A stretch of 64,000 nt of DNA from Mytilus trossulus (Eukaryota). The position numbers and the translations under genes were made by a program. Where the stretch lies: assembly GCF_036588685.1 (NCBI RefSeq), contig NC_086379.1, positions 74,710,001-74,774,000 on the forward strand. Reading direction: 5' to 3'. Below the pieces are notes generated by a model that was not told the DNA's origin, ran no database searches, and saw nothing but the letters and a program-made list of their open reading frames with translations. Every line of letters starts with the position of its first letter. The stretch's first letter is position 1. Below are positions 1 to 64,000 of the stretch, in pieces.

Positions 1-1482
1 TCCCCAATTGACAAAACATCCGGAAATTACAAACACCCTTTAATCTAACTTTTCAGATGATTTTCTTAAAACAAACCGGTTTTCAAGCTTAAGTATATTT
101 TGCATTTGAAGTTATCTTCATATAGAAATATCAGTATACTTCAAAAACATTTAGACCTGAACATAAACTGTAGAAAACATGGAAAGAAGTGGCGAAAATG
201 AGCACCCAACTCTACTAGATAAATTGAAAACTTATGCAAATGGTGTTTTTAAAATAAAACAGCTCGTAATTGAGAAGACAATTGCAATTTTGTTTGTTTC
301 AATTAACTTTTAAAAAAAATGGTCACTATAGTAAACAATACAGTAAACATTTATCGCCTTCTCTAACAAAGAGCTTCAATTCTTTTGTTCTATTTCAACC
401 TGGTTTCCGACTGATTAAGATTATTCTAACCTTCAATGCACATTTAAAGAAAGAAAAAAAATCATTTCTCATTTAAAATATTTTGCAACTAAATAATAAT
501 CTGTCAGATTTGGTGTTCACAAAATACAAGACAGTGTAATAGATAACCTGCAAGCATAGTCTATTTCTATAAAATCAAGCATGTAAAAAAAAATAAGCAA
601 TTAAAAGGCCTAAATAACCCTGAAATTTATCTTTTTAACTAAACATATTTTAAACAAGTAAATCAAGATGCACAAAGTTTAAGTATTGGTCAGAATATGA
701 ATATAGGGTTCTTTTGTACTTAAACAATATCACAATAACAATAAAGTGACCTTAATTTTGGACAAGGTAAATGACATGAAGCCAAATTTATCAACTATTG
801 TATGAATGGGATAAACCGACCTTTCAATTCTCAAGGATAAATAAGTACTTTATAGGCTAAATACAAACTTGCCTGTCAAGGTAGAAATGTAATCTGAGTG
901 ATACCGGTGTTTCTCAAGTCACCAAAAGAGCATTGGTCTTTATATTTTGTTTTAACTGATTTGGTAAATTACGGAATCAGTTAATCTTCATATAAATTAC
1001 AAAGGAGAACTATAATATCTATTCTAACATGACGTCCTTCAAACGCTTTGAGTACACATCCGTGGTAAAATATGAATATATTGCATTGGCTGTTCCGATC
1101 GTATTCCCACGTCATATGTTTTTTTATGAATGAAGTACCCGACGTCATAGAATGATGACTTTATAATTTTAGCATTTTACGGGAAAATACACGCTTCTGA
1201 TAACGAAAATCATCACAACAAGGAAACGTCAACAAACGATGCTAAAATGTGGTATACGCCCATTTTTTTTATACACAGAAGACATATAAGTTAATTATCA
1301 TTTAAATCCATCCAAATCTATCTAAATAAGTTTTGTGAATAGTTTGAGCATGTCACTTTTTCTGTTTGCTCTGTTCTTTTACGCCAATCTAAAAGTGAGT
1401 TAATTTGTGAGAACGGCAAATAATGGCCTCCACCTAGAGCGCTTCGATCCAAAACAATTGCCGTATTTGTCCTATTAGAATC

Positions 1483-1641
1483 GAAATAATTCATGGGGGC
1501 TTGAATATATCTAGATTTTACCACGGGTTGTCCCTTTATGCCGATATTTTACCCCTCGCTATCGCTCAGGGTAAAATATTTGTCATAAAGGGCCAACCCG
1601 TGGTAAAATAATGATATATTCAAGCCCCCATGAATTATTTC
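1483..1641. repeat. Long inverted repeat (hairpin element end)
   Basis: ~70-bp arms GAAATAATTCATGGGGGCTTGAATATATC... and complement; loop CTCGCTATCGCTC. Confidence 0.9.
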
Positions 1642-1886
1642 TTAAATAACCTATGTCAATTAAACAGAATAACCAGACAGTTGATATTACAGCAAAATGT
1701 CCAGAGTGTGTAGGTAAAGGTTAACTTGCTTGCTTGATTAACTGTGAAATCATTATCAGGAAAGGTATTGTATCATCCTTTCTGAGTAGTGTATTCCTAC
1801 AGACAGAGACATTGGTAATCTGTTGGACTAGTCTTCTCTTAACAGAGGGTAGTATGGCTAAACTTATAATGACTACAAGGTTCAGC

Positions 1887-2190
1887 TAGCAAGCAAGCAG
1901 GCTAACCAAAGATATAACCTTTGCCTACACACTCCAGACATTTTGCTCTAATCACTATATATTTCTACTTACAAATACAATCAAAAGTAAAAACACAAAA
2001 ATACTGAACTCTGAGGAATGTCAAATGATATAACCTTTACCTACACACTCCAGACATTTTGCTGTAATCTCTATATATTTCTACTTACAAATACACTAGC
2101 AAGCAAGATGACCAAAGATATATAACCTTTACCTACACACTCCAGGTATTTTGCTGTAATCTCTATATATTTCTACTTACAAATACAATC
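1887..2190 (-). repeat. ~90-115-bp x3 tandem copy of exon end + donor; inverted partial copy at ~1688-1735
   Basis: CTACTTACAAATACA with CTTAC at 1968, 2084 and 2176. Confidence 0.9.
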
Positions 2191-2336
2191 ATTGAAGTCT
2201 GTAGATCCAGCAAACATTGTAGATTTATGTAGAGGACAAGGGATACATTCATTTTGCCATTGAAGACTTTGGTAAGAACCTATCGGACAGATTTGACATC
2301 CACTTCTCTCTATCCTATATCCAGGTAAACAGTTAC
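2181..2336 (-). CDS. Exon (last in window): ephrin-receptor-like repeat (YQ type)
   Basis: 156 nt; NCLPGYR...[18 protein letters not shown]. Confidence 0.9.
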
Positions 2337-5300
2337 CTGTGTAACAAAAATTACAATGACTCTAATGGAAATGACACAACAATTGCTGTTCTAATGCAAC
2401 AACTAATACTTATAGATAACTGTAAATTTGGAAAACATTGCGAGGTTTTTATTTATATGAACTAAACAGGATTTTTCTCAAAATGGAAAAAATCAAAATT
2501 GCATTTAAGGCTAAAATGACAAAATCGCAATAATAAATGATTGCAAAAATTTCTGAATTTACTGTATTACAGTAGCATTCCAGTAATGTCCCCTTTATTA
2601 TATTTTTGCAGAATGAAAGTCTCAACAAAAACAGTGTAATGAAAGTTATAAACTTTATCTAAAACTTTGAATGTAATTAACACATGCAGTATAAGGCATT
2701 AATAAAAATATGCATCAACATACAAGTACATATATCTGGATGTGCTTGTATGCAAACTTTTCTGGTTATTCTGATTTTTGAATATAAGACAACTTCTATT
2801 GGCTAAAATATTGATGTAAGGAGATAAGCTTTGATGGTCTGTATTCATCCTATTCATAATACATGTATCATAGTGGGTCTCATTGGGGTCTAAGCGTGAC
2901 ACGGGATTGCCCATTTTTTGTAAGCGTTACACGTGAAAGACATATTATTGTGTCGTGAAAACAAGAAATGAGAATTGCTTACTTACATAGTGTAAGCTGG
3001 ATACGGAAAACGGACAAAACTATAAGCTTGATCCGGGATTGGAACCCCCCCCCCAATGAGACCCCCATAATAATGGTCAAGAATCTAATTATTATGTGTG
3101 CTCAGCTTTGTTTTCCATACAAACCTCTGGTGCACTGGTCAATAGATATAGATCCAATTGATGGTGTAATACGGTCCACTGGGCATGGTGTACATTTCAA
3201 AAACTTGTCAAAATCATTGTTTTTGTAGTATCCTATTCCACATGGAGAGCATTGATTATTAATGTCCTTCTCATAACCTGGATCACAGTAACCTACAAAC
3301 ATTTATGAAACAAATAATATCCCCTTTTTGATAAACTAGATCTTATTGGATAAATGCTTATTCTATAAAACTATGTGAAACATGATTTAAAAGCTCCAAT
3401 AAGGTGTCATCTTACAATTTGACAAGAAAACTTGTCCAAGGTATTCATATTTGCCGCCTTCATACCTAACATTTATGGAAAACGGTCCTATCTACTAAAA
3501 TTACCACTCATCTGTTATTTAAAATGAGGGGGTATTAAAATGAAAGTATGTCAGTAACAGAACTTTGTTAAAGAGAAGGACATGTAGCTGTCATAAAATT
3601 GGAAATAATCACCATTATATAACTATTCTGACATGTCAGTTAGGCCAGGCCAAAAATTATACATGAACAGAATGATCATAGGCTATGACTAATTCCATCA
3701 AAAACTTAAGACTGGTTGGTTCTAGATTACCTTGGCCCTATTTGGCACAACTTTTCGAAATTTTGGATCCTCAATGCTCTTCAACTTTGTACTTGTTTGG
3801 CTTTATAACTATTTTAATACGAGTGTCACTGATGAGTCTTATGTAGATGAAACGCGCATCTGGCGTACTAAATTATAATCCTGGTACTTCCAGCATTTTT
3901 TAACAACTACATGGCTCCTTGTTTCTGCAGGAGGGAGCCAGAATTCACCTAGAGGACAATCCAAGTCAAGATCAAAGTACAACACACCGTTTGAATTCAC
4001 AACCTTAGTGTTGAAAGGCTTATCATTACTGTTGGAATAAACTACTTAATCACTCTGCCACACAGCCACTGAGATTTGTAATTACTGTAGTTAAAACCAC
4101 ACAGCCACCCAGTCCCCTCAAATATCTGAGGATAAATTATACATATTTATTATCTTAATCCAATCTAACATAACTTCTGTTCTAAGCAAATACAGCCTTT
4201 TTTCTTTAATCATAGAAACCTACTTTCACATTGTGTTATACTAAAAGCTCCTTCTCTCCTTGAGTAGCTATATTCTGGACATTGTTTACATGTTGTCTGG
4301 TATGGTAAGTCCTGGTAAGTTCCTGCAGGACAAGGAATACAACCTGTGTTGTCGTCTTTTCTCTTAGAACCAGGCATACACTTTCCTGTAAAATACTGAG
4401 TATTTTAAAATACAATGTTGCAATTGTGATTATCCTGTCCTTTTTGTAATGCAAACATTCCTATCACAAAAGTATTAATTTGAATGTTAAAAACAATTAT
4501 AAATAAACATAGGTTATGTTAAATTACTAATACTATATACACACAGTTATGACAGCTGAGAGGGAGATTGCCTTCTTAAGAGGTTTCAAAGGTTGGCAGT
4601 TATGATCAACAAAATTTGAGAATTATTATAACGATGACAGGGAAAGTTAAATTTAAATATATGTTTAAGATTTCTAAATGTGAGTTCTTATCACTGGGAT
4701 ACTCAGTTAGTCTGTTGAATTATTCGCAATAATTAAAACCTTGTAATAGTTTCTGAATTAAAAGTAACTACTTACTCATAGTACATTGTGATATAGAAGT
4801 AGATTTTGCCCCAAATGTTGTGTAGTCATCAGGACAAGCTGTACAAGGCATGAAGTAATTATCATTATTATGTTTATAGAAACCAATACCACAGTCATAA
4901 CATAAAGCATCTGGATGTCTCTCTTGTCCAGGGGGACAGTAATCTGAAAAATAAAATATATTTGAAAAAAAGAGCGCCAAACAAATATTAAGAGAGTGAG
5001 AGAGTGTACCAAAAATATTCTGAGAGAGAGACAACATAACCCTGTTATAACTGGTCTGGAAATTTTCAAAGCTATAGAGAGAACTAACTTTTATTAAAAG
5101 TAGAATTCAAATTGTGTCAAAAGCTTTTGTTTATCATGAAAACTGTTTATAATGAAATAAAAAGCCATACTTAAACACTGTTGAATATCAGTTGATCCAG
5201 TTTGTGCTGTACTTAGTGGAGTACTGCATGGGTAGCAGGTAGTCTCATTATGGTGGGGTTGATAGGTTCCTAACGGACATATTTCACATCTGGTACCCAA

Positions 5301-8300
5301 TGTGTCCGAACTGTATCCAGGAGGACAATTAACTATAAATATAGAGTAAATCCATGAGAACTACTGATAAATAAGTGTAAATAAATAAATTCTATTTCAA
5401 AATGTTCACTAGATACATATTGTATATTTAGTATCCTTATTTGTAAAGTTATAATAGCAAATGATCACTTCATTAAATCATTTAATATTTACTGTGAAAC
5501 ATCATTTACAATATTTACATTATTATCAAAATTTTGACCTGATTTGTTTATGAAAATGAAAACAATTATTTCCGTTTTTTTCACAAATACAGAATAGCTT
5601 TCACATCACTTTCAAGTAATACATTGTGAAAATATCAAATAATAGTTTTTGATCTGGAAAAATTTCAAAAATCAAAACAACAAATAACTTACATACAGAG
5701 CAATCTTTCAATGACTTAGAGGCAATATTAACAGTTGTTGTTTGATACGGACATTGTTTACATTTCCCATATATACTGTCAGTATTGTCTTTAAAGAATC
5801 CTTCCAAGCAAGGCACACATGATGATACAACAGCTTCGTAGCCAGAAGGACAAAAATCTAAAGTACAAAATAAACAGACATACTTGTAATACAAATGCTT
5901 CATTTATAAGTACAACACAACAATTGGTGAAGTTTCTGAACAGTTTTATAAAAGTCACTCTATCTCTCTGCATGTCAAAAGCAGCTTTAAAATGTTTTTT
6001 AGCAAGGCAAATCAAGGTAAAATTGTTTTCTGGAACAAAGATTTTTGACAGCGAAACATAAGTATAGTGGCAACATCTCACTTATTTTTACCAGTGAAGC
6101 ATTAAAGGGAAACTTCGCAAAAAAATGAAAATTTTATATTATGTTTATTTGATATAAATAATCATAGATTTGTTGAAATTATTGTTCAATTCTTCTAGAT
6201 GAGTGATTAAAATCAAAATCAAAATCCCACTATCACTTCTCGACTTATCGCCATTTTGACGGCATCTCCGATACAAATTGTCACGTGGTGAGTATATTTG
6301 AATAAAATATCTGAATACCACAAAGCGAAAAAACAAGCATGGCATATCGTATATTCAGTATCAAAATGACTTGTCAAGCGTACAGATGTTCAACTCGGAG
6401 TTCCCATGGCATAAGCTTACACACTTTCCCAGATCCTGCAAAAAAAAGATTTGTACCAGACGTGGATGATTAACCTAAACCTAACACCAACCACCTTCAC
6501 TCACAACAAGTTCAAGAAAGTGTGTGCAGACCATTTTGAAGCATTAAGAATTAATTAATTTATGCGTTTACTCGTTTTAAGAAAAATAAACTCGAAACTG
6601 AATTATATATGGCGTTTTGTTTTGTGACTTTCTGTCGTAAATTCACAAGTTCAATGAAGTATAATTTTTTATTAGGTGCAAAAAAAACGTATGTATACAT
6701 AAAAAAATAAAAATTACGTAAATAATTTAAAGGTTCATTTGCTTAAAATAATAAAGGTTTAAAAATAAGACTTTATTTACATGTAGTATAATTACAGATG
6801 CTGTTTAACCCCTCCCCCCTTTCCCGCAGTTTCCATATTGCCCCATAGAAAAGGTTGAAAGGGTGATGGGTATATGGGAGCGTATGTCTTCCCCGATTCG
6901 TGTGGAAACGGAAACTTAATAGATCTTACCACCCCCTTGTTATGCTTTTTATTTGTCTACTAGGTCAACCCAGTTGCGTGGTCCTACAAGTTAAGGCTAA
7001 GCAGTTTCGGGATATAAAATGTCGACAGCTAGGCTAACGAAATTTGTAATGATTTATTGTCAATGGTAGGAGTAATTTTTCTTACTATATTTATGATAGG
7101 AATACATCTAGTGGGTGGGCATTAATTTGGAAGTTGTTAAAGCATATAATTATTCTTATGATTTTTTTCGAAAATACTATGCAAAAATAGTCTTTTTTCT
7201 GTAATATATTTTATTCATTTCGGGTACTTTACTCTAATATGAAAACTGACGATCTTTTGAATTATTGCCAGAGGTTGTGTAATAGTGTCACATTCAGGTA
7301 TTCTAGATATTTCCTGCAGGCTAATATACTGGTGACATTACACAATTCCGGACCCAGCTGTTTTACCCAGGTGTGCACAGGTAAAAGTGCCATCAAAAGT
7401 ATAGTCAGGTGTATTATACATCCTGTTAACAATGTATGCCCCTAATATGATTGAAATACACAAATCCGTCCAAATATGAAGTTAAGAGTTAAAATTTATA
7501 TCCACAGGCTGAATAATTCTGACATGTGCAAAGACAGAAACAATAACACCGTAAATTAATAATTTTGACTTCGGCTTCAAAATTAATGTGTAGAAGATTA
7601 TCTAGTACTGTACACGTACCATGTAAAATGATTTCTTTTTGAATTTTCAATTGTACAAGAGATTTACTTTTCGGGATGGATCCAGTCACATTAAAAAGGA
7701 GGGTTCCAACTACATGTCTCACTTCAAATGCATTGTTTTATTTGTTTTTTTGTCAGATTGTTTTATTTGGTTATCAAATGTTTAGTTAAAGTTATGGTCT
7801 TGAGTTGTAATGAATAATTTAAGAAAAAGAAAACTTAATCATTTTACAACATTGTTTGGAGTAAATCCTAGAGAATTTAACCGAGAATTATGGATGACGA
7901 TCTTATACTTTCTTGTCCTATTTCCGATATAAGCGGGCGCATTTACGAAATATTTTGCACTTAGGAAATTTGCGTTTACTTGTATGTGAAGAGACAAGCA
8001 TGCGCAATTATGACACTAAGATGATACTTAGTTTGTGGTTGTCTCTAGATACGGTATTCGTTTGTCTCTCTGTACATGTACATTCAATAATTCAAATGAG
8101 TTGTCATTTTTTCAATATAAGATTTTCGCAACACTAAAACACACCCGCGAAATCGGTGGGCATTTCCAGTTTTTAAGCTGTTGTAGGATGATTTATTGAA
8201 AAAAGATTGTGTCAAAAAAAATAAACCTGTATGAAGTACTTCAAACTCTGTTGTCTATCCAAAACGTGTAAGCAGTATAGCAACCATAAACGATATAATT

Positions 8301-11300
8301 ACAAACATTTAGATATAAAAAAAGAAGATGTGGTATGATTGCCAATGAGATAACTCTCCACAAGAGACCAAATAACACAGAAATTAGTAGCTACAGGTCA
8401 CCGTATGGCCTTCAACAATGAGATGCCTAGTCAGCTGAAAAAGACCAAGAAATCACAAATATGAAGAATAAAAAAATCCAACAAAAAAATAACGGCCTAA
8501 CCAATGAACAAAAAAAAGACAGAGTGGCATGTTCTCTTACAAACTTGTTGCATTGTGTAGTAGAATGATACATTTCCAATGTTCAGTTTCAAGGTCTTGT
8601 TTGTTAAAAGGCAGAAGGTACCAAAACGGGAAGTCATATTTAGTATTAAAAAACACACTGACAACGTCATAACAAAACATAACCAATAAACGATCAAAAG
8701 ACAAAAAAACAAACAGATCATCGAAAAACTGGTTTAGGTTGCCCAATAGAACCCCACAAACATCTCGGGAGGACCTCATGTCAAATGATATCAACGCTCC
8801 GTGGTACTGTGGTATACCAAACCTTCATGTTTATATATACAACAAGCAACTCTATAAAATTAGACCTCAAAATTAAATAGTTCATAAATAGGTTTATTAA
8901 TACACAAATAATGAAATGAATCTGAAACATTCTGTGAAAAATTGTATTGGTTAATCGTGAAAATGTTTTTAGAACTATTCAGAGTCTGAAGTGTCACTTT
9001 CACATTCTTTGAATCCTTCGTATACCCCATCCAACGATGGAAACTCTTTTCTAATGACATTAACTACACAAGCCGGTAGGGTTATTCTGTGTTTCTTGCC
9101 AAGTGGTTGACCTTTCCTGACCCAACACACAAACTGACGATAAGCCATAAGCCTGCTTTGTCTGTTAGTAAGTACGTCTGGAGCTCTCCCTCTATGGCGC
9201 TTGTATCTCAGGAAACTTATGTAGCTTGTTTTCAAGAACAACGGGGTTTAGACTAACTATTCTAAAATCTGTATTTTCAGTGACACATTCACCCAAATTC
9301 ATTTTTTCTTCAAATAGCGTAAATTCGTGGCAGCAGAAACACTCCGCCGGCAATGGCATGACTATACAGTTTTTACATGAACACAAATTGGTGTCAAACT
9401 TGCGAGGATTATTTATAATATCCTGTTGTCTAGAAGTTTCTTCAGCTTCAATTTGTTGGAGTTCTTCTTCAGTGTACTCCGGTTCTAATATGTACCCAAA
9501 TTGACCACACTTGTCAAAATTTGTCTCACCTTAGGAGCTGGATACATCAGAACTTTCACTCTCTGAACTAGACATTTTAGCTTATAGTATAGATTTATTA
9601 AAAAGGCTTATATATCAAACTTTTTTCTTTTTACAAAAACAACCACGCTCCAATCATTAGAAAACAAGGAATTGAGAAAAAGTTAATTGATTAAGTTAAT
9701 TCGACGTCTTTTGATCTTGGCTAAATTTTAGGTAGAAGTTAAAAGTTAGATTAGCTTGTGTGTATTTATAACAATGGTGATTCCATTATTTGAATTCCAG
9801 GTTATCCAAACAAATCTCTGGGTATTCATGTTAGATTTTGAAGGCCTCGGGGTTGAAACCATACAATGATTGAAATAAAATAGAAAGCTCATTGCAAAAT
9901 TTAATCACAAAGAATTAAAAAAAAATCGTTCTTATTCAATTCCGTTCAAATAAGACAAAGTTGGCCTTTCAATTTTCTGTCAACATTTTTGATATTCTCG
10001 TTCAAATAGCTGAAGAATTAGTACGTGGTGAGAATTTAATTATTTTGATAAGGACGTTTCTTCCTGAATATTTTGCTTTGAACGACCCAATTATATAACT
10101 GCATTTGGTAATTACTATCTATTTCAAAAATTGAAGGTCACCGATTCTTATTTTTTTTTTTTTAATTCATTTACTCGTGTTTATAAGGACATCATTATTT
10201 ATAACTTTATTCAATTAAATTAATTAAGTATTTCTTATTTTTTTAACCAGAAATATTCAGCGTTAATAATATATTTAATTAAATTGAGCTCATGGAAAAT
10301 ATTAAGATTCCCCCGTTTATCATTCATACGAAATGTTGTTCAAACCTAGAAAAGTGAAACGTGACGGCTTAAATTCACCGAGTAAAGATCAAAAGATACA
10401 AAATGTTAATCTTTTAATTAACTTGAATTTAACCACGCATTCAACAGGTAGTAACTTTATGTATGTGTCAAAGTACAATACACATTGTATTTGCGGGCCG
10501 TATTTGCACACTATGTAAATGTACTAGCAGCACATATTTACTAGACTGACGTAAAAGGTAAAAAGTACAAACATGCATTTTTAAAACACTTTCAGTTATA
10601 TATGTTAGTTCAAAATATTCGTCAGAAAAAAAATTCATAAAAAAATATTTTATACGATTTACTTGTATCACTATAATCATTACAGAAAATATTAAACTAT
10701 AAATCGTACATTCTAATTTCAAGATGAGCGCTGTTCCATCTTTATTATTAGTTGGTTAATAGCTACACCAAACGTCGTCGATGCGCTTTAAATAGAGTTA
10801 TAAGATGATTAACGATTAAGATTTAAAATGAGATTATTTTCACTCCCGGCATGCTTAAAGACTTAAACTACGTCACATAAGTCAGGAAGTTTGAAGAAAT
10901 AAAATTAATAATTCTTAATTTTCTCCTTTATTAGATTTCATTTCAAAATAAAACTTGGTGAATATGTTTTTTATGGTATTATGAACATAATAAAATGAAA
11001 AGTGAAAAATCGAGAATTATCCCTTTAAAAGAAATCACGATTTAAAGTAAAGTTTTCCTCATAAACATTATTTTTCATGTAATATAAAGTAAATGTCTAA
11101 ACCAATGTGAAATACTAGAGCTTATCGTAGAGTCTTTACTCACATTTGCAATCATCTTTGGATGTAGATGCCTCCTGGTCAGTTGTATAACGATCTCCAC
11201 CACATGATAAACATGACGTCTGCCATTTCTGTGGCTGGTATGTACCAAGCGGACATTTCTCACATGTATCGGTACCAAGACGTTTGTATCCAGCCTCACA

Positions 11301-14300
11301 AGCCTCTATAAAGATAAGACATGGTGAAGTATGAACAATTTTACACTTTATGGATGAAAGAGAATTTGGATCTAGCTTTACAGTAAAAAAAAAGACAGGC
11401 ATGCTCAACTGCAAAAGATTTTGTAGCGGGTCATAATAAAAATTTTGAAATGTATTTTTATATGTTCTTTTCATTTTTGTTTGGGAATAAATAAAATCTA
11501 TTGGTCTTTTACTCTGACATTGGTATATCTTTGAGCCTGAAATGGAACTTACTTATGTTACAATCTGTCTGTAGTGTTGCTCCTGTAGCTAAGGTGGTGG
11601 TTCCTGGTGGACAAGCAATACACTTAGATCCCACATTCTTGTAAGTTCCCTCTGGACAGTCTACACAGTCACCACTAGCGGATAATTGTTTCCCAGGTAG
11701 ACATACATCTAAAATGGAAAAAAAAATATTGCAAATTTTTACATTATAAGTACGAGTACTGTATATATGGTTTGCATATTTTACCATAACCATATTGAGA
11801 AGGTATTGTTTAACCTATCATAAATTATCTAGAATAAAAGTGTACCAGTAGTATCTGAACTAACATAACTTAATGGAATAGTGTTTAAGTCTTTCTCTAC
11901 TTGCATCATTTACAATAAGAGTGCACATACTAAAACGTTTCACAAGCTTTATTGATCATGAAGATTTTTGGTTAAAAATCTAAGGATCTAAGGTTTTACA
12001 AAAAATCTCACATAAACTCATTATTATCAATGATCCATGTAAATATTTATCTAGATATAAACTATTTTTCTGTTTATCTCTAAACCACATAATTGACAGG
12101 ACTTTCCCTTACTGTGTTTCCCAAAGCACACCATTTACAGGACTATACCACTATATCTCATTATTATCTTCCTAAACATAACAAGAGCTGGCTGTATTTG
12201 TTCCTCTTGTGTTTTTTCTTAAGGGCATACGATACAGTTTTGATCCTGTATTTACAAGTTCGTGAACATTTGGATATAGGCTATATTTTACCTGATTAAA
12301 TCAAATATGTAATAAAAAATATACCTTTATGTGCTACTTTTTGAGTAAAATGAGTCCGAAATTTTGTATATTTGCTCAAAATTCAGATTTGTGGCGGTAA
12401 TTTCTTTTTCGAAAGAAAGACATAACTTTTTTGTTATAAAAGATAAACACAAATTGTTTTTTGTTAAATAATCGGTAGTTTCTGCATTTTATAAGTATTC
12501 TAAAAAATTAGCATTTTTTATTCAGAAATAACTCATATTTATCAAATGTTCATGAATTGAAGAAAATACGTCATTTTTTGCTGCATGGTTATCAAAATTA
12601 AAAAAAATCCTCTATTTACTGTTTTATAAAATTTGGGTCACATAATCTCCCTGCAAAATGAAACAAATTGCTGTTTTGAAAAATAGGGGTCCATGAACTC
12701 GTTTTCAAATTAGAATAGTTTGAATGATAAAAATCAGTTGAAAAATACATCTTTTCCCAATATGTCACAGTTTGACGTCGCAAAAATAACATTTTACGTT
12801 AGCAACGTCATTACCTCCCATGTAACTGTATCGTATGCCCTTAACACATTTCATACAAAGGACTTTCACATCTTACTTACCATAACAAAAGCTGACTGAT
12901 GTTGTATTTGTTTCCTTTGTGGTTTTCCCCAGCCCACACCAATCACAGACAAACTGTCCTTCCTCCTCCTGGTAGTAGCCTAGACCACAATCTTCACACT
13001 TGGAATCCTCTCTATCATATCTCTGACCAGCTGGACATATAGCTGAAATTATAATAATGTATTTTTCTTCTTTCTAATTAAGAGTACTATTTAGATTACG
13101 ACAATAGATGAATTAAGATCTGTCACCAGTGTTGGAAATCTACCTGAAAATCATAATTGAATAACCAGAATAATCAATCATCATGTTCCTATTCTATTTT
13201 GCTTATAACCAGTTTACATTCAAATATTTGATGTTTAGAAGATTATATCAATATTTGCTTTCCAAATATTATATCAGTTTTAGTTTGTAAACTTACAGTA
13301 ACAAAATGAAGGGTTGTTTAATCCTTCAGTCTCTGTAGTTGATCCATCAGGACACTTTAGACACTGGGTTTGTCCATCACTGGTTGTGTATGTGCCTATA
13401 GGACAACTCTCACAGATCTTTGTCGTAGTATTTAAGAAGGTTCCTGGTCCACACTTAACTAAAAAAATATACCATTATAAATATTCTACATTTGAATAGA
13501 ATTCTTTATATGTCTCACAACATTAGCTAATAATGAGTCTATAAAGTGAACAGCAATGCCTGTGAATGTCAAGAAAAAACCCAGGCATTATTCTTTGCTA
13601 CCAACTAACTAAGACTTGACAACAAGAGTGCACAGGCTGAAATGTCTCGTCTTCTTTACTAATCATTGATATTATGTTGATAGTCCTAAATATAAAGCTT
13701 TATTACAACTGTCACATAAACTCAACATTTAATTAAACATTGATCAATCAACCATGAAAATGAGGTCAAGGTCAGATGAACCATGCCAGGCAGACATGTA
13801 CACCTTACAATCATTCTATACACCAAACATAGTAGACCTATTGCATATAGTATAAGAAAAACAGACCAAAACACAAAAACTTTCAAGAAGAGTTAACTCC
13901 CCTATTTACCACAATATTCTTCAATGCCAGCATCAGTTTTTGCTGCAGTGCTTTAATTCTTAACAAAAGTCAAAGCTTAGTGGATGTGGGACAGCTATTA
14001 TAGATGGCAGTATAAACAGTTTTATCATAGATTTCAGGTGATTTTAGACTTTAAATTGATGTTAAACAAGAAGTAAAAGCAGTTATCTACCCTACTTACC
14101 ACAATATCCATCAATGACAGTTTCAGTATCACCACATACTTCAGTAGATGTCAATTGAAAGCCACTAGTATCTAACTCTCCACCTGGTATTGGACTCTGA
14201 AATAAGAACAGTGAAGATGAGGAAGTCAGTTTTTGTAATGTCAATAATTGAAAATTAATTAGGAACCACATTATTCTCGTTTTTTTTGTTGTTATTGAAA

Positions 14301-17300
14301 TAGTTCTGTGTTAATTAATTTCAATAGATGTGTATAAATACATAACATGTTTAAATCCCAAAATTTAAGAAAAATGTATCCTTTCTACTTCTAAATATAT
14401 CTCAAATTCAGCATTTTTTTCATTTATAAAGGGACATAACTTCAGAACAGTGAAAGTAATGCCATTATTTTTTATTTAGCCATTTATTTCTTTTGCTTAT
14501 GCATTACCTTTGCTATAGCTGCATGCAGTCTTTTGTTTGTGCTTAAAGTGTTTAAGTTTGCATGTGCTACTGTTATATAAATACTATGTGCTACTGTATA
14601 TGTGCTGATATTAGACATTTGTTTTAATCTATCTTGCTTAGCTTTTATTCTGCATGTGCTATATATGTATTAATATATATATGTGCTGTCTGTTTGCATG
14701 TTTGTGTTGTATGTGTGTCTGATGTTATTACATGTATGTTTTGTTTATTAATATCAGTCGGTTAAAGAGCTCTTAAGAGCTCATGTTCATTGTTATTTTG
14801 TATATATATGCAACCCGACTTTAAATAAAGATTACTTTACTTTACTTTACTTTAATCAAATTTAAAAATCCTCTGTGGTAAGAAGCATTGTGTTTTAAGT
14901 TTTATAACATTTATTTTAAGCAAAATCAATTTAGAATGTGGAAACAACTACTATTGATTTTTTTCCATTTTTATCTTCATCTTATGAGTAAAATACTTAC
15001 AGAAAAATCAAATTTATCAGAATCTAAGACTTCCCGTCTAATAACATCCTCAGCTGACAGAACTTCTTGATTAATGGTCAAATCTTTCAAATTTTTCCTT
15101 TAATACAAAAAAATAATAATTATTCAGGAACTAAATCACTGTAGATCATTTCTAACTGAAATTTGGAATCATAAATTGGCCATCTTTGTGTTTTCCATAG
15201 TTTTATATAAAATCATTATATAAAAATGCCGATATGCTTCACTAATTGATACTGTATTATTGTTATGTTGCAAATAAAGAGATCCAACTACAAGCATGAT
15301 CTTTAACATTGCCCCCTTGAAACATTTACAAAGTAAAGATATAATTTTTAAACTCAATGTGAATCAATGAACCTTAACAATGAGGTCATAAAAGAGGACC
15401 TTTATTTTATTTATATCATTTGAATAAAAGTGATGTGCATGGATATTGTGGTTAACACTAGTTTGGCTGGTTTGCCATCAAAAGTAGTGATTAGAAATGA
15501 AGCAATACAATTAATAAGAGAGAGAAAAGATAACTTAACTTACAGAGACTTAGGTATGGTAATCTGAACGTTGGTTATACTGATGGATCTTTTCCGTCTA
15601 TCAGAAAGAGTTCCACAATCAACAACCACAGTTATATCAGAACAATCTGCCTTAGTACATAGTTTAGAGTCCCAGTAGGCATTAATCTTTTGAACTGACT
15701 TCTTAACATCAATTTCCAGAGCTTCTTTTATACCAAGACAGTTAGCTGTTGTTATGTTAGGATAGGATAAAACTATATCAAGCCTCTTTTTTGGAAATCC
15801 ATTTATTGCTAAAAATATAAAAGCATGAATACAACATTTTTGATTAATAAATGTATTAGTAAAACTCATCCATCACCCACCTCTTAAATTTACCCTTGTT
15901 AAAAAAACATAGTATCGATAATGATTCCGTTCACACTGAAAATGTTTCAAGACAGACTAAGGTAAATTCTAACCGATTTGTTTAACCATTTAATAAATAT
16001 GGTAAATGAATAACAGATAAAAGATAATAAGTGGTGCCAGCGTAAATGTATATATTTCATTTCTCTTATCCTTCGTCAATTTATCCCATTCTGCACCCAT
16101 TGTATAAAAGAATTCAATCAACGTGTTGTTCGTTTGATCTCAGTTCTTCATTGCTTAAAATCCTATTATGACGTTGAATTTTCTTGTTTTCCACTGAATT
16201 TCCTATTGTGACGGCATGAAATAAGGCGACCATGCTTGATGACGTCACATAGAAAGAACACATCTTTTTACAGATCAGTAGCAAAGAAAGAATATGTTTG
16301 CCTGTGTATTGTTTGAAAATCATTAGAGAAACAGATTTCACCACCAAATCTCATGAAATATGATATTTATCCACTCTAGACAGTTAAATTTTTAATATTT
16401 TAAATGCTAGGCGACCCTCACGTTTTAAATTTGAAAATTTAACTGTCGAGAGTGGATAAATATCGTATAACAATGGAGGCAGTGGTAGAATATAAATGTA
16501 TGTTATTCAGGTTTACTGAGGTAAAACTGGCCACCCAAAAAATAAAGCAAGTAACAAGAAAGTATTTTTTTAAAACAAACTTACGTCCACATGGTGGATA
16601 AGTCAATGGATGAGATGGCATTGCTGGATTCCAACTCCCTGATGGTCCACATGTATACAGTATTGGGTGATAACGAGAGATTCTTTCTGTCTTGGAATTT
16701 TTACATCTAATTGTACACCCTTCATTTGCTTCGCCTTTTTCACACATCTGTTCACCTCCCCAAGGATCAGGTATCTTATTACAAACTTCAGCTGTAATCA
16801 AAATATTCCTTTAAATCTAAAATATACAATCTTGCAGATCTCATATTTTAAGAAAAGGAGATAACTGGCATGTAAAATAAATATATCCCATAAATTTAGG
16901 TAACATAAAATGCTCTTATTCTTTAAACATGTCCATCTTAAACATCATATGGTCCGAGTACATAGTTATTTCGTAGTGCATTTCTTTTAGACAATAAATG
17001 AAAATTAAAAAAATCCCACCTGCGCTTTCTCAATAATATTTTTACAGTGTGCTGTACTACTTTTGGGACAAATTATATCAAAATTATAGAAAACGTCATC
17101 AGCTCTAACTCAAAATATGGACAATTTTATGTTAAGGGGGTCTTGAAATCTTTTGACAGCTTCCGAAGTGCTAATTTTTTACCTTTTTCAGCTGAACCTT
17201 ATCACTACTTTACATTAATATTTATGACCCAAATTTTTTTACAGTGTCATTTCATCCCCCATCTTGCTATATGAGGCATAAAACATGGAGAAATAAATTT

Positions 17301-20300
17301 GGAAGGGGTTTAACAAAAATTGACAAGTAACACACTGTCCACACTAAGGACTATATTCGTGGACAACGAAAATCAAAGGACGATAACTGTGTACTTGGAC
17401 CATATGGTTGATTGTGATATTTCATGAAAGATCAAGTTTTGACTTTGACATGCACCAAGTTACGGCAATATGTCATATGGCTTAAATTTGAGCTTTGGCT
17501 ATTGAAATAAGAAAGTTCCTTAGTGTCACAAAATTGAACTATGGGTAATACTTCTAATCATATTATGCTATTTGAGAAATTTTCAAACTTTTATGTATAT
17601 TTTGTACTTAAATTTCAATGTAAAACTTACATTGAACATAAATGTTGAAACTACAGAACTGTGAATTAGACTCATCATCGATGGCTTCATATATCATCTT
17701 GTATTTACCCCACAGGAAGGTATCTCCTGGAAAAAAAATATCATGGCAAATAATATCAATGTGAAAATAGACTAAGAGGTATCAAAGTTGTCGTCTTACA
17801 ATTCTTACATTGCGAAGAATTCTTTTAATCTGCCTTTTATAATCACACTGGTGTTGTTTATTCATGGCCTTATTTTTATTTTAATAAAAATCAGTTCATT
17901 CATTTATACACCTAGGAAACAAGCACCTTTACAGGGTTAAGTAAGAAAATCTTCATAATTTTTCTGCCTTGAATACTTTACAGGTTTGTTTTGACACTAT
18001 TATATATTGTTGTGTCCCCCTGTACTATTTAAGATAATACAATATGGATTCTTCTTTGAAGTGCAACTATAAAAAATTTGTAAAGCATTTTTCTAATGAA
18101 AGTTGTATGACAGAACAGTGAAAGGTCTTTATGTTCTATCTTAAGTACAAGCATCTTAAATATAAATTTTAGAAAGGGACACATACCAATCTCATTGAAA
18201 TAAGCTGTAAATTTATGCTAAGATACTCTCCACATAACAGGAATGTAGCCTTTAACAACATTGGATTTTAATAAGATTGGGATACTTACCAGACCTATAC
18301 CTTCTGTTAATAGTACTAGCTCCTTTTATAGTTGGTTCTGTCCAGGAAACTGTTATCAATCTCTCTTTGCTATATATATGTATATTTGATGGACAGTTGA
18401 CAATTGATGGGGGTGTCTTTTTAATGCCTATAAGAAAATTGAAAACGGAAACAGGAAGTGTGTCAAAGAGACAACATCTCCACCTGCAAAGAGCAAAAAA
18501 TAGCCGAAGGCCACCTATTGGTCTCAAACACAGTGAGAAAATCTTGCACCAAGTATGGATAAGTATTTATATTTCTGTTATGAACATTGATTTATTTTAC
18601 TTTCTTCTGCTCTTTAAAAAAACACAAATGGTAAAGCTCAGTCATTTACTCAAAATTTCATGTCCAATATCATAGAATTCAGGGTTGATTTTTTTGTCTG
18701 TTTATAGTTGCTCCTCATTTTGAGATGCATTATGGAACAAAACAATGGCTCAACATATCTATTCCATTCCAATGTCAACTTAATTCTTTGCCATGGCATT
18801 GTCAGTTTTTTTTATATATGAGTTTGACTGTCCCTCTGGTATCTTTCACCCCTCTTTTCTATCTTATCATCAGTATTTGGAATCAAGTAACAAGTTTAAT
18901 TCTAATAAATCCTACCTTGTGTGATACAGCTTTTGCCTAATTTTAATAAATCCTACCTTGTGTGATACAGCTTTTGCCTAATTTTAATAAATCCTACCTT
19001 GTGTGATACAGCTTTTGCCTAAAACACAGCCTTCTCTTGATGCATGTGATGGGTAAACAGGTCGCACACCTTTGTGTAAGATAAACTCATTCCATCTAAG
19101 TATAGCTCCTATAAAAACCACTCTAGGCTTGGAATGGATGACAGCTATTTCTGATTCAAAGTCTAAAGCTCGGTTGTAAATATTCAACTGACTGATATAC
19201 CCTTTGAAGCCTTCATTGGTTGACTGTTTTGTGTTTGGTCCTAAGTTGTCACCAATAACTATCCAAATACTGAAATACATTTAGCTAATACAAAGTTCTA
19301 TACATTAGTTAAATATTATAAGAAGCTGCTGAAGACGCCAATCTAATCGGTGAAACTATAAAAAATATAGTATATATACCAATACACATAATTAACAGCG
19401 CCTCAGGTGATGTTTCATAGAGGCTATGCTATGAAACATCACCAGGCGCTATTAATTATGTGTATTAGTATATATACGATATTTTTATGCTTTTACATTT
19501 TTATCACTGATACACAGAGTTAATATGGCTTCTACTAACAAAAGCTCCATTTGGAGTTAATGTGTTTAGAGACTACTTATGTCGACAGTACACCTTTCCG
19601 ATATTGCTAATCGGTGAAACTAGTCGGCATAATAAACTTGCAGTTCACTAAAGCATTGCTGTCAATCATGCCGTATTTTATTAGTTATATATGTACAATA
19701 TAATAAGAAGTGTGGTCTATCATTATTCATGGAATAATAATTTTTTCATGGGTTTTGTGGTACAGGTGAACAAATAATATAAGGGTTCAACAAAGTACAT
19801 TGTACAAATTATTTGCAGGTTTGTTTGTAGACTTTAAATGGCAAATTTAAAAAATTTGTAAGGGTTTCGCGGAACCCAGTGTCTCGCCTACTTTTGCTGT
19901 AAATTGCGGGCTCCACAAAAATGAGGAAAAAATTTTCCTCTTGATACCATCTTATGATTGTAAGAAGCTTCTGTCTAAGTTTGGTAAAAATCTAGGATAG
20001 TTAATTAATCTAATGAATGTTTTGAAAACTTTAACTGCAAACTGTATGTAATGTTAACTTAAAGAAAATCTAAGTCCATTTAAAAATAAAATACAGAAAA
20101 AATGAATTTATCTTTTTACAAAATTTACTTCTGGATACTATTTTATGATCATAAATAAGCTTCTGTCCAAGTTTGGTACACACCCAGGATAGTTTAAGAA
20201 AGTTATTAAAATTCTAAAAAACTTTAACCACAGAGTGAATGTTATGTTTCCCCGCAGAAAAAACTAAGTCTATTTATAAGTAAATTACGGAAAAAATGGA

Positions 20301-23300
20301 ATTTTATTTTTACAAAATGTACTTCTGGATACTATCTTATGATCTTAAACAAGCTTCTGTCCAAGTTTGGTAGAAATCCAGTATAGTTTAAGAAAGTTAT
20401 TAAAATTTCAAAAACTTTAACCACAGAGTGAATATTTGTTGACGACGCTGACGACACCGACGATGATGGAATGTAGGATCACTTAGTCTCGCTTTTTCAA
20501 CTAAAGTCGAAGGCTCGACAAAAATCAAATAGTCACAAAAATACCCTTTTTCTTCATCCGCAAAAATTGGTTCACACGAAAATTAAATGAATCCACATTT
20601 ATTGCCAATTAGACAACTATTCACAAGAGATCAAAAGTATAAATTCTAGATACTGTTCAGGTTACAATAAGTGCAGATGGCAGGTATCTGGGGTGTGAAA
20701 TATTGTGCACTGTAAAGTGAGAAATTATTGTGAGGTTACGCTAAATAATGCAACTGGTTGTGTATCACAATACTAAGGACCAGTATTCAAATATCTGATA
20801 CATATATCTGATTTCAGATCATTTTGAAATTGCAATTATTATTCTAGCAAATTTGTCCCTTCTTCAACAAGAGTGCACACACTGAAATGTCTCGCCTTCT
20901 TTACTAATCATTGATAGTATGTTGATAGTCCTAATAATAAAGCTTTATTACAACTGTCACATAAACTTAACATAAACCAAGAAAACTAAACATTGACCTT
21001 TGAACCATGAAAATGAGGTCAAGGTCAGATGAACCATGCCAGGTAGGCATGTACAGCTAACAATTCTTCCATACAACAAATAAAAATGACTTATTGCTTA
21101 TAATTTAAGAAAAACAGACCAAAACATAGAAGCTTAACACTGAGCAATGAATCGTAAAAAATGAGGTCAAGGTCAAATAAAACCTGTGCGACTGACATGT
21201 AGATCATGAAATATTTCCATACACCAAATATAGTTGACCTATTGCATATAGTATCAGAAAAAAATTCCAAAACTCAAAAACTTAACTTTGACCACTGAAC
21301 CATGAAAATGAGGTCAAGGTCATATGACACCTGCCAGGTAGACCTGTACACCTTATAACAATTCCATACACAAAATATAAAAGACCTATTGCATACAGTA
21401 TAAGAAAAACAGACCAAAACACAAAAACTAAACTATAACCACTGAACCATGAAAATGAGGTCAAGGTCAGATGACACCTGCCAGTTGGACATGTACACCT
21501 TACAGTGCTTCCATACACCGAATATACTAGACCTATTGCTTATAGTATCTCAGATATGGACTTGACCACCAAAACTTAACCTTGTTCACTGATCCATGAA
21601 ATGAGGTCGAGGTCAAGTGAAAACTGTCTGACGGGCAAGAGGACCTTGCAAGGTACGCACATACCAAATATAGTTATCCTATTATTTATAATAAGAGAGA
21701 ATTTAACATTACAAAAAATCTTAACTTTTTTTTCAAGTAGTCACTGAACCATGGAAATGAGGTCAAGGACATTGGACATGTGACTGACGGAAACTTCTTA
21801 ACATGAGGCATCCGTATACACAGTATGAAGCATCCAGGTCTCCCACCTTCTAAAATATAAAGCTTTTAAGAAGTGAGCTAACACAGCCTCCGCCGCCGTA
21901 GCCGCCGCCGACGGATCACTATCCCTATGTCGAGCTTTCTGCGACAAAAGTCGCAGGCTCGACAAAAATCAAAGATAAAGGACAAAGCAATGAATTTATA
22001 ACATGAAATATTTCTGTGTAGCATAATAACAAATGTAGATAATTATCAGACTTACTTATGGTTAAAGTTGTTTTTAAAAGTGATTGCATTATTTGTTCCT
22101 TGACTTATACTATTAATAATATAATTTCCACCAGATTTGTCATCCCATGTAAACACCACATTGTGCCATTCCCCATTATCTATGGTAAAGTAGTTCTGTG
22201 TAATTGTCTTCTTTCCATTATGATCAGTAATATCTACTCCCGTATTATGAAACATTATCATTTCTTCTCGATCCTCTATACTGTTCATAGCACTGTAAAA
22301 ATAAATGTCAAAATATGGTGAATCATGTGACAAATTCACTGGTTGTATCTGTACACTCTTATTAACTTTATTGTTGGTTAGCATAGTGCTACTTCTTGTG
22401 ATTCTGATCCAAGGCTTTCAAAACGGTCATATATGTCGGTCATTTGTATAATGTCCGGCTTTTTCTGTCATTTTTACATATAAATTCACGATCTTTTTGA
22501 CCCAACATTTTGCATTTAACAGCCATACATTTCCGGTCATAAAAATGACATGATGATTAATTACTATCAAAACAACCCCTACTTCAATACTTTCTAATTT
22601 TAATCAAGGCTAATTAGTTGTTGGACAGCTGAAAACTACCTGTTCAGGTGACAGGTAAACTCTTTTCAGTACCGGACATCGTATAAATTAATCGGTCCAT
22701 TCCCAATTATTTTCGTACATTTCAGCAGCTTGTATCTAATTGATTTAAAATATATAATAAATACATTTATAAACATGATTTGATAAATCATTTAAAAAGG
22801 TTTTAAATGAAAAATCGTCAGCACTACGTTGTATGAACAAGAACACGTGTGCGCATGTGCACAGGTAGGAAATTCAATTATGCATCCTACATTTCTTCAA
22901 AAATGCTAAAAGTATCATTGATACCTGTATCTAACGTTCATTTCAAGTATTTTGTTGAAGAAATAACGTGGAAAGAGCTTCTTCGCTCAGTAGTTCTATG
23001 TTAACGAACATGGATTTTACGAATCCGTTTATGGTCCATGTTTTACCATTGTCAAGTCAACATCCGGTTTTGAAAAATGTGACTTTAAAAACGAAAATAA
23101 AGTTCTAGACAACATCATTTTGCACAAATAAAGAGTCTAATGCAGATATGAGCACGCTGATGTGCACACTTTGAATGATGCAATGCCAATTTTAACAGTT
23201 TATGTCAGAACATCAAATTCATATCAAAGTAAAGTTTAATATCAATTTTAATTTAATGTCAATCATTGGGATGGCCATCTGATTACCCTAATTGCCTTTT

Positions 23301-26300
23301 GTGACTTTGTCTTAGGAATTAAAATTCAGATCAGATATAAAATGTCTGGCTGGCTCAGAAAAATTTTGGAAGCCCTGTTCTGATCACAGATCTCGCTTAT
23401 TGTTTATTTTTTCAAATTCGTGTATCTCCCTTATCATTGTAATGATAACACTTGTAATTTCACTTGTCTATCCCTCATTGGTTTACCGTTTTCATGCTCA
23501 ATAATTTGACCATCCTGTGTGACCCTCACAAAAACTTAACCAATCCCACAGCACACTTAGACCACAATGAGACCCACCTTTTCAAATGGTTAAAGTTTTC
23601 CTGATGCTAACATATGGCACAATATAGAAAATAATACATGGCAAAAACTATAGCAAATCAACCTCATTGATACATCAAATTTCAACCATGGACAGAAAAT
23701 ACTAGAGGTGTTCCAATTAGTATTTTTTTTAAACCAGCTGCAGATAAACAAATTTAAACATCCAATCTAAAGTATACTTACCTAACACTATACAAGGTAA
23801 AGTATATCTGTTTGAAACCATTGACCTGGAACTTAACCCACATACTGATTGTTATGCCACTACCAGTCAGCTGTATGGGGTAAGGCAAGGCAGCATAGCC
23901 ATCACGGGCAGGTAAATAGAACAACAAATCATAGTTTGTGTCTAATTCTACAAAAACATACAAATTTCATATTAAAAAGAATACTCATATTATTTGTATA
24001 AAAAAATTGTAAGGGTTCTTCTGTCTCTCCTGCTTTCTGGAAATACATTTTTACAAAATTTCCTTCTAGATACTAGCTTTTGATCATTAACAAGCTTCTA
24101 TCCCAAGTTTGGTAAAAATCCAGGATAGTTTAAAAAAGTTATTAAAATGACTAAAACTTTAACCACAGAGTAAATATTTGTGGCCACTGCCACTGCTGCA
24201 GACCTGATGATGGAATGAAGGATTGCTATGTCTTGCTTTTTTGACAACATTCGAAGGCTCGACAATCAGTGAATGTAAGTTGTGAGATTTTAATCATGAA
24301 ACCATCATTTTGTTTCAGACAACTCACTTTTGAAATTTGTCATCAAAATAAAAAATAATTTCTGAAGCAATTACACAACCATGAAACTCATTTATCTATT
24401 TATTCAGCAATTATATCATAGGCAAATAAACTTCACCTTTGGGCAAAAACTTTTGAAACAAGTACTAGTGTTAAATAATATAAGCAAAATTTAGACATAC
24501 TTGGTGTATAAATATCACAATCATGGTAACAAATTAAATGTGTGGAATTCCATTCTTCGTAATATTTCCTTTTTACCTATATATGGATAAGATGGGCTAT
24601 TGGGAAGGTTTTGCATTAACCCCATTCCATTTTTGGCATATATCAAGTCAGGCGCTTTGGAACCATAAAATGTTAGTTTAAGTTTTTGACTTCATGTTTG
24701 TATGTGTGTTTTTTTACAGGAGTTTGATGTGTTGGTGTTGTCTGTGACTAAATCAATGGAGTGGGATATACAATCAGTAAAATATATATGTAAAGACCAC
24801 CACTGACAAGGTTCATGTCTTAGGAGAGGCACTGTGACACAAACTTGCTCATATTTATTTGTTTTGATTAAACATAGTTACTGGCATCACATAAATAAAA
24901 ATTTACAAAACTCTGATTTGGAATTACACTTAGAATGATCATATCAAAGGGAATATGTGTATTAAGTAACATAAAGTTTCAAGTTGGTTGGACTTCAATT
25001 ACCACAAAAACTCCCTCGACTAAAAACTTTCACCTGAATCAAGACAGAAGGACGAATGAATAGAACCACAGACCAGAAAACATATCGTAAGGTGGGGCAT
25101 AAAAAACTTCACTTACTGTGGATTCATTAATATTCGTTGGATACCAATTTTCGTGGATTTCATGGGGCAGGAGAACCACAAATTTAAATGTTCAACGAAA
25201 TACAGATTTTCTAAAGAAATGTATGCAGAATTTGCCAAAACAACGAATTCACATATCCACGAATATGCAAGTTTTTATCAATCCATGAAAATCAGTACCC
25301 ACGAAAATAAATGAATCCACAGTACATCATATCTATACATAGACTAACCTCTTTTACAGTATTCACCAGTGAAACCCAGATTACATCTACAGTAATAATC
25401 ATTCACCATGTCTCTACATACAGAAGTACTTACATCATATCTATATATAGACTTACCTCTTGTACAGTATTCACCAGTGAAACCCAGATTACATTTACAG
25501 TAATAATCATTCACCATGTCTCTACATACAGAAGTACTTACATCATATCTATATATAGACTTACCTCTTGTACAGTATTCACCAGTGAAACACAGATTAC
25601 ATTTACAGTAATAATCATTCACCATGTCTCTACATACAGAAGTACTTACATCATATCTATATACAGACTAACCTTTTACAGTATTCACCAGTGAAACCCA
25701 GATTACATTTACAGTAATAATCATTCACCATGTCTCTACATACAGAAGTACTTACATCATATCTATATATAGACTTACCTCTTGTACAGTATTCACCAGT
25801 GAAACCCAGATTACATCTACAGTAATAATCATTCACCATGTCTCTACATACAGAAGTACTTACATCATATCTATATATAGACTTACTTCTTGTACAGTAT
25901 TCACCAGTGAAACCCAGATTATATTTACAGTAATAATCATTCACCATGTCTCTACATATAGAAGTACTTACATCATATCTATATATAGACTTACCTCTTG
26001 TACAGTATTCACCAGTGAAACCCAGATTACATCTGCAGTAATAATCATTCACCATGTCTCTACATACAGAAGTACTTACATCATGTCTATATATAGACTT
26101 ACCTCTTGTACAGTATTCACCAGTGAAACACAGATTACATCTACAGTAATAATCATTCACCATGTCTCTACATACAGAAGTACTTACATCATATCTATAT
26201 ATAGACTAACCTCTTGTACAGTATTCATCAGTGAAACCAAGATTACATTTACAGTAATAATCATTCACCATGTCTCTACATACAGAAGTACTTACATCAT

Positions 26301-29300
26301 GTCTATATATAGACATACCTCTTGTACAGTATTCACCAGTGAAACACAGATTACATCTACAGTAATAATCATTCACCATGTCTCTACATACAGAAGTACT
26401 TACATCATATCTATATATAGACTAACCTCTTGTACAGTATTCACCAGTGAAACCCAGATTACATCTGCAGTAATAATCATTCACCATGTCTCTACATACA
26501 GAAGTACTTACATCATGTATATATATAGACTTACCTCTTGTACAGTATTCACCAGTGAAACACAGATTACATCTACAGTAATAATCATTCACCATGTCTC
26601 TACATACAGAAGTACTTACATCATATCTATATATAGACTAACCTCTTGTACATTATTCACCAGTGAAACCCAGATTACATCTGCAGTAATAATCATTCAC
26701 CATGTCTCTACATACAGAAGTACTTACATCATATCTATATATAGACTAACCTCTTGTACAGTATTCACCAGTGAAACACAGATTACATTTACAGTAATAA
26801 TCATTCACCATGTCTCTACATACAGAAGTACTTACATCATGTCTATATATAGACTTACCTATTGTACAGTATTCACCAGTGAAACCCAGATTACATCTAC
26901 AGTAATAATCATTCACCATGTCTCTACATACAGAAGTACTTACATCATATCTATATATAGACTTACCTCTTGTACAGTATTCACCAGTGAAACCCAGATT
27001 ACATCTGCAGTAACAATCATTCACCATGTCTCTACATACAGAAGTGCTTACATCATATCTATATATAGACTAACCTCTTGTACAGTATTCACCAGTGAAA
27101 CCAAGTTTACATCTACAGTAATAATCATTCACCATGTCTCTACATCTAGAAGTACTTACATCATGTCTATATATAGACTTACCTCTTGTACAGTATTCAC
27201 CAGTGAAACCCAGATTACATCTACAGTAATAATCATTCACCATGTCTCTACATACTGAAGTCACAGGACATATCGCTGATTTACAGTTATCAATGTTGGT
27301 CTCACATTTACCTCCAGAAAACCCTGAAATCATTACCTAAACATGTTAGTACTAACACCAATGTTGTTCTCAGAGGTAACTAAATGAATCTGAAACCAAA
27401 ATCCAAATATGTCAGTAGTACAATTATTGACTAGGTTTGGGGTAACAGCTGTTTTGAGACCAAAGACTAAATTTAACCCTATCCAATATCTGAAGGTAAC
27501 AGTTTTGAGGATCAAACAGTGGCTGTTGATGGACCTGGAGGATCTGTATTGACACGCACACTGTGAACAACCTATATTTTTCTCCTGATTAAACTATGAT
27601 TACCTGATTTTAAAATGAACAATTTATGGTTTCAACACTTGATTCTTTTTGAAACAGTTTCATATCAAATCTAGAGAATTTATCATATCAGTAGTACTTA
27701 TTTTTGTTATTACCTGAATAGGTTTCAGTGTAACTCTCTAGACATAAAAGAATAATTGAACAAAGTACAACATTACATTCAGATAAGATTGATTGATTAA
27801 TTGTTGGTTGCTTTACATCCAGTGGCAAATATTTCATGCATGTTCAGGACGACATTCAGATATAGTTGGGACATGGTCAAAACTATTTTCCAATAATACT
27901 AACCTGATTTACAATTACATTTGAAACCAACACCATCAGCTGATGTTTGACAGGTGCCACCATTCTTACATGTGTCTATATCAGCACAGTGATTGACCAA
28001 TGTCTGACAACCTTTGCCTGTGTAATCTATCAATATAAACAAATAAAATCTTCTAAAAACCTCAGTAGCCAGTTTTTTTATCAATCTTAAAAGCCGTTGA
28101 AGCCAATTTAAAATCAATATTGGAAAATAAGCATCAATTTACCCAAAAAAATAATAATTAAACAAACTCACACATAAAAAAAATCATTACTAATCATTTG
28201 AACCACAAATACTAATAAAAAGCTGTGCAATGAGCGCATTATATGTCTGTCCCCCATTTAACAAGTATTTATGCTTGTTGTTAAAGTATGCATACAAGCT
28301 AATAATTTAAAAATTGTAATTCCGAAAATTTCAAAAAATGAAATAATGGTTCATTTATGTCAAAGAAATTCATTTAAAAATTGGATCATACAAATGATAG
28401 TGATTACACAACATGTTTCCTCAGTTTTTGATGAGCATCAACAATTCATACAGCCATAAACACCTTACATCTCATTGATTAAATGAGTGGAAACCTTACA
28501 TCTAAATTAATTAATTATCCACTTCATTTCTATTCTCAAAATTAGGATAACTTCTTAGTAGTTACAACCATTTTATACTGACCAACATTACAATTACAGT
28601 TTGGTAAAGCAGCATTGTCACACTTCCCTTCATTTATACAGGAATTAACATCACGACACGTATCTAACGAATTATCACAAAGTTTCCCGTATGTTTTCTC
28701 TGGACATCTGTAATCAGAAACAGAATACATCATCATAGGACTGATGTTTCATAAATAAAAGAACAGACTTCAAAATATAGGTTATGAATGTATGCTTTTG
28801 TAATAGTTACAAATGATATTTTAAAAGAGACATTAAAAAGATTTACAAAATGTGCAATAAATGTAATTAAATGGTGAATGTGTCCATTGGACACAGATGA
28901 TGCTCGATTGAAAATCATATAACGTTATAAAGTGACAGAACTGAAGAAATGTTTAAGTGGCACTACCAAAATTTGTACTTGATATGAGTTTTTGGAATTA
29001 ATAATTGCCTATAAGTTTCTTAAAATTTGGTTGAGGCAAACTAAAGCTTGAGAATTGAAACAAAAAATTCAGCAATTTTTCCATCTGTAAAGGGGCATAA
29101 CTCTAGAACAATATAAGTGACATCCCAACAATTCAAATTTGATTGGTATTTTGTGGTAATAAGCATTGTGTATAAGATTCATAACATTTGGTTGAGGCAA
29201 ACAAAAGTTAGAGAATGGAAACCAACTTTGTCAGCTGTAGATGTACAGACATACAAGGTTAAAACTTGAGGCGGGGGCATAAAAATCAAATGTTTAACTT

Positions 29301-32300
29301 ACCTACAATAGAAATCATTGAACAGATTTGAACAATTAGCTGATAACGGGCATGGATTTTTCCTCTCACAGAGGTCAATAATATTTTCACATCTGTTGCC
29401 TGTCCATCCTGTTGGGCAAGAACAAAGAAAATCATTCTGTCCGTCTTGACACGTGCCACCATGTAAACAGGGATTTATGGCACAATCGTCTATGTTTATC
29501 TATAAATAAAAAAAATGAATTTATGTCAACAACCAGCTTTATTAGGTCTCTACTTCAACATTATCTATTATTCCTAACAGTAATATTCTAACTGAAAAAT
29601 AAAAAAATGTTCTTCATTTGTATTTCAAAATATGGTTGACTTATAAGAAAACTATTTTCTCAAATGTTTTATGCCAGATTTAAATTTTTCTTCCCAAGAT
29701 GATAATTTTTTAATCATCAATATATGTAGACTGGTTCCTCTCACAAAGTTTGCAGCTATTTTCTTTTGTTTCTGTTACAATGACATGGAATCCATGTCAT
29801 ACAGTATTTCTCTATTAGTGAATAAATGAACATAAAACTATATCAGTTTCACACAGAAATGAAGACAATTTGAGAGTTTTATAGCCTTGGAAAAAGAAAA
29901 AAGGCATCAGAAAAATTTTCTTTTTCTTCTAATCCAATTATAGAAATGCACTTAATGTGCAATATATACTTCATTTTACTATATTTTGAGGGAACGTACA
30001 GAACAATTACTTCCTGTGAACCCATCAAAGCATTGGCAGGAGTACGTGTTGACCCCATCAATACAGGTTCCTCTATTAGAGCAGGCTCCAGAGTAACAGT
30101 CAGGTTTATTGTTCTGACAGATGCTACCTGTAAACAAAAACCATCATTATATATACAGCAAAACCTGTATAAACCCACCGGCTACGGGACTACGAAAAAG
30201 GGCCCGTTTGGACAGTGAGCTGGTTTATTCAGGTTTCTGTTTTGAGATGAAGTAAATGACCTTGTGATGTCCAATATTTTGCATGTAAAAGTACTCTCTG
30301 ATTGTAAATTATATCTGATATATTAAAATACTTTCACTTTGTTTTTCATTGTTTGAATTTGCATCATAATGCTGGCGTTGTTTGGGTTGTGAGACAAGAG
30401 TTTTGATTTACTTTGAGATTTAAATTTGTTTATCCAAGTTACAACGTAAGTTCAATCCGAGATATATTCGTTGTATTTGTTTAATTAACACATTTATAAT
30501 GTTTAAATAAATAATACAGCTCACTACTGTACGATTGTAAGTTCACAGTTTAACACCTGACTAATTGATTATCCTGAAAAGCCATATTGTATAAACAAAT
30601 ATGTTTTGATTGCATATCGATCATTGAAATTAATTAGACAAACCAGTTTTGACAGGTAATAATTAATGTAATAAAAGACTTCACAATTAGACTGGAATTC
30701 AGAATACACAGGGTACAAAGGGTATTTAACAAAGTCTTTGAATGGAAAAAATGAGACTTTCATTTCAGCCAGAATGGACAGGAATGGGTTTATTCAGGGT
30801 TGGGTTTAGTCAGGTTTGACTACTTATTTTTGCAGGGTATTTATTCAGGGATCTCCATGGCCTGTTTAACGATGGCGCCCCGCCATCGTTCAAATGTATT
30901 GCGCCATCGTCAAATGACTCGCGCCATCGTTAAATTGGCTTGCGCCATCATTAAACTGTCTTCCGCCATCGTTCAAAACTTCATCGTTTTTTGTAGCCCG
31001 ACGCCATTTTTTTTATCAATTATAATCAAATGCATGTAATTGCATAACCCTTAGGCTTTTTATGTTATAATCCAATACAGTTCTAACGCCTGAGGGATAT
31101 CCGGATTAGGATCGCTAATCACTTGTACCTGAGCTTGTACAGGTAGATTGCCCAAACCCTACCCAAGGTTGAGACAGTGGGTAGGTAGGTAGGCATTTTC
31201 TTTTTTTTTTTCAAAAAAAGAAATTTAAGTATCAGATGTTTATTAGTCTTCATGTCTATTTGATTAAAAAAAAACTTCTTCAAATCAGGACAATAAAAGA
31301 ATTTGAATAGGCAGCTTTTTTCTGGGTAGGTAGCGTTTGGGCAAACAAACCTATTTTTTATTTTGGCCCCAGACAGGAGAATACTATCTGAGGATAGACG
31401 ACCAATTGTCGAATTAATCAACTTAGTTTCAGCAAATGATTATGATAATTTAGATTAAATAAATTAATTAATAATCCAGTGACAAAGAAAATAGTTTAAC
31501 AAGTCGAACACGTGCTTTATTTTGACTTACGCAATCAGCATCCCCCTTTTTAAGAAGTACAAAATAAGACGCAAAACAGTAAATATTATTTCATCGCAAA
31601 TAACTCGAGTACTGCTGTAACGATAATTTAAAATTACTTTAAAAGTTTAAAAGGAAAAACTTAATTAAATATTTCCTGTAAAGAAATATCGTATCGTAAT
31701 TCCGAATTCATTTCGTATATTACAATCAAATTGATACATCCGCGTTTCCGGTTTCTATTCAGACTCGAAAGATGCATGTTGCACAGCATCAATTTGCCAG
31801 ATAAAGTCATTAAAAACCTCTTCGTTTGTCAACGTTTGCTTTACATATCTCTTTAACCTTTTACATAACCCGTACGAATCGTTTTGTTGGTGCTGCAAAT
31901 CAGCCATACCGGTAATGGGTTCTGAATTTGACAGTGTCCATGAAAAATAAGTTCCACATGATGGCACATCATATGATTTTTAACCGCCATGAAAATTACT
32001 AAAAATACAAGAAATCTACACGGGGACCTTCATGACAGCTTTTGGTCATTCTCGACTAAGGGGGGACCATGAAGACTTGGCTTTTGAATGGTTAAAAACA
32101 GCAATAAATGAAAATATTGATACTTCTAATTCTATAATGAAAATTCAAATAAATATAATTTAAATAAGCAATGAATTAGCATGTTCACCATTCCTTGTAT
32201 GGAGGGATAAAATACTTCCGATCGCGCTACACTGTACAGCGTAGACACGGTTTGTAATGGTGAGAGTTCCTCCATGGTTCAATTTTCATCCATGGAGATC

Positions 32301-35300
32301 CCTGTTATTTAAGACTTGAATGCTTCTTTTTGTAACTTCATTGGGGTGTAAAAGCGTTGACAGAAGTACATTTTGTATGAAGTGTGAAGTGCTTCATTCT
32401 AAAAATCATGGTCAACGCTTTTACAACCCTATGACGTTACAAAAAGAAGCATTAAATACTTATAATTACATTTTTTTAGCTAGGATCATGAAAACACGAA
32501 TTTTATATTAATTTTTTATTTGATTCACATGTGCACTTTATTGTGGGACCTCCTGTTATCATAAATGAAAAGTTTTATTGAGTAATGCAATTGCTTAAGG
32601 AATAACATGTGATTTGCAGTTAGCCAATCATAATAATGTATTATAGTGAAACATACATCTAATGTAATTAATTTCATGTACATGTCAGTAGTTATAATTA
32701 TGAGGGCAGAAATGTCTTGTATTGTCAAGCACCTGACATCTCGTTTTGTACCTACCTTTAGAGTAAATTTTTAACAAATACATTATTGTCATTTGTCAAG
32801 CGAGGTACCCTATTACTACCCTTTTATATACACTTTAAAATAAATAAGAGCAAATAAAATACCTTGAAGTGAAATCTGTTTTGATTGATTTCCTACATAC
32901 CTGTGTATCCCTCTGGACAGTCACATTCATGGCCATTCAGTATATCTCTGCAGTTTCCTCCATTCAGACATTGGTTAACAGATGGACAGTCATCAATGTT
33001 ATGTTCACACAGGGAACCAGTATAACCAGGTTTACAGTTACAGCGGAATCCACCAGCTTGATTAAAGCATGTAGCTCCATTCTGACATGGACTATCATTA
33101 TAATCACAGTATAAAAGGTCTGTACATAGTCTTCCCTTGAAAACTGCAAACAGAAATTTATAATGAATCATGTGTCTGAAGACATAATTAGCCAAGGTTT
33201 ATGCATTTACCATCTTATTATAATATATACATTTCAAGTTTCTCAAACAAGTTCAATCAATTTAAAAGAAGTGAATAGGAAAACATTCAAAATATAAAGT
33301 CTTAGAAGACAATAAATATAATAAAAAAATAAATAACAATTCAGATATAAATTACCATAATACTTTACTCTTTTTCTTTAATGTCGACTGACATATGATA
33401 AATCTTTTAAACTGCGTATTATTTACAACAGAAAGAGTTTGATTTTTACACTGATCATGTGATATGTCACATGAGTATTAACTTACCTTTATTAGCACTA
33501 CATCTGTACCGTACTTCATAATCCTCACATGGATTCTTGGGATTACTCTCACATTTCAAACCCTCTATACCACAAGTCAATGAAAACGTATCTCCTGTCT
33601 CATAGTGATATGTCAGAGTCTTATTAAACACACGACACTCTGCTCCAACAGGCTTTGTTCCTCCACATATAGCCATACCATACTAAACAAAACAAAAATT
33701 ACAATCCACATTTTTACTGATTAATGGTTATAAATAATGTCTCCTTAATAAAGAAGTGTTAAATACACATGCAAAAACGTTTTTAAGGGAGATTATAGTA
33801 TCTATGGAATAAAGAATTTGATTTTGAAAGGATTGTTTCTCAGGTTTGATTTTTTACTCTGCTACATCCACATAAGTTACCTTGGTAAAGTTAAATTCAA
33901 ATCTATATAACTACGATAGACAATGGATTTTTTCCCCCTGAATTCAAAGCTTCAAAAGGGTATTATAATCATGAATTGTCTATATGAACATTTGCACAGT
34001 TTTATGTATGGTTGCTTTGTTAAATCAAGTACATTATACCTTTCCTGTAAGTGTTTTTATTCTCTCTTTATCACCCTTGTCTTTACCTGGACTGTCAGTG
34101 TTAAACCATGGAGTGTAGAAATCATCTGTAATTAATATGCAAAGTGAATATGGAAGTTATCTGAGGGACATTTTAATTCATCTCTGAAAAACATTTTGAT
34201 TGATCTCTTAAAGACATTTTACAAGTTTCCTTAAAGAAATTTTTGATATTTCTCTGAAGGTCTTTTTGGAAATTCTTTGAAAAACATTTTGAAAATTCTC
34301 TGGAGGACATTTTGGAAGTTCTCTGAAAAACATTTTGAAAACTCTCTGAAGCAGCTTAGGTGAGGGACATTTTGGAAATTCTTTGAAAAACATTTTGAAA
34401 ATTCTCTGGAGGACAATTTGGAAGTTCTCATAAATGACATTATGAAGTTCTCATAAAGGACATTATGAAGTTCTCATAAAGGACATTATGAAGTTCTTTG
34501 AAGGACATTTTGAAGTTCTCTGTACAACATTCTGAAAGTTCTCTGAACTAAGTTTTGGAAGTTCTCTGACAGACATTTGTTTTTTCTCTGAAGGACATTT
34601 TGGGAGTTCTCTGAAGGACATATTAAAAGTTCTCTGAAGAAAACTTTGAAAGTTTCTGAAAGACATTTGTTTTTTTTCTGAAGGTCATTTTGAAAGTTCT
34701 GGGAAAGACATTTGGTTTTTCTCTGAAGGACATTTTGGAAGTTTTCTGAAGGACATATTGAAAGTTCTCTGAAAAACACTTTGAAAGTTCTTGGAAAGAC
34801 ATTTGGGTTTCTCTAAAGGGCATTTTTGTTGTTCTATGGTGGACATTTTGGAAGAACTCTAAAGGACCTCTTGATTTAAATCCTCTCAGTTTCATACTTT
34901 TTGCTTCCAAATTCATTTTCAAGTGAACCTGATAGTTATCCCACACACAGTAATTGTGCCTAGAAAAATGTCTCAATGAGATATTCCATGATTTATTATT
35001 TGTATTTTCACACATATATATTTAAAATAAAGTATCAGTACACATTTTAGAATTTTTACATATACATACCTACAGGTCTGATACAACGATGAACATAAAA
35101 GTCATAGCTTGAGTTTGAAGACATCCCTACACCAATCAAAGAGCTGTTAAATATGTAGCAAATTTTATCAGTTGGTTGGTAAACAAACCCCTGACAACTA
35201 CTTGATGCATTATCACATGTAGATCTGCATTCACTGGCTGTGTAATTTTCATTAGTCGAATCTGCCCCTTCTAGTGACACTGATGGAAGAGTATTCACAT

Positions 35301-38300
35301 GTAGTTTGAAGTCACAAAATTCACCTGTAAAAAAAATCATAAGTAAAATTATATGTTGAAAAAAAAATGGAAAATTGACCAAACAGTTTGCATGTTTATC
35401 GTTAAGGCATTCATATTTGATGTGTAAACATTTTTTTATATCTATCCCTCAGGTATTTTATACTAATGATGCCCAATAATACAATTAGTTCTATACAAAG
35501 TTCAGGCTTATTTCCAAAATTGAAGAACAAATTCATTAAGTGATTCTTACTAAGCTTTCACATATTTTATGTTTACAAGCATTCAATACATATATACAAG
35601 TCTATTTAGGAAACTGCTGACACAAATGTTATATAAACCATATTTGGAAAACAAGAATGTGTCCAAAGTACACAGATGCCCAATCCACACTATTATTTTC
35701 TATGTTGAGTGGACTGTGAAGCTGGGGGTAAAAACTCTAATTTGGCATTAACATTAGAAAGATCAAAGGAAACATGTATACTAAGTTTCAAGTTGAATGG
35801 ACTTTAACTTCACAAGAATTGTTGTTTACACCTTATTTGTTCTATATAAATATTAAGTCTCATTGGCAATCTTACCACATTTATTTTTTATAATAAAGCA
35901 CAAATACAGCCTAATTAAGGAATGACTGTAATATATTTTCTGTCTATGAAAAAATAACATAACAAATTTGGTGCACACTGAATAACGCATGTAGCGGATT
36001 ATTTAACAGTGTGCACCACATTTTTTATGTTATTTTGAATAGACAGAAAAATATTACAGTAATTTCTTATAATTTAATTCTAAATTCCATTTTAAACCGT
36101 AGAAAACTATGAAAAACGTTGACGACATGACTAAATTATGTCTATGGGCAGATAACAAAATAACGTCAGCCAATCAAAAGACATGTTACATCCAAAATTA
36201 AATGTCTATAAACTAAACTCCAAAAATAACATAGACCTTCACAATGGACAAGCTGTAGGGTTCAGTCCTCTAACCATCTATATACATCAATGATACTAAC
36301 CATTAGAATGCCTTCATAATTACTGTCACAAGATAGCCCTGCATTTCAAACATGTATAGGTGACTGTTATTTAGACAACACATCTACCATTGCACACTAA
36401 TACTCACCATAAGACACACCTTCGTTGCAGACACATCTGTAGGAGTCTGTTCTATAATCATCTACACATGTTCCACCCTTACAGTCAACACATGGACTGG
36501 TACGAACTTCACATCGGGTACCAGAATAACCATTCTTACATTGACAGAAATATCCATTTACTCTGTCATCACATGTTGCATCATTATAACATGGATTAGA
36601 ATCACATTCCTCTGGAAAAAAAATAACATGTATAAAGTAAACTTAATATGGATCATTGCCAAAGAATATAATGCCATTCTATAAAAGCAATTCTCATTTT
36701 CACCCAAATATAAGAAATAATGTCCCATTTTTACAATTAACACTAGAATATATACAGATAATTTTATAGTCTCTCATGTCTGAGAAAGATTACAGAAATA
36801 AATGCAAACAATTTTACTCCCATAGTAAACTGCTCTATCAAATCCAAATTTGAATATATGATAATGAGGATACAGGAATTGGACAGTCTTCATGATTAAC
36901 CTCAAATTGCTTGTTTATTCAAGTTATTCAAACGAACAACGAGATGCTCTTCAAAGTTCATAAATTCTATTCCTACATAACTTTCTATATATATGTGGGT
37001 TGAATATTTATTATATTGGGCTTTTAAACTTTATTTCAATTTCCAAACATTTAAACAAAATAGGAGTTACATCATTATATCGAGGACCATGTGTCTCATT
37101 TCAAATAGTATAGTACTTACCGATATCAGTTTCACAATCAACCCCAGTAAAACCAGGCAGACAGACACATTTCCTCCGAACATTGTTGTAATTTTCACAC
37201 TTAGCCTTATTGAGGCATGGTTTTACTTCACATATATCTGTTTGCATTTCACAGCTGAAATGTACAAAGTTAAATGCAATATGTACAGATTTTCTAAAAA
37301 AAAAACCACAGCCATGGTAGTAAAACAATTATAATATTTTGACCATTTGTTCATTTATAATGATAAATGCAGACTTATTTTCATCAGCTTTTTGGAAGGT
37401 CAACATTTGAATTTTCAAGTCTTGCATACAAAGTTAACATTCGACTGAAATTCATGTCATTAAAGTAATTTCATAAGTAATGTATTTAAAACAAAAAGGT
37501 TATTTATGCATCTAGGTGAGTATCACAATAATAAGAGTTCACATGCTAATATCACATACATGTATCTTAATACAGATTTTCCTGAAATCGCAATAAATAA
37601 CCTCATATTTTTGTCCTTTCTTAAATAATTTCATATCAATTAACCTCAGATTGTTGTTCTTTTAATAAAAAAAAGTCACACTAATAAATACAAGTAATAA
37701 TTTCTGAATTTACACAAGTCTGAAATCTGCTAATATCTTACTTTGGTCCTTTGTATTTAACAGGACATATACAGGTAAAAGAGTTGACCTGGTTTATACA
37801 AACTCCCCCATTTATACATGTACTATTCATACATTCAGTATTATCATCTATTTCACATCTTTCTCCAGAGGTTCCTGTTTAAATAAAACAAAAACAAACA
37901 TAAAGTAGTAGATATTTTCACATCTATAAAAATATTTAAAATGATTCAACAGAACAAAATCAAAATCAAATGTACAAGTGAGACACAAATTAGTGAAGGA
38001 AGAAGGGGGGCATTAGTATGTGGGTATTATCAAACACATGCAATTTACAAATAAATATTAGCATGAGAGTTAGTGTCCATACAGAAAAACTTCTTGTTTC
38101 AATTTTGAATAACCTCATTAATAGAGTTGATATAAATTGTAAATCTTTATTTGAAAAAGTCAAATGTTTAAATATCAATTAAAATAACAATAAATAAGAA
38201 CCTCATTATCAAATACATGTGTAAAATCCACTAATAGCGTGATACCTTTTTTGGTTTACTCGACACAAGGACAAAGACATGTTTTTTTTTGTTAAGTCAC

Positions 38301-41300
38301 CATTAGGAAAACATGAATATTAGTTCACTCACCAAGAGGGCAATAACATGTACATTAGATTAACTCACCATTTGGAAAAAGATATACAAGTTTAAAAACA
38401 ACTAAAACAAAGACTTGTACATTTGTTTACTCACCATTAAGACAATCACAAGTATAATTAGTGGGTGTACTTGTACATGTGCCATTATTGTAACATGGCT
38501 CTGATAAACAGTGATTAACTTCTATCTCACAGTGTCTCCCATAGTATCCTGTAAAAATATTAGAGGTATAGCTTTTAGTTTTATTTCATTGGAATTTTCA
38601 TAAATTCATAAAAAAAAGACTACCACCTCTCCAGTAGTAGGGGTTTAATTATAAATGCAAGGTTATTTAAAATTAACTTTAAGCCTAGGTTCTAAAGACA
38701 CATTAGCATCAACCCAAACCCGCTGCTTGATTGTATTTATCGCCAGATCAAAATAAATAGACTGTTTGTAAAAAATCTGTTGTGTTCAAGTTTTGACACT
38801 TTCAAACTATCCAAAGAAGGGTAACTCTAACTCATTGACTTGCAAAATATGTATTGGACACAATTTTATTCCAACATTCAGCTTAGAAAGGTGGAGGTTT
38901 AATATGTAAGCTTCATTGGTGAAATATAAACAATATATTTAATAGATTTGTAACAAGTTATGTATTTCTAAAACGAAAAGTGATCGATACATCTCCACCC
39001 GTACGACAGTAGCGGTACTGAGAACAGTACTTATAATAATCATTTGGACTTTTCTTCGAATTGCTTATAATGGATAACTAAAAATTTAAATTAGCAGGAG
39101 TCCGGTTCAGAAATAGGTTAAGCATGTTATTTGTGTTGCTCATAAATTAGTCTCCTGTGAAATGTTTGGAGTACTAGTTATTATTCATATCTATATGTAT
39201 TGCAACCATGTTGTATTTCGTCGCTGGGCTTCAAAAATGTTGTCAAGAAAAAAATATCTCACAAACAGGCTTTGAAAATTTTTGCAAAATGCATGCTTCC
39301 AAAATGTCGTATGTGAACTTGAACATTTTTGTAAATGGCAGTGAAATAAAAATTTTGACATTTCTGGATTATCCAAGAACTTAAATTATTTTCAAAGAAA
39401 TAAAGAAATGTACAATTATTTTTTCCCAAAGCCATTCTACAACGATTTTCAAGTTTTCATACAACATTTTGGAAGCAAACTTAACAAACAACTGACATTG
39501 GCAATTTTGTAATATGTCTTATTTCACACATTTTGATTGGTCTAACTGCATGCTATTTTGTAATACCAAAGATTTCCTCCCGCCAATACCATTGGTGTCA
39601 AAAAATATTTTCAGCCAAACTAGAGGCTCTAAAGAGCCTGTGTCGCTCACCTTGGTCTTTGTGAATATTAACCCTTTCATCCCCGACGTTGCTTTGAGGC
39701 ATCGCCTGACGTTGGCCCGACGTTGCTTCAACGCATCGCCTGACGTTGGCCCAACGATGCTTTGAGGCATAATTTCTCGGTATTTTTTTAAATCAGTTTC
39801 ATAACGAAATGGCGGGGCGCATGCAAGGGAAAATGGACGTAGTCATTGAACGTATTTTGAAATTTGTTTTTATGCTTTGTTCAGTGTAATCGTACTGTTT
39901 AAAATAAGAAAAATACTGTTGAAACGTCATTCTTAAAGGGAAGAAATTAATGGCGTCCTCCGTGGTGCAACATGTGTTCAACAGCTGTTTATTTCAATGT
40001 TTTACGTTTTGAAAAAGGCCTTCTCGGTGAAAATTGTAAATGTCAATTCCGTGACCTCATTTGCGATCATTTGCATATCAATGCGGATATGCAGGGGTGA
40101 TATAATCCAACATTTTGTTGAAAGTTGTCGTTTTCAGATTCGGTTGCGCTAACCTTATTGCTGCTTCGTTACTTCTTTATTTATTTCTGTAAATGGCCAT
40201 GACACATTTATTTAGTCCAAAAATGAGACCGCATGCAAGTCTCCATTTTTGTTTTGTTTTTCAATTCTATTATATAAATATATTGACCTTTAAAGTTGGC
40301 CTTCAGTTGACCAATAAAAACGGGGATTCCGTTTCTTACTGTCGTAATGTCATGTGAGATGTCATGTGCTTGCGGTAAAAATAATGTGTATTTTTCGAAG
40401 CTATGAACTCATTTATATAATTATATATATATACGATTTTATTTTTTTAATAAATCGTTTGAAACGTAAAATAAAGTGTGAAAAAAACATCCTGTCTTGA
40501 AGGTTAATCAGAGTCCAAATTAAAAACATGTGTCGATGTTCCATCTAACACGTGTTTTCCTGGTGGTCGAGGATTCTTGGAACTCATTTGCATATTATTA
40601 CGATTTTATATTTTCACAAATGATAGATAATAACACGCGTATGTGTTATAAAAAGAGGCAAACCGAGTATGTGTCACATAGAAGATTTGTTGTTCTTCAA
40701 AATTTTCTAATAAATAAATACTCAACAACTGTTTTCGCAATTACTTGCATTGAACGTTGGAATGTGTATTCGCATTTCATTTTATTTTTAACTCTGACCT
40801 TATATCATCCAATTAAAACTCGGGGTTCCCTTCTTAATACATGTGATATATCATGTGATTCTAATATGTCGTCTGTAAACAAATAATAAAATTGAAATGT
40901 CCGATTCTTCAGACGAGGAATTCTTCGGTTTTGAAGCCGATGAAATTCAGCAGGCTGCTCAACGGTACGAGCAATTATTAATAGATCAAGGAATAGGTGA
41001 TGATTTTGAATTCTATTCTTCAGGGAACGAGTCCGAGGACTCGGAAACAGAACCTATCGATGATACCATTCCTATTTATAATATCAATGACCAAGTAGTC
41101 CCAGATATAGACAATGTTGGAAACAACTGGCATAACAATTTTGATATATATGAAAGGGGTTTACCTCATTTATTTCAACCTAGAGGTCCAGATGGAAGGG
41201 CAACCGGCCCAGCTACTATTTTAGCTGCCGATAAGGGTCCAATTGATTTCTTCAAATTGTTTTTGAATGACATATTATTTGAACATATAATTAATGAAAC

Positions 41301-44300
41301 TGAAAGATATGCCAATCAACAAATCACTGAAAACCCAGATGGTAATAAATCTGCCTGGTCAAAACCAAGTCTAACAGAAATAAAAGCTTTCATTGGTCTT
41401 TGCTTTCTGATGGGAATTGATGTTAAACCAGAAACCAAACTATACTGGTCAACTGATCCCTGCATGGAATCTCCAATATTCGGAAAAACAATGCCCAGGA
41501 ATAGATTTATGCAAATCATGAGGTATCTTCATTTTAGTAACAATCATAATGCACAACAACCAGGTCATCCATCATATGATGTACTTTATAAAATTAGAAA
41601 TATCTTGAATATGTTCAACACATCCATGAAAAGAGAATTCGTCCCTTCACGCCAGGTCTCTATAGACGAATGTATGATACCCTTCAAAGGAAGGGTCAAA
41701 TTCAAACAATATATGCCAGCCAAACCAACTAAATGGGGAATCAAGATATGGGCACTTGCAGATTCAAATACAGGATACATCTGCTATACAGATGTTTATA
41801 CAGGAAAAACTGATAGACCACAGGGACAGTTGGGTGAACATGTTGTGAAAAAATGTATAGAGGGGGCTGATATTGGTGGGCAGGGATACCATGTATATGT
41901 TGACAACTTCTTTTCATCACCAAAACTATTCCAAACCCTGTTTGATAACTATCAAACTGCAGCATGTGGAACAGTCCGCAAAAACAGAAGTGGTTTACCA
42001 GCTGATTTCATGTTAAAACTGCCTGTTGGTATCAAAACTAGGGGGGACGTGCAGTTTTTTCAAAGGAAGGCTATTTCTGGTGTCTTATGGAAAGACAAAA
42101 AAATTGTAACTGCAATTTCAACAATTCATGATCATTCTATGTCTGAAGTACAGCGTTTGGTTCAAGTAGATGGTCAATTTAACAAAGCAGACATACCATG
42201 CCCAAAAATCATAGTCGACTACACTAAGTACATGGGAGGAGTCGACAGAGCTGATCAGTACATACAGTACTACTGCTTTAACCACAAAACACAGAAGTGG
42301 TATAAACGGGTGTTTTTCAAATTTCTGGAAATCTTAAAGTATAATGCATACAGGCTGTTTCTGTTGAGTCCAAACCATCAAACAGTCGGCAACTCACCTG
42401 CAATGACATTTCTACAATTTTCCCGACAAATTACCAGTAGCCTTATAGATGGTTACTGTGGCATTAGTAACAAAGGTCGTCAAGCTGCAGCCCCAGTACC
42501 ATCACGTCTCACAGAGAGACATATGCCTAACATTGTTGGAAACAAATCATGGTGCCATGTGTGTTGGGCAAAGGTTGCCGCTGGTAAGCAGGAGAAGAGA
42601 AGACAAACCATGTATGGTTGTATTGAATGTGGTAAACACTTCTGCCTACCAGAGTGCTTTACAGCCTACCACACAAAATCAAAATACTGTTAATTAACTA
42701 GTTATTCTTTAAATCGTTTGTTACTTTGTTGGAAATCGTTTGACTTTATTCTTTAAATCATGGAGACTTAAATTACTGTTGGAAAAAATTATTTGAACTG
42801 AAAAACTGAATGAATTATAAAGGAAAACAGATTTCAACCAGTGCCAGTGGTTACATGTATTTGTGGTTATCTGATGATAAAAAAACTTTCATGTTTTCTG
42901 GGACTTTTTTCTTGTTAAAAGTAAGTAATTGTTTCACCTGTTCTTAAAAGTTGGCTTGTTAATTGACTTGTAGTTGCATGTATTCCATTTACTTTTAAAT
43001 TCCGTTGTCAGCATGCTGAACCATTTACCGTTACATGTGCAAATCAGAGTACACATTTTTGTGTATTGACCCTTTCGTCTATAAATATCTCGGAAGTTTC
43101 CGAATTAAAACGAGGCAATGACAACATTACACAAATCAATGGCTGAACGCTGAACATAAAAAAAAGATGGATCGATAATAAAAGAATATCTCGATTTATA
43201 TTGAGTAATCGTTCTCTTGGTCGAGGATGGTCTTTTCAGATGTGGTTATTTAATAGGGAAAACAATAATATGAACAATTCGTCGGCAATTTAAAAGATTC
43301 ATAAGTATTTAAAACTTTTTAGCGAACGCTTGTTCGTAAAACTTGTTGTTTCGTTTTACTCGTATGGTTAAATGTACGTAAACAACTTTAGTTTTCTGTA
43401 ATTTAGTTTCTGAGCAATGGTTTGACATGTTAATCTACCGTTTTCATTCCGTTTCCTGTCTTTTGACGGCTACAACTGCCCTTATTCCCCATATACTAAA
43501 CATAAGCGAAAACGCGCACTTATCTGGGAATTAATTCGGGCCGGTGACGGTCTCATGCAGTATTTGATAATGTCATAGAAACTCATAGACCAGTTCAATC
43601 CGGTAAGGAAAGTGTTAAACAAAGGAAGCAGATGGATTCATGATTCGTGATGGTGTTATGTTTGTACATCTTACTTTACTGAACATTCTTGCTGCTTACA
43701 ATTATCACTATCTATAATGAACTTGGCCCAGTAGTTTCTGTGGAAAATGTTACCGGTAGTAAAAATTTACAAATTTTGGTCATGTTGACTTATGTGTAAA
43801 TCTTACTTTGCTGAACCTTATTGCTGTTTACAGTTTATTTCTATCCATAATAATATTCAAGATAATAATCAAAAACAGCAAAATTTCCTTAAAATTACCA
43901 ATTCAGGGACAGCAACCCAACAATGGGTTCTCTAATTCATCTGAAAATTCCAGGGCAGATAGATCTTGACCTGATAAAACAATTTTATACCAGGTCAGAT
44001 TTGTTCTAAATGCTTTGGTTTTTGAGTTATAAGCCAAAAACTGCATTTTACCCCTATGTTCTATTTTTAGCCATGGCGTCCATCTTGATTAGTTGCCCGG
44101 TTCACCCCACACATTTTTTAAACTAGATACCCTAGAGATGATTGTGGCCAAGTTTGGATTAATTTGGCCCAGTTGTTTCAGAGGAGAAGATTTTTGTAAA
44201 AGATTACTAAGATTTACGAAAAATGGTTAAAAATTGACTATAAAGGGCAATAACTCCTAAAGGGGTCAACTGACCATTTTGGTCATGTTGACTTATTTGT

Positions 44301-47300
44301 ATATCTTACTTTGCCGAACATTATTGCTGTTTACAGTTTTTCTCTATCTATAATAATATTCAAGATAATAACCAAAAACAGCAAAATTTCCCTAAAATTA
44401 CCAATTCAGGGGCAGCAACCCAACAGTGGGTTGTCGGATTCATCTGAAAACTTCAGAGCAGATAGATCTGCACCTGATAAACAATTTCACCCCATAACAG
44501 ATTTTCTCTAAATGCTTTGGTTTTTGAGTTATAAGCCAAAAACTGCATTTTACCCCTATGTTCTATTTTTAGCCATGGCGGCCATCTTGGTTGGTTGGCG
44601 GGGTCACGCCACACATTTTTTAAACTAGATACCCCAATGATAATTGTGGCCAAGTTTGGTTTAATTTGGCCCAGTTGTTTCAGAGGAGAAGATTTTTGTA
44701 AAACTACGGACGACGACGACGGACGACGGACGCCAAGTGATGAGAAAAGCTCACTTGGCCTTTTAGGCCAGGTGAGCTAAAAAGTCATACAACATTGTAG
44801 AAGCCCAGCAATTTACTTTGATGATGTACATTTTTACTTCACCCCTTTGGTATCTTATTTTATTGGTACAGACGGACAAGGGTACAAATTGATGCCCCCA
44901 CCATTAAAGCAATGGCATAAAAATTTTCCTACCTTCGGGACACTGACAAAAGAAGTCATGATATCTTATGGAACAATTTCCTCTCTTACATACATCTGGT
45001 TTACAAAGTATTGGTTCTGTAAATATAAAATATGAAGAAATCAATTACTTCCATTGATTAAAAAGATGTGAATAAATAAGTGAAGTTCTATTCAAAGCTA
45101 CTGCAGTATATAATTCGGTTGATTTAAATTTCTATTTTATCAAGGCACTGTGTATTATGTGTTATTTATTTGTTGTTTTGTGCTGGACATTGGCTGAATT
45201 GTATAACATTTTGTCCAATTAGGGCCTGATGTAGCTTGCTATGCACTGCCAGTTTTGTTTAGTGTTGAAGACTGTGCAGTGTTATATAGTTGCTTAGATC
45301 TTCATCATTTGGTATCTGGTAGATAGTTGGCAATCATACTACGTCTCCTTATTTTTTACTCATTAAAGGCTCGTTTTATTACAGGAAATTTGCTCAGTGA
45401 TTCATACTATCCTTTTCTTGTAAAGTAGTTTGTCTTTTTTCAAATTTAGGGTACTGTTTTTTGGATTTTATACAAATATAATTTAATTTTGGATGCAACA
45501 CCTCTTCTGATTGGCTTACGTTATTTTGTTTTGAGCCCGTAGACATAATTTGGTCATGTGACCATGACGTCATCAACGTTTTTTCATGGTTTTCTACGGT
45601 TTAAAATGGAATTTAGAATTAAATTATAAGGAATGACTGTAATTTTTTTTCTTTCTATTCGAAATAACATAAAAAATGTGGTGCACACTACGCACGTTAT
45701 TCAGTGTGAACCAAATTTTTTATGTTATTTCTACATAGACAGAAAAAATATTAGTCATTCCTTAAAAAGCTTTGCCATTATTCCCATTTTTTTTTTTTTT
45801 TTAAAGTGTACATTGTAACTAAAAAATATATGATCCTTAACATCTTGAATATCTATAAGGCATTCTTCCTAAACCTTTAATCCTGACTTTAGTATGGCAA
45901 AAACTGAATATTTTGTTAAAGTTATTGAAATTGCTATAAAAACATTTTGTGCTGAGATAAATTCTCTGTGGCTCCAGATTTTTTTTGGAATTTGAAACTT
46001 ATAAACAGCCACATTATTGCACCTTATCATTTCATATGCTATCATATATAGATATACGTCATACTTGAAATAATGGTGAATACAATTTCATAGTTTGAAA
46101 ACATTCTAGTACATTCTGAATATTAACCTTACCTGCATCAAGACAATCAGAGGAATTGTCTGTACCATTTCTTAGAGTTATCTTATCATTGTCACACTCT
46201 ATACAATCAATAGCACCCTCTTTTGGTTGGTAGTAATGTAATGGACAAAGTCGACAATTTGGTTCATGACCAAAGATATTGTACTGTCCAGCTGGACATT
46301 TACCTGAAATAAAAGCCAATGAATAAAAGTGAGGGTGTCAATTTTCCTTTTTTTCTCTGTTCATGTGATGGTTGCTTGTTAAACTTTAGTTGATAAATAC
46401 TGAAAGAAGCATTTAAGGTCCAAAGCTAGTTGGTATTTGAATAGAAGAACAAAGACTGAAGAAGCAGTGTCAAATATCTCAATAGTTTTAGCCTTCAGTG
46501 TTTTATGATCAAAGCAGTGCCAACTATCTCAATAGTTTTAGCCTTCGGTGTTTTATGATCATAGCAGTGTCAAATATGTCAACAGTTTTAGCCTTCAGTG
46601 TTTTATGATCATAGCAGTGTCAAATATCTCAATAGTTTTAGCCTTCAGTGTTTTATGATTATAGCAGTGGCAAATATCTCAATAGTTTTAGCCTTCAGTG
46701 TTTTATGATCATAGCAGTGTCAAATATGTCAATAGTTTTAGCCTTCAGTGTTTTATGATCACAGCAGTGTCAAATATCTCAATAGTTTTAGCCTTCAGTG
46801 TTTTATGATCATAGCCGTGTCAAATATCTCAATAGTTTTAGCCTTCAGTGTTTTATGATTATAGCAGTGGCAAATATCTCAATAGTTTTAGCCTTCAGTG
46901 TTTTATGATCATAGCAGTGTCAAATATCTCAATAGTTTTAGCCTTCAGTGTTTTATGATCATAGCCATGTCAAAAATCTCAATAGTTTTAGCCTTCTGTG
47001 TTTTATGATCACAGCAGTGTCAAATATCTCAATAGTTTTAGCCTTCAGTGTTTTATGATCATAGCAGTGTCAAATATCTCAATAGTTTTAGCCTTCAGTG
47101 TTTTATGATCATAGCCATGTCAAATATCTCAATAGTTTTAGCCTTCAGTGTTTTATGATTATAGCAGTGGCAAATATCTCAATAGTTTTAGCCTTCAGTG
47201 TTTTATGTTTATAGCAGTGGCAAATATGTCAATAGTTTTAGCCTTCAGTGTTTTATGATTATAGCAGTGGCAAATATCTCAATAGTTTTAGCCTTCAGTG

Positions 47301-50300
47301 TTTTATGATCATAGCAGTGTCAAATATCTCAATAGTTTTAGCCTTCAGTGTTTTATGATCATAGCCATGTCAAATATCTCAATAGTTTTAGCCTTCAGTG
47401 TTTTATGCTTATAGCAGTGGCAAATATGTCAATAGTTTTAGCCTTCAGTGTTTTATGATCACAGCAGTGTCAAATATCTCAATAGTTTTAGCCTTCAGTG
47501 TTTTATGATCACAGCAGTGTCAAATATCTCAATAATTTTACCCTTCAGTGTTTTATGATCATAGCCATGTCAAATATCTCAATAGTTTTAGCCTTCAGTG
47601 TTTTATGATTATAGCAGTGGCAAATATCTCAACAGTTTTAGCCTTCAGTGTTTTATGATCATAGCAGTGTCAAATATCTCAATAGTTTTAGCTTTCAGTG
47701 TTTTATGATCACAGCAGTGTCAAATATCTCAATAGTTTTAGCCTTCAGTGTTTTATGATCATAGCAGTGTCAAATATCTCAATAGTTTTAGCCTTCAGTG
47801 TTTTATGATCACAGCAGTGTCAAATATCTCAATAGTTTTAGCCTTCAGTGTTTTATGATTATAGCCATGTCAAATATCTCAATAGTTTTAGCCTTCAGTG
47901 TTTTATGATTATAGCAGTGGCAAAAATATCTCAATAGTTTTAGCCTTCAGTGTTTTATGATCATAGCAGTGTCAATTATCTCAATAGTTTTAGCCTTCAG
48001 TGTTTTATGATCATAGCAGTGTCAATTATCTCAATAGTTTTAGCCTTCAGTGTTTTATGATCATAGCAGTGCCAAATATCTCAATAGTTTTAGCCTTCAG
48101 TCTTTTATGATTATAGCAGTGGCAAATATGTCAATAGTTTAGCCTTCAGTGTTTTATGATCACAGCAGTGTCAAATATCTCAATAGTTTTAGCCTTCAGT
48201 GTTTTATGTTTATAGCAGTGGCAAATATGTCAATAGTTTTAGCCTTCAGTGTTTTATGATCATAGCCGTGTCAAATATCTCAATAGTTTTAGCCTTCAGT
48301 GTTTTATGATCACAGCAGTGTCAAATATCTCAATAATTTTAGCCTTCAGTGTTTTATGATCATAGCCGTGTCAAATATCTCAATAGTTTTAGCCTTCAGT
48401 GTTTTATGATTATAGCAGTGGCAAATATCTCAACAGTTTTAGCCTTCAGTGTTTTATGATCATAGCAGTATCAATTATCTCAATAGTTTTAGCTTTCAGT
48501 GTTTTATGATCACAGCAGTGTCAAATATCTCAATAGTTTTAGCCTTCAGTGTTTTATGATCATAGCAGTGTCAAATATCTCAATAGTTTTAGCCTTCAGT
48601 GTTTTATGATCATAGCAGTGTCAAATATCTCAATAGTTTTAGCCTTCAGTGTTTTATGATAACAGCAGTGTCAAGTATCTCAATAGTTTTAGCCTTCAGT
48701 GTTTTATGATTATAGCAGTGTCAAATATCTCAATAGTTTTAGCCTTCAGTGTTTTATGATAACAGCAGAGTCAAGTATCTCAATAGTTTTAGCCTTCAGT
48801 GTTTTATGATTATAGCAGTGTCAAATATCTCAATAGTTTTAGCCTTCAGTGTTTTATGATCATAGCAGTGTCAATTATCTCAATAGTTTTAGCCTTCAGT
48901 GTTTTATGATTATAGCCATGTCAAATATCTCAATAGTTTTAGCCTTCAGTGTTTTATGATTATAGCAGTGGCAAATATCTCAATAGTTTTAGCCTTCAGT
49001 GTTTTATGATCATAGCAGTGTCAATTATCTCAATAGTTTTAGCCTTCAGTGTTTTATGATCATAGCAGTGCCAAATATCTCAATAGTTTTAGCCTTCAGT
49101 GTTTTATGATTATAGCAGTGGCAAATATGTCAATAGTTTTAGCCTTCAGTGTTTTATGATCACAGCAGTGTCAAATATCTCAATAGTTTTAGCCTTCAGT
49201 GTTTTATGATCATAGCCGTGTCAAATATCTCAATAGTTTTAGCCTTCAGTGTTTTATGATCATAGCCGTGTCAAATATCTCAATAGTTTTAGCCTTCAGT
49301 GTTTTATGATCATAGCAGTGTCAAATATCTCAATAGTTTTAGCCTTCAGTGTTTTATGATCATAGCAGTGCCAAATATCTCAATAGTTTTAGCCTTCAGT
49401 GTTTTATTATCACAGCAGTGTCAAGTATCTCAATAGTTTTAGCCTTCAGTGTTTTATGATCATAGCAGTGTCAAATATGTCAACAGTTTTAGCCTTCGGT
49501 GTTTTATGATCATAGCAGTGCCAAATATCTCAATAGTTTTAGCCTTCAGTGTTTTATGATCACAGCAGTGTCAAATATGTCAACAGTTTTAGCCTTCAGT
49601 GTTTTATGATTATAGCCATGTCAAATATCTCAATAGTTTAAGCCTTCAGTGTTTTATGATTATAGCAGTGGCAAATATCTCAATAGTTTTAGCCTTCAGT
49701 GTTTTATGATCATAGCAGTGTCAATTATCTCAATAGTTTTAGCCTTCAGTGTTTTATGATCATAGCAGTGCCAAATATCTCAATAGTTTTAGCCTTCAGT
49801 GTTTTATGATTATAGCCATGTCAAATATCTCAATAGTTTTAGCCTTCAGTGTTTTATGATTATAGCCATGTCAAATATCTCAATAGTTTTAGCCTTCAGT
49901 GTTTTATGATTATAGCAGTGGCAAATATCTCAATAGTTTTAGCCTTCAGTGTTTTATGATCATAGCAGTGTCAATTATCTCAATAGTTTTAGCCTTCAGT
50001 GTTTTATGATCATAGCAGTGCCAAATATCTCAATAGTTTTAGCCTTCAGTGTTTTATGATTATAGCAGTGGCAAATATGTCAATAGTTTTAGCCTTCAGT
50101 GTTTTATTATCACAGCAGTGTCAAGTATCTCAATAGTTTTAGCCTTCAGTGTTTTATGATCATAGCAGTGTCAAATATGTCAACAGTTTTAGCCTTCAGT
50201 GTTTTATGATCATAGCAGTGTCAAAAATCTCAATAGTTTTAGCCTTCGGTGTTTTATGATCACAGCAGTGTCAAATATGTCAACAGTTTTAGCCTTCAGT

Positions 50301-53300
50301 GTTTTATGATCATAGCAGTGCCAAATATCTCAATAGTTTTAGCCTTCAGTGTTTTATGATCACAGCAGTGTCAAATATCTCAATAGTTTTAGCCTTCAGT
50401 GTTTTATGATCATAGCCGTGTCAAATATCTCAATAGTTTTAGCCTTCAGTGTTTTATGATTATAGCAGTGGCAAATATCTCAATAGTTTTAGCCTTCAGT
50501 GTTTTATGATCATAGCAGTGCCAATTATCTCAATAGTTTTAGCCTTCAGTGTTTTATGATCACAGCAGTGTCAAATATGTCAATAGTTTTAGCCTTCAGT
50601 GTTTTATGATCATAGCAGTGTCAAATATCTCAATAGTTTTAGCCTTCAGTGTTTTATGATCACAGCAGTGTCAAATATCTCAAGTTTTAGCCTTCAGTGT
50701 TTTATGATCATAGCAGTGTCAAATATCTCAATATTTTTAGCCTTCAGTGTTTTATGATTATAGCAGTGGAAAATATCTCAATAGTTTTAGCCTTCAGTGT
50801 TTTATGATCATAGCCGTGTCAAATATCTCAATAGTTTTAGCCTTCAGTGTTTTATGATCATAGCAGTGTCAAATATCTCAATAGTTTTAGCCTTCAGTGT
50901 TTTATGATCACAGCAGTGTCAAATATCTCAAGTTTTAGCCTTCAGTGTTTTATGATCATAGCAGTGTCAAATATCTCAATATTTTTAGCCTTCAGTGTTT
51001 TATGATTATAGCAGTGGAAAATATCTCAATAGTTTTAGCCTTCAGTGTTTAATGATCATAGCAGTGTCAATTATCTCAATAGTTTTAGCCTTCAGTGTTT
51101 TATGATCATAGCAGTGCCAAATATCTCAATAGTTTTAGCCTTCAGTGTTTTATGATTATAGCAGTGGCAAATATGTCAATAGTTTTAGCCTTCAGTGTTT
51201 TATGATCATAGCAGTGTCAAATATCTCAATAGTTTTAGCCTTCAGTGTTTTATGATCACAGCAGTGTCAAATATCTCAAGTTTTAGCCTTCAGTGTTTTA
51301 TGATCATAGCAGTGTCAAATATCTCAATATTTTTAGCCTTCAGTGTTTTATGATTATAGCAGTGTCAAATATCTCAATAGTTTTAGCCTTCAGTGTTTTA
51401 TGATCATAGCCGTGTCAAATATCTCAATAGTTTTAGCCTTCAGTGTTTTATGATTATAGCAGTGGCAAATATCTCAATAGTTTTAGCCTTCAGTGTTTTA
51501 TGATCATAGCAGTGCCAATTATCTCAATAGTTTTAGCCTTCAGTGTTTTATGATCACAGCAGTGTCAAATATGTCAATAGTTTTAGCCTTCAGTGTTTTA
51601 TGATCATAGCAGTGTCAAATATCTCAATAGTTTTAGCCTTCAGTGTTTTATGATCACAGCAGTGTCAAATATCTCAAGTTTTAGCCTTCAGTGTTTTATG
51701 ATCATAGCAGTGTCAAATATCTCAATATTTTTAGCCTTCAGTGTTTTATGATTATAGCAGTGGAAAATATCTCAATAGTTTTAGCCTTCAGTGTTTTATG
51801 ATCATAGCAGTGTCAATTATCTCAATAGTTTTAGCCTTCAGTGTTTTATGATCATAGCAGTGCCAAATATCTCAATAGTTTTAGCCTTCAGTGTTTTATG
51901 ATTTTAGCAGTGGCAAATATGTCAATAGTTTTAGCCTTCAGTGTTTTATGATAACAGCAGTGTCAAATATCTCAATAGTTTTAGCCTTCAGTGTTTTATG
52001 ATCATAGCAGTGTCAAATATCTCAATAGTTTTAGCCTTCAGTGTTTTATGATTATAGCAGTGGCAAATATCTCAATAGTTTTAGCCTTCAGTGTTTTATG
52101 ATCATAGCAGTGCCAATTATCTCAATAGTTTTAGCCTTCAGTGTTTTATGATCACAGCAGTGTCAAATATGTCAATAGTTTTAGCCTTCAGTGTTTTATG
52201 ATCATAGCAGTGTCAAATATCTCAATAGTTTTAGCCTTCAGTGTTTTATGATCACAGCAGTGTCAAATATCTCAAGTTTTAGCCTTCAGTGTTTTATGAT
52301 CATAGCAGTGTCAAATATCTCAATATTTTTAGCCTTCAGTGTTTTATGATTATAGCAGTGGAAAATATCTCAATAGTTTTAGCCTTCAGTGTTTTATGAT
52401 CATAGCAGTGTCAATTATCTCAATAGTTTTAGCCTTCAGTGTTTTATGATCATAGCAGTGCCAAATATCTCAATAGTTTTAGCCTTCAGTGTTTTATGAT
52501 TATAGCAGTGGCAAATATGTCAATAGTTTTAGCCTTCAGTGTTTTATGATCATAGCAGTGTCAAATATCTCAATAGTTTTAGCCTTCAGTGTTTTATGAT
52601 CACAGCAGTGTCAAATATCTCAAGTTTTAGCCTTCAGTGTTTTATGATCATAGCAGTGTCAAATATCTCAATATTTTTAGCCTTCAGTGTTTTATGATTA
52701 TAGCAGTGGAAAATATCTCAATAGTTTTAGCCTTCAGTGTTTTATGATCATAGCAGTGTCAATTATCTCAATAGTTTTAGCCTTCAGTGTTTTATGATCA
52801 TAGCAGTGCCAAATATCTCAATAGTTTTAGCCTTCAGTGTTTTATGATTATAGCAGTGGCAAATATGTCAATAGTTTTAGCCTTCAGTGTTTTATGATAA
52901 CAGCAGTGTCAAATATCTCAATAGTTTTAGCCTTCAGTGTTTTATGATCATAGCAGTGTCAAATATCTCAATAGTTTTAGCCTTCAGTGTTTTATGATTA
53001 TAGCAGTGGCAAATATCTCAATAGTTTTAGCCTTCAGTGTTTTATGATCATAGCAGTGCCAATTATCTCAATAGTTTTAGCCTTCAGTGTTTTATGATCA
53101 CAGCAGTGTCAAATATGTCAATAGTTTTAGCCTTCAGTGTTTTATGATCATAGCAGTGTCAAATATCTCAATAGTTTTAGCCTTCAGTGTTTTATGATCA
53201 CAGCAGTGTCAAATATCTCAAGTTTTAGCCTTCAGTGTTTTATGATCATAGCAGTGTCAAATATCTCAATATTTTTAGCCTTCAGTGTTTTATGATTATA

Positions 53301-56300
53301 GCAGTGGAAAATATCTCAATAGTTTTAGCCTTCAGTGTTTTATGATCATAGCAGTGTCAATTATCTCAATAGTTTTAGCCTTCAGTGTTTTATGATCATA
53401 GCAGTGCCAAATATCTCAATAGTTTTAGCCTTCAGTGTTTTATGATTATAGCAGTGGCAAATATGTCAATAGTTTTAGCCTTCAGTGTTTTATGATAACA
53501 GCAGTGTCAAATATCTCAATAGTTTTAGCCTTCAGTGTTTTATGATCATAGCAGTGTCAAATATCTCAATAGTTTTAGCCTTCAGTGTTTTAAGATCATA
53601 GCAGTGTCAAATATGTCAATAGTTTTAGCCTTCAGTGTTTTTATGATCACAGCAGTGTCAAATGTCTCAATAGTTTTAGCCTTCAGTGTTTTATGATCAA
53701 AGCACAGTGCCAAATATCTCAATAGTTTTAGCCTTCAGTGTTTTATGATCAAAGCACAGTGTCAACTATGTGAATAGTTTTAGCCTTCAGTGTTTTATGA
53801 TCATAGCAGTGTCAAATATCTCAATAGTTTTAGCCTTCAGTGTTTTATGATAACAGCAGTGTCAAGTATCTCAATAGTTTTAGCCTTCAGTGTTTTATGA
53901 TTATAGCAGTGTCAAATATCTCAATAGTTTTAGCCTTCAGTGTTTTATGATCATAGCAGTGTCAATTATCTCAATAGTTTTAGCCTTCAGTGTTTTATGA
54001 TTATAGCCATGTCAAATATCTCAATAGTTTTAGCCTTCAGTGTTTTATGATTATAGCAGTGGCAAATATCTCAATAGTTTTAGCCTTCAGTGTTTTATGA
54101 TCATAGCAGTGTCAATTATCTCAATAGTTTTAGCCTTCAGTGTTTTATGATCATAGCAGTGCCAAATATCTCAATAGTTTTAGCCTTCAGTGTTTTATGA
54201 TTATAGCAGTGGCAAATATGTCAATAGTTTTAGCCTTCAGTGTTTTATGATCACAGCAGTGTCAAATATCTCAATAGTTTTAGCCTTCAGTGTTTTATGA
54301 TCATAGCCGTGTCAAATATCTCAATAGTTTTAGCCTTCAGTGTTTTATGATCATAGCCGTGTCAAATATCTCAATAGTTTTAGCCTTCAGTGTTTTATGA
54401 TCATAGCAGTGTCAAATATCTCAATAGTTTTAGCCTTCAGTGTTTTATGATCATAGCAGTGCCAAATATCTCAATAGTTTTAGCCTTCAGTGTTTTATTA
54501 TCACAGCAGTGTCAAGTATCTCAATAGTTTTAGCCTTCAGTGTTTTATGATCATAGCAGTGTCAAATATGTCAACAGTTTTAGCCTTCGGTGTTTTATGA
54601 TCATAGCAGTGCCAAATATCTCAATAGTTTTAGCCTTCAGTGTTTTATGATCACAGCAGTGTCAAATATGTCAACAGTTTTAGCCTTCAGTGTTTTATGA
54701 TTATAGCCATGTCAAATATCTCAATAGTTTAAGCCTTCAGTGTTTTATGATTATAGCAGTGGCAAATATCTCAATAGTTTTAGCCTTCAGTGTTTTATGA
54801 TCATAGCAGTGTCAATTATCTCAATAGTTTTAGCCTTCAGTGTTTTATGATCATAGCAGTGCCAAATATCTCAATAGTTTTAGCCTTCAGTGTTTTATGA
54901 TCATAGCAGTGCCAAATATCTCAATAGTTTTAGCCTTCAGTGTTTTATGATTATAGCAGTGGCAAATATGTCAATAGTTTTAGCCTTCAGTGTTTTATGA
55001 TCATAGCAGTGCCAAATATCTCAATAGTTTTAGCCTTCAGTGTTTTATGATCATAGCAGTGCCAAATATCTCAATAGTTTTAGCCTTCAGTGTTTTATGA
55101 TTATAGCAGTGGCAAATATGTCAATAGTTTTAGCCTTCAGTGTTTTATGATTATAGCAGTGGAAAATATCTCAATAGTTTTAGCCTTCAGTGTTTTATGA
55201 TCATAGCAGTGTCAATTATCTCAATAGTTTTAGCCTTCAGTGTTTTATGATCATAGCAGTGCCAAATATCTCAATAGTTTTAGCCTTCAGTGTTTTATGA
55301 TTTTAGCAGTGGCAAATATGTCAATAGTTTTAGCCTTCAGTGTTTTATGATAACAGCAGTGTCAAATATCTCAATAGTTTTAGCCTTCAGTGTTTTATGA
55401 TCATAGCAGTGTCAAATATCTCAATAGTTTTAGCCTTCAGTGTTTTATGATTATAGCAGTGGCAAATATCTCAATAGTTTTAGCCTTCAGTGTTTTATGA
55501 TCATAGCAGTGCCAATTATCTCAATAGTTTTAGCCTTCAGTGTTTTATGATCACAGCAGTGTCAAATATGTCAATAGTTTTAGCCTTCAGTGTTTTATGA
55601 TCATAGCAGTGTCAAATATCTCAATAGTTTTAGCCTTCAGTGTTTTATGATCACAGCAGTGTCAAATATCTCAAGTTTTAGCCTTCAGTGTTTTATGATC
55701 ATAGCAGTGTCAAATATCTCAATATTTTTAGCCTTCAGTGTTTTATGATTATAGCAGTGGAAAATATCTCAATAGTTTTAGCCTTCAGTGTTTAATGATC
55801 ATAGCAGTGTCAATTATCTCAATAGTTTTAGCCTTCAGTGTTTTATGATCATAGCAGTGCCAAATATCTCAATAGTTTTAGCCTTCAGTGTTTTATGATT
55901 ATAGCAGTGGCAAATATGTCAATAGTTTTAGCCTTCAGTGTTTTATGATCATAGCAGTGTCAAATATCTCAATAGTTTTAGCCTTCAGTGTTTTATGATC
56001 ACAGCAGTGTCAAATATCTCAAGTTTTAGCCTTCAGTGTTTTATGATCATAGCAGTGTCAAATATCTCAATATTTTTAGCCTTCAGTGTTTTATGATTAT
56101 AGCAGTGTCAAATATCTCAATAGTTTTAGCCTTCAGTGTTTTATGATCATAGTAGTGCCAAATATCTCAATAGTTTTAGCCTTCAGTTTTTTATGATCAT
56201 ACACATGTACATCTTTTCTCACCTTGCAATTACTTATTCCATTAGTGTTTTGTTTACTGGATTTCTGATTCTTATTTCAAAATTTGGTTTACCATTGACA

Positions 56301-59300
56301 ATTTTGAAGAATGGTTGGAACTGGATTGTTTTCTGTTTCATGAGGTCCAACCGATCAATAAACATGTTGAATGGACCATGAAATGAAATCTAGTTTGCTT
56401 GAAGATCAGATTTGAATATCAAACTTTTGAAAAGACTAAAACTGCATGAAAAATTTCTAGACCCTTGCTTTAGACCATGATAAAAAAAGCTTTGACCTTG
56501 TTCCTTGAATCGTAACAACAATAGCTGTCATTGCTGTTATAAAGCACTGCACTTAAAATGGTCAATTTGATTTAAAATAAACATACTTTTACACTGTGTT
56601 TGGTTGACAGCACCACGTATCTCTGTTTCTGTATTAACTGGACATTTTTCACAAGTTGTACTGTTGACAAAATATGTGTCTAATGGACATGGTTTACATG
56701 GGGGAAATCCACTCGAGGAATAGTGTCCTGAACTACAGGATAAAACTGGAAAGAAATAATCAGATAATAATTAGTCTTCTTGAGTCATTTAAAATATATC
56801 TTAACAAAGAAATGGCCTGTCTTTCACAATAAACCTATTTCAACTAAAACTGTTGGCAAGTATACTGGATTGTTCATGGCTAACAATCAATCTAAGTTGT
56901 TAAATTTTGGTTAAATGCAAGTCATGAGTTTCAGAAGCTTTTTTCACATTCAAATTTGAGTAAAACTATTTAACATATTGAATCATTAATAATCTGTTAA
57001 CCAACTCATTAAGAAAATATTAGCTTTCAAGACAGTAAAAACATATGTAAAGGCAATACCTGTACAAGATGCAGGAAAAACATTTCCTTTAGTATATGAA
57101 GTAGTACCAGTAGGACAGCTAATACATGTAGGAACTTCAGTCCAACTATTATAGGTTCCCACTGGGCACAAATCACAAGTGTCTTGGTCTGTTATGTAAG
57201 TTCCTTCTGGACAGGCCACTGAAAACAAGAGTGGACACAAAAAACATACAAATGTCTCATCTCCTTATTCTACTGATTTTCTATATATTACCTATTTCAA
57301 ACAGTTACAATACCATTATAAATTTTTATCAAAATTAACAAATATTCAGTATTTGCTATAAAGAAGAGATTTTTAGGGAGCCTGACAATATACCTATAAA
57401 AATGTTCAAGATTCAGAAACAGCATAAAATAAGCATATCAAATTTATACAATGAATTTAAAATAATATTTTTAATGTTTTAGGGATACCTTATAATTTTT
57501 CCTTTAAAAAATATATAACTTTGTCCTGTTAAAGGGGCACTAGCTGTCAATTTCATGTTCACAGTTTTGACCAATATACTCATATTTGAATTATAACATA
57601 CATGTGATTCTACCGGCGGGAGTCAAAATCTCCCGTTTTTAAGACCCTCTTCTGTCCCTCCCGTTAAAATTTGAAATCTTCCGCTGTTTTTAAATGTCAA
57701 CCTCGAAAAATTTTCAGTAGAAATTTTTGTTTACCAAATTGATACTGTGAGGGAAAAAGTCCGAGAAACTCGAAATTGATATCGGAAAAGTCCGAGAAAA
57801 ACGGAAGTTTCCTTTACCTGTTTTGATGTCAAAAGGTAAATAGCCTCGAGTTATCTATTAAAGGATTAGACGGTATATACAGCAATAAAAGAGTATTGGC
57901 AATTACCTGGTGATCAACTAGCAAGTTTAAGATACATGCCTGGATGATTAAAAGTGAAATTCTGACAATGGATTAATTAAAGTTGTATAAACAACGACTT
58001 TTTTTGTGATGCTGTTAAAAACATTGAAGAGTTATATTACTTAACCTCAAGACAAATATCTTAATGAACTCAAATATGATATGTATGCCTACTACACTTG
58101 TTGCAAAGCTGACTATGGTGACCCTTATGACTTGACCAAACATATGGAGACAGAAAACCCACCAGAAAGCTCACAACTCTATCAATTCTACACCACAGTT
58201 CAGTTAGTGGTACCAAAATTGACAATGAAGCATAAGCAGAGATACTTTTTACCAATTATATATGATGGCTGATCACTTTTTCTTGAACTATATATATGAT
58301 AAATAAATATTTAAAAACCCCTTATCTACTATTTCTATCAAGTAAAAATGGCTGTGGAGTCATAGAATCATTAACAAAAAAGGAAAATATTCAGTTTAAA
58401 CACCAAAAAACCATTGCGTACGTTGATAAAAATGTCGATAAAAAAACTCCAGTTATGAGGCCCAAACTCCAGCTGAAAATTCCCAAATCTCCAGTTGTGA
58501 CATGACAACCCTGTCACATGTCTGTTATAACAACGTAAACATTTATGCAAATTATTAAAAGTCTTAATTATTTACCTTTGTTTCACTTTCAATGTTAACA
58601 TTCTTTTCCTTTAAATGACTGATTCATGCGTTATCTATTTCTAGCTAAGAGTTCAAATTGAAGTTCACATGATTATGGATTCAATGCGGTTGAATTATTT
58701 ACTTGCAAGTGAATAATTAATCTTCAATATTTCTTAGCTTATTTTGTCAAAAGTGAACCATACTTGTTGCTAAAAACAAATAATTATTTCACTATTTCAC
58801 TTTCAGTAATGATTGAACAAAAAATATCCTATTTTAGATGTTTTATAACCCTCGTAGCTAGTGCCCCATTAACATATGATTTCTCTGTATTGGCATTTTA
58901 TATTGACAAACTTACAGCAAAAGTCCTTTCCGCCAATATCGCCATACTTTCTACTGCCATTACAAGTAGATACTTGAGTGAAACTTAGTGAACTCCAATT
59001 GCTTTCAGCGCTGATATTTGGACATCCTGCCAAATCGGTAATGGTACCAATAGAAGAATTCACTAAGTGAACCTCAGTAAGGTTTGCACACATCTTATAT
59101 TGCTCTGTTGTGAAACCTGCAGGTCCTATGGTCATAGTAAACTTGACCATCAACTGAAATGTATCTTGCAAATTCATATTGGGCAATTTCTTCAGATTAC
59201 TTCACTCAATCTTACTAAAATCATAGTAAATTATGAATTAAACATGAAATAAAAGTCACTTCTAATAAGGGACAATTTTACATTAATCAAGGTGCATGAC

Positions 59301-61677
59301 ATAAAAATGATGAAAGTTTATCCACCCAAATCACATGTTTGGTGGTATTAAGCATTGTGTATAAGTTGGTTGTTGCAAATAATAGAATACAGGAACAGAA
59401 AATTTGTCAATATGCCAAATTTTCCATCAATAAAGGAACAAAATAATTAATGGAACAAAATTGAAGACTTGTAAAGCCCCCTTATTCCTACTTGACCTGT
59501 GTTTGGTAGTAATAAGCATTGTGTATAAGTTTCAACACGAGTAACCTGGCAATTATACCATGTTGACAATTAATCAAATTCTTGAAGGTCGTATGTTGAC
59601 CTCTTCATTTATTTGGATGCTGTCTAGTTCATGTTTACTCCCCATGGTATAAATAATGTTAGTACCTACACTACCTCAGGACTGATAGTAACATACCTCA
59701 TCACTAGTTATGTTTACGGATGAGGAAGCTATAGATAATTCCACCACCATAGTTGGAAATGATGCAGTACATGCATTCTGGATATCACCCAGAGGTGAAG
59801 GAATTAAAGCCTCAATTGCATTCTGGTAATCAGATGTACAATTGTCTGTTATATTGGAAACTGCATTGTAGGTCATATCAAAAGTCTGAATGAAGTTTGC
59901 CTGAATATAACCTAAAACAGAAAATATGTTTGTATGATCTCTAAATTTAAGACTTGCCTTTCTAAATCTCTAATACTTATCCACCCTAAAACAGAGTCTC
60001 ACCTTTTTGTTATATTGATAATAAAATGCAAATGTATAAATTCAAATAACAATAAACTAAAATGCAAAATATTCAAAGTTAATGAACCATAACTGAAGCA
60101 CAGGGGTCAGGGCCAAATAATCTGCACAGAAATGAGATGTACCAAGGCTAATACAACTGCATACCAAATATTATTGACCAACCTCTCCTGGTTCCTAAAC
60201 TGATCTTATTAGAAATCATTACATTGTTGCATCAGCCAACACTAGAAATAGAATGCCTATGTCTTGCTTTAAAGATGGGACAAAAACTTAAGGACTCAAT
60301 AAACAAAGACTTTGACCAACTATTTTTAAAAACAATTTCATTATGTCAAGCACAAGTTTAATATTTTAGATTTTTAAATTCTCTTATTAGTTTTCCTTTT
60401 AAATACATCAACTTTTTGGTAAATATAAAAGGGTGAAAAAAATTAGATATTTTTTTATGCATTCTTAATTTGTTTTGATTCAATGTCACTGATAACATCT
60501 AACTAGAGGCTCTAAAGAGCCTGTGTCGCTCACCTTGGTCTATGTGAATATTTAACAAAGGAAGCAGATGGATTCATGACAAAATTGTGTTTTGGTGATG
60601 GTGATGTGTTTGTATATCTTACTTTACTAAACAGTCTTGCTGCTTACAATTATCTCTATCTATAATGAACTTGGCCCAGTAGTTTCAGTGGAAAATGTTA
60701 CTAAAAATTTACAAATGTTATGAAAATTGTTAAAAATTTACTATAAAGGACAATAACTCCTTAGGGGGTCAATTGACCATTTCCTTCATTTGACTTATTT
60801 GTAAATCTTACTTTGCTGAACATTATTGCTGTTTACAGTTTATCTCTATCTATAATAATATTCAAGATAATAACCAAATACAGCAAAATTTCCTTAAAAT
60901 TACCAATTCAGGGGCAGCAACCCAACAACGGAATGTCCGATTCATCTGAAAATTTCAGGTCAGATAGATCTTGACCTGATAAACAGTTTAAACTCTGTCA
61001 GATTTGCTCTAAATGCTTTGGTTTTTGAGTTATAAGCCAAAAACTGCATTTTACCCCTATGTTCTATTTTTAGCCATGGCGGCCATCTTGGTTGGTTGGC
61101 TGGGTCACTGGACACATTTTTCAAACTAGATACCCCAATGATGAATGTGGCCAAGTTTGGTTTAATTTGGCACAGTAGTTTCAGAGGAGACGATTTTTGT
61201 AAAAGTTAACAACGACGACGGACGACAGACGACGGACGACGGACGCAAAGTGATGGGAAAAGCTCACTTGGCCCTTTGGGCCAGGTGAGCTAAAAAAAAA
61301 ATAATTGCCAATTGTTTTATAACATCAGAGGAATGAGAATATTGAATGTATTTAAAATGTAATATCATTTATTTATTTTTTCACTATATAGGAAATCAAG
61401 ATGTAATAATAGTAAAGAATAACCCTGTCACTCAAGTATATCAGTTGTATATTATCCTTACCTTGTGTACAAGCAGATATGATTGGACGATTCCAGTCAC
61501 CACCCTTATCACATTCCATGGAAACTACACTCTTGTCGGGGCAGTCATACACATAATACCCTGAGTCACATGTTATGGTACAGACATAGCCAGTGTTTCC
61601 TATCAATCCTTTCTTTGGAGTACAAGTTTTACTACCATGCTGTGGGGTTGGTAGGTAATATGGTGAACAAGTTGATA
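2181..61677 (-). CDS. Partial multi-exon gene (39 exons, ~2173 aa in window, open at both ends) encoding an SVEP1/Uninflatable-like sushi/EGF/pentraxin/HYR/ephrin-receptor-like mosaic extracellular protein
   Basis: Manually chained GT-AG exons with compatible phases and no in-frame stops; domains recognised from Cys spacing and motifs. Orthology not established. Confidence 0.9.
3125..3292 (-). CDS. Exon: ephrin-receptor-like repeat (YK type)
   Basis: 168 nt; YCDPGYE...[13 protein letters not shown]; donor GTTTGT. Confidence 0.87.
3823..3866 (+). ncRNA. Degenerate type I hammerhead ribozyme within a retrozyme-like fragment (~3725-3888)
   Basis: GTGTCA-CTGATGA-GTCT(TATGT)AGAT-GAAAC-GCGC-ATC-TGGCGT: core boxes and stems I/II recognisable, with CpG-type decay. 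Confidence 0.72.
4224..4385 (-). CDS. Exon: ephrin-receptor-like repeat (YQ type)
   Basis: 162 nt; KCMPGSK...[18 protein letters not shown] (frame not in ORF track). Confidence 0.9.
4776..4943 (-). CDS. Exon: ephrin-receptor-like repeat (YK type)
   Basis: 168 nt; YCPPGQE...[13 protein letters not shown]. Confidence 0.9.
   Translation of the reverse strand: MTVPLDKRDIQMLYVMTVVLVSINIIMIITSCLVQLVLMTTQHLGQNLLLYHNVL
5171..5332 (-). CDS. Exon: ephrin-receptor-like repeat (YQ type)
   Basis: 162 nt; NCPPGYS...[10 protein letters not shown]. Confidence 0.9.
5693..5857 (-). CDS. Exon: ephrin-receptor-like repeat (FK type)
   Basis: 165 nt; FCPSGYE...[12 protein letters not shown]. Confidence 0.9.
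6366..6540 (+). pseudogene. THAP zinc-finger remnant (transposase N-terminus)
   Basis: MTCQAYRC...[16 protein letters not shown]...KVCADHFE with a +1 frameshift in the A8 run at 6440-6447; C-x4-C...FP...W...C-x2-HF. Confidence 0.82.
8975..9575 (-). pseudogene. KolX / P2X7-ballast (Nanor/ZCD)-like gene, disrupted
   Basis: [15 protein letters not shown]....[18 protein letters not shown]...[22 protein letters not shown]...YEGFK; premature TAA at 9531-33 and +1 frameshift near 9230 joining two ORF-track fragments. Confidence 0.88.
11144..11305 (-). CDS. Exon: ephrin-receptor-like repeat (YQ type)
   Basis: 162 nt; CEAGYK...[18 protein letters not shown]. Confidence 0.9.
11553..11708 (-). CDS. 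Exon: ephrin-receptor-like repeat (YK type)
   Basis: 156 nt; CLPGKQ...[11 protein letters not shown]. Confidence 0.9.
12223..12840. mobile_element. MITE, Kolobok-type (TTAA TSD, GG...CC termini)
   Basis: Perfect 17-bp TIR GGGCATACGATACAGTT; TTAA on both sides. Confidence 0.88.
12881..13042 (-). CDS. Exon: ephrin-receptor-like repeat (YQ type)
   Basis: 162 nt; CPAGQRY...[18 protein letters not shown]. Confidence 0.9.
13297..13458 (-). CDS. Exon: ephrin-receptor-like repeat
   Basis: 162 nt phase 1-1; KCGPGTF...CESCPIGTY. Confidence 0.9.
13621..13880. mobile_element. Truncated copy of the 20866 element
   Basis: Near-identical start AACAAGAGTGCACAGGCTGAAATGTCTCG and core repeat. Confidence 0.75.
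14100..14196 (-). CDS. Exon: spacer end / start of Cys repeat
   Basis: 97 nt phase 0-1; SPIPGGELD...[12 protein letters not shown]. Confidence 0.8.
14465..14854 (+). mobile_element. Probable 3' end of a non-LTR retrotransposon
   Basis: T/G-rich UTR-like tract, AATAAA near 14824, then a (TACTT)n tail. Confidence 0.5.
15001..15097 (-). CDS. Exon: spacer continuation
   Basis: 97 nt phase 2-0; KNLKDL...[19 protein letters not shown]; bridges the phases of its neighbours. Confidence 0.75.
15544..15808 (-). CDS. Exon: spacer domain with RRKR furin-type site
   Basis: 265 nt phase 1-2; ...[14 protein letters not shown]... Confidence 0.85.
16358..16468. repeat. Long inverted repeat (hairpin element end)
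   Basis: GATATTTATCCACTCTAGACAGTTAAATTTT / AAATTTAACTGTCGAGAGTGGATAAATATC. Confidence 0.88.
16585..16791 (-). CDS. Exon: sushi-like domain
   Basis: 207 nt phase 1-1; C..IPDPWGG..C...CTIRC...YTCGPSGSW...PPC. Confidence 0.87.
16951..17401. mobile_element. MITE with ATAT flanks
   Basis: TIR GGTCCGAGTACATAGTTAT / ATAACTGTGTACTTGGACC; ATAT duplicated. Confidence 0.8.
17631..17726 (-). CDS. Exon: HYR domain part 2
   Basis: 96 nt phase 1-1; [32 protein letters not shown]. Confidence 0.88.
18290..18427 (-). CDS. Exon: HYR domain part 1
   Basis: 138 nt phase 1-1; [11 protein letters not shown]...VSWTEP. Confidence 0.88.
18903..19022 (-). repeat. 41-bp x3 tandem copy of exon end + donor
   Basis: CCTACC at 18911, 18952 and 18993. 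Confidence 0.95.
18998..19269 (-). CDS. Exon: pentraxin/LamG part 3
   Basis: 272 nt phase 2-1; IVIGD...[15 protein letters not shown]. Confidence 0.9.
19362..19487. repeat. Long inverted repeat within a 16-bp direct-repeat-flanked insert
   Basis: ~60-bp arms; flanking CTAATCGGTGAAACTA at 19343 and 19607. Confidence 0.88.
19857..20519. mobile_element. HINE-type element with ~190-bp internal repeats
   Basis: Internal repeats, (GAC)n tract, terminal hairpin ending AGGCTCGAC + A-run; truncated relative at ~24007-24265. Confidence 0.72.
20866..21963. mobile_element. HINE-type element with ~150-bp internal repeats (GAACCATGAAAATGAGGTCAAGGTCA)
   Basis: AACAAGAGTGCAC start, tandem core repeats, (GCC)n tract, terminal hairpin GTCGAGC...GCTCGAC; truncated copy at 13621-13880. 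Confidence 0.78.
22056..22292 (-). CDS. Exon: pentraxin/LamG part 2
   Basis: 237 nt phase 2-2; [14 protein letters not shown]. Confidence 0.9.
22410..23377. mobile_element. hAT-type non-autonomous element
   Basis: TIR CAAGGCTTTCAAAA / TTTTGGAAGCCCTG; perfect 8-bp TSD TTCTGATC. Confidence 0.88.
23782..23947 (-). CDS. Exon: pentraxin/LamG domain part 1
   Basis: 166 nt phase 1-2; NYDLLF...ITISMWVKF. Confidence 0.88.
25116..25322. mobile_element. MITE with TA TSD, at the distal edge of the 108-bp array
   Basis: TIR CTGTGGATTCATT / AATGAATCCACAG; TA duplicated; a related copy at ~19712-20596 is split by the 19857 element. Confidence 0.85.
25325..27255 (-). repeat. 108-bp tandem array (18 units) of EGF exon 3' end + splice donor + intron start
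   Basis: Period 108 (36 codons) from donor spacing; one unit has a 2-nt deletion near 25672. Confidence 0.97.
27183..27323 (-). CDS. Exon: EGF-like; its 3' half and donor are the source of the 108-bp array
   Basis: 141 nt phase 1-1; [13 protein letters not shown]...[14 protein letters not shown]. Confidence 0.9.
27904..28026 (-). CDS. Exon: EGF-like (uses a GTTAGT donor)
   Basis: 123 nt phase 1-1; YTGKGC...CKNGGTC. Confidence 0.88.
28583..28707 (-). CDS. Exon: EGF-like
   Basis: 125 nt phase 2-1; [10 protein letters not shown]...CINEGKC. Confidence 0.88.
29303..29499 (-). CDS. Exon: EGF-like x2
   Basis: 197 nt phase 0-2; [17 protein letters not shown]. Confidence 0.9.
30000..30127 (-). CDS. 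Exon: EGF-like
   Basis: 128 nt phase 1-0; [33 protein letters not shown]. Confidence 0.9.
30156..30822. mobile_element. Degenerate Tc1/mariner-type MITE
   Basis: TA|CAGCAAAACCTGTATAAACCC with an imperfect inverted partner GGGTTTAGTCAGGTTTGACT. Confidence 0.5.
30846..32304. mobile_element. TIR element with 5-bp TSD (hAT5-like)
   Basis: Perfect 15-bp TIR CAGGGATCTCCATGG; TTATT duplicated; sub-terminal CGCCATCG repeats at 30880-30975. Confidence 0.82.
32319..32453. repeat. Long inverted repeat (hairpin element end)
   Basis: AATGCTTCTTTTTGTAAC...AAAAGCGTTGAC / GTCAACGCTTTT...GTTACAAAAAGAAGCATT. Confidence 0.88.
32901..33143 (-). CDS. Exon: two EGF-like domains
   Basis: 243 nt phase 1-1; SPCQNGATC...CEHNIDDC. 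Confidence 0.92.
33487..33682 (-). CDS. Exon: WxxW domain, C-part
   Basis: 196 nt phase 0-1; C...P..AECR...GLKC...[10 protein letters not shown]. Confidence 0.85.
34040..34125 (-). CDS. Exon: WxxW (mucin CysD/CILP-type) domain, N-part
   Basis: 86 nt phase 1-0; [12 protein letters not shown]...GDKE. Confidence 0.82.
34158..34870. repeat. Degenerate ~22-23-bp minisatellite
   Basis: Variants of TTCTCTGAAGGACATTTTGGAAG / TTCTCTGAAAAACATTTTGAAA. Confidence 0.9.
35070..35324 (-). CDS. Exon: PAN/apple domain
   Basis: 255 nt phase 1-1; ECRSTC...CQGFVY...CYIF...YDFYVHRC. Confidence 0.85.
35915..36203 (+). mobile_element. Hairpin-plus-tail interspersed element
   Basis: Hairpin 35916-36069 plus tail; second copy in opposite orientation at 45481-45765. 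Confidence 0.8.
36408..36611 (-). CDS. Exon: Ca-binding EGF plus most of next EGF
   Basis: 204 nt phase 1-1; [24 protein letters not shown]...[11 protein letters not shown]. Confidence 0.9.
37121..37254 (-). CDS. Exon: EGF-like
   Basis: 134 nt phase 2-1; [12 protein letters not shown]...[16 protein letters not shown]. Confidence 0.9.
37742..37874 (-). CDS. Exon: EGF-like
   Basis: 133 nt phase 1-2; TSGERCE...[18 protein letters not shown]. Confidence 0.9.
38435..38548 (-). CDS. Exon: EGF-like
   Basis: 114 nt phase 1-1; [24 protein letters not shown]. Confidence 0.9.
39672..43614 (+). mobile_element. Full-length piggyBac DNA transposon
   Basis: TTAA at 39668-71 and 43615-18; termini CCCTTTC.../...GAAAGTG; sub-terminal direct repeats at 39684-39770; contains transposase ORF; interrupts a repeat whose uninterrupted copy is at 60501. 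Confidence 0.95.
40897..42693 (+). CDS. piggyBac transposase (PGBD4-like), 598 aa, intact
   Basis: Acidic N-terminus; DDD motifs [20 protein letters not shown]; KPTKWGIK; C-terminal Cys-rich CHVC...CIEC...C...CF..YH. Confidence 0.97.
   Translation: MSDSSDEEFFGFEADEIQQAAQRYEQLLIDQGIGDDFEFYSSGNESEDSETEPIDDTIPIYNINDQVVPDIDNVGNNWHNNFDIYERGLPHLFQPRGPDGRATGPATILAADKGPIDFFKLFLNDILFEHIINETERYANQQITENPDGNKSAWSKPSLTEIKAFIGLCFLMGIDVKPETKLYWSTDPCMESPIFGKTMPRNRFMQIMRYLHFSNNHNAQQPGHPSYDVLYKIRNILNMFNTSMKREFVPSRQVSIDECMIPFKGRVKFKQYMPAKPTKWGIKIWALADSNTGYICYTDVYTGKTDRPQGQLGEHVVKKCIEGADIGGQGYHVYVDNFFSSPKLFQTLFDNYQTAACGTVRKNRSGLPADFMLKLPVGIKTRGDVQFFQRKAISGVLWKDKKIVTAISTIHDHSMSEVQRLVQVDGQFNKADIPCPKIIVDYTKYMGGVDRADQYIQYYCFNHKTQKWYKRVFFKFLEILKYNAYRLFLLSPNHQTVGNSPAMTFLQFSRQITSSLIDGYCGISNKGRQAAAPVPSRLTERHMPNIVGNKSWCHVCWAKVAAGKQEKRRQTMYGCIECGKHFCLPECFTAYHTKSKYC
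44933..45016 (-). CDS. Exon: EGF-like
   Basis: 84 nt phase 1-1; [25 protein letters not shown]. Confidence 0.88.
45481..45765 (-). mobile_element. Second copy of the hairpin-plus-tail element
   Basis: Reverse-complement match to 35915-36203. Confidence 0.8.
46133..46303 (-). CDS. Exon: ephrin-receptor-like repeat
   Basis: 171 nt phase 1-1; [25 protein letters not shown]. Confidence 0.9.
46463..56201. repeat. 50-bp satellite, ~195 copies, ~9.7 kb, intronic
   Basis: Consensus ATAGCAGTGTCAAATATCTCAATAGTTTTAGCCTTCAGTGTTTTATGATC. Confidence 0.98.
56587..56745 (-). CDS. Exon: ephrin-receptor-like repeat
   Basis: 159 nt phase 1-1; [23 protein letters not shown]...CEKCP (not in ORF track). Confidence 0.9.
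57060..57218 (-). CDS. Exon: ephrin-receptor-like (GCC2/GCC3) Cys repeat
   Basis: 159 nt phase 1-1; ACPEGTY...[10 protein letters not shown]...[10 protein letters not shown]. Confidence 0.9.
57533..58868. mobile_element. MITE, Kolobok-type, carrying a nested insertion
   Basis: TIR AGGGGCACTAGCT / AGCTAGTGCCCCA; TTAA on both sides. Confidence 0.82.
57597..58524 (+). mobile_element. Nested hAT-like element with a degenerate zinc-finger-like remnant
   Basis: TIR CATACATGTGA / TCACATGTCTG, flanked by TTATAA; ORF 58081-58272 [10 protein letters not shown]...DLTKHMET resembles transposase N-terminal fingers. Confidence 0.6.
58916..59153 (-). CDS. Exon: spacer part 2 leading into first ephrin-receptor-like repeat
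   Basis: TTTCAG|...|GTAAGT, 238 nt, phase 0-1; [11 protein letters not shown]...GGKDFC. Confidence 0.8.
59697..59911 (-). CDS. Exon: non-Cys-rich (SEA-like) spacer, part 1
   Basis: TTTTAG|...|GTATGT, 215 nt, phase 1-0; [18 protein letters not shown]...VNITSDE. Confidence 0.8.
60501..61291. mobile_element. Uninterrupted copy of the same HINE-type element
   Basis: High similarity to 39618-39671 + 43615-44783; microsatellite and terminal palindrome. Confidence 0.82.
61462..61677 (-). CDS. Exon (first in window): sushi/CCP domain
   Basis: TTTGTAG|...|GTAAGG, 216 nt, phase 1-1; [18 protein letters not shown]...CTITCDSGY...CDKGGDW...C. Confidence 0.88.
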
Positions 61678-62159
61678 CTACAAATAATAAAAAAAACAAT
61701 ACGTTTGCATTAATATAATCACATAAAACTACCTAAAACTGAAGCTAAAATTTAACAATGAATCAAAATCACACAATCTTTGGACCTTTAATCAGAGACA
61801 TATAATACAAGAGATTGGCAACTCGTAGTAGAGTCTATATAACGGCCAATGAAATCACTTGGCCACCGGAAGTGCTTGGGATTATGATGTGACCTGGGAT
61901 GAAGGAGGATCGAGATGAGAAAATTCCGCCATTGTTGTAAAGAGAGACGATACCCTTACAGATTTGTTTTCTCGTTTATGTCAATTGCTTTCACAACTAA
62001 AGCATGTAAGTATATTCAAAAGATACATCTAACTAGTTCCACCGATTTGTTTATACTATAATGTGCTTAGATGATGATAATAATCCAATGCAGACCTATT
62101 TAAATTCGGTCCATTCAGCTTCCCCTCTTTCAATGCTGTAGAACCGGTGTGGCCCACCA

Positions 62160-62625
62160 TTTTATTTTCATAAAACTTAGAAACTTACGATAATATATGC
62201 AATGTTATAGTGTTATTCTACTCCCGATTCTTATCCCGTTAAAATGATACTATTTTCGTTTATTTGATCAAATAGTGTTTTCATAAAATACCATCAAAGG
62301 TGATTTATTTATTTTTCACATTAATACTCAAATCCAGCTATGCGAGAACTACCTTTTTTTCATAAAACTTAGAAACTTACGATTATAAATGCAATTCCAT
62401 AGTGTTATTCTTTTCCTGATTGATATCTTGTTAAAATGATACTATTTTCGTATACTTTGATTAAATAGTGTTTTCATAAAATACCATCAAAGGTGATTTA
62501 TTTTGTTCACATTGAGACCCAAACCCGGCTATGCGGGACTTACCTTTTTTCATAAAACTTAGAAATTATAGAATAAATATGCATTTTAATGAGCCTGTAT
62601 TTATTCCAAATGTTTTCTTGTTAAA
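62160..62625. repeat. ~190-bp x2.5 tandem repeat inside a probable transposon end (~61810 onward)
   Basis: TTTTCATAAAACTTAGAAA near 62165, 62357 and 62547. Confidence 0.8.
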
Positions 62626-64000
62626 ATAAGATCAGCGGGGCATATATTTTATTACCATGGACATGTAGACATTCCCAATTTATTTCTCTTTTCTTTGTAA
62701 ATTTTCCCCATCATTCTCTATACTTTATTTATTTTAGCACCCCATCATTCTCCAATCTTGATATTTTGATAAGATGTTTCCTCTTGTCCTTACTTCTCTG
62801 ATTTCAAATATGCCGTTATTCCGATACTCTTTTGTATGAATGAAGGACAGTGCCAGAAAGTCACAGGACAAAAAGTCACAATTCATTTTTTCTGATTATT
62901 TTCCTTGAACAAAAAATACTTATTTCTATTCTTGAACTTTTGTATACAAACCAAATTTGTATACAAAAATTATCACAACATATCAAAGATGATCAAATAA
63001 TTGTTACAAAAAACAAAATGTCAAACTGGTTTGGCACTTAAATGGCTTCATGGTGCCAATAAGTCTTTCTTTTGTACATGTATTATCAAAATTTAATAAA
63101 TCTTCATTTTTCAAATATAATAACACATTTCGTAACTTTAATATGAATATATGTTTTAAAGATATTTCTCTCTATGCTGAGCCGGACTCAACTAGCTTAA
63201 CCAGGTGACTGCAATCGCAATCTCGATGAATATATAACGAACACAACTTGTTTTGATAAATTGTAATTAATATATTCCACCAGAAAGGTTACAAGTAGTC
63301 AGTAGATTGGTAAACTGAAAGAAATAAAAATACAATATTTTACAATGTGTACGAATTAAATATGAAAGTTAAATACAAGATTATTAATCGAGTCAAAAAC
63401 GAAAGTAGAATTTACAGTTCATTTCTCGGAATTAAATAACTTACAGTTCGTATGTATTTATAAATTACTTATCCAAATATAACGGAGTTAAACAGATTAA
63501 TTTTCACAGTTTATGATTGAATCAAACGTACTTGACAGTGGTATGTCTCGATTTCCTCAGAAAGTTAAAATGTCGTCCATTTCCATGTGTTGAAAATATT
63601 GAAGCGGACGGTGTCACATAAATTATAGGTAGTCGATAAATACGGTGATTTAAGAAATCGGTCCAGTTCAATTTGTTCCGGATAAATATGAATTATGTAA
63701 TAAAATTGAATATGGAACAGAATACTCTCATATATACAAACAATTATCAAAAGATTATTTCGGATTTTTTTTTGTCTTGTGATTTTTTATTCTACTAATT
63801 TTCTCTGATTTAGCATAATAAAAACCGGCAGAATGTTGTATGACATACATGTAGGAAGTAAAGTTTACAAGTAAGACAAATAGTCTATTCAACTCTATCT
63901 TTTTTTTAATTTAGAATGCCAAAGAGGAAAAGATGTAGAAATTAACAAATGGAGTTAAAAAGAGAGTAATCCTCGACCATGAACAGCTGTTGGTACCAGT

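Follow-up and report, generated by a model that had tools for sequence, protein, structure and literature searches.

A large EGF-repeat gene of Mytilus trossulus contains, in the intron directly 3′ of the EGF exon that it copies, a tandem array of 18 units that repeats the exon end together with its splice donor. The array is a donor-reiterating minisatellite ("mirage") of a kind known from amphioxus and human genes: its first tandem unit spans the exon–intron boundary, downstream donor-like sites are kept, and the repeat shows turnover. Very probably it is a minisatellite of the intron, with a first unit that happens to lie across that boundary and 17 further donor copies that are silent or nearly so. 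Coordinates refer to the window, the 64,000-nucleotide stretch of contig NC_086379.1 that was analysed; all features lie on its reverse strand.

Structure of the Array

The minisatellite occupies 25323..27261 (TRF period 108, 18.0 copies, 95% matches), in agreement with the original prediction of 18 units at 25325..27255, each of about 73 nt of exon and 35 nt of intron; in the unit alignment the EGF exon contributes its final 73 nt and the intron side a further 35 nt. In pairwise comparison the units are on average 95.6% identical, and the consensus unit is 36 codons long and open. The uniform length of 108 bp that had been proposed holds for 17 units; unit 15 (25638..25743) is 106 bp and has lost its frame through a 2-bp deletion. 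The authentic EGF exon (27183..27323; 141 nt, phase 1-1), identified from the open gene model and homology, has unit 1 as its 3′ half; contig record 10 of run X16, which is guessed to be RNA, spans 27224-27322 of it after 88 other letters. In the gene model the array-bearing intron extends from 27182 to 23948 (3235 nt), and its acceptor belongs to the next exon (23782..23947), which homology and a Pfam match (Laminin_G_3, E 0.007) indicate to be the start of a LamG/pentraxin-type domain.

The array may have originated in a single tandem duplication that joined approximately 26 nt of intron back to mid-exon; the unit junction consists of intron end, 3 nt of no assigned source, and exon sequence with one change. 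Unequal crossing-over or conversion would then have multiplied the units and changed their order, leaving GTTAGT and other variants distributed as a patchwork. The signs of turnover are homogenised units, shared variants strewn over the units, and sample-specific letters.

Contigs from 4 of 24 listed sequencing runs, which are only guessed to be RNA, were compared over positions 27040-30300 (units 1-2). The unit junction is present in all four independent runs, under three organism labels, so the array junction has persisted. The window's exact letters at the unit 1/2 junction occur in none of the four, and one unit variant is found in runs X1, X6, and X16 and not in X2; unit content therefore differs between samples. 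Junction depth, a rough guide only, is 130-230 versus about 10 for unique flanks in X1 and 300-400 versus 20-50 in X2; the ratios differ between these runs, and contig depth does not equal copy number. Among the splice joints listed for the runs, mostly from dispersed repeats, none connects 27182 with 23947 or uses the donor at 27903, and contigs drop minor isoforms.

Host Gene and Homologs

The host gene is partial in the window (2181..61677); splicing at donor 1 gives an open model of 39 exons and 2172 amino acids. The model is 41.6% identical to Potamilus P0005 over 2008 columns and 36% to Haliotis P0020 over 2218. Mollusc homologs (KAK3579233.1, XP_067672504.1, and others; 31-42% identity, all nameless or loosely named) carry LDLa, CUB, Sushi, EGF, HYR, LamG, and many Ephrin_rec_like domains, and are collinear with the product over roughly 2000-2200 residues, including the EGF-LamG junction. 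We presume that the gene resembles Drosophila Uninflatable and vertebrate SVEP1. All seven mollusc homologs compared (7/7) pass from the last EGF to LamG with no insertion, and this homology supports donor 1 as the predicted route to the normal protein. Searches for proteins of close relatives, whether bearing the insert or lacking it, are weak negatives (0/14 candidates; the 2/21 and 1/3 recovered elsewhere were generic EGF proteins only), and metagenome scans confirmed the array in 0/147 cases, the one match elsewhere (L001) having unrelated flanks.

Donor Sites

Unit donors lie at 27182, 27074, and so on to 25348. The mix proposed originally, with seven GTTAGT and one GTATGT, agrees with our counts: GTTAGT is carried by units 2, 5, 6, 8, 10, 15, and 18, GTATGT by unit 9, and GTAAGT by the other ten. 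A position weight matrix (PWM), built from 39 sites all belonging to the host gene, gives the predicted authentic donor 1 (GAG/GTAAGT, 27177..27182) the top score of 12.3; later GAG/GTAAGT copies equal it, and donor 1 also comes first. Donor 2 (GAG/GTTAGT, 27069..27074), which is in frame and would add 36 amino acids, scores 8.7. The GT is retained in 18/18 units, and the five scored donor variants span 8.7-12.3. The original prediction overlooked a second donor-like GTAAGT formed at the unit junction. Its first occurrence (GAT/GTAAGT, 27154..27159) is an out-of-frame pseudo-donor 23 nt past donor 1 that both precedes and, at 10.1, outscores donor 2; the motif recurs at 16 of 17 junctions, with GTAAGC at the remaining one.

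The real donors of the host gene score 0.9-12.6 when each is left out in turn; among the 39, seven are T/GTAAGT and one is GTTAGT. The latter, the predicted donor at 27903 of an upstream EGF exon (27904..28026) whose bin is covered in runs guessed to be RNA, is consistent with the open gene model, as had been proposed. All five phase-2 donors of the gene read directly into TAA, so there is nothing special in a donor that is also a stop. The Gly-stop reading of GTTAGT and the 108-bp unit length are probably coincidences of phase.

Tolerance of the array would be explained if the most upstream donor wins, through oriented scanning or exon definition, giving normal mRNA; stray use of downstream sites would mostly introduce premature stops, the transcripts being removed by nonsense-mediated decay (NMD). 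Minor use of donor 2 is possible.

Other Donor Duplications

A downstream local copy is present at 5 of the gene's 39 donors and at 0/39 acceptors (p=0.055). Besides the array, TRF and local copy searches identified a donor-spanning repeat of 41 bp x 3.1 at donor 18997 (18897..19022), and local copy searches a diverged copy (83%) of exon end and donor 190 bp downstream of donor 14099 (13891..14127), three copies of donor 2180 with its intron start at spacings of 92 and 116 (1908..2208), and degenerate copies of donor 38434 at spacings of 66 and 68 (38288..38445). Only two of the seven spacings (108, 41, 92, 116, 190, 66, and 68) are triplet multiples. In tests that are all post hoc, donors exceed the intron background when the two big arrays are removed from it (4.8%; p=0.037), show no enrichment when they are kept (25.8%), and give p=0.21 against decoy GT sites (14/201). 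With the ascertained array dropped (4/38 donors), p is 0.11 for any copy, 0.003 against the first-copy rate of 1.6%, and 0.08 against decoys. These values are suggestive only of local duplications in this genome arising or surviving preferentially at donors.

Reading Frame and Unit Variation

The frame arithmetic of the original prediction is borne out: donor 1 gives the normal protein, donor 2 would add 36 amino acids in frame, and donors 3-18 would give truncated products, all carrying the unit-2 stop, a TAG at 27072-27070 reached on read-through. Donors 15-18 are also out of frame, owing to the 106-bp unit 15. Seven units do have GTTAGT, yet in the exon frame that of unit 15 is not read as Gly-stop. 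Likewise, the proposal that the units translate open applies to the consensus, but only 5/18 are full length, stop-free, and endowed with exactly four cysteines. Unit 6 has an additional TAA in its exon-derived half (26653..26655), unit 13 has lost one cysteine, and six units have gained one; unit 2 keeps its four.

Among 21 unit variants, 3 are synonymous, 16 missense, and 2 nonsense, compared with a neutral expectation of 20-26% synonymous, and variants are as dense in the stretch taken from the exon (14 in 73 nt) as in that taken from the intron (7 in 35 nt). No purifying selection on the repeated frame was detected (3/21 synonymous, two stops, one frameshift, 5/18 intact) by this test, which with 21 variants has low power and is blind to selection on unit 2 alone. 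The unit variation is neutral-looking, with no sign of protein constraint. Neutral variation including loss of frame had been named as evidence against functional tuning; loss of frame is found already within one haplotype.

Twelve of the 39 donors of the host gene read open for about 36 nt into their own intron, so by rough arithmetic an in-frame, open unit is an approximately 1-in-10 event per duplication. The unit covers only EGF cysteines 3-6 (Pfam EGF positions 11-32 of 32); the insert is therefore neither a whole EGF domain nor an EGF-expansion step. The unit does not form a complete six-cysteine EGF domain, nor a symmetric exon with a credible acceptor, the in-frame AGs within it scoring below all the real ones. 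AlphaFold is uninformative on the read-through form, giving it a pLDDT of 45.8 and a natural two-EGF exon control 45.0.

Comparison with Known Systems

Mirage minisatellites are described in amphioxus Adh3, troponin C, globins BflGb6 and BflGb9, and PGBD5, where they leave splicing undisturbed (PMC3087553, PMC3902484). They share with the present array a boundary-spanning tandem duplication, reiterated splice signals, unit turnover, and the involvement of several boundaries in one gene; lancelet PGBD5 likewise has 108-bp repeats, and a gene predictor took its downstream copies as extra coding sequence. The mollusc array differs in its 18 copies (the globin and PGBD5 arrays have 3-7) and in the larger portion of exon in each unit. 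Amphioxus mirages were shown to vary in length and to be spliced normally, points that have only indirect backing here, and mirages occur at acceptors too (PMC3087553), in contrast to 0/39 in this gene.

Similar human cases are reported in PMC1557585. In F7 intron 7 (37 bp x 5-9), on which first-donor preference through oriented scanning or exon definition was tested, only the first donor is used, as is also cited there for LMNB2 (100 bp x 10-15) and PDGF intron 4 (81 bp x 16-18). All three have the authentic donor in the first unit and pseudo-sites downstream; LMNB2 and PDGF are similar to the mollusc array in unit length and copy number, and in F7 some pseudo-sites are also in frame, yet unused. 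Unlike these, the array has a unit of whole codons (17/18 units of 108 bp) and a second, junction-made donor; its first-site use is predicted. Oriented scanning has been demonstrated in mammalian cells, not in molluscs, which counts against the main reading, as does the persistence of the array junction under three organism labels. Titles and abstract openings yielded no bivalve donor-reiterating case, a weak negative.

Alternative Explanations

Leaky, unselected splicing is unlikely but the best of the alternatives. Donor 1 would dominate, while the +23 site and donor 2, at a few percent, would yield an NMD-bound product and the +36-residue form, allele structure shifting the dose slightly. 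Both sites score inside the range of real donors, and measurable use of the two nearest pseudo-sites is cited in PMC1557585 for two human arrays of the same anatomy, one in CBS intron 13 (15-20 repeats) and one in interferon-inducible 6-16. According to a title cited there, a second-repeat substitution in CBS prevents alternate splicing, a parallel to the weaker donor 2; large-scale human data also associate repeat length with splicing (PMC10078293). F7, LMNB2, and PDGF, which employ the first site only, argue against leakage. So does X16 record 9, the sole contig listed across the junction in the runs guessed to be RNA: it is unspliced through two successive donors, at a depth of 4.6 where the unique part of the exon has 24.7, as expected of pre-mRNA or of DNA from a multi-copy array that has collapsed.

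It is very doubtful that the second unit is a selected gate, at which donor 2 would yield a real half-EGF isoform with 36 added residues, the built-in stop would cap read-through, and alleles differing in unit 2 would shift the isoform mix. The wider proposal is very improbable: that selection acts on the order and number of units to set the ratio of normal, +36-residue, and truncated forms, with GTTAGT acting as both donor and poison stop and the array a snapshot of EGF-repeat expansion. An open 36-codon unit, an in-frame donor 2, a unit-2 stop limiting read-through to one extra unit, and a plausible GTTAGT donor elsewhere in the gene (27903) all speak for it. Against it stand the neutral-looking variation, with the unit 15 frameshift, the extra stop in unit 6, and cysteine gains and losses; a better-scoring out-of-frame site ahead of donor 2; an insert lacking EGF cysteines 1-2; seven homologs without insertion; the mostly out-of-frame donor duplications elsewhere in the gene; and the generic nature of donor-as-stop. 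Units past the second are unreachable in frame, so their order cannot matter for the protein. Isoform tuning by unit order or copy number is thus unsupported, and EGF expansion is contradicted by the four-cysteine unit and by in-frame internal acceptors that score below all real ones.

Mirage-type intron gain, in which an internal AG would turn a unit into a symmetric cassette exon of 63 nt, is hardly credible. Such an in-frame AG...GT cassette exists in 3/3 units tested, and the route was proposed by Ebner et al. (PMC3087553); however, the scores of the unit acceptors (-0.6 to 1.0) fall short of even the weakest of the gene's 39 real acceptors (2.6), a rival out-of-frame AG lies 2 nt upstream, the adjoining intron would be 45 nt against a gene minimum of 227, and the cassette has three cysteines. 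An assembly artefact, whose probability is close to negligible, is largely refuted by the shared patchwork variants and by junction coverage in all four runs at depths well above the unique flanks (a rough guide), although tandem arrays are error-prone in assemblies and the exact copy number could be wrong.

Implications

Read as a minisatellite with largely silent donor copies, the array matters little in itself; it adds to a known class a mollusc gene in which five donors are affected. For gene prediction it is a trap, because a unit that stays in frame may be annotated as additional EGF sequence. If unit 2 did tune isoforms, the repeat allele would set the protein's domain content through splicing. 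For preference of the first donor, the array offers a natural test case beyond mammals and chordates.

Anatomy of the Array

Tandem Repeats Finder places the array on the minus strand at 25323-27261, with a period of 108 bp, 18.0 copies, and 95% matches; each unit joins the final 73 nt of an EGF exon to 35 nt from the intron side. A unit-by-unit count of splice donors, numbered outward from the EGF exon (GTAAGT in ten units, GTTAGT in units 2, 5, 6, 8, 10, 15, and 18, and GTATGT in unit 9), agrees with the original description, as does the reading of the unit-2 GTTAGT as a stop (TAG at 27072-27070). In silico joins to the exon at 23947 are open via donors 1 and 2 and contain the unit-2 stop for all of donors 3-18, also as anticipated. 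The description of every unit as 108 bp and open is correct for the most part but fails at unit 15, where a length of 106 bp puts the frame out, and at unit 6, which contains a second stop; one cysteine is gone from unit 13, an extra cysteine is present in six units, and 5 of the 18 units are intact. The donors listed earlier were right, but an additional GTAAGT, formed where units meet at 16 of 17 junctions, had been overlooked; the first, at 27159, lies 23 nt beyond donor 1 (27182) and is out of frame.

Donor Choice

In a matrix built on the host gene's own 39 donors, which include T|GTAAGT seven times and GTTAGT once, the scores are 12.3 for donor 1, 10.1 for the junction site (which is out of frame), and 8.7 for donor 2. 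Free competition among these sites would mean a frameshift at the first downstream site and stops from several later copies identical to donor 1; a working gene would therefore imply a strong preference for the first donor. We consider it unlikely that the downstream donors are simply leaky, with no selection on their products.

A stop within a donor is generic: all five phase-2 donors of the model start with GTAAG and therefore read TAA at once, and GTTAG in phase 1 likewise gives an immediate stop. Since 12 of the 39 donors are open for about 36 nt into their own intron, and one third of lengths are multiples of three, roughly one duplication in ten would, by our arithmetic, look in-frame and open.

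Host Gene and Homologs

The 39 exons of the host gene, found by eye and script between 61677 and 2181, give via donor 1 a model of 2172 residues with no stop. The exon at 19268-18999, used as a profile query, matched 53 proteins, of which six long ones were looked up (Potamilus, Tegillarca, Nucella, Plakobranchus, Haliotis, and Argonauta); the model is collinear with long homologs (e.g., 41.6% over 2008 columns for P0005 from Potamilus and 36% over 2218 for P0020 from Haliotis). A domain scan of three homologs identified LDLa, CUB, Sushi, EGF, HYR, LamG, and many Ephrin_rec_like domains. These homologs point to a mollusc as the host, and the gene may resemble Uninflatable and SVEP1. None of seven aligned homologs has an insertion between the last EGF and the LamG domain, so the donor-1 product is the ancestral form. 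Protein and metagenome searches found no close-relative protein with or without the array insert. At 33487-35324 (minus strand) the succession of EGF exons is broken by three exons for a module of another type, putatively PAN/apple-like and mucin WxxW-like by motif, and the alignment of some homologs is interrupted here.

Selection on the Repeated Frame

Distinct substitutions from the unit consensus number 21 (3 synonymous, 16 missense, and 2 nonsense), together with one 2-bp deletion. The synonymous share is 14%, against 20-26% expected under random change (P for three or fewer, 0.17-0.37), a comparison of low power that is blind to selection on unit 2 alone. Variant density is equal in exon-derived (14 in 73 nt) and intron-derived (7 in 35 nt) sequence, and array variation shows no sign of coding constraint at this power.

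The 36 residues that donor 2 would add match the Pfam EGF model at positions 11-32 only and lack the first two EGF cysteines, the normal partners of cysteines 3 and 4; the added piece is no complete EGF domain and hence no snapshot of EGF-repeat expansion. A folding prediction of the array-derived form is uninformative, because its control failed likewise. The proposal that unit order or copy number tunes isoforms under selection is unsupported and very improbable, though donor 2 keeps a small probability. Still less probable is a unit becoming a cassette exon, since internal acceptors for the 63-nt cassette score under all 39 real acceptors.

Transcripts and Variation among Samples

Four of 24 listed sequencing runs, all of them contig sets, were compared over 27040-30300. 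That the array is an artefact has almost no probability, as a unit-to-unit junction is covered in all four runs, under three organism labels; in two DNA runs its depth is far above that of unique flanks. The unit 1/2 junction letters of the window occur in none of the four, and one unit variant is missing in X2 alone; unit content therefore varies between samples. Spliced contigs cross upstream exons in two runs guessed to be RNA (X16 record 11 and X6 record 27) and agree with model exon edges at 28707, 29303, 29499, and 30000, so the host gene is expressed. On donor choice at the array the RNA bears only weakly, since dispersed repeats dominate the joints and loose ends tabulated. Another contig, X16 record 9, is unspliced across two successive donors, at a depth of 4.6 versus 24.7 in the unique exon part, and fits pre-mRNA or DNA of a collapsed array.

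Other Duplications and Elements

Local downstream copies are found at 5 of 39 donors: 27182 (108 bp), 18997 (41 bp; 18897-19022), 14099 (190 bp; 13891-14127), 2180 (92 and 116 bp; 1908-2208), and 38434 (66 and 68 bp; 38288-38445), the last four being donor-spanning duplications in differing states of decay. None of 39 acceptors has such a copy. The excess over acceptors is borderline (p = 0.055); p is 0.037 against intron background minus two large arrays and 0.21 against decoy GT sites, and there is no enrichment with the two arrays kept. We treat it as a lead only, because the comparison is post hoc and counts the ascertained array.

Several other elements lie in the window. A degenerate 23-bp minisatellite of about 22 copies (34139-34867) ends close to the acceptor at 34125, on its upstream side, and does not span it, and a 50-bp satellite of 195 copies (93% matches; 46463-56201) occupies most of a 10.3-kb intron without reaching an exon boundary. 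An intronic piggyBac-type element (39668-43616), with TTAA at both ends and imperfect terminal repeats, has an uninterrupted 598-aa ORF (40897-42690, plus strand; Pfam DDE_Tnp_1_7, E 4.5e-88); it was inserted into a dispersed repeat, of which an unoccupied copy is present near 60500-60580, and the insertion is possibly recent. A P2RX7_C-like ORF in two frames, intronic and on the host-gene strand (8978-9580, minus; PF20478, E 1e-4 and 1.5e-9), is probably a broken mobile-element gene.

Relation to Known Minisatellites

Minisatellites whose first unit lies over an exon-intron boundary are described by Borensztajn et al. (2006; PMC1557585). According to these authors, the first donor alone is used in F7, LMNB2 (10-15 units of 100 bp), and PDGF (16-18 units of 81 bp), and the two closest pseudo-sites are used as well in CBS and 6-16; in-frame pseudo-sites of F7 are still idle, and upstream-first selection was shown. 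The invertebrate counterpart of boundary-spanning minisatellites is the amphioxus "mirage," which reiterates donor or acceptor splice signals, is variable in length, and apparently leaves splicing undisturbed (PMC3087553). In lancelet PGBD5, a splice site carries 108-bp repeats that a predictor took for additional coding sequence (PMC3902484). In humans, splicing can be altered by the length of a repeat (PMC10078293). Literature searches of titles and abstract openings found no bivalve case.

The array is a boundary-spanning minisatellite; its anatomy, its decay, its sharing across samples, and the ancestral frame via donor 1 are the parts of the mechanism directly in view. Quite probably, one duplication across the exon-intron boundary started it, unequal exchange then enlarged it, and the gene tolerates it through first-donor preference, with stray splice products going to NMD. 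The example is real and clean and the repeat type already known; the host group is new as far as searched.
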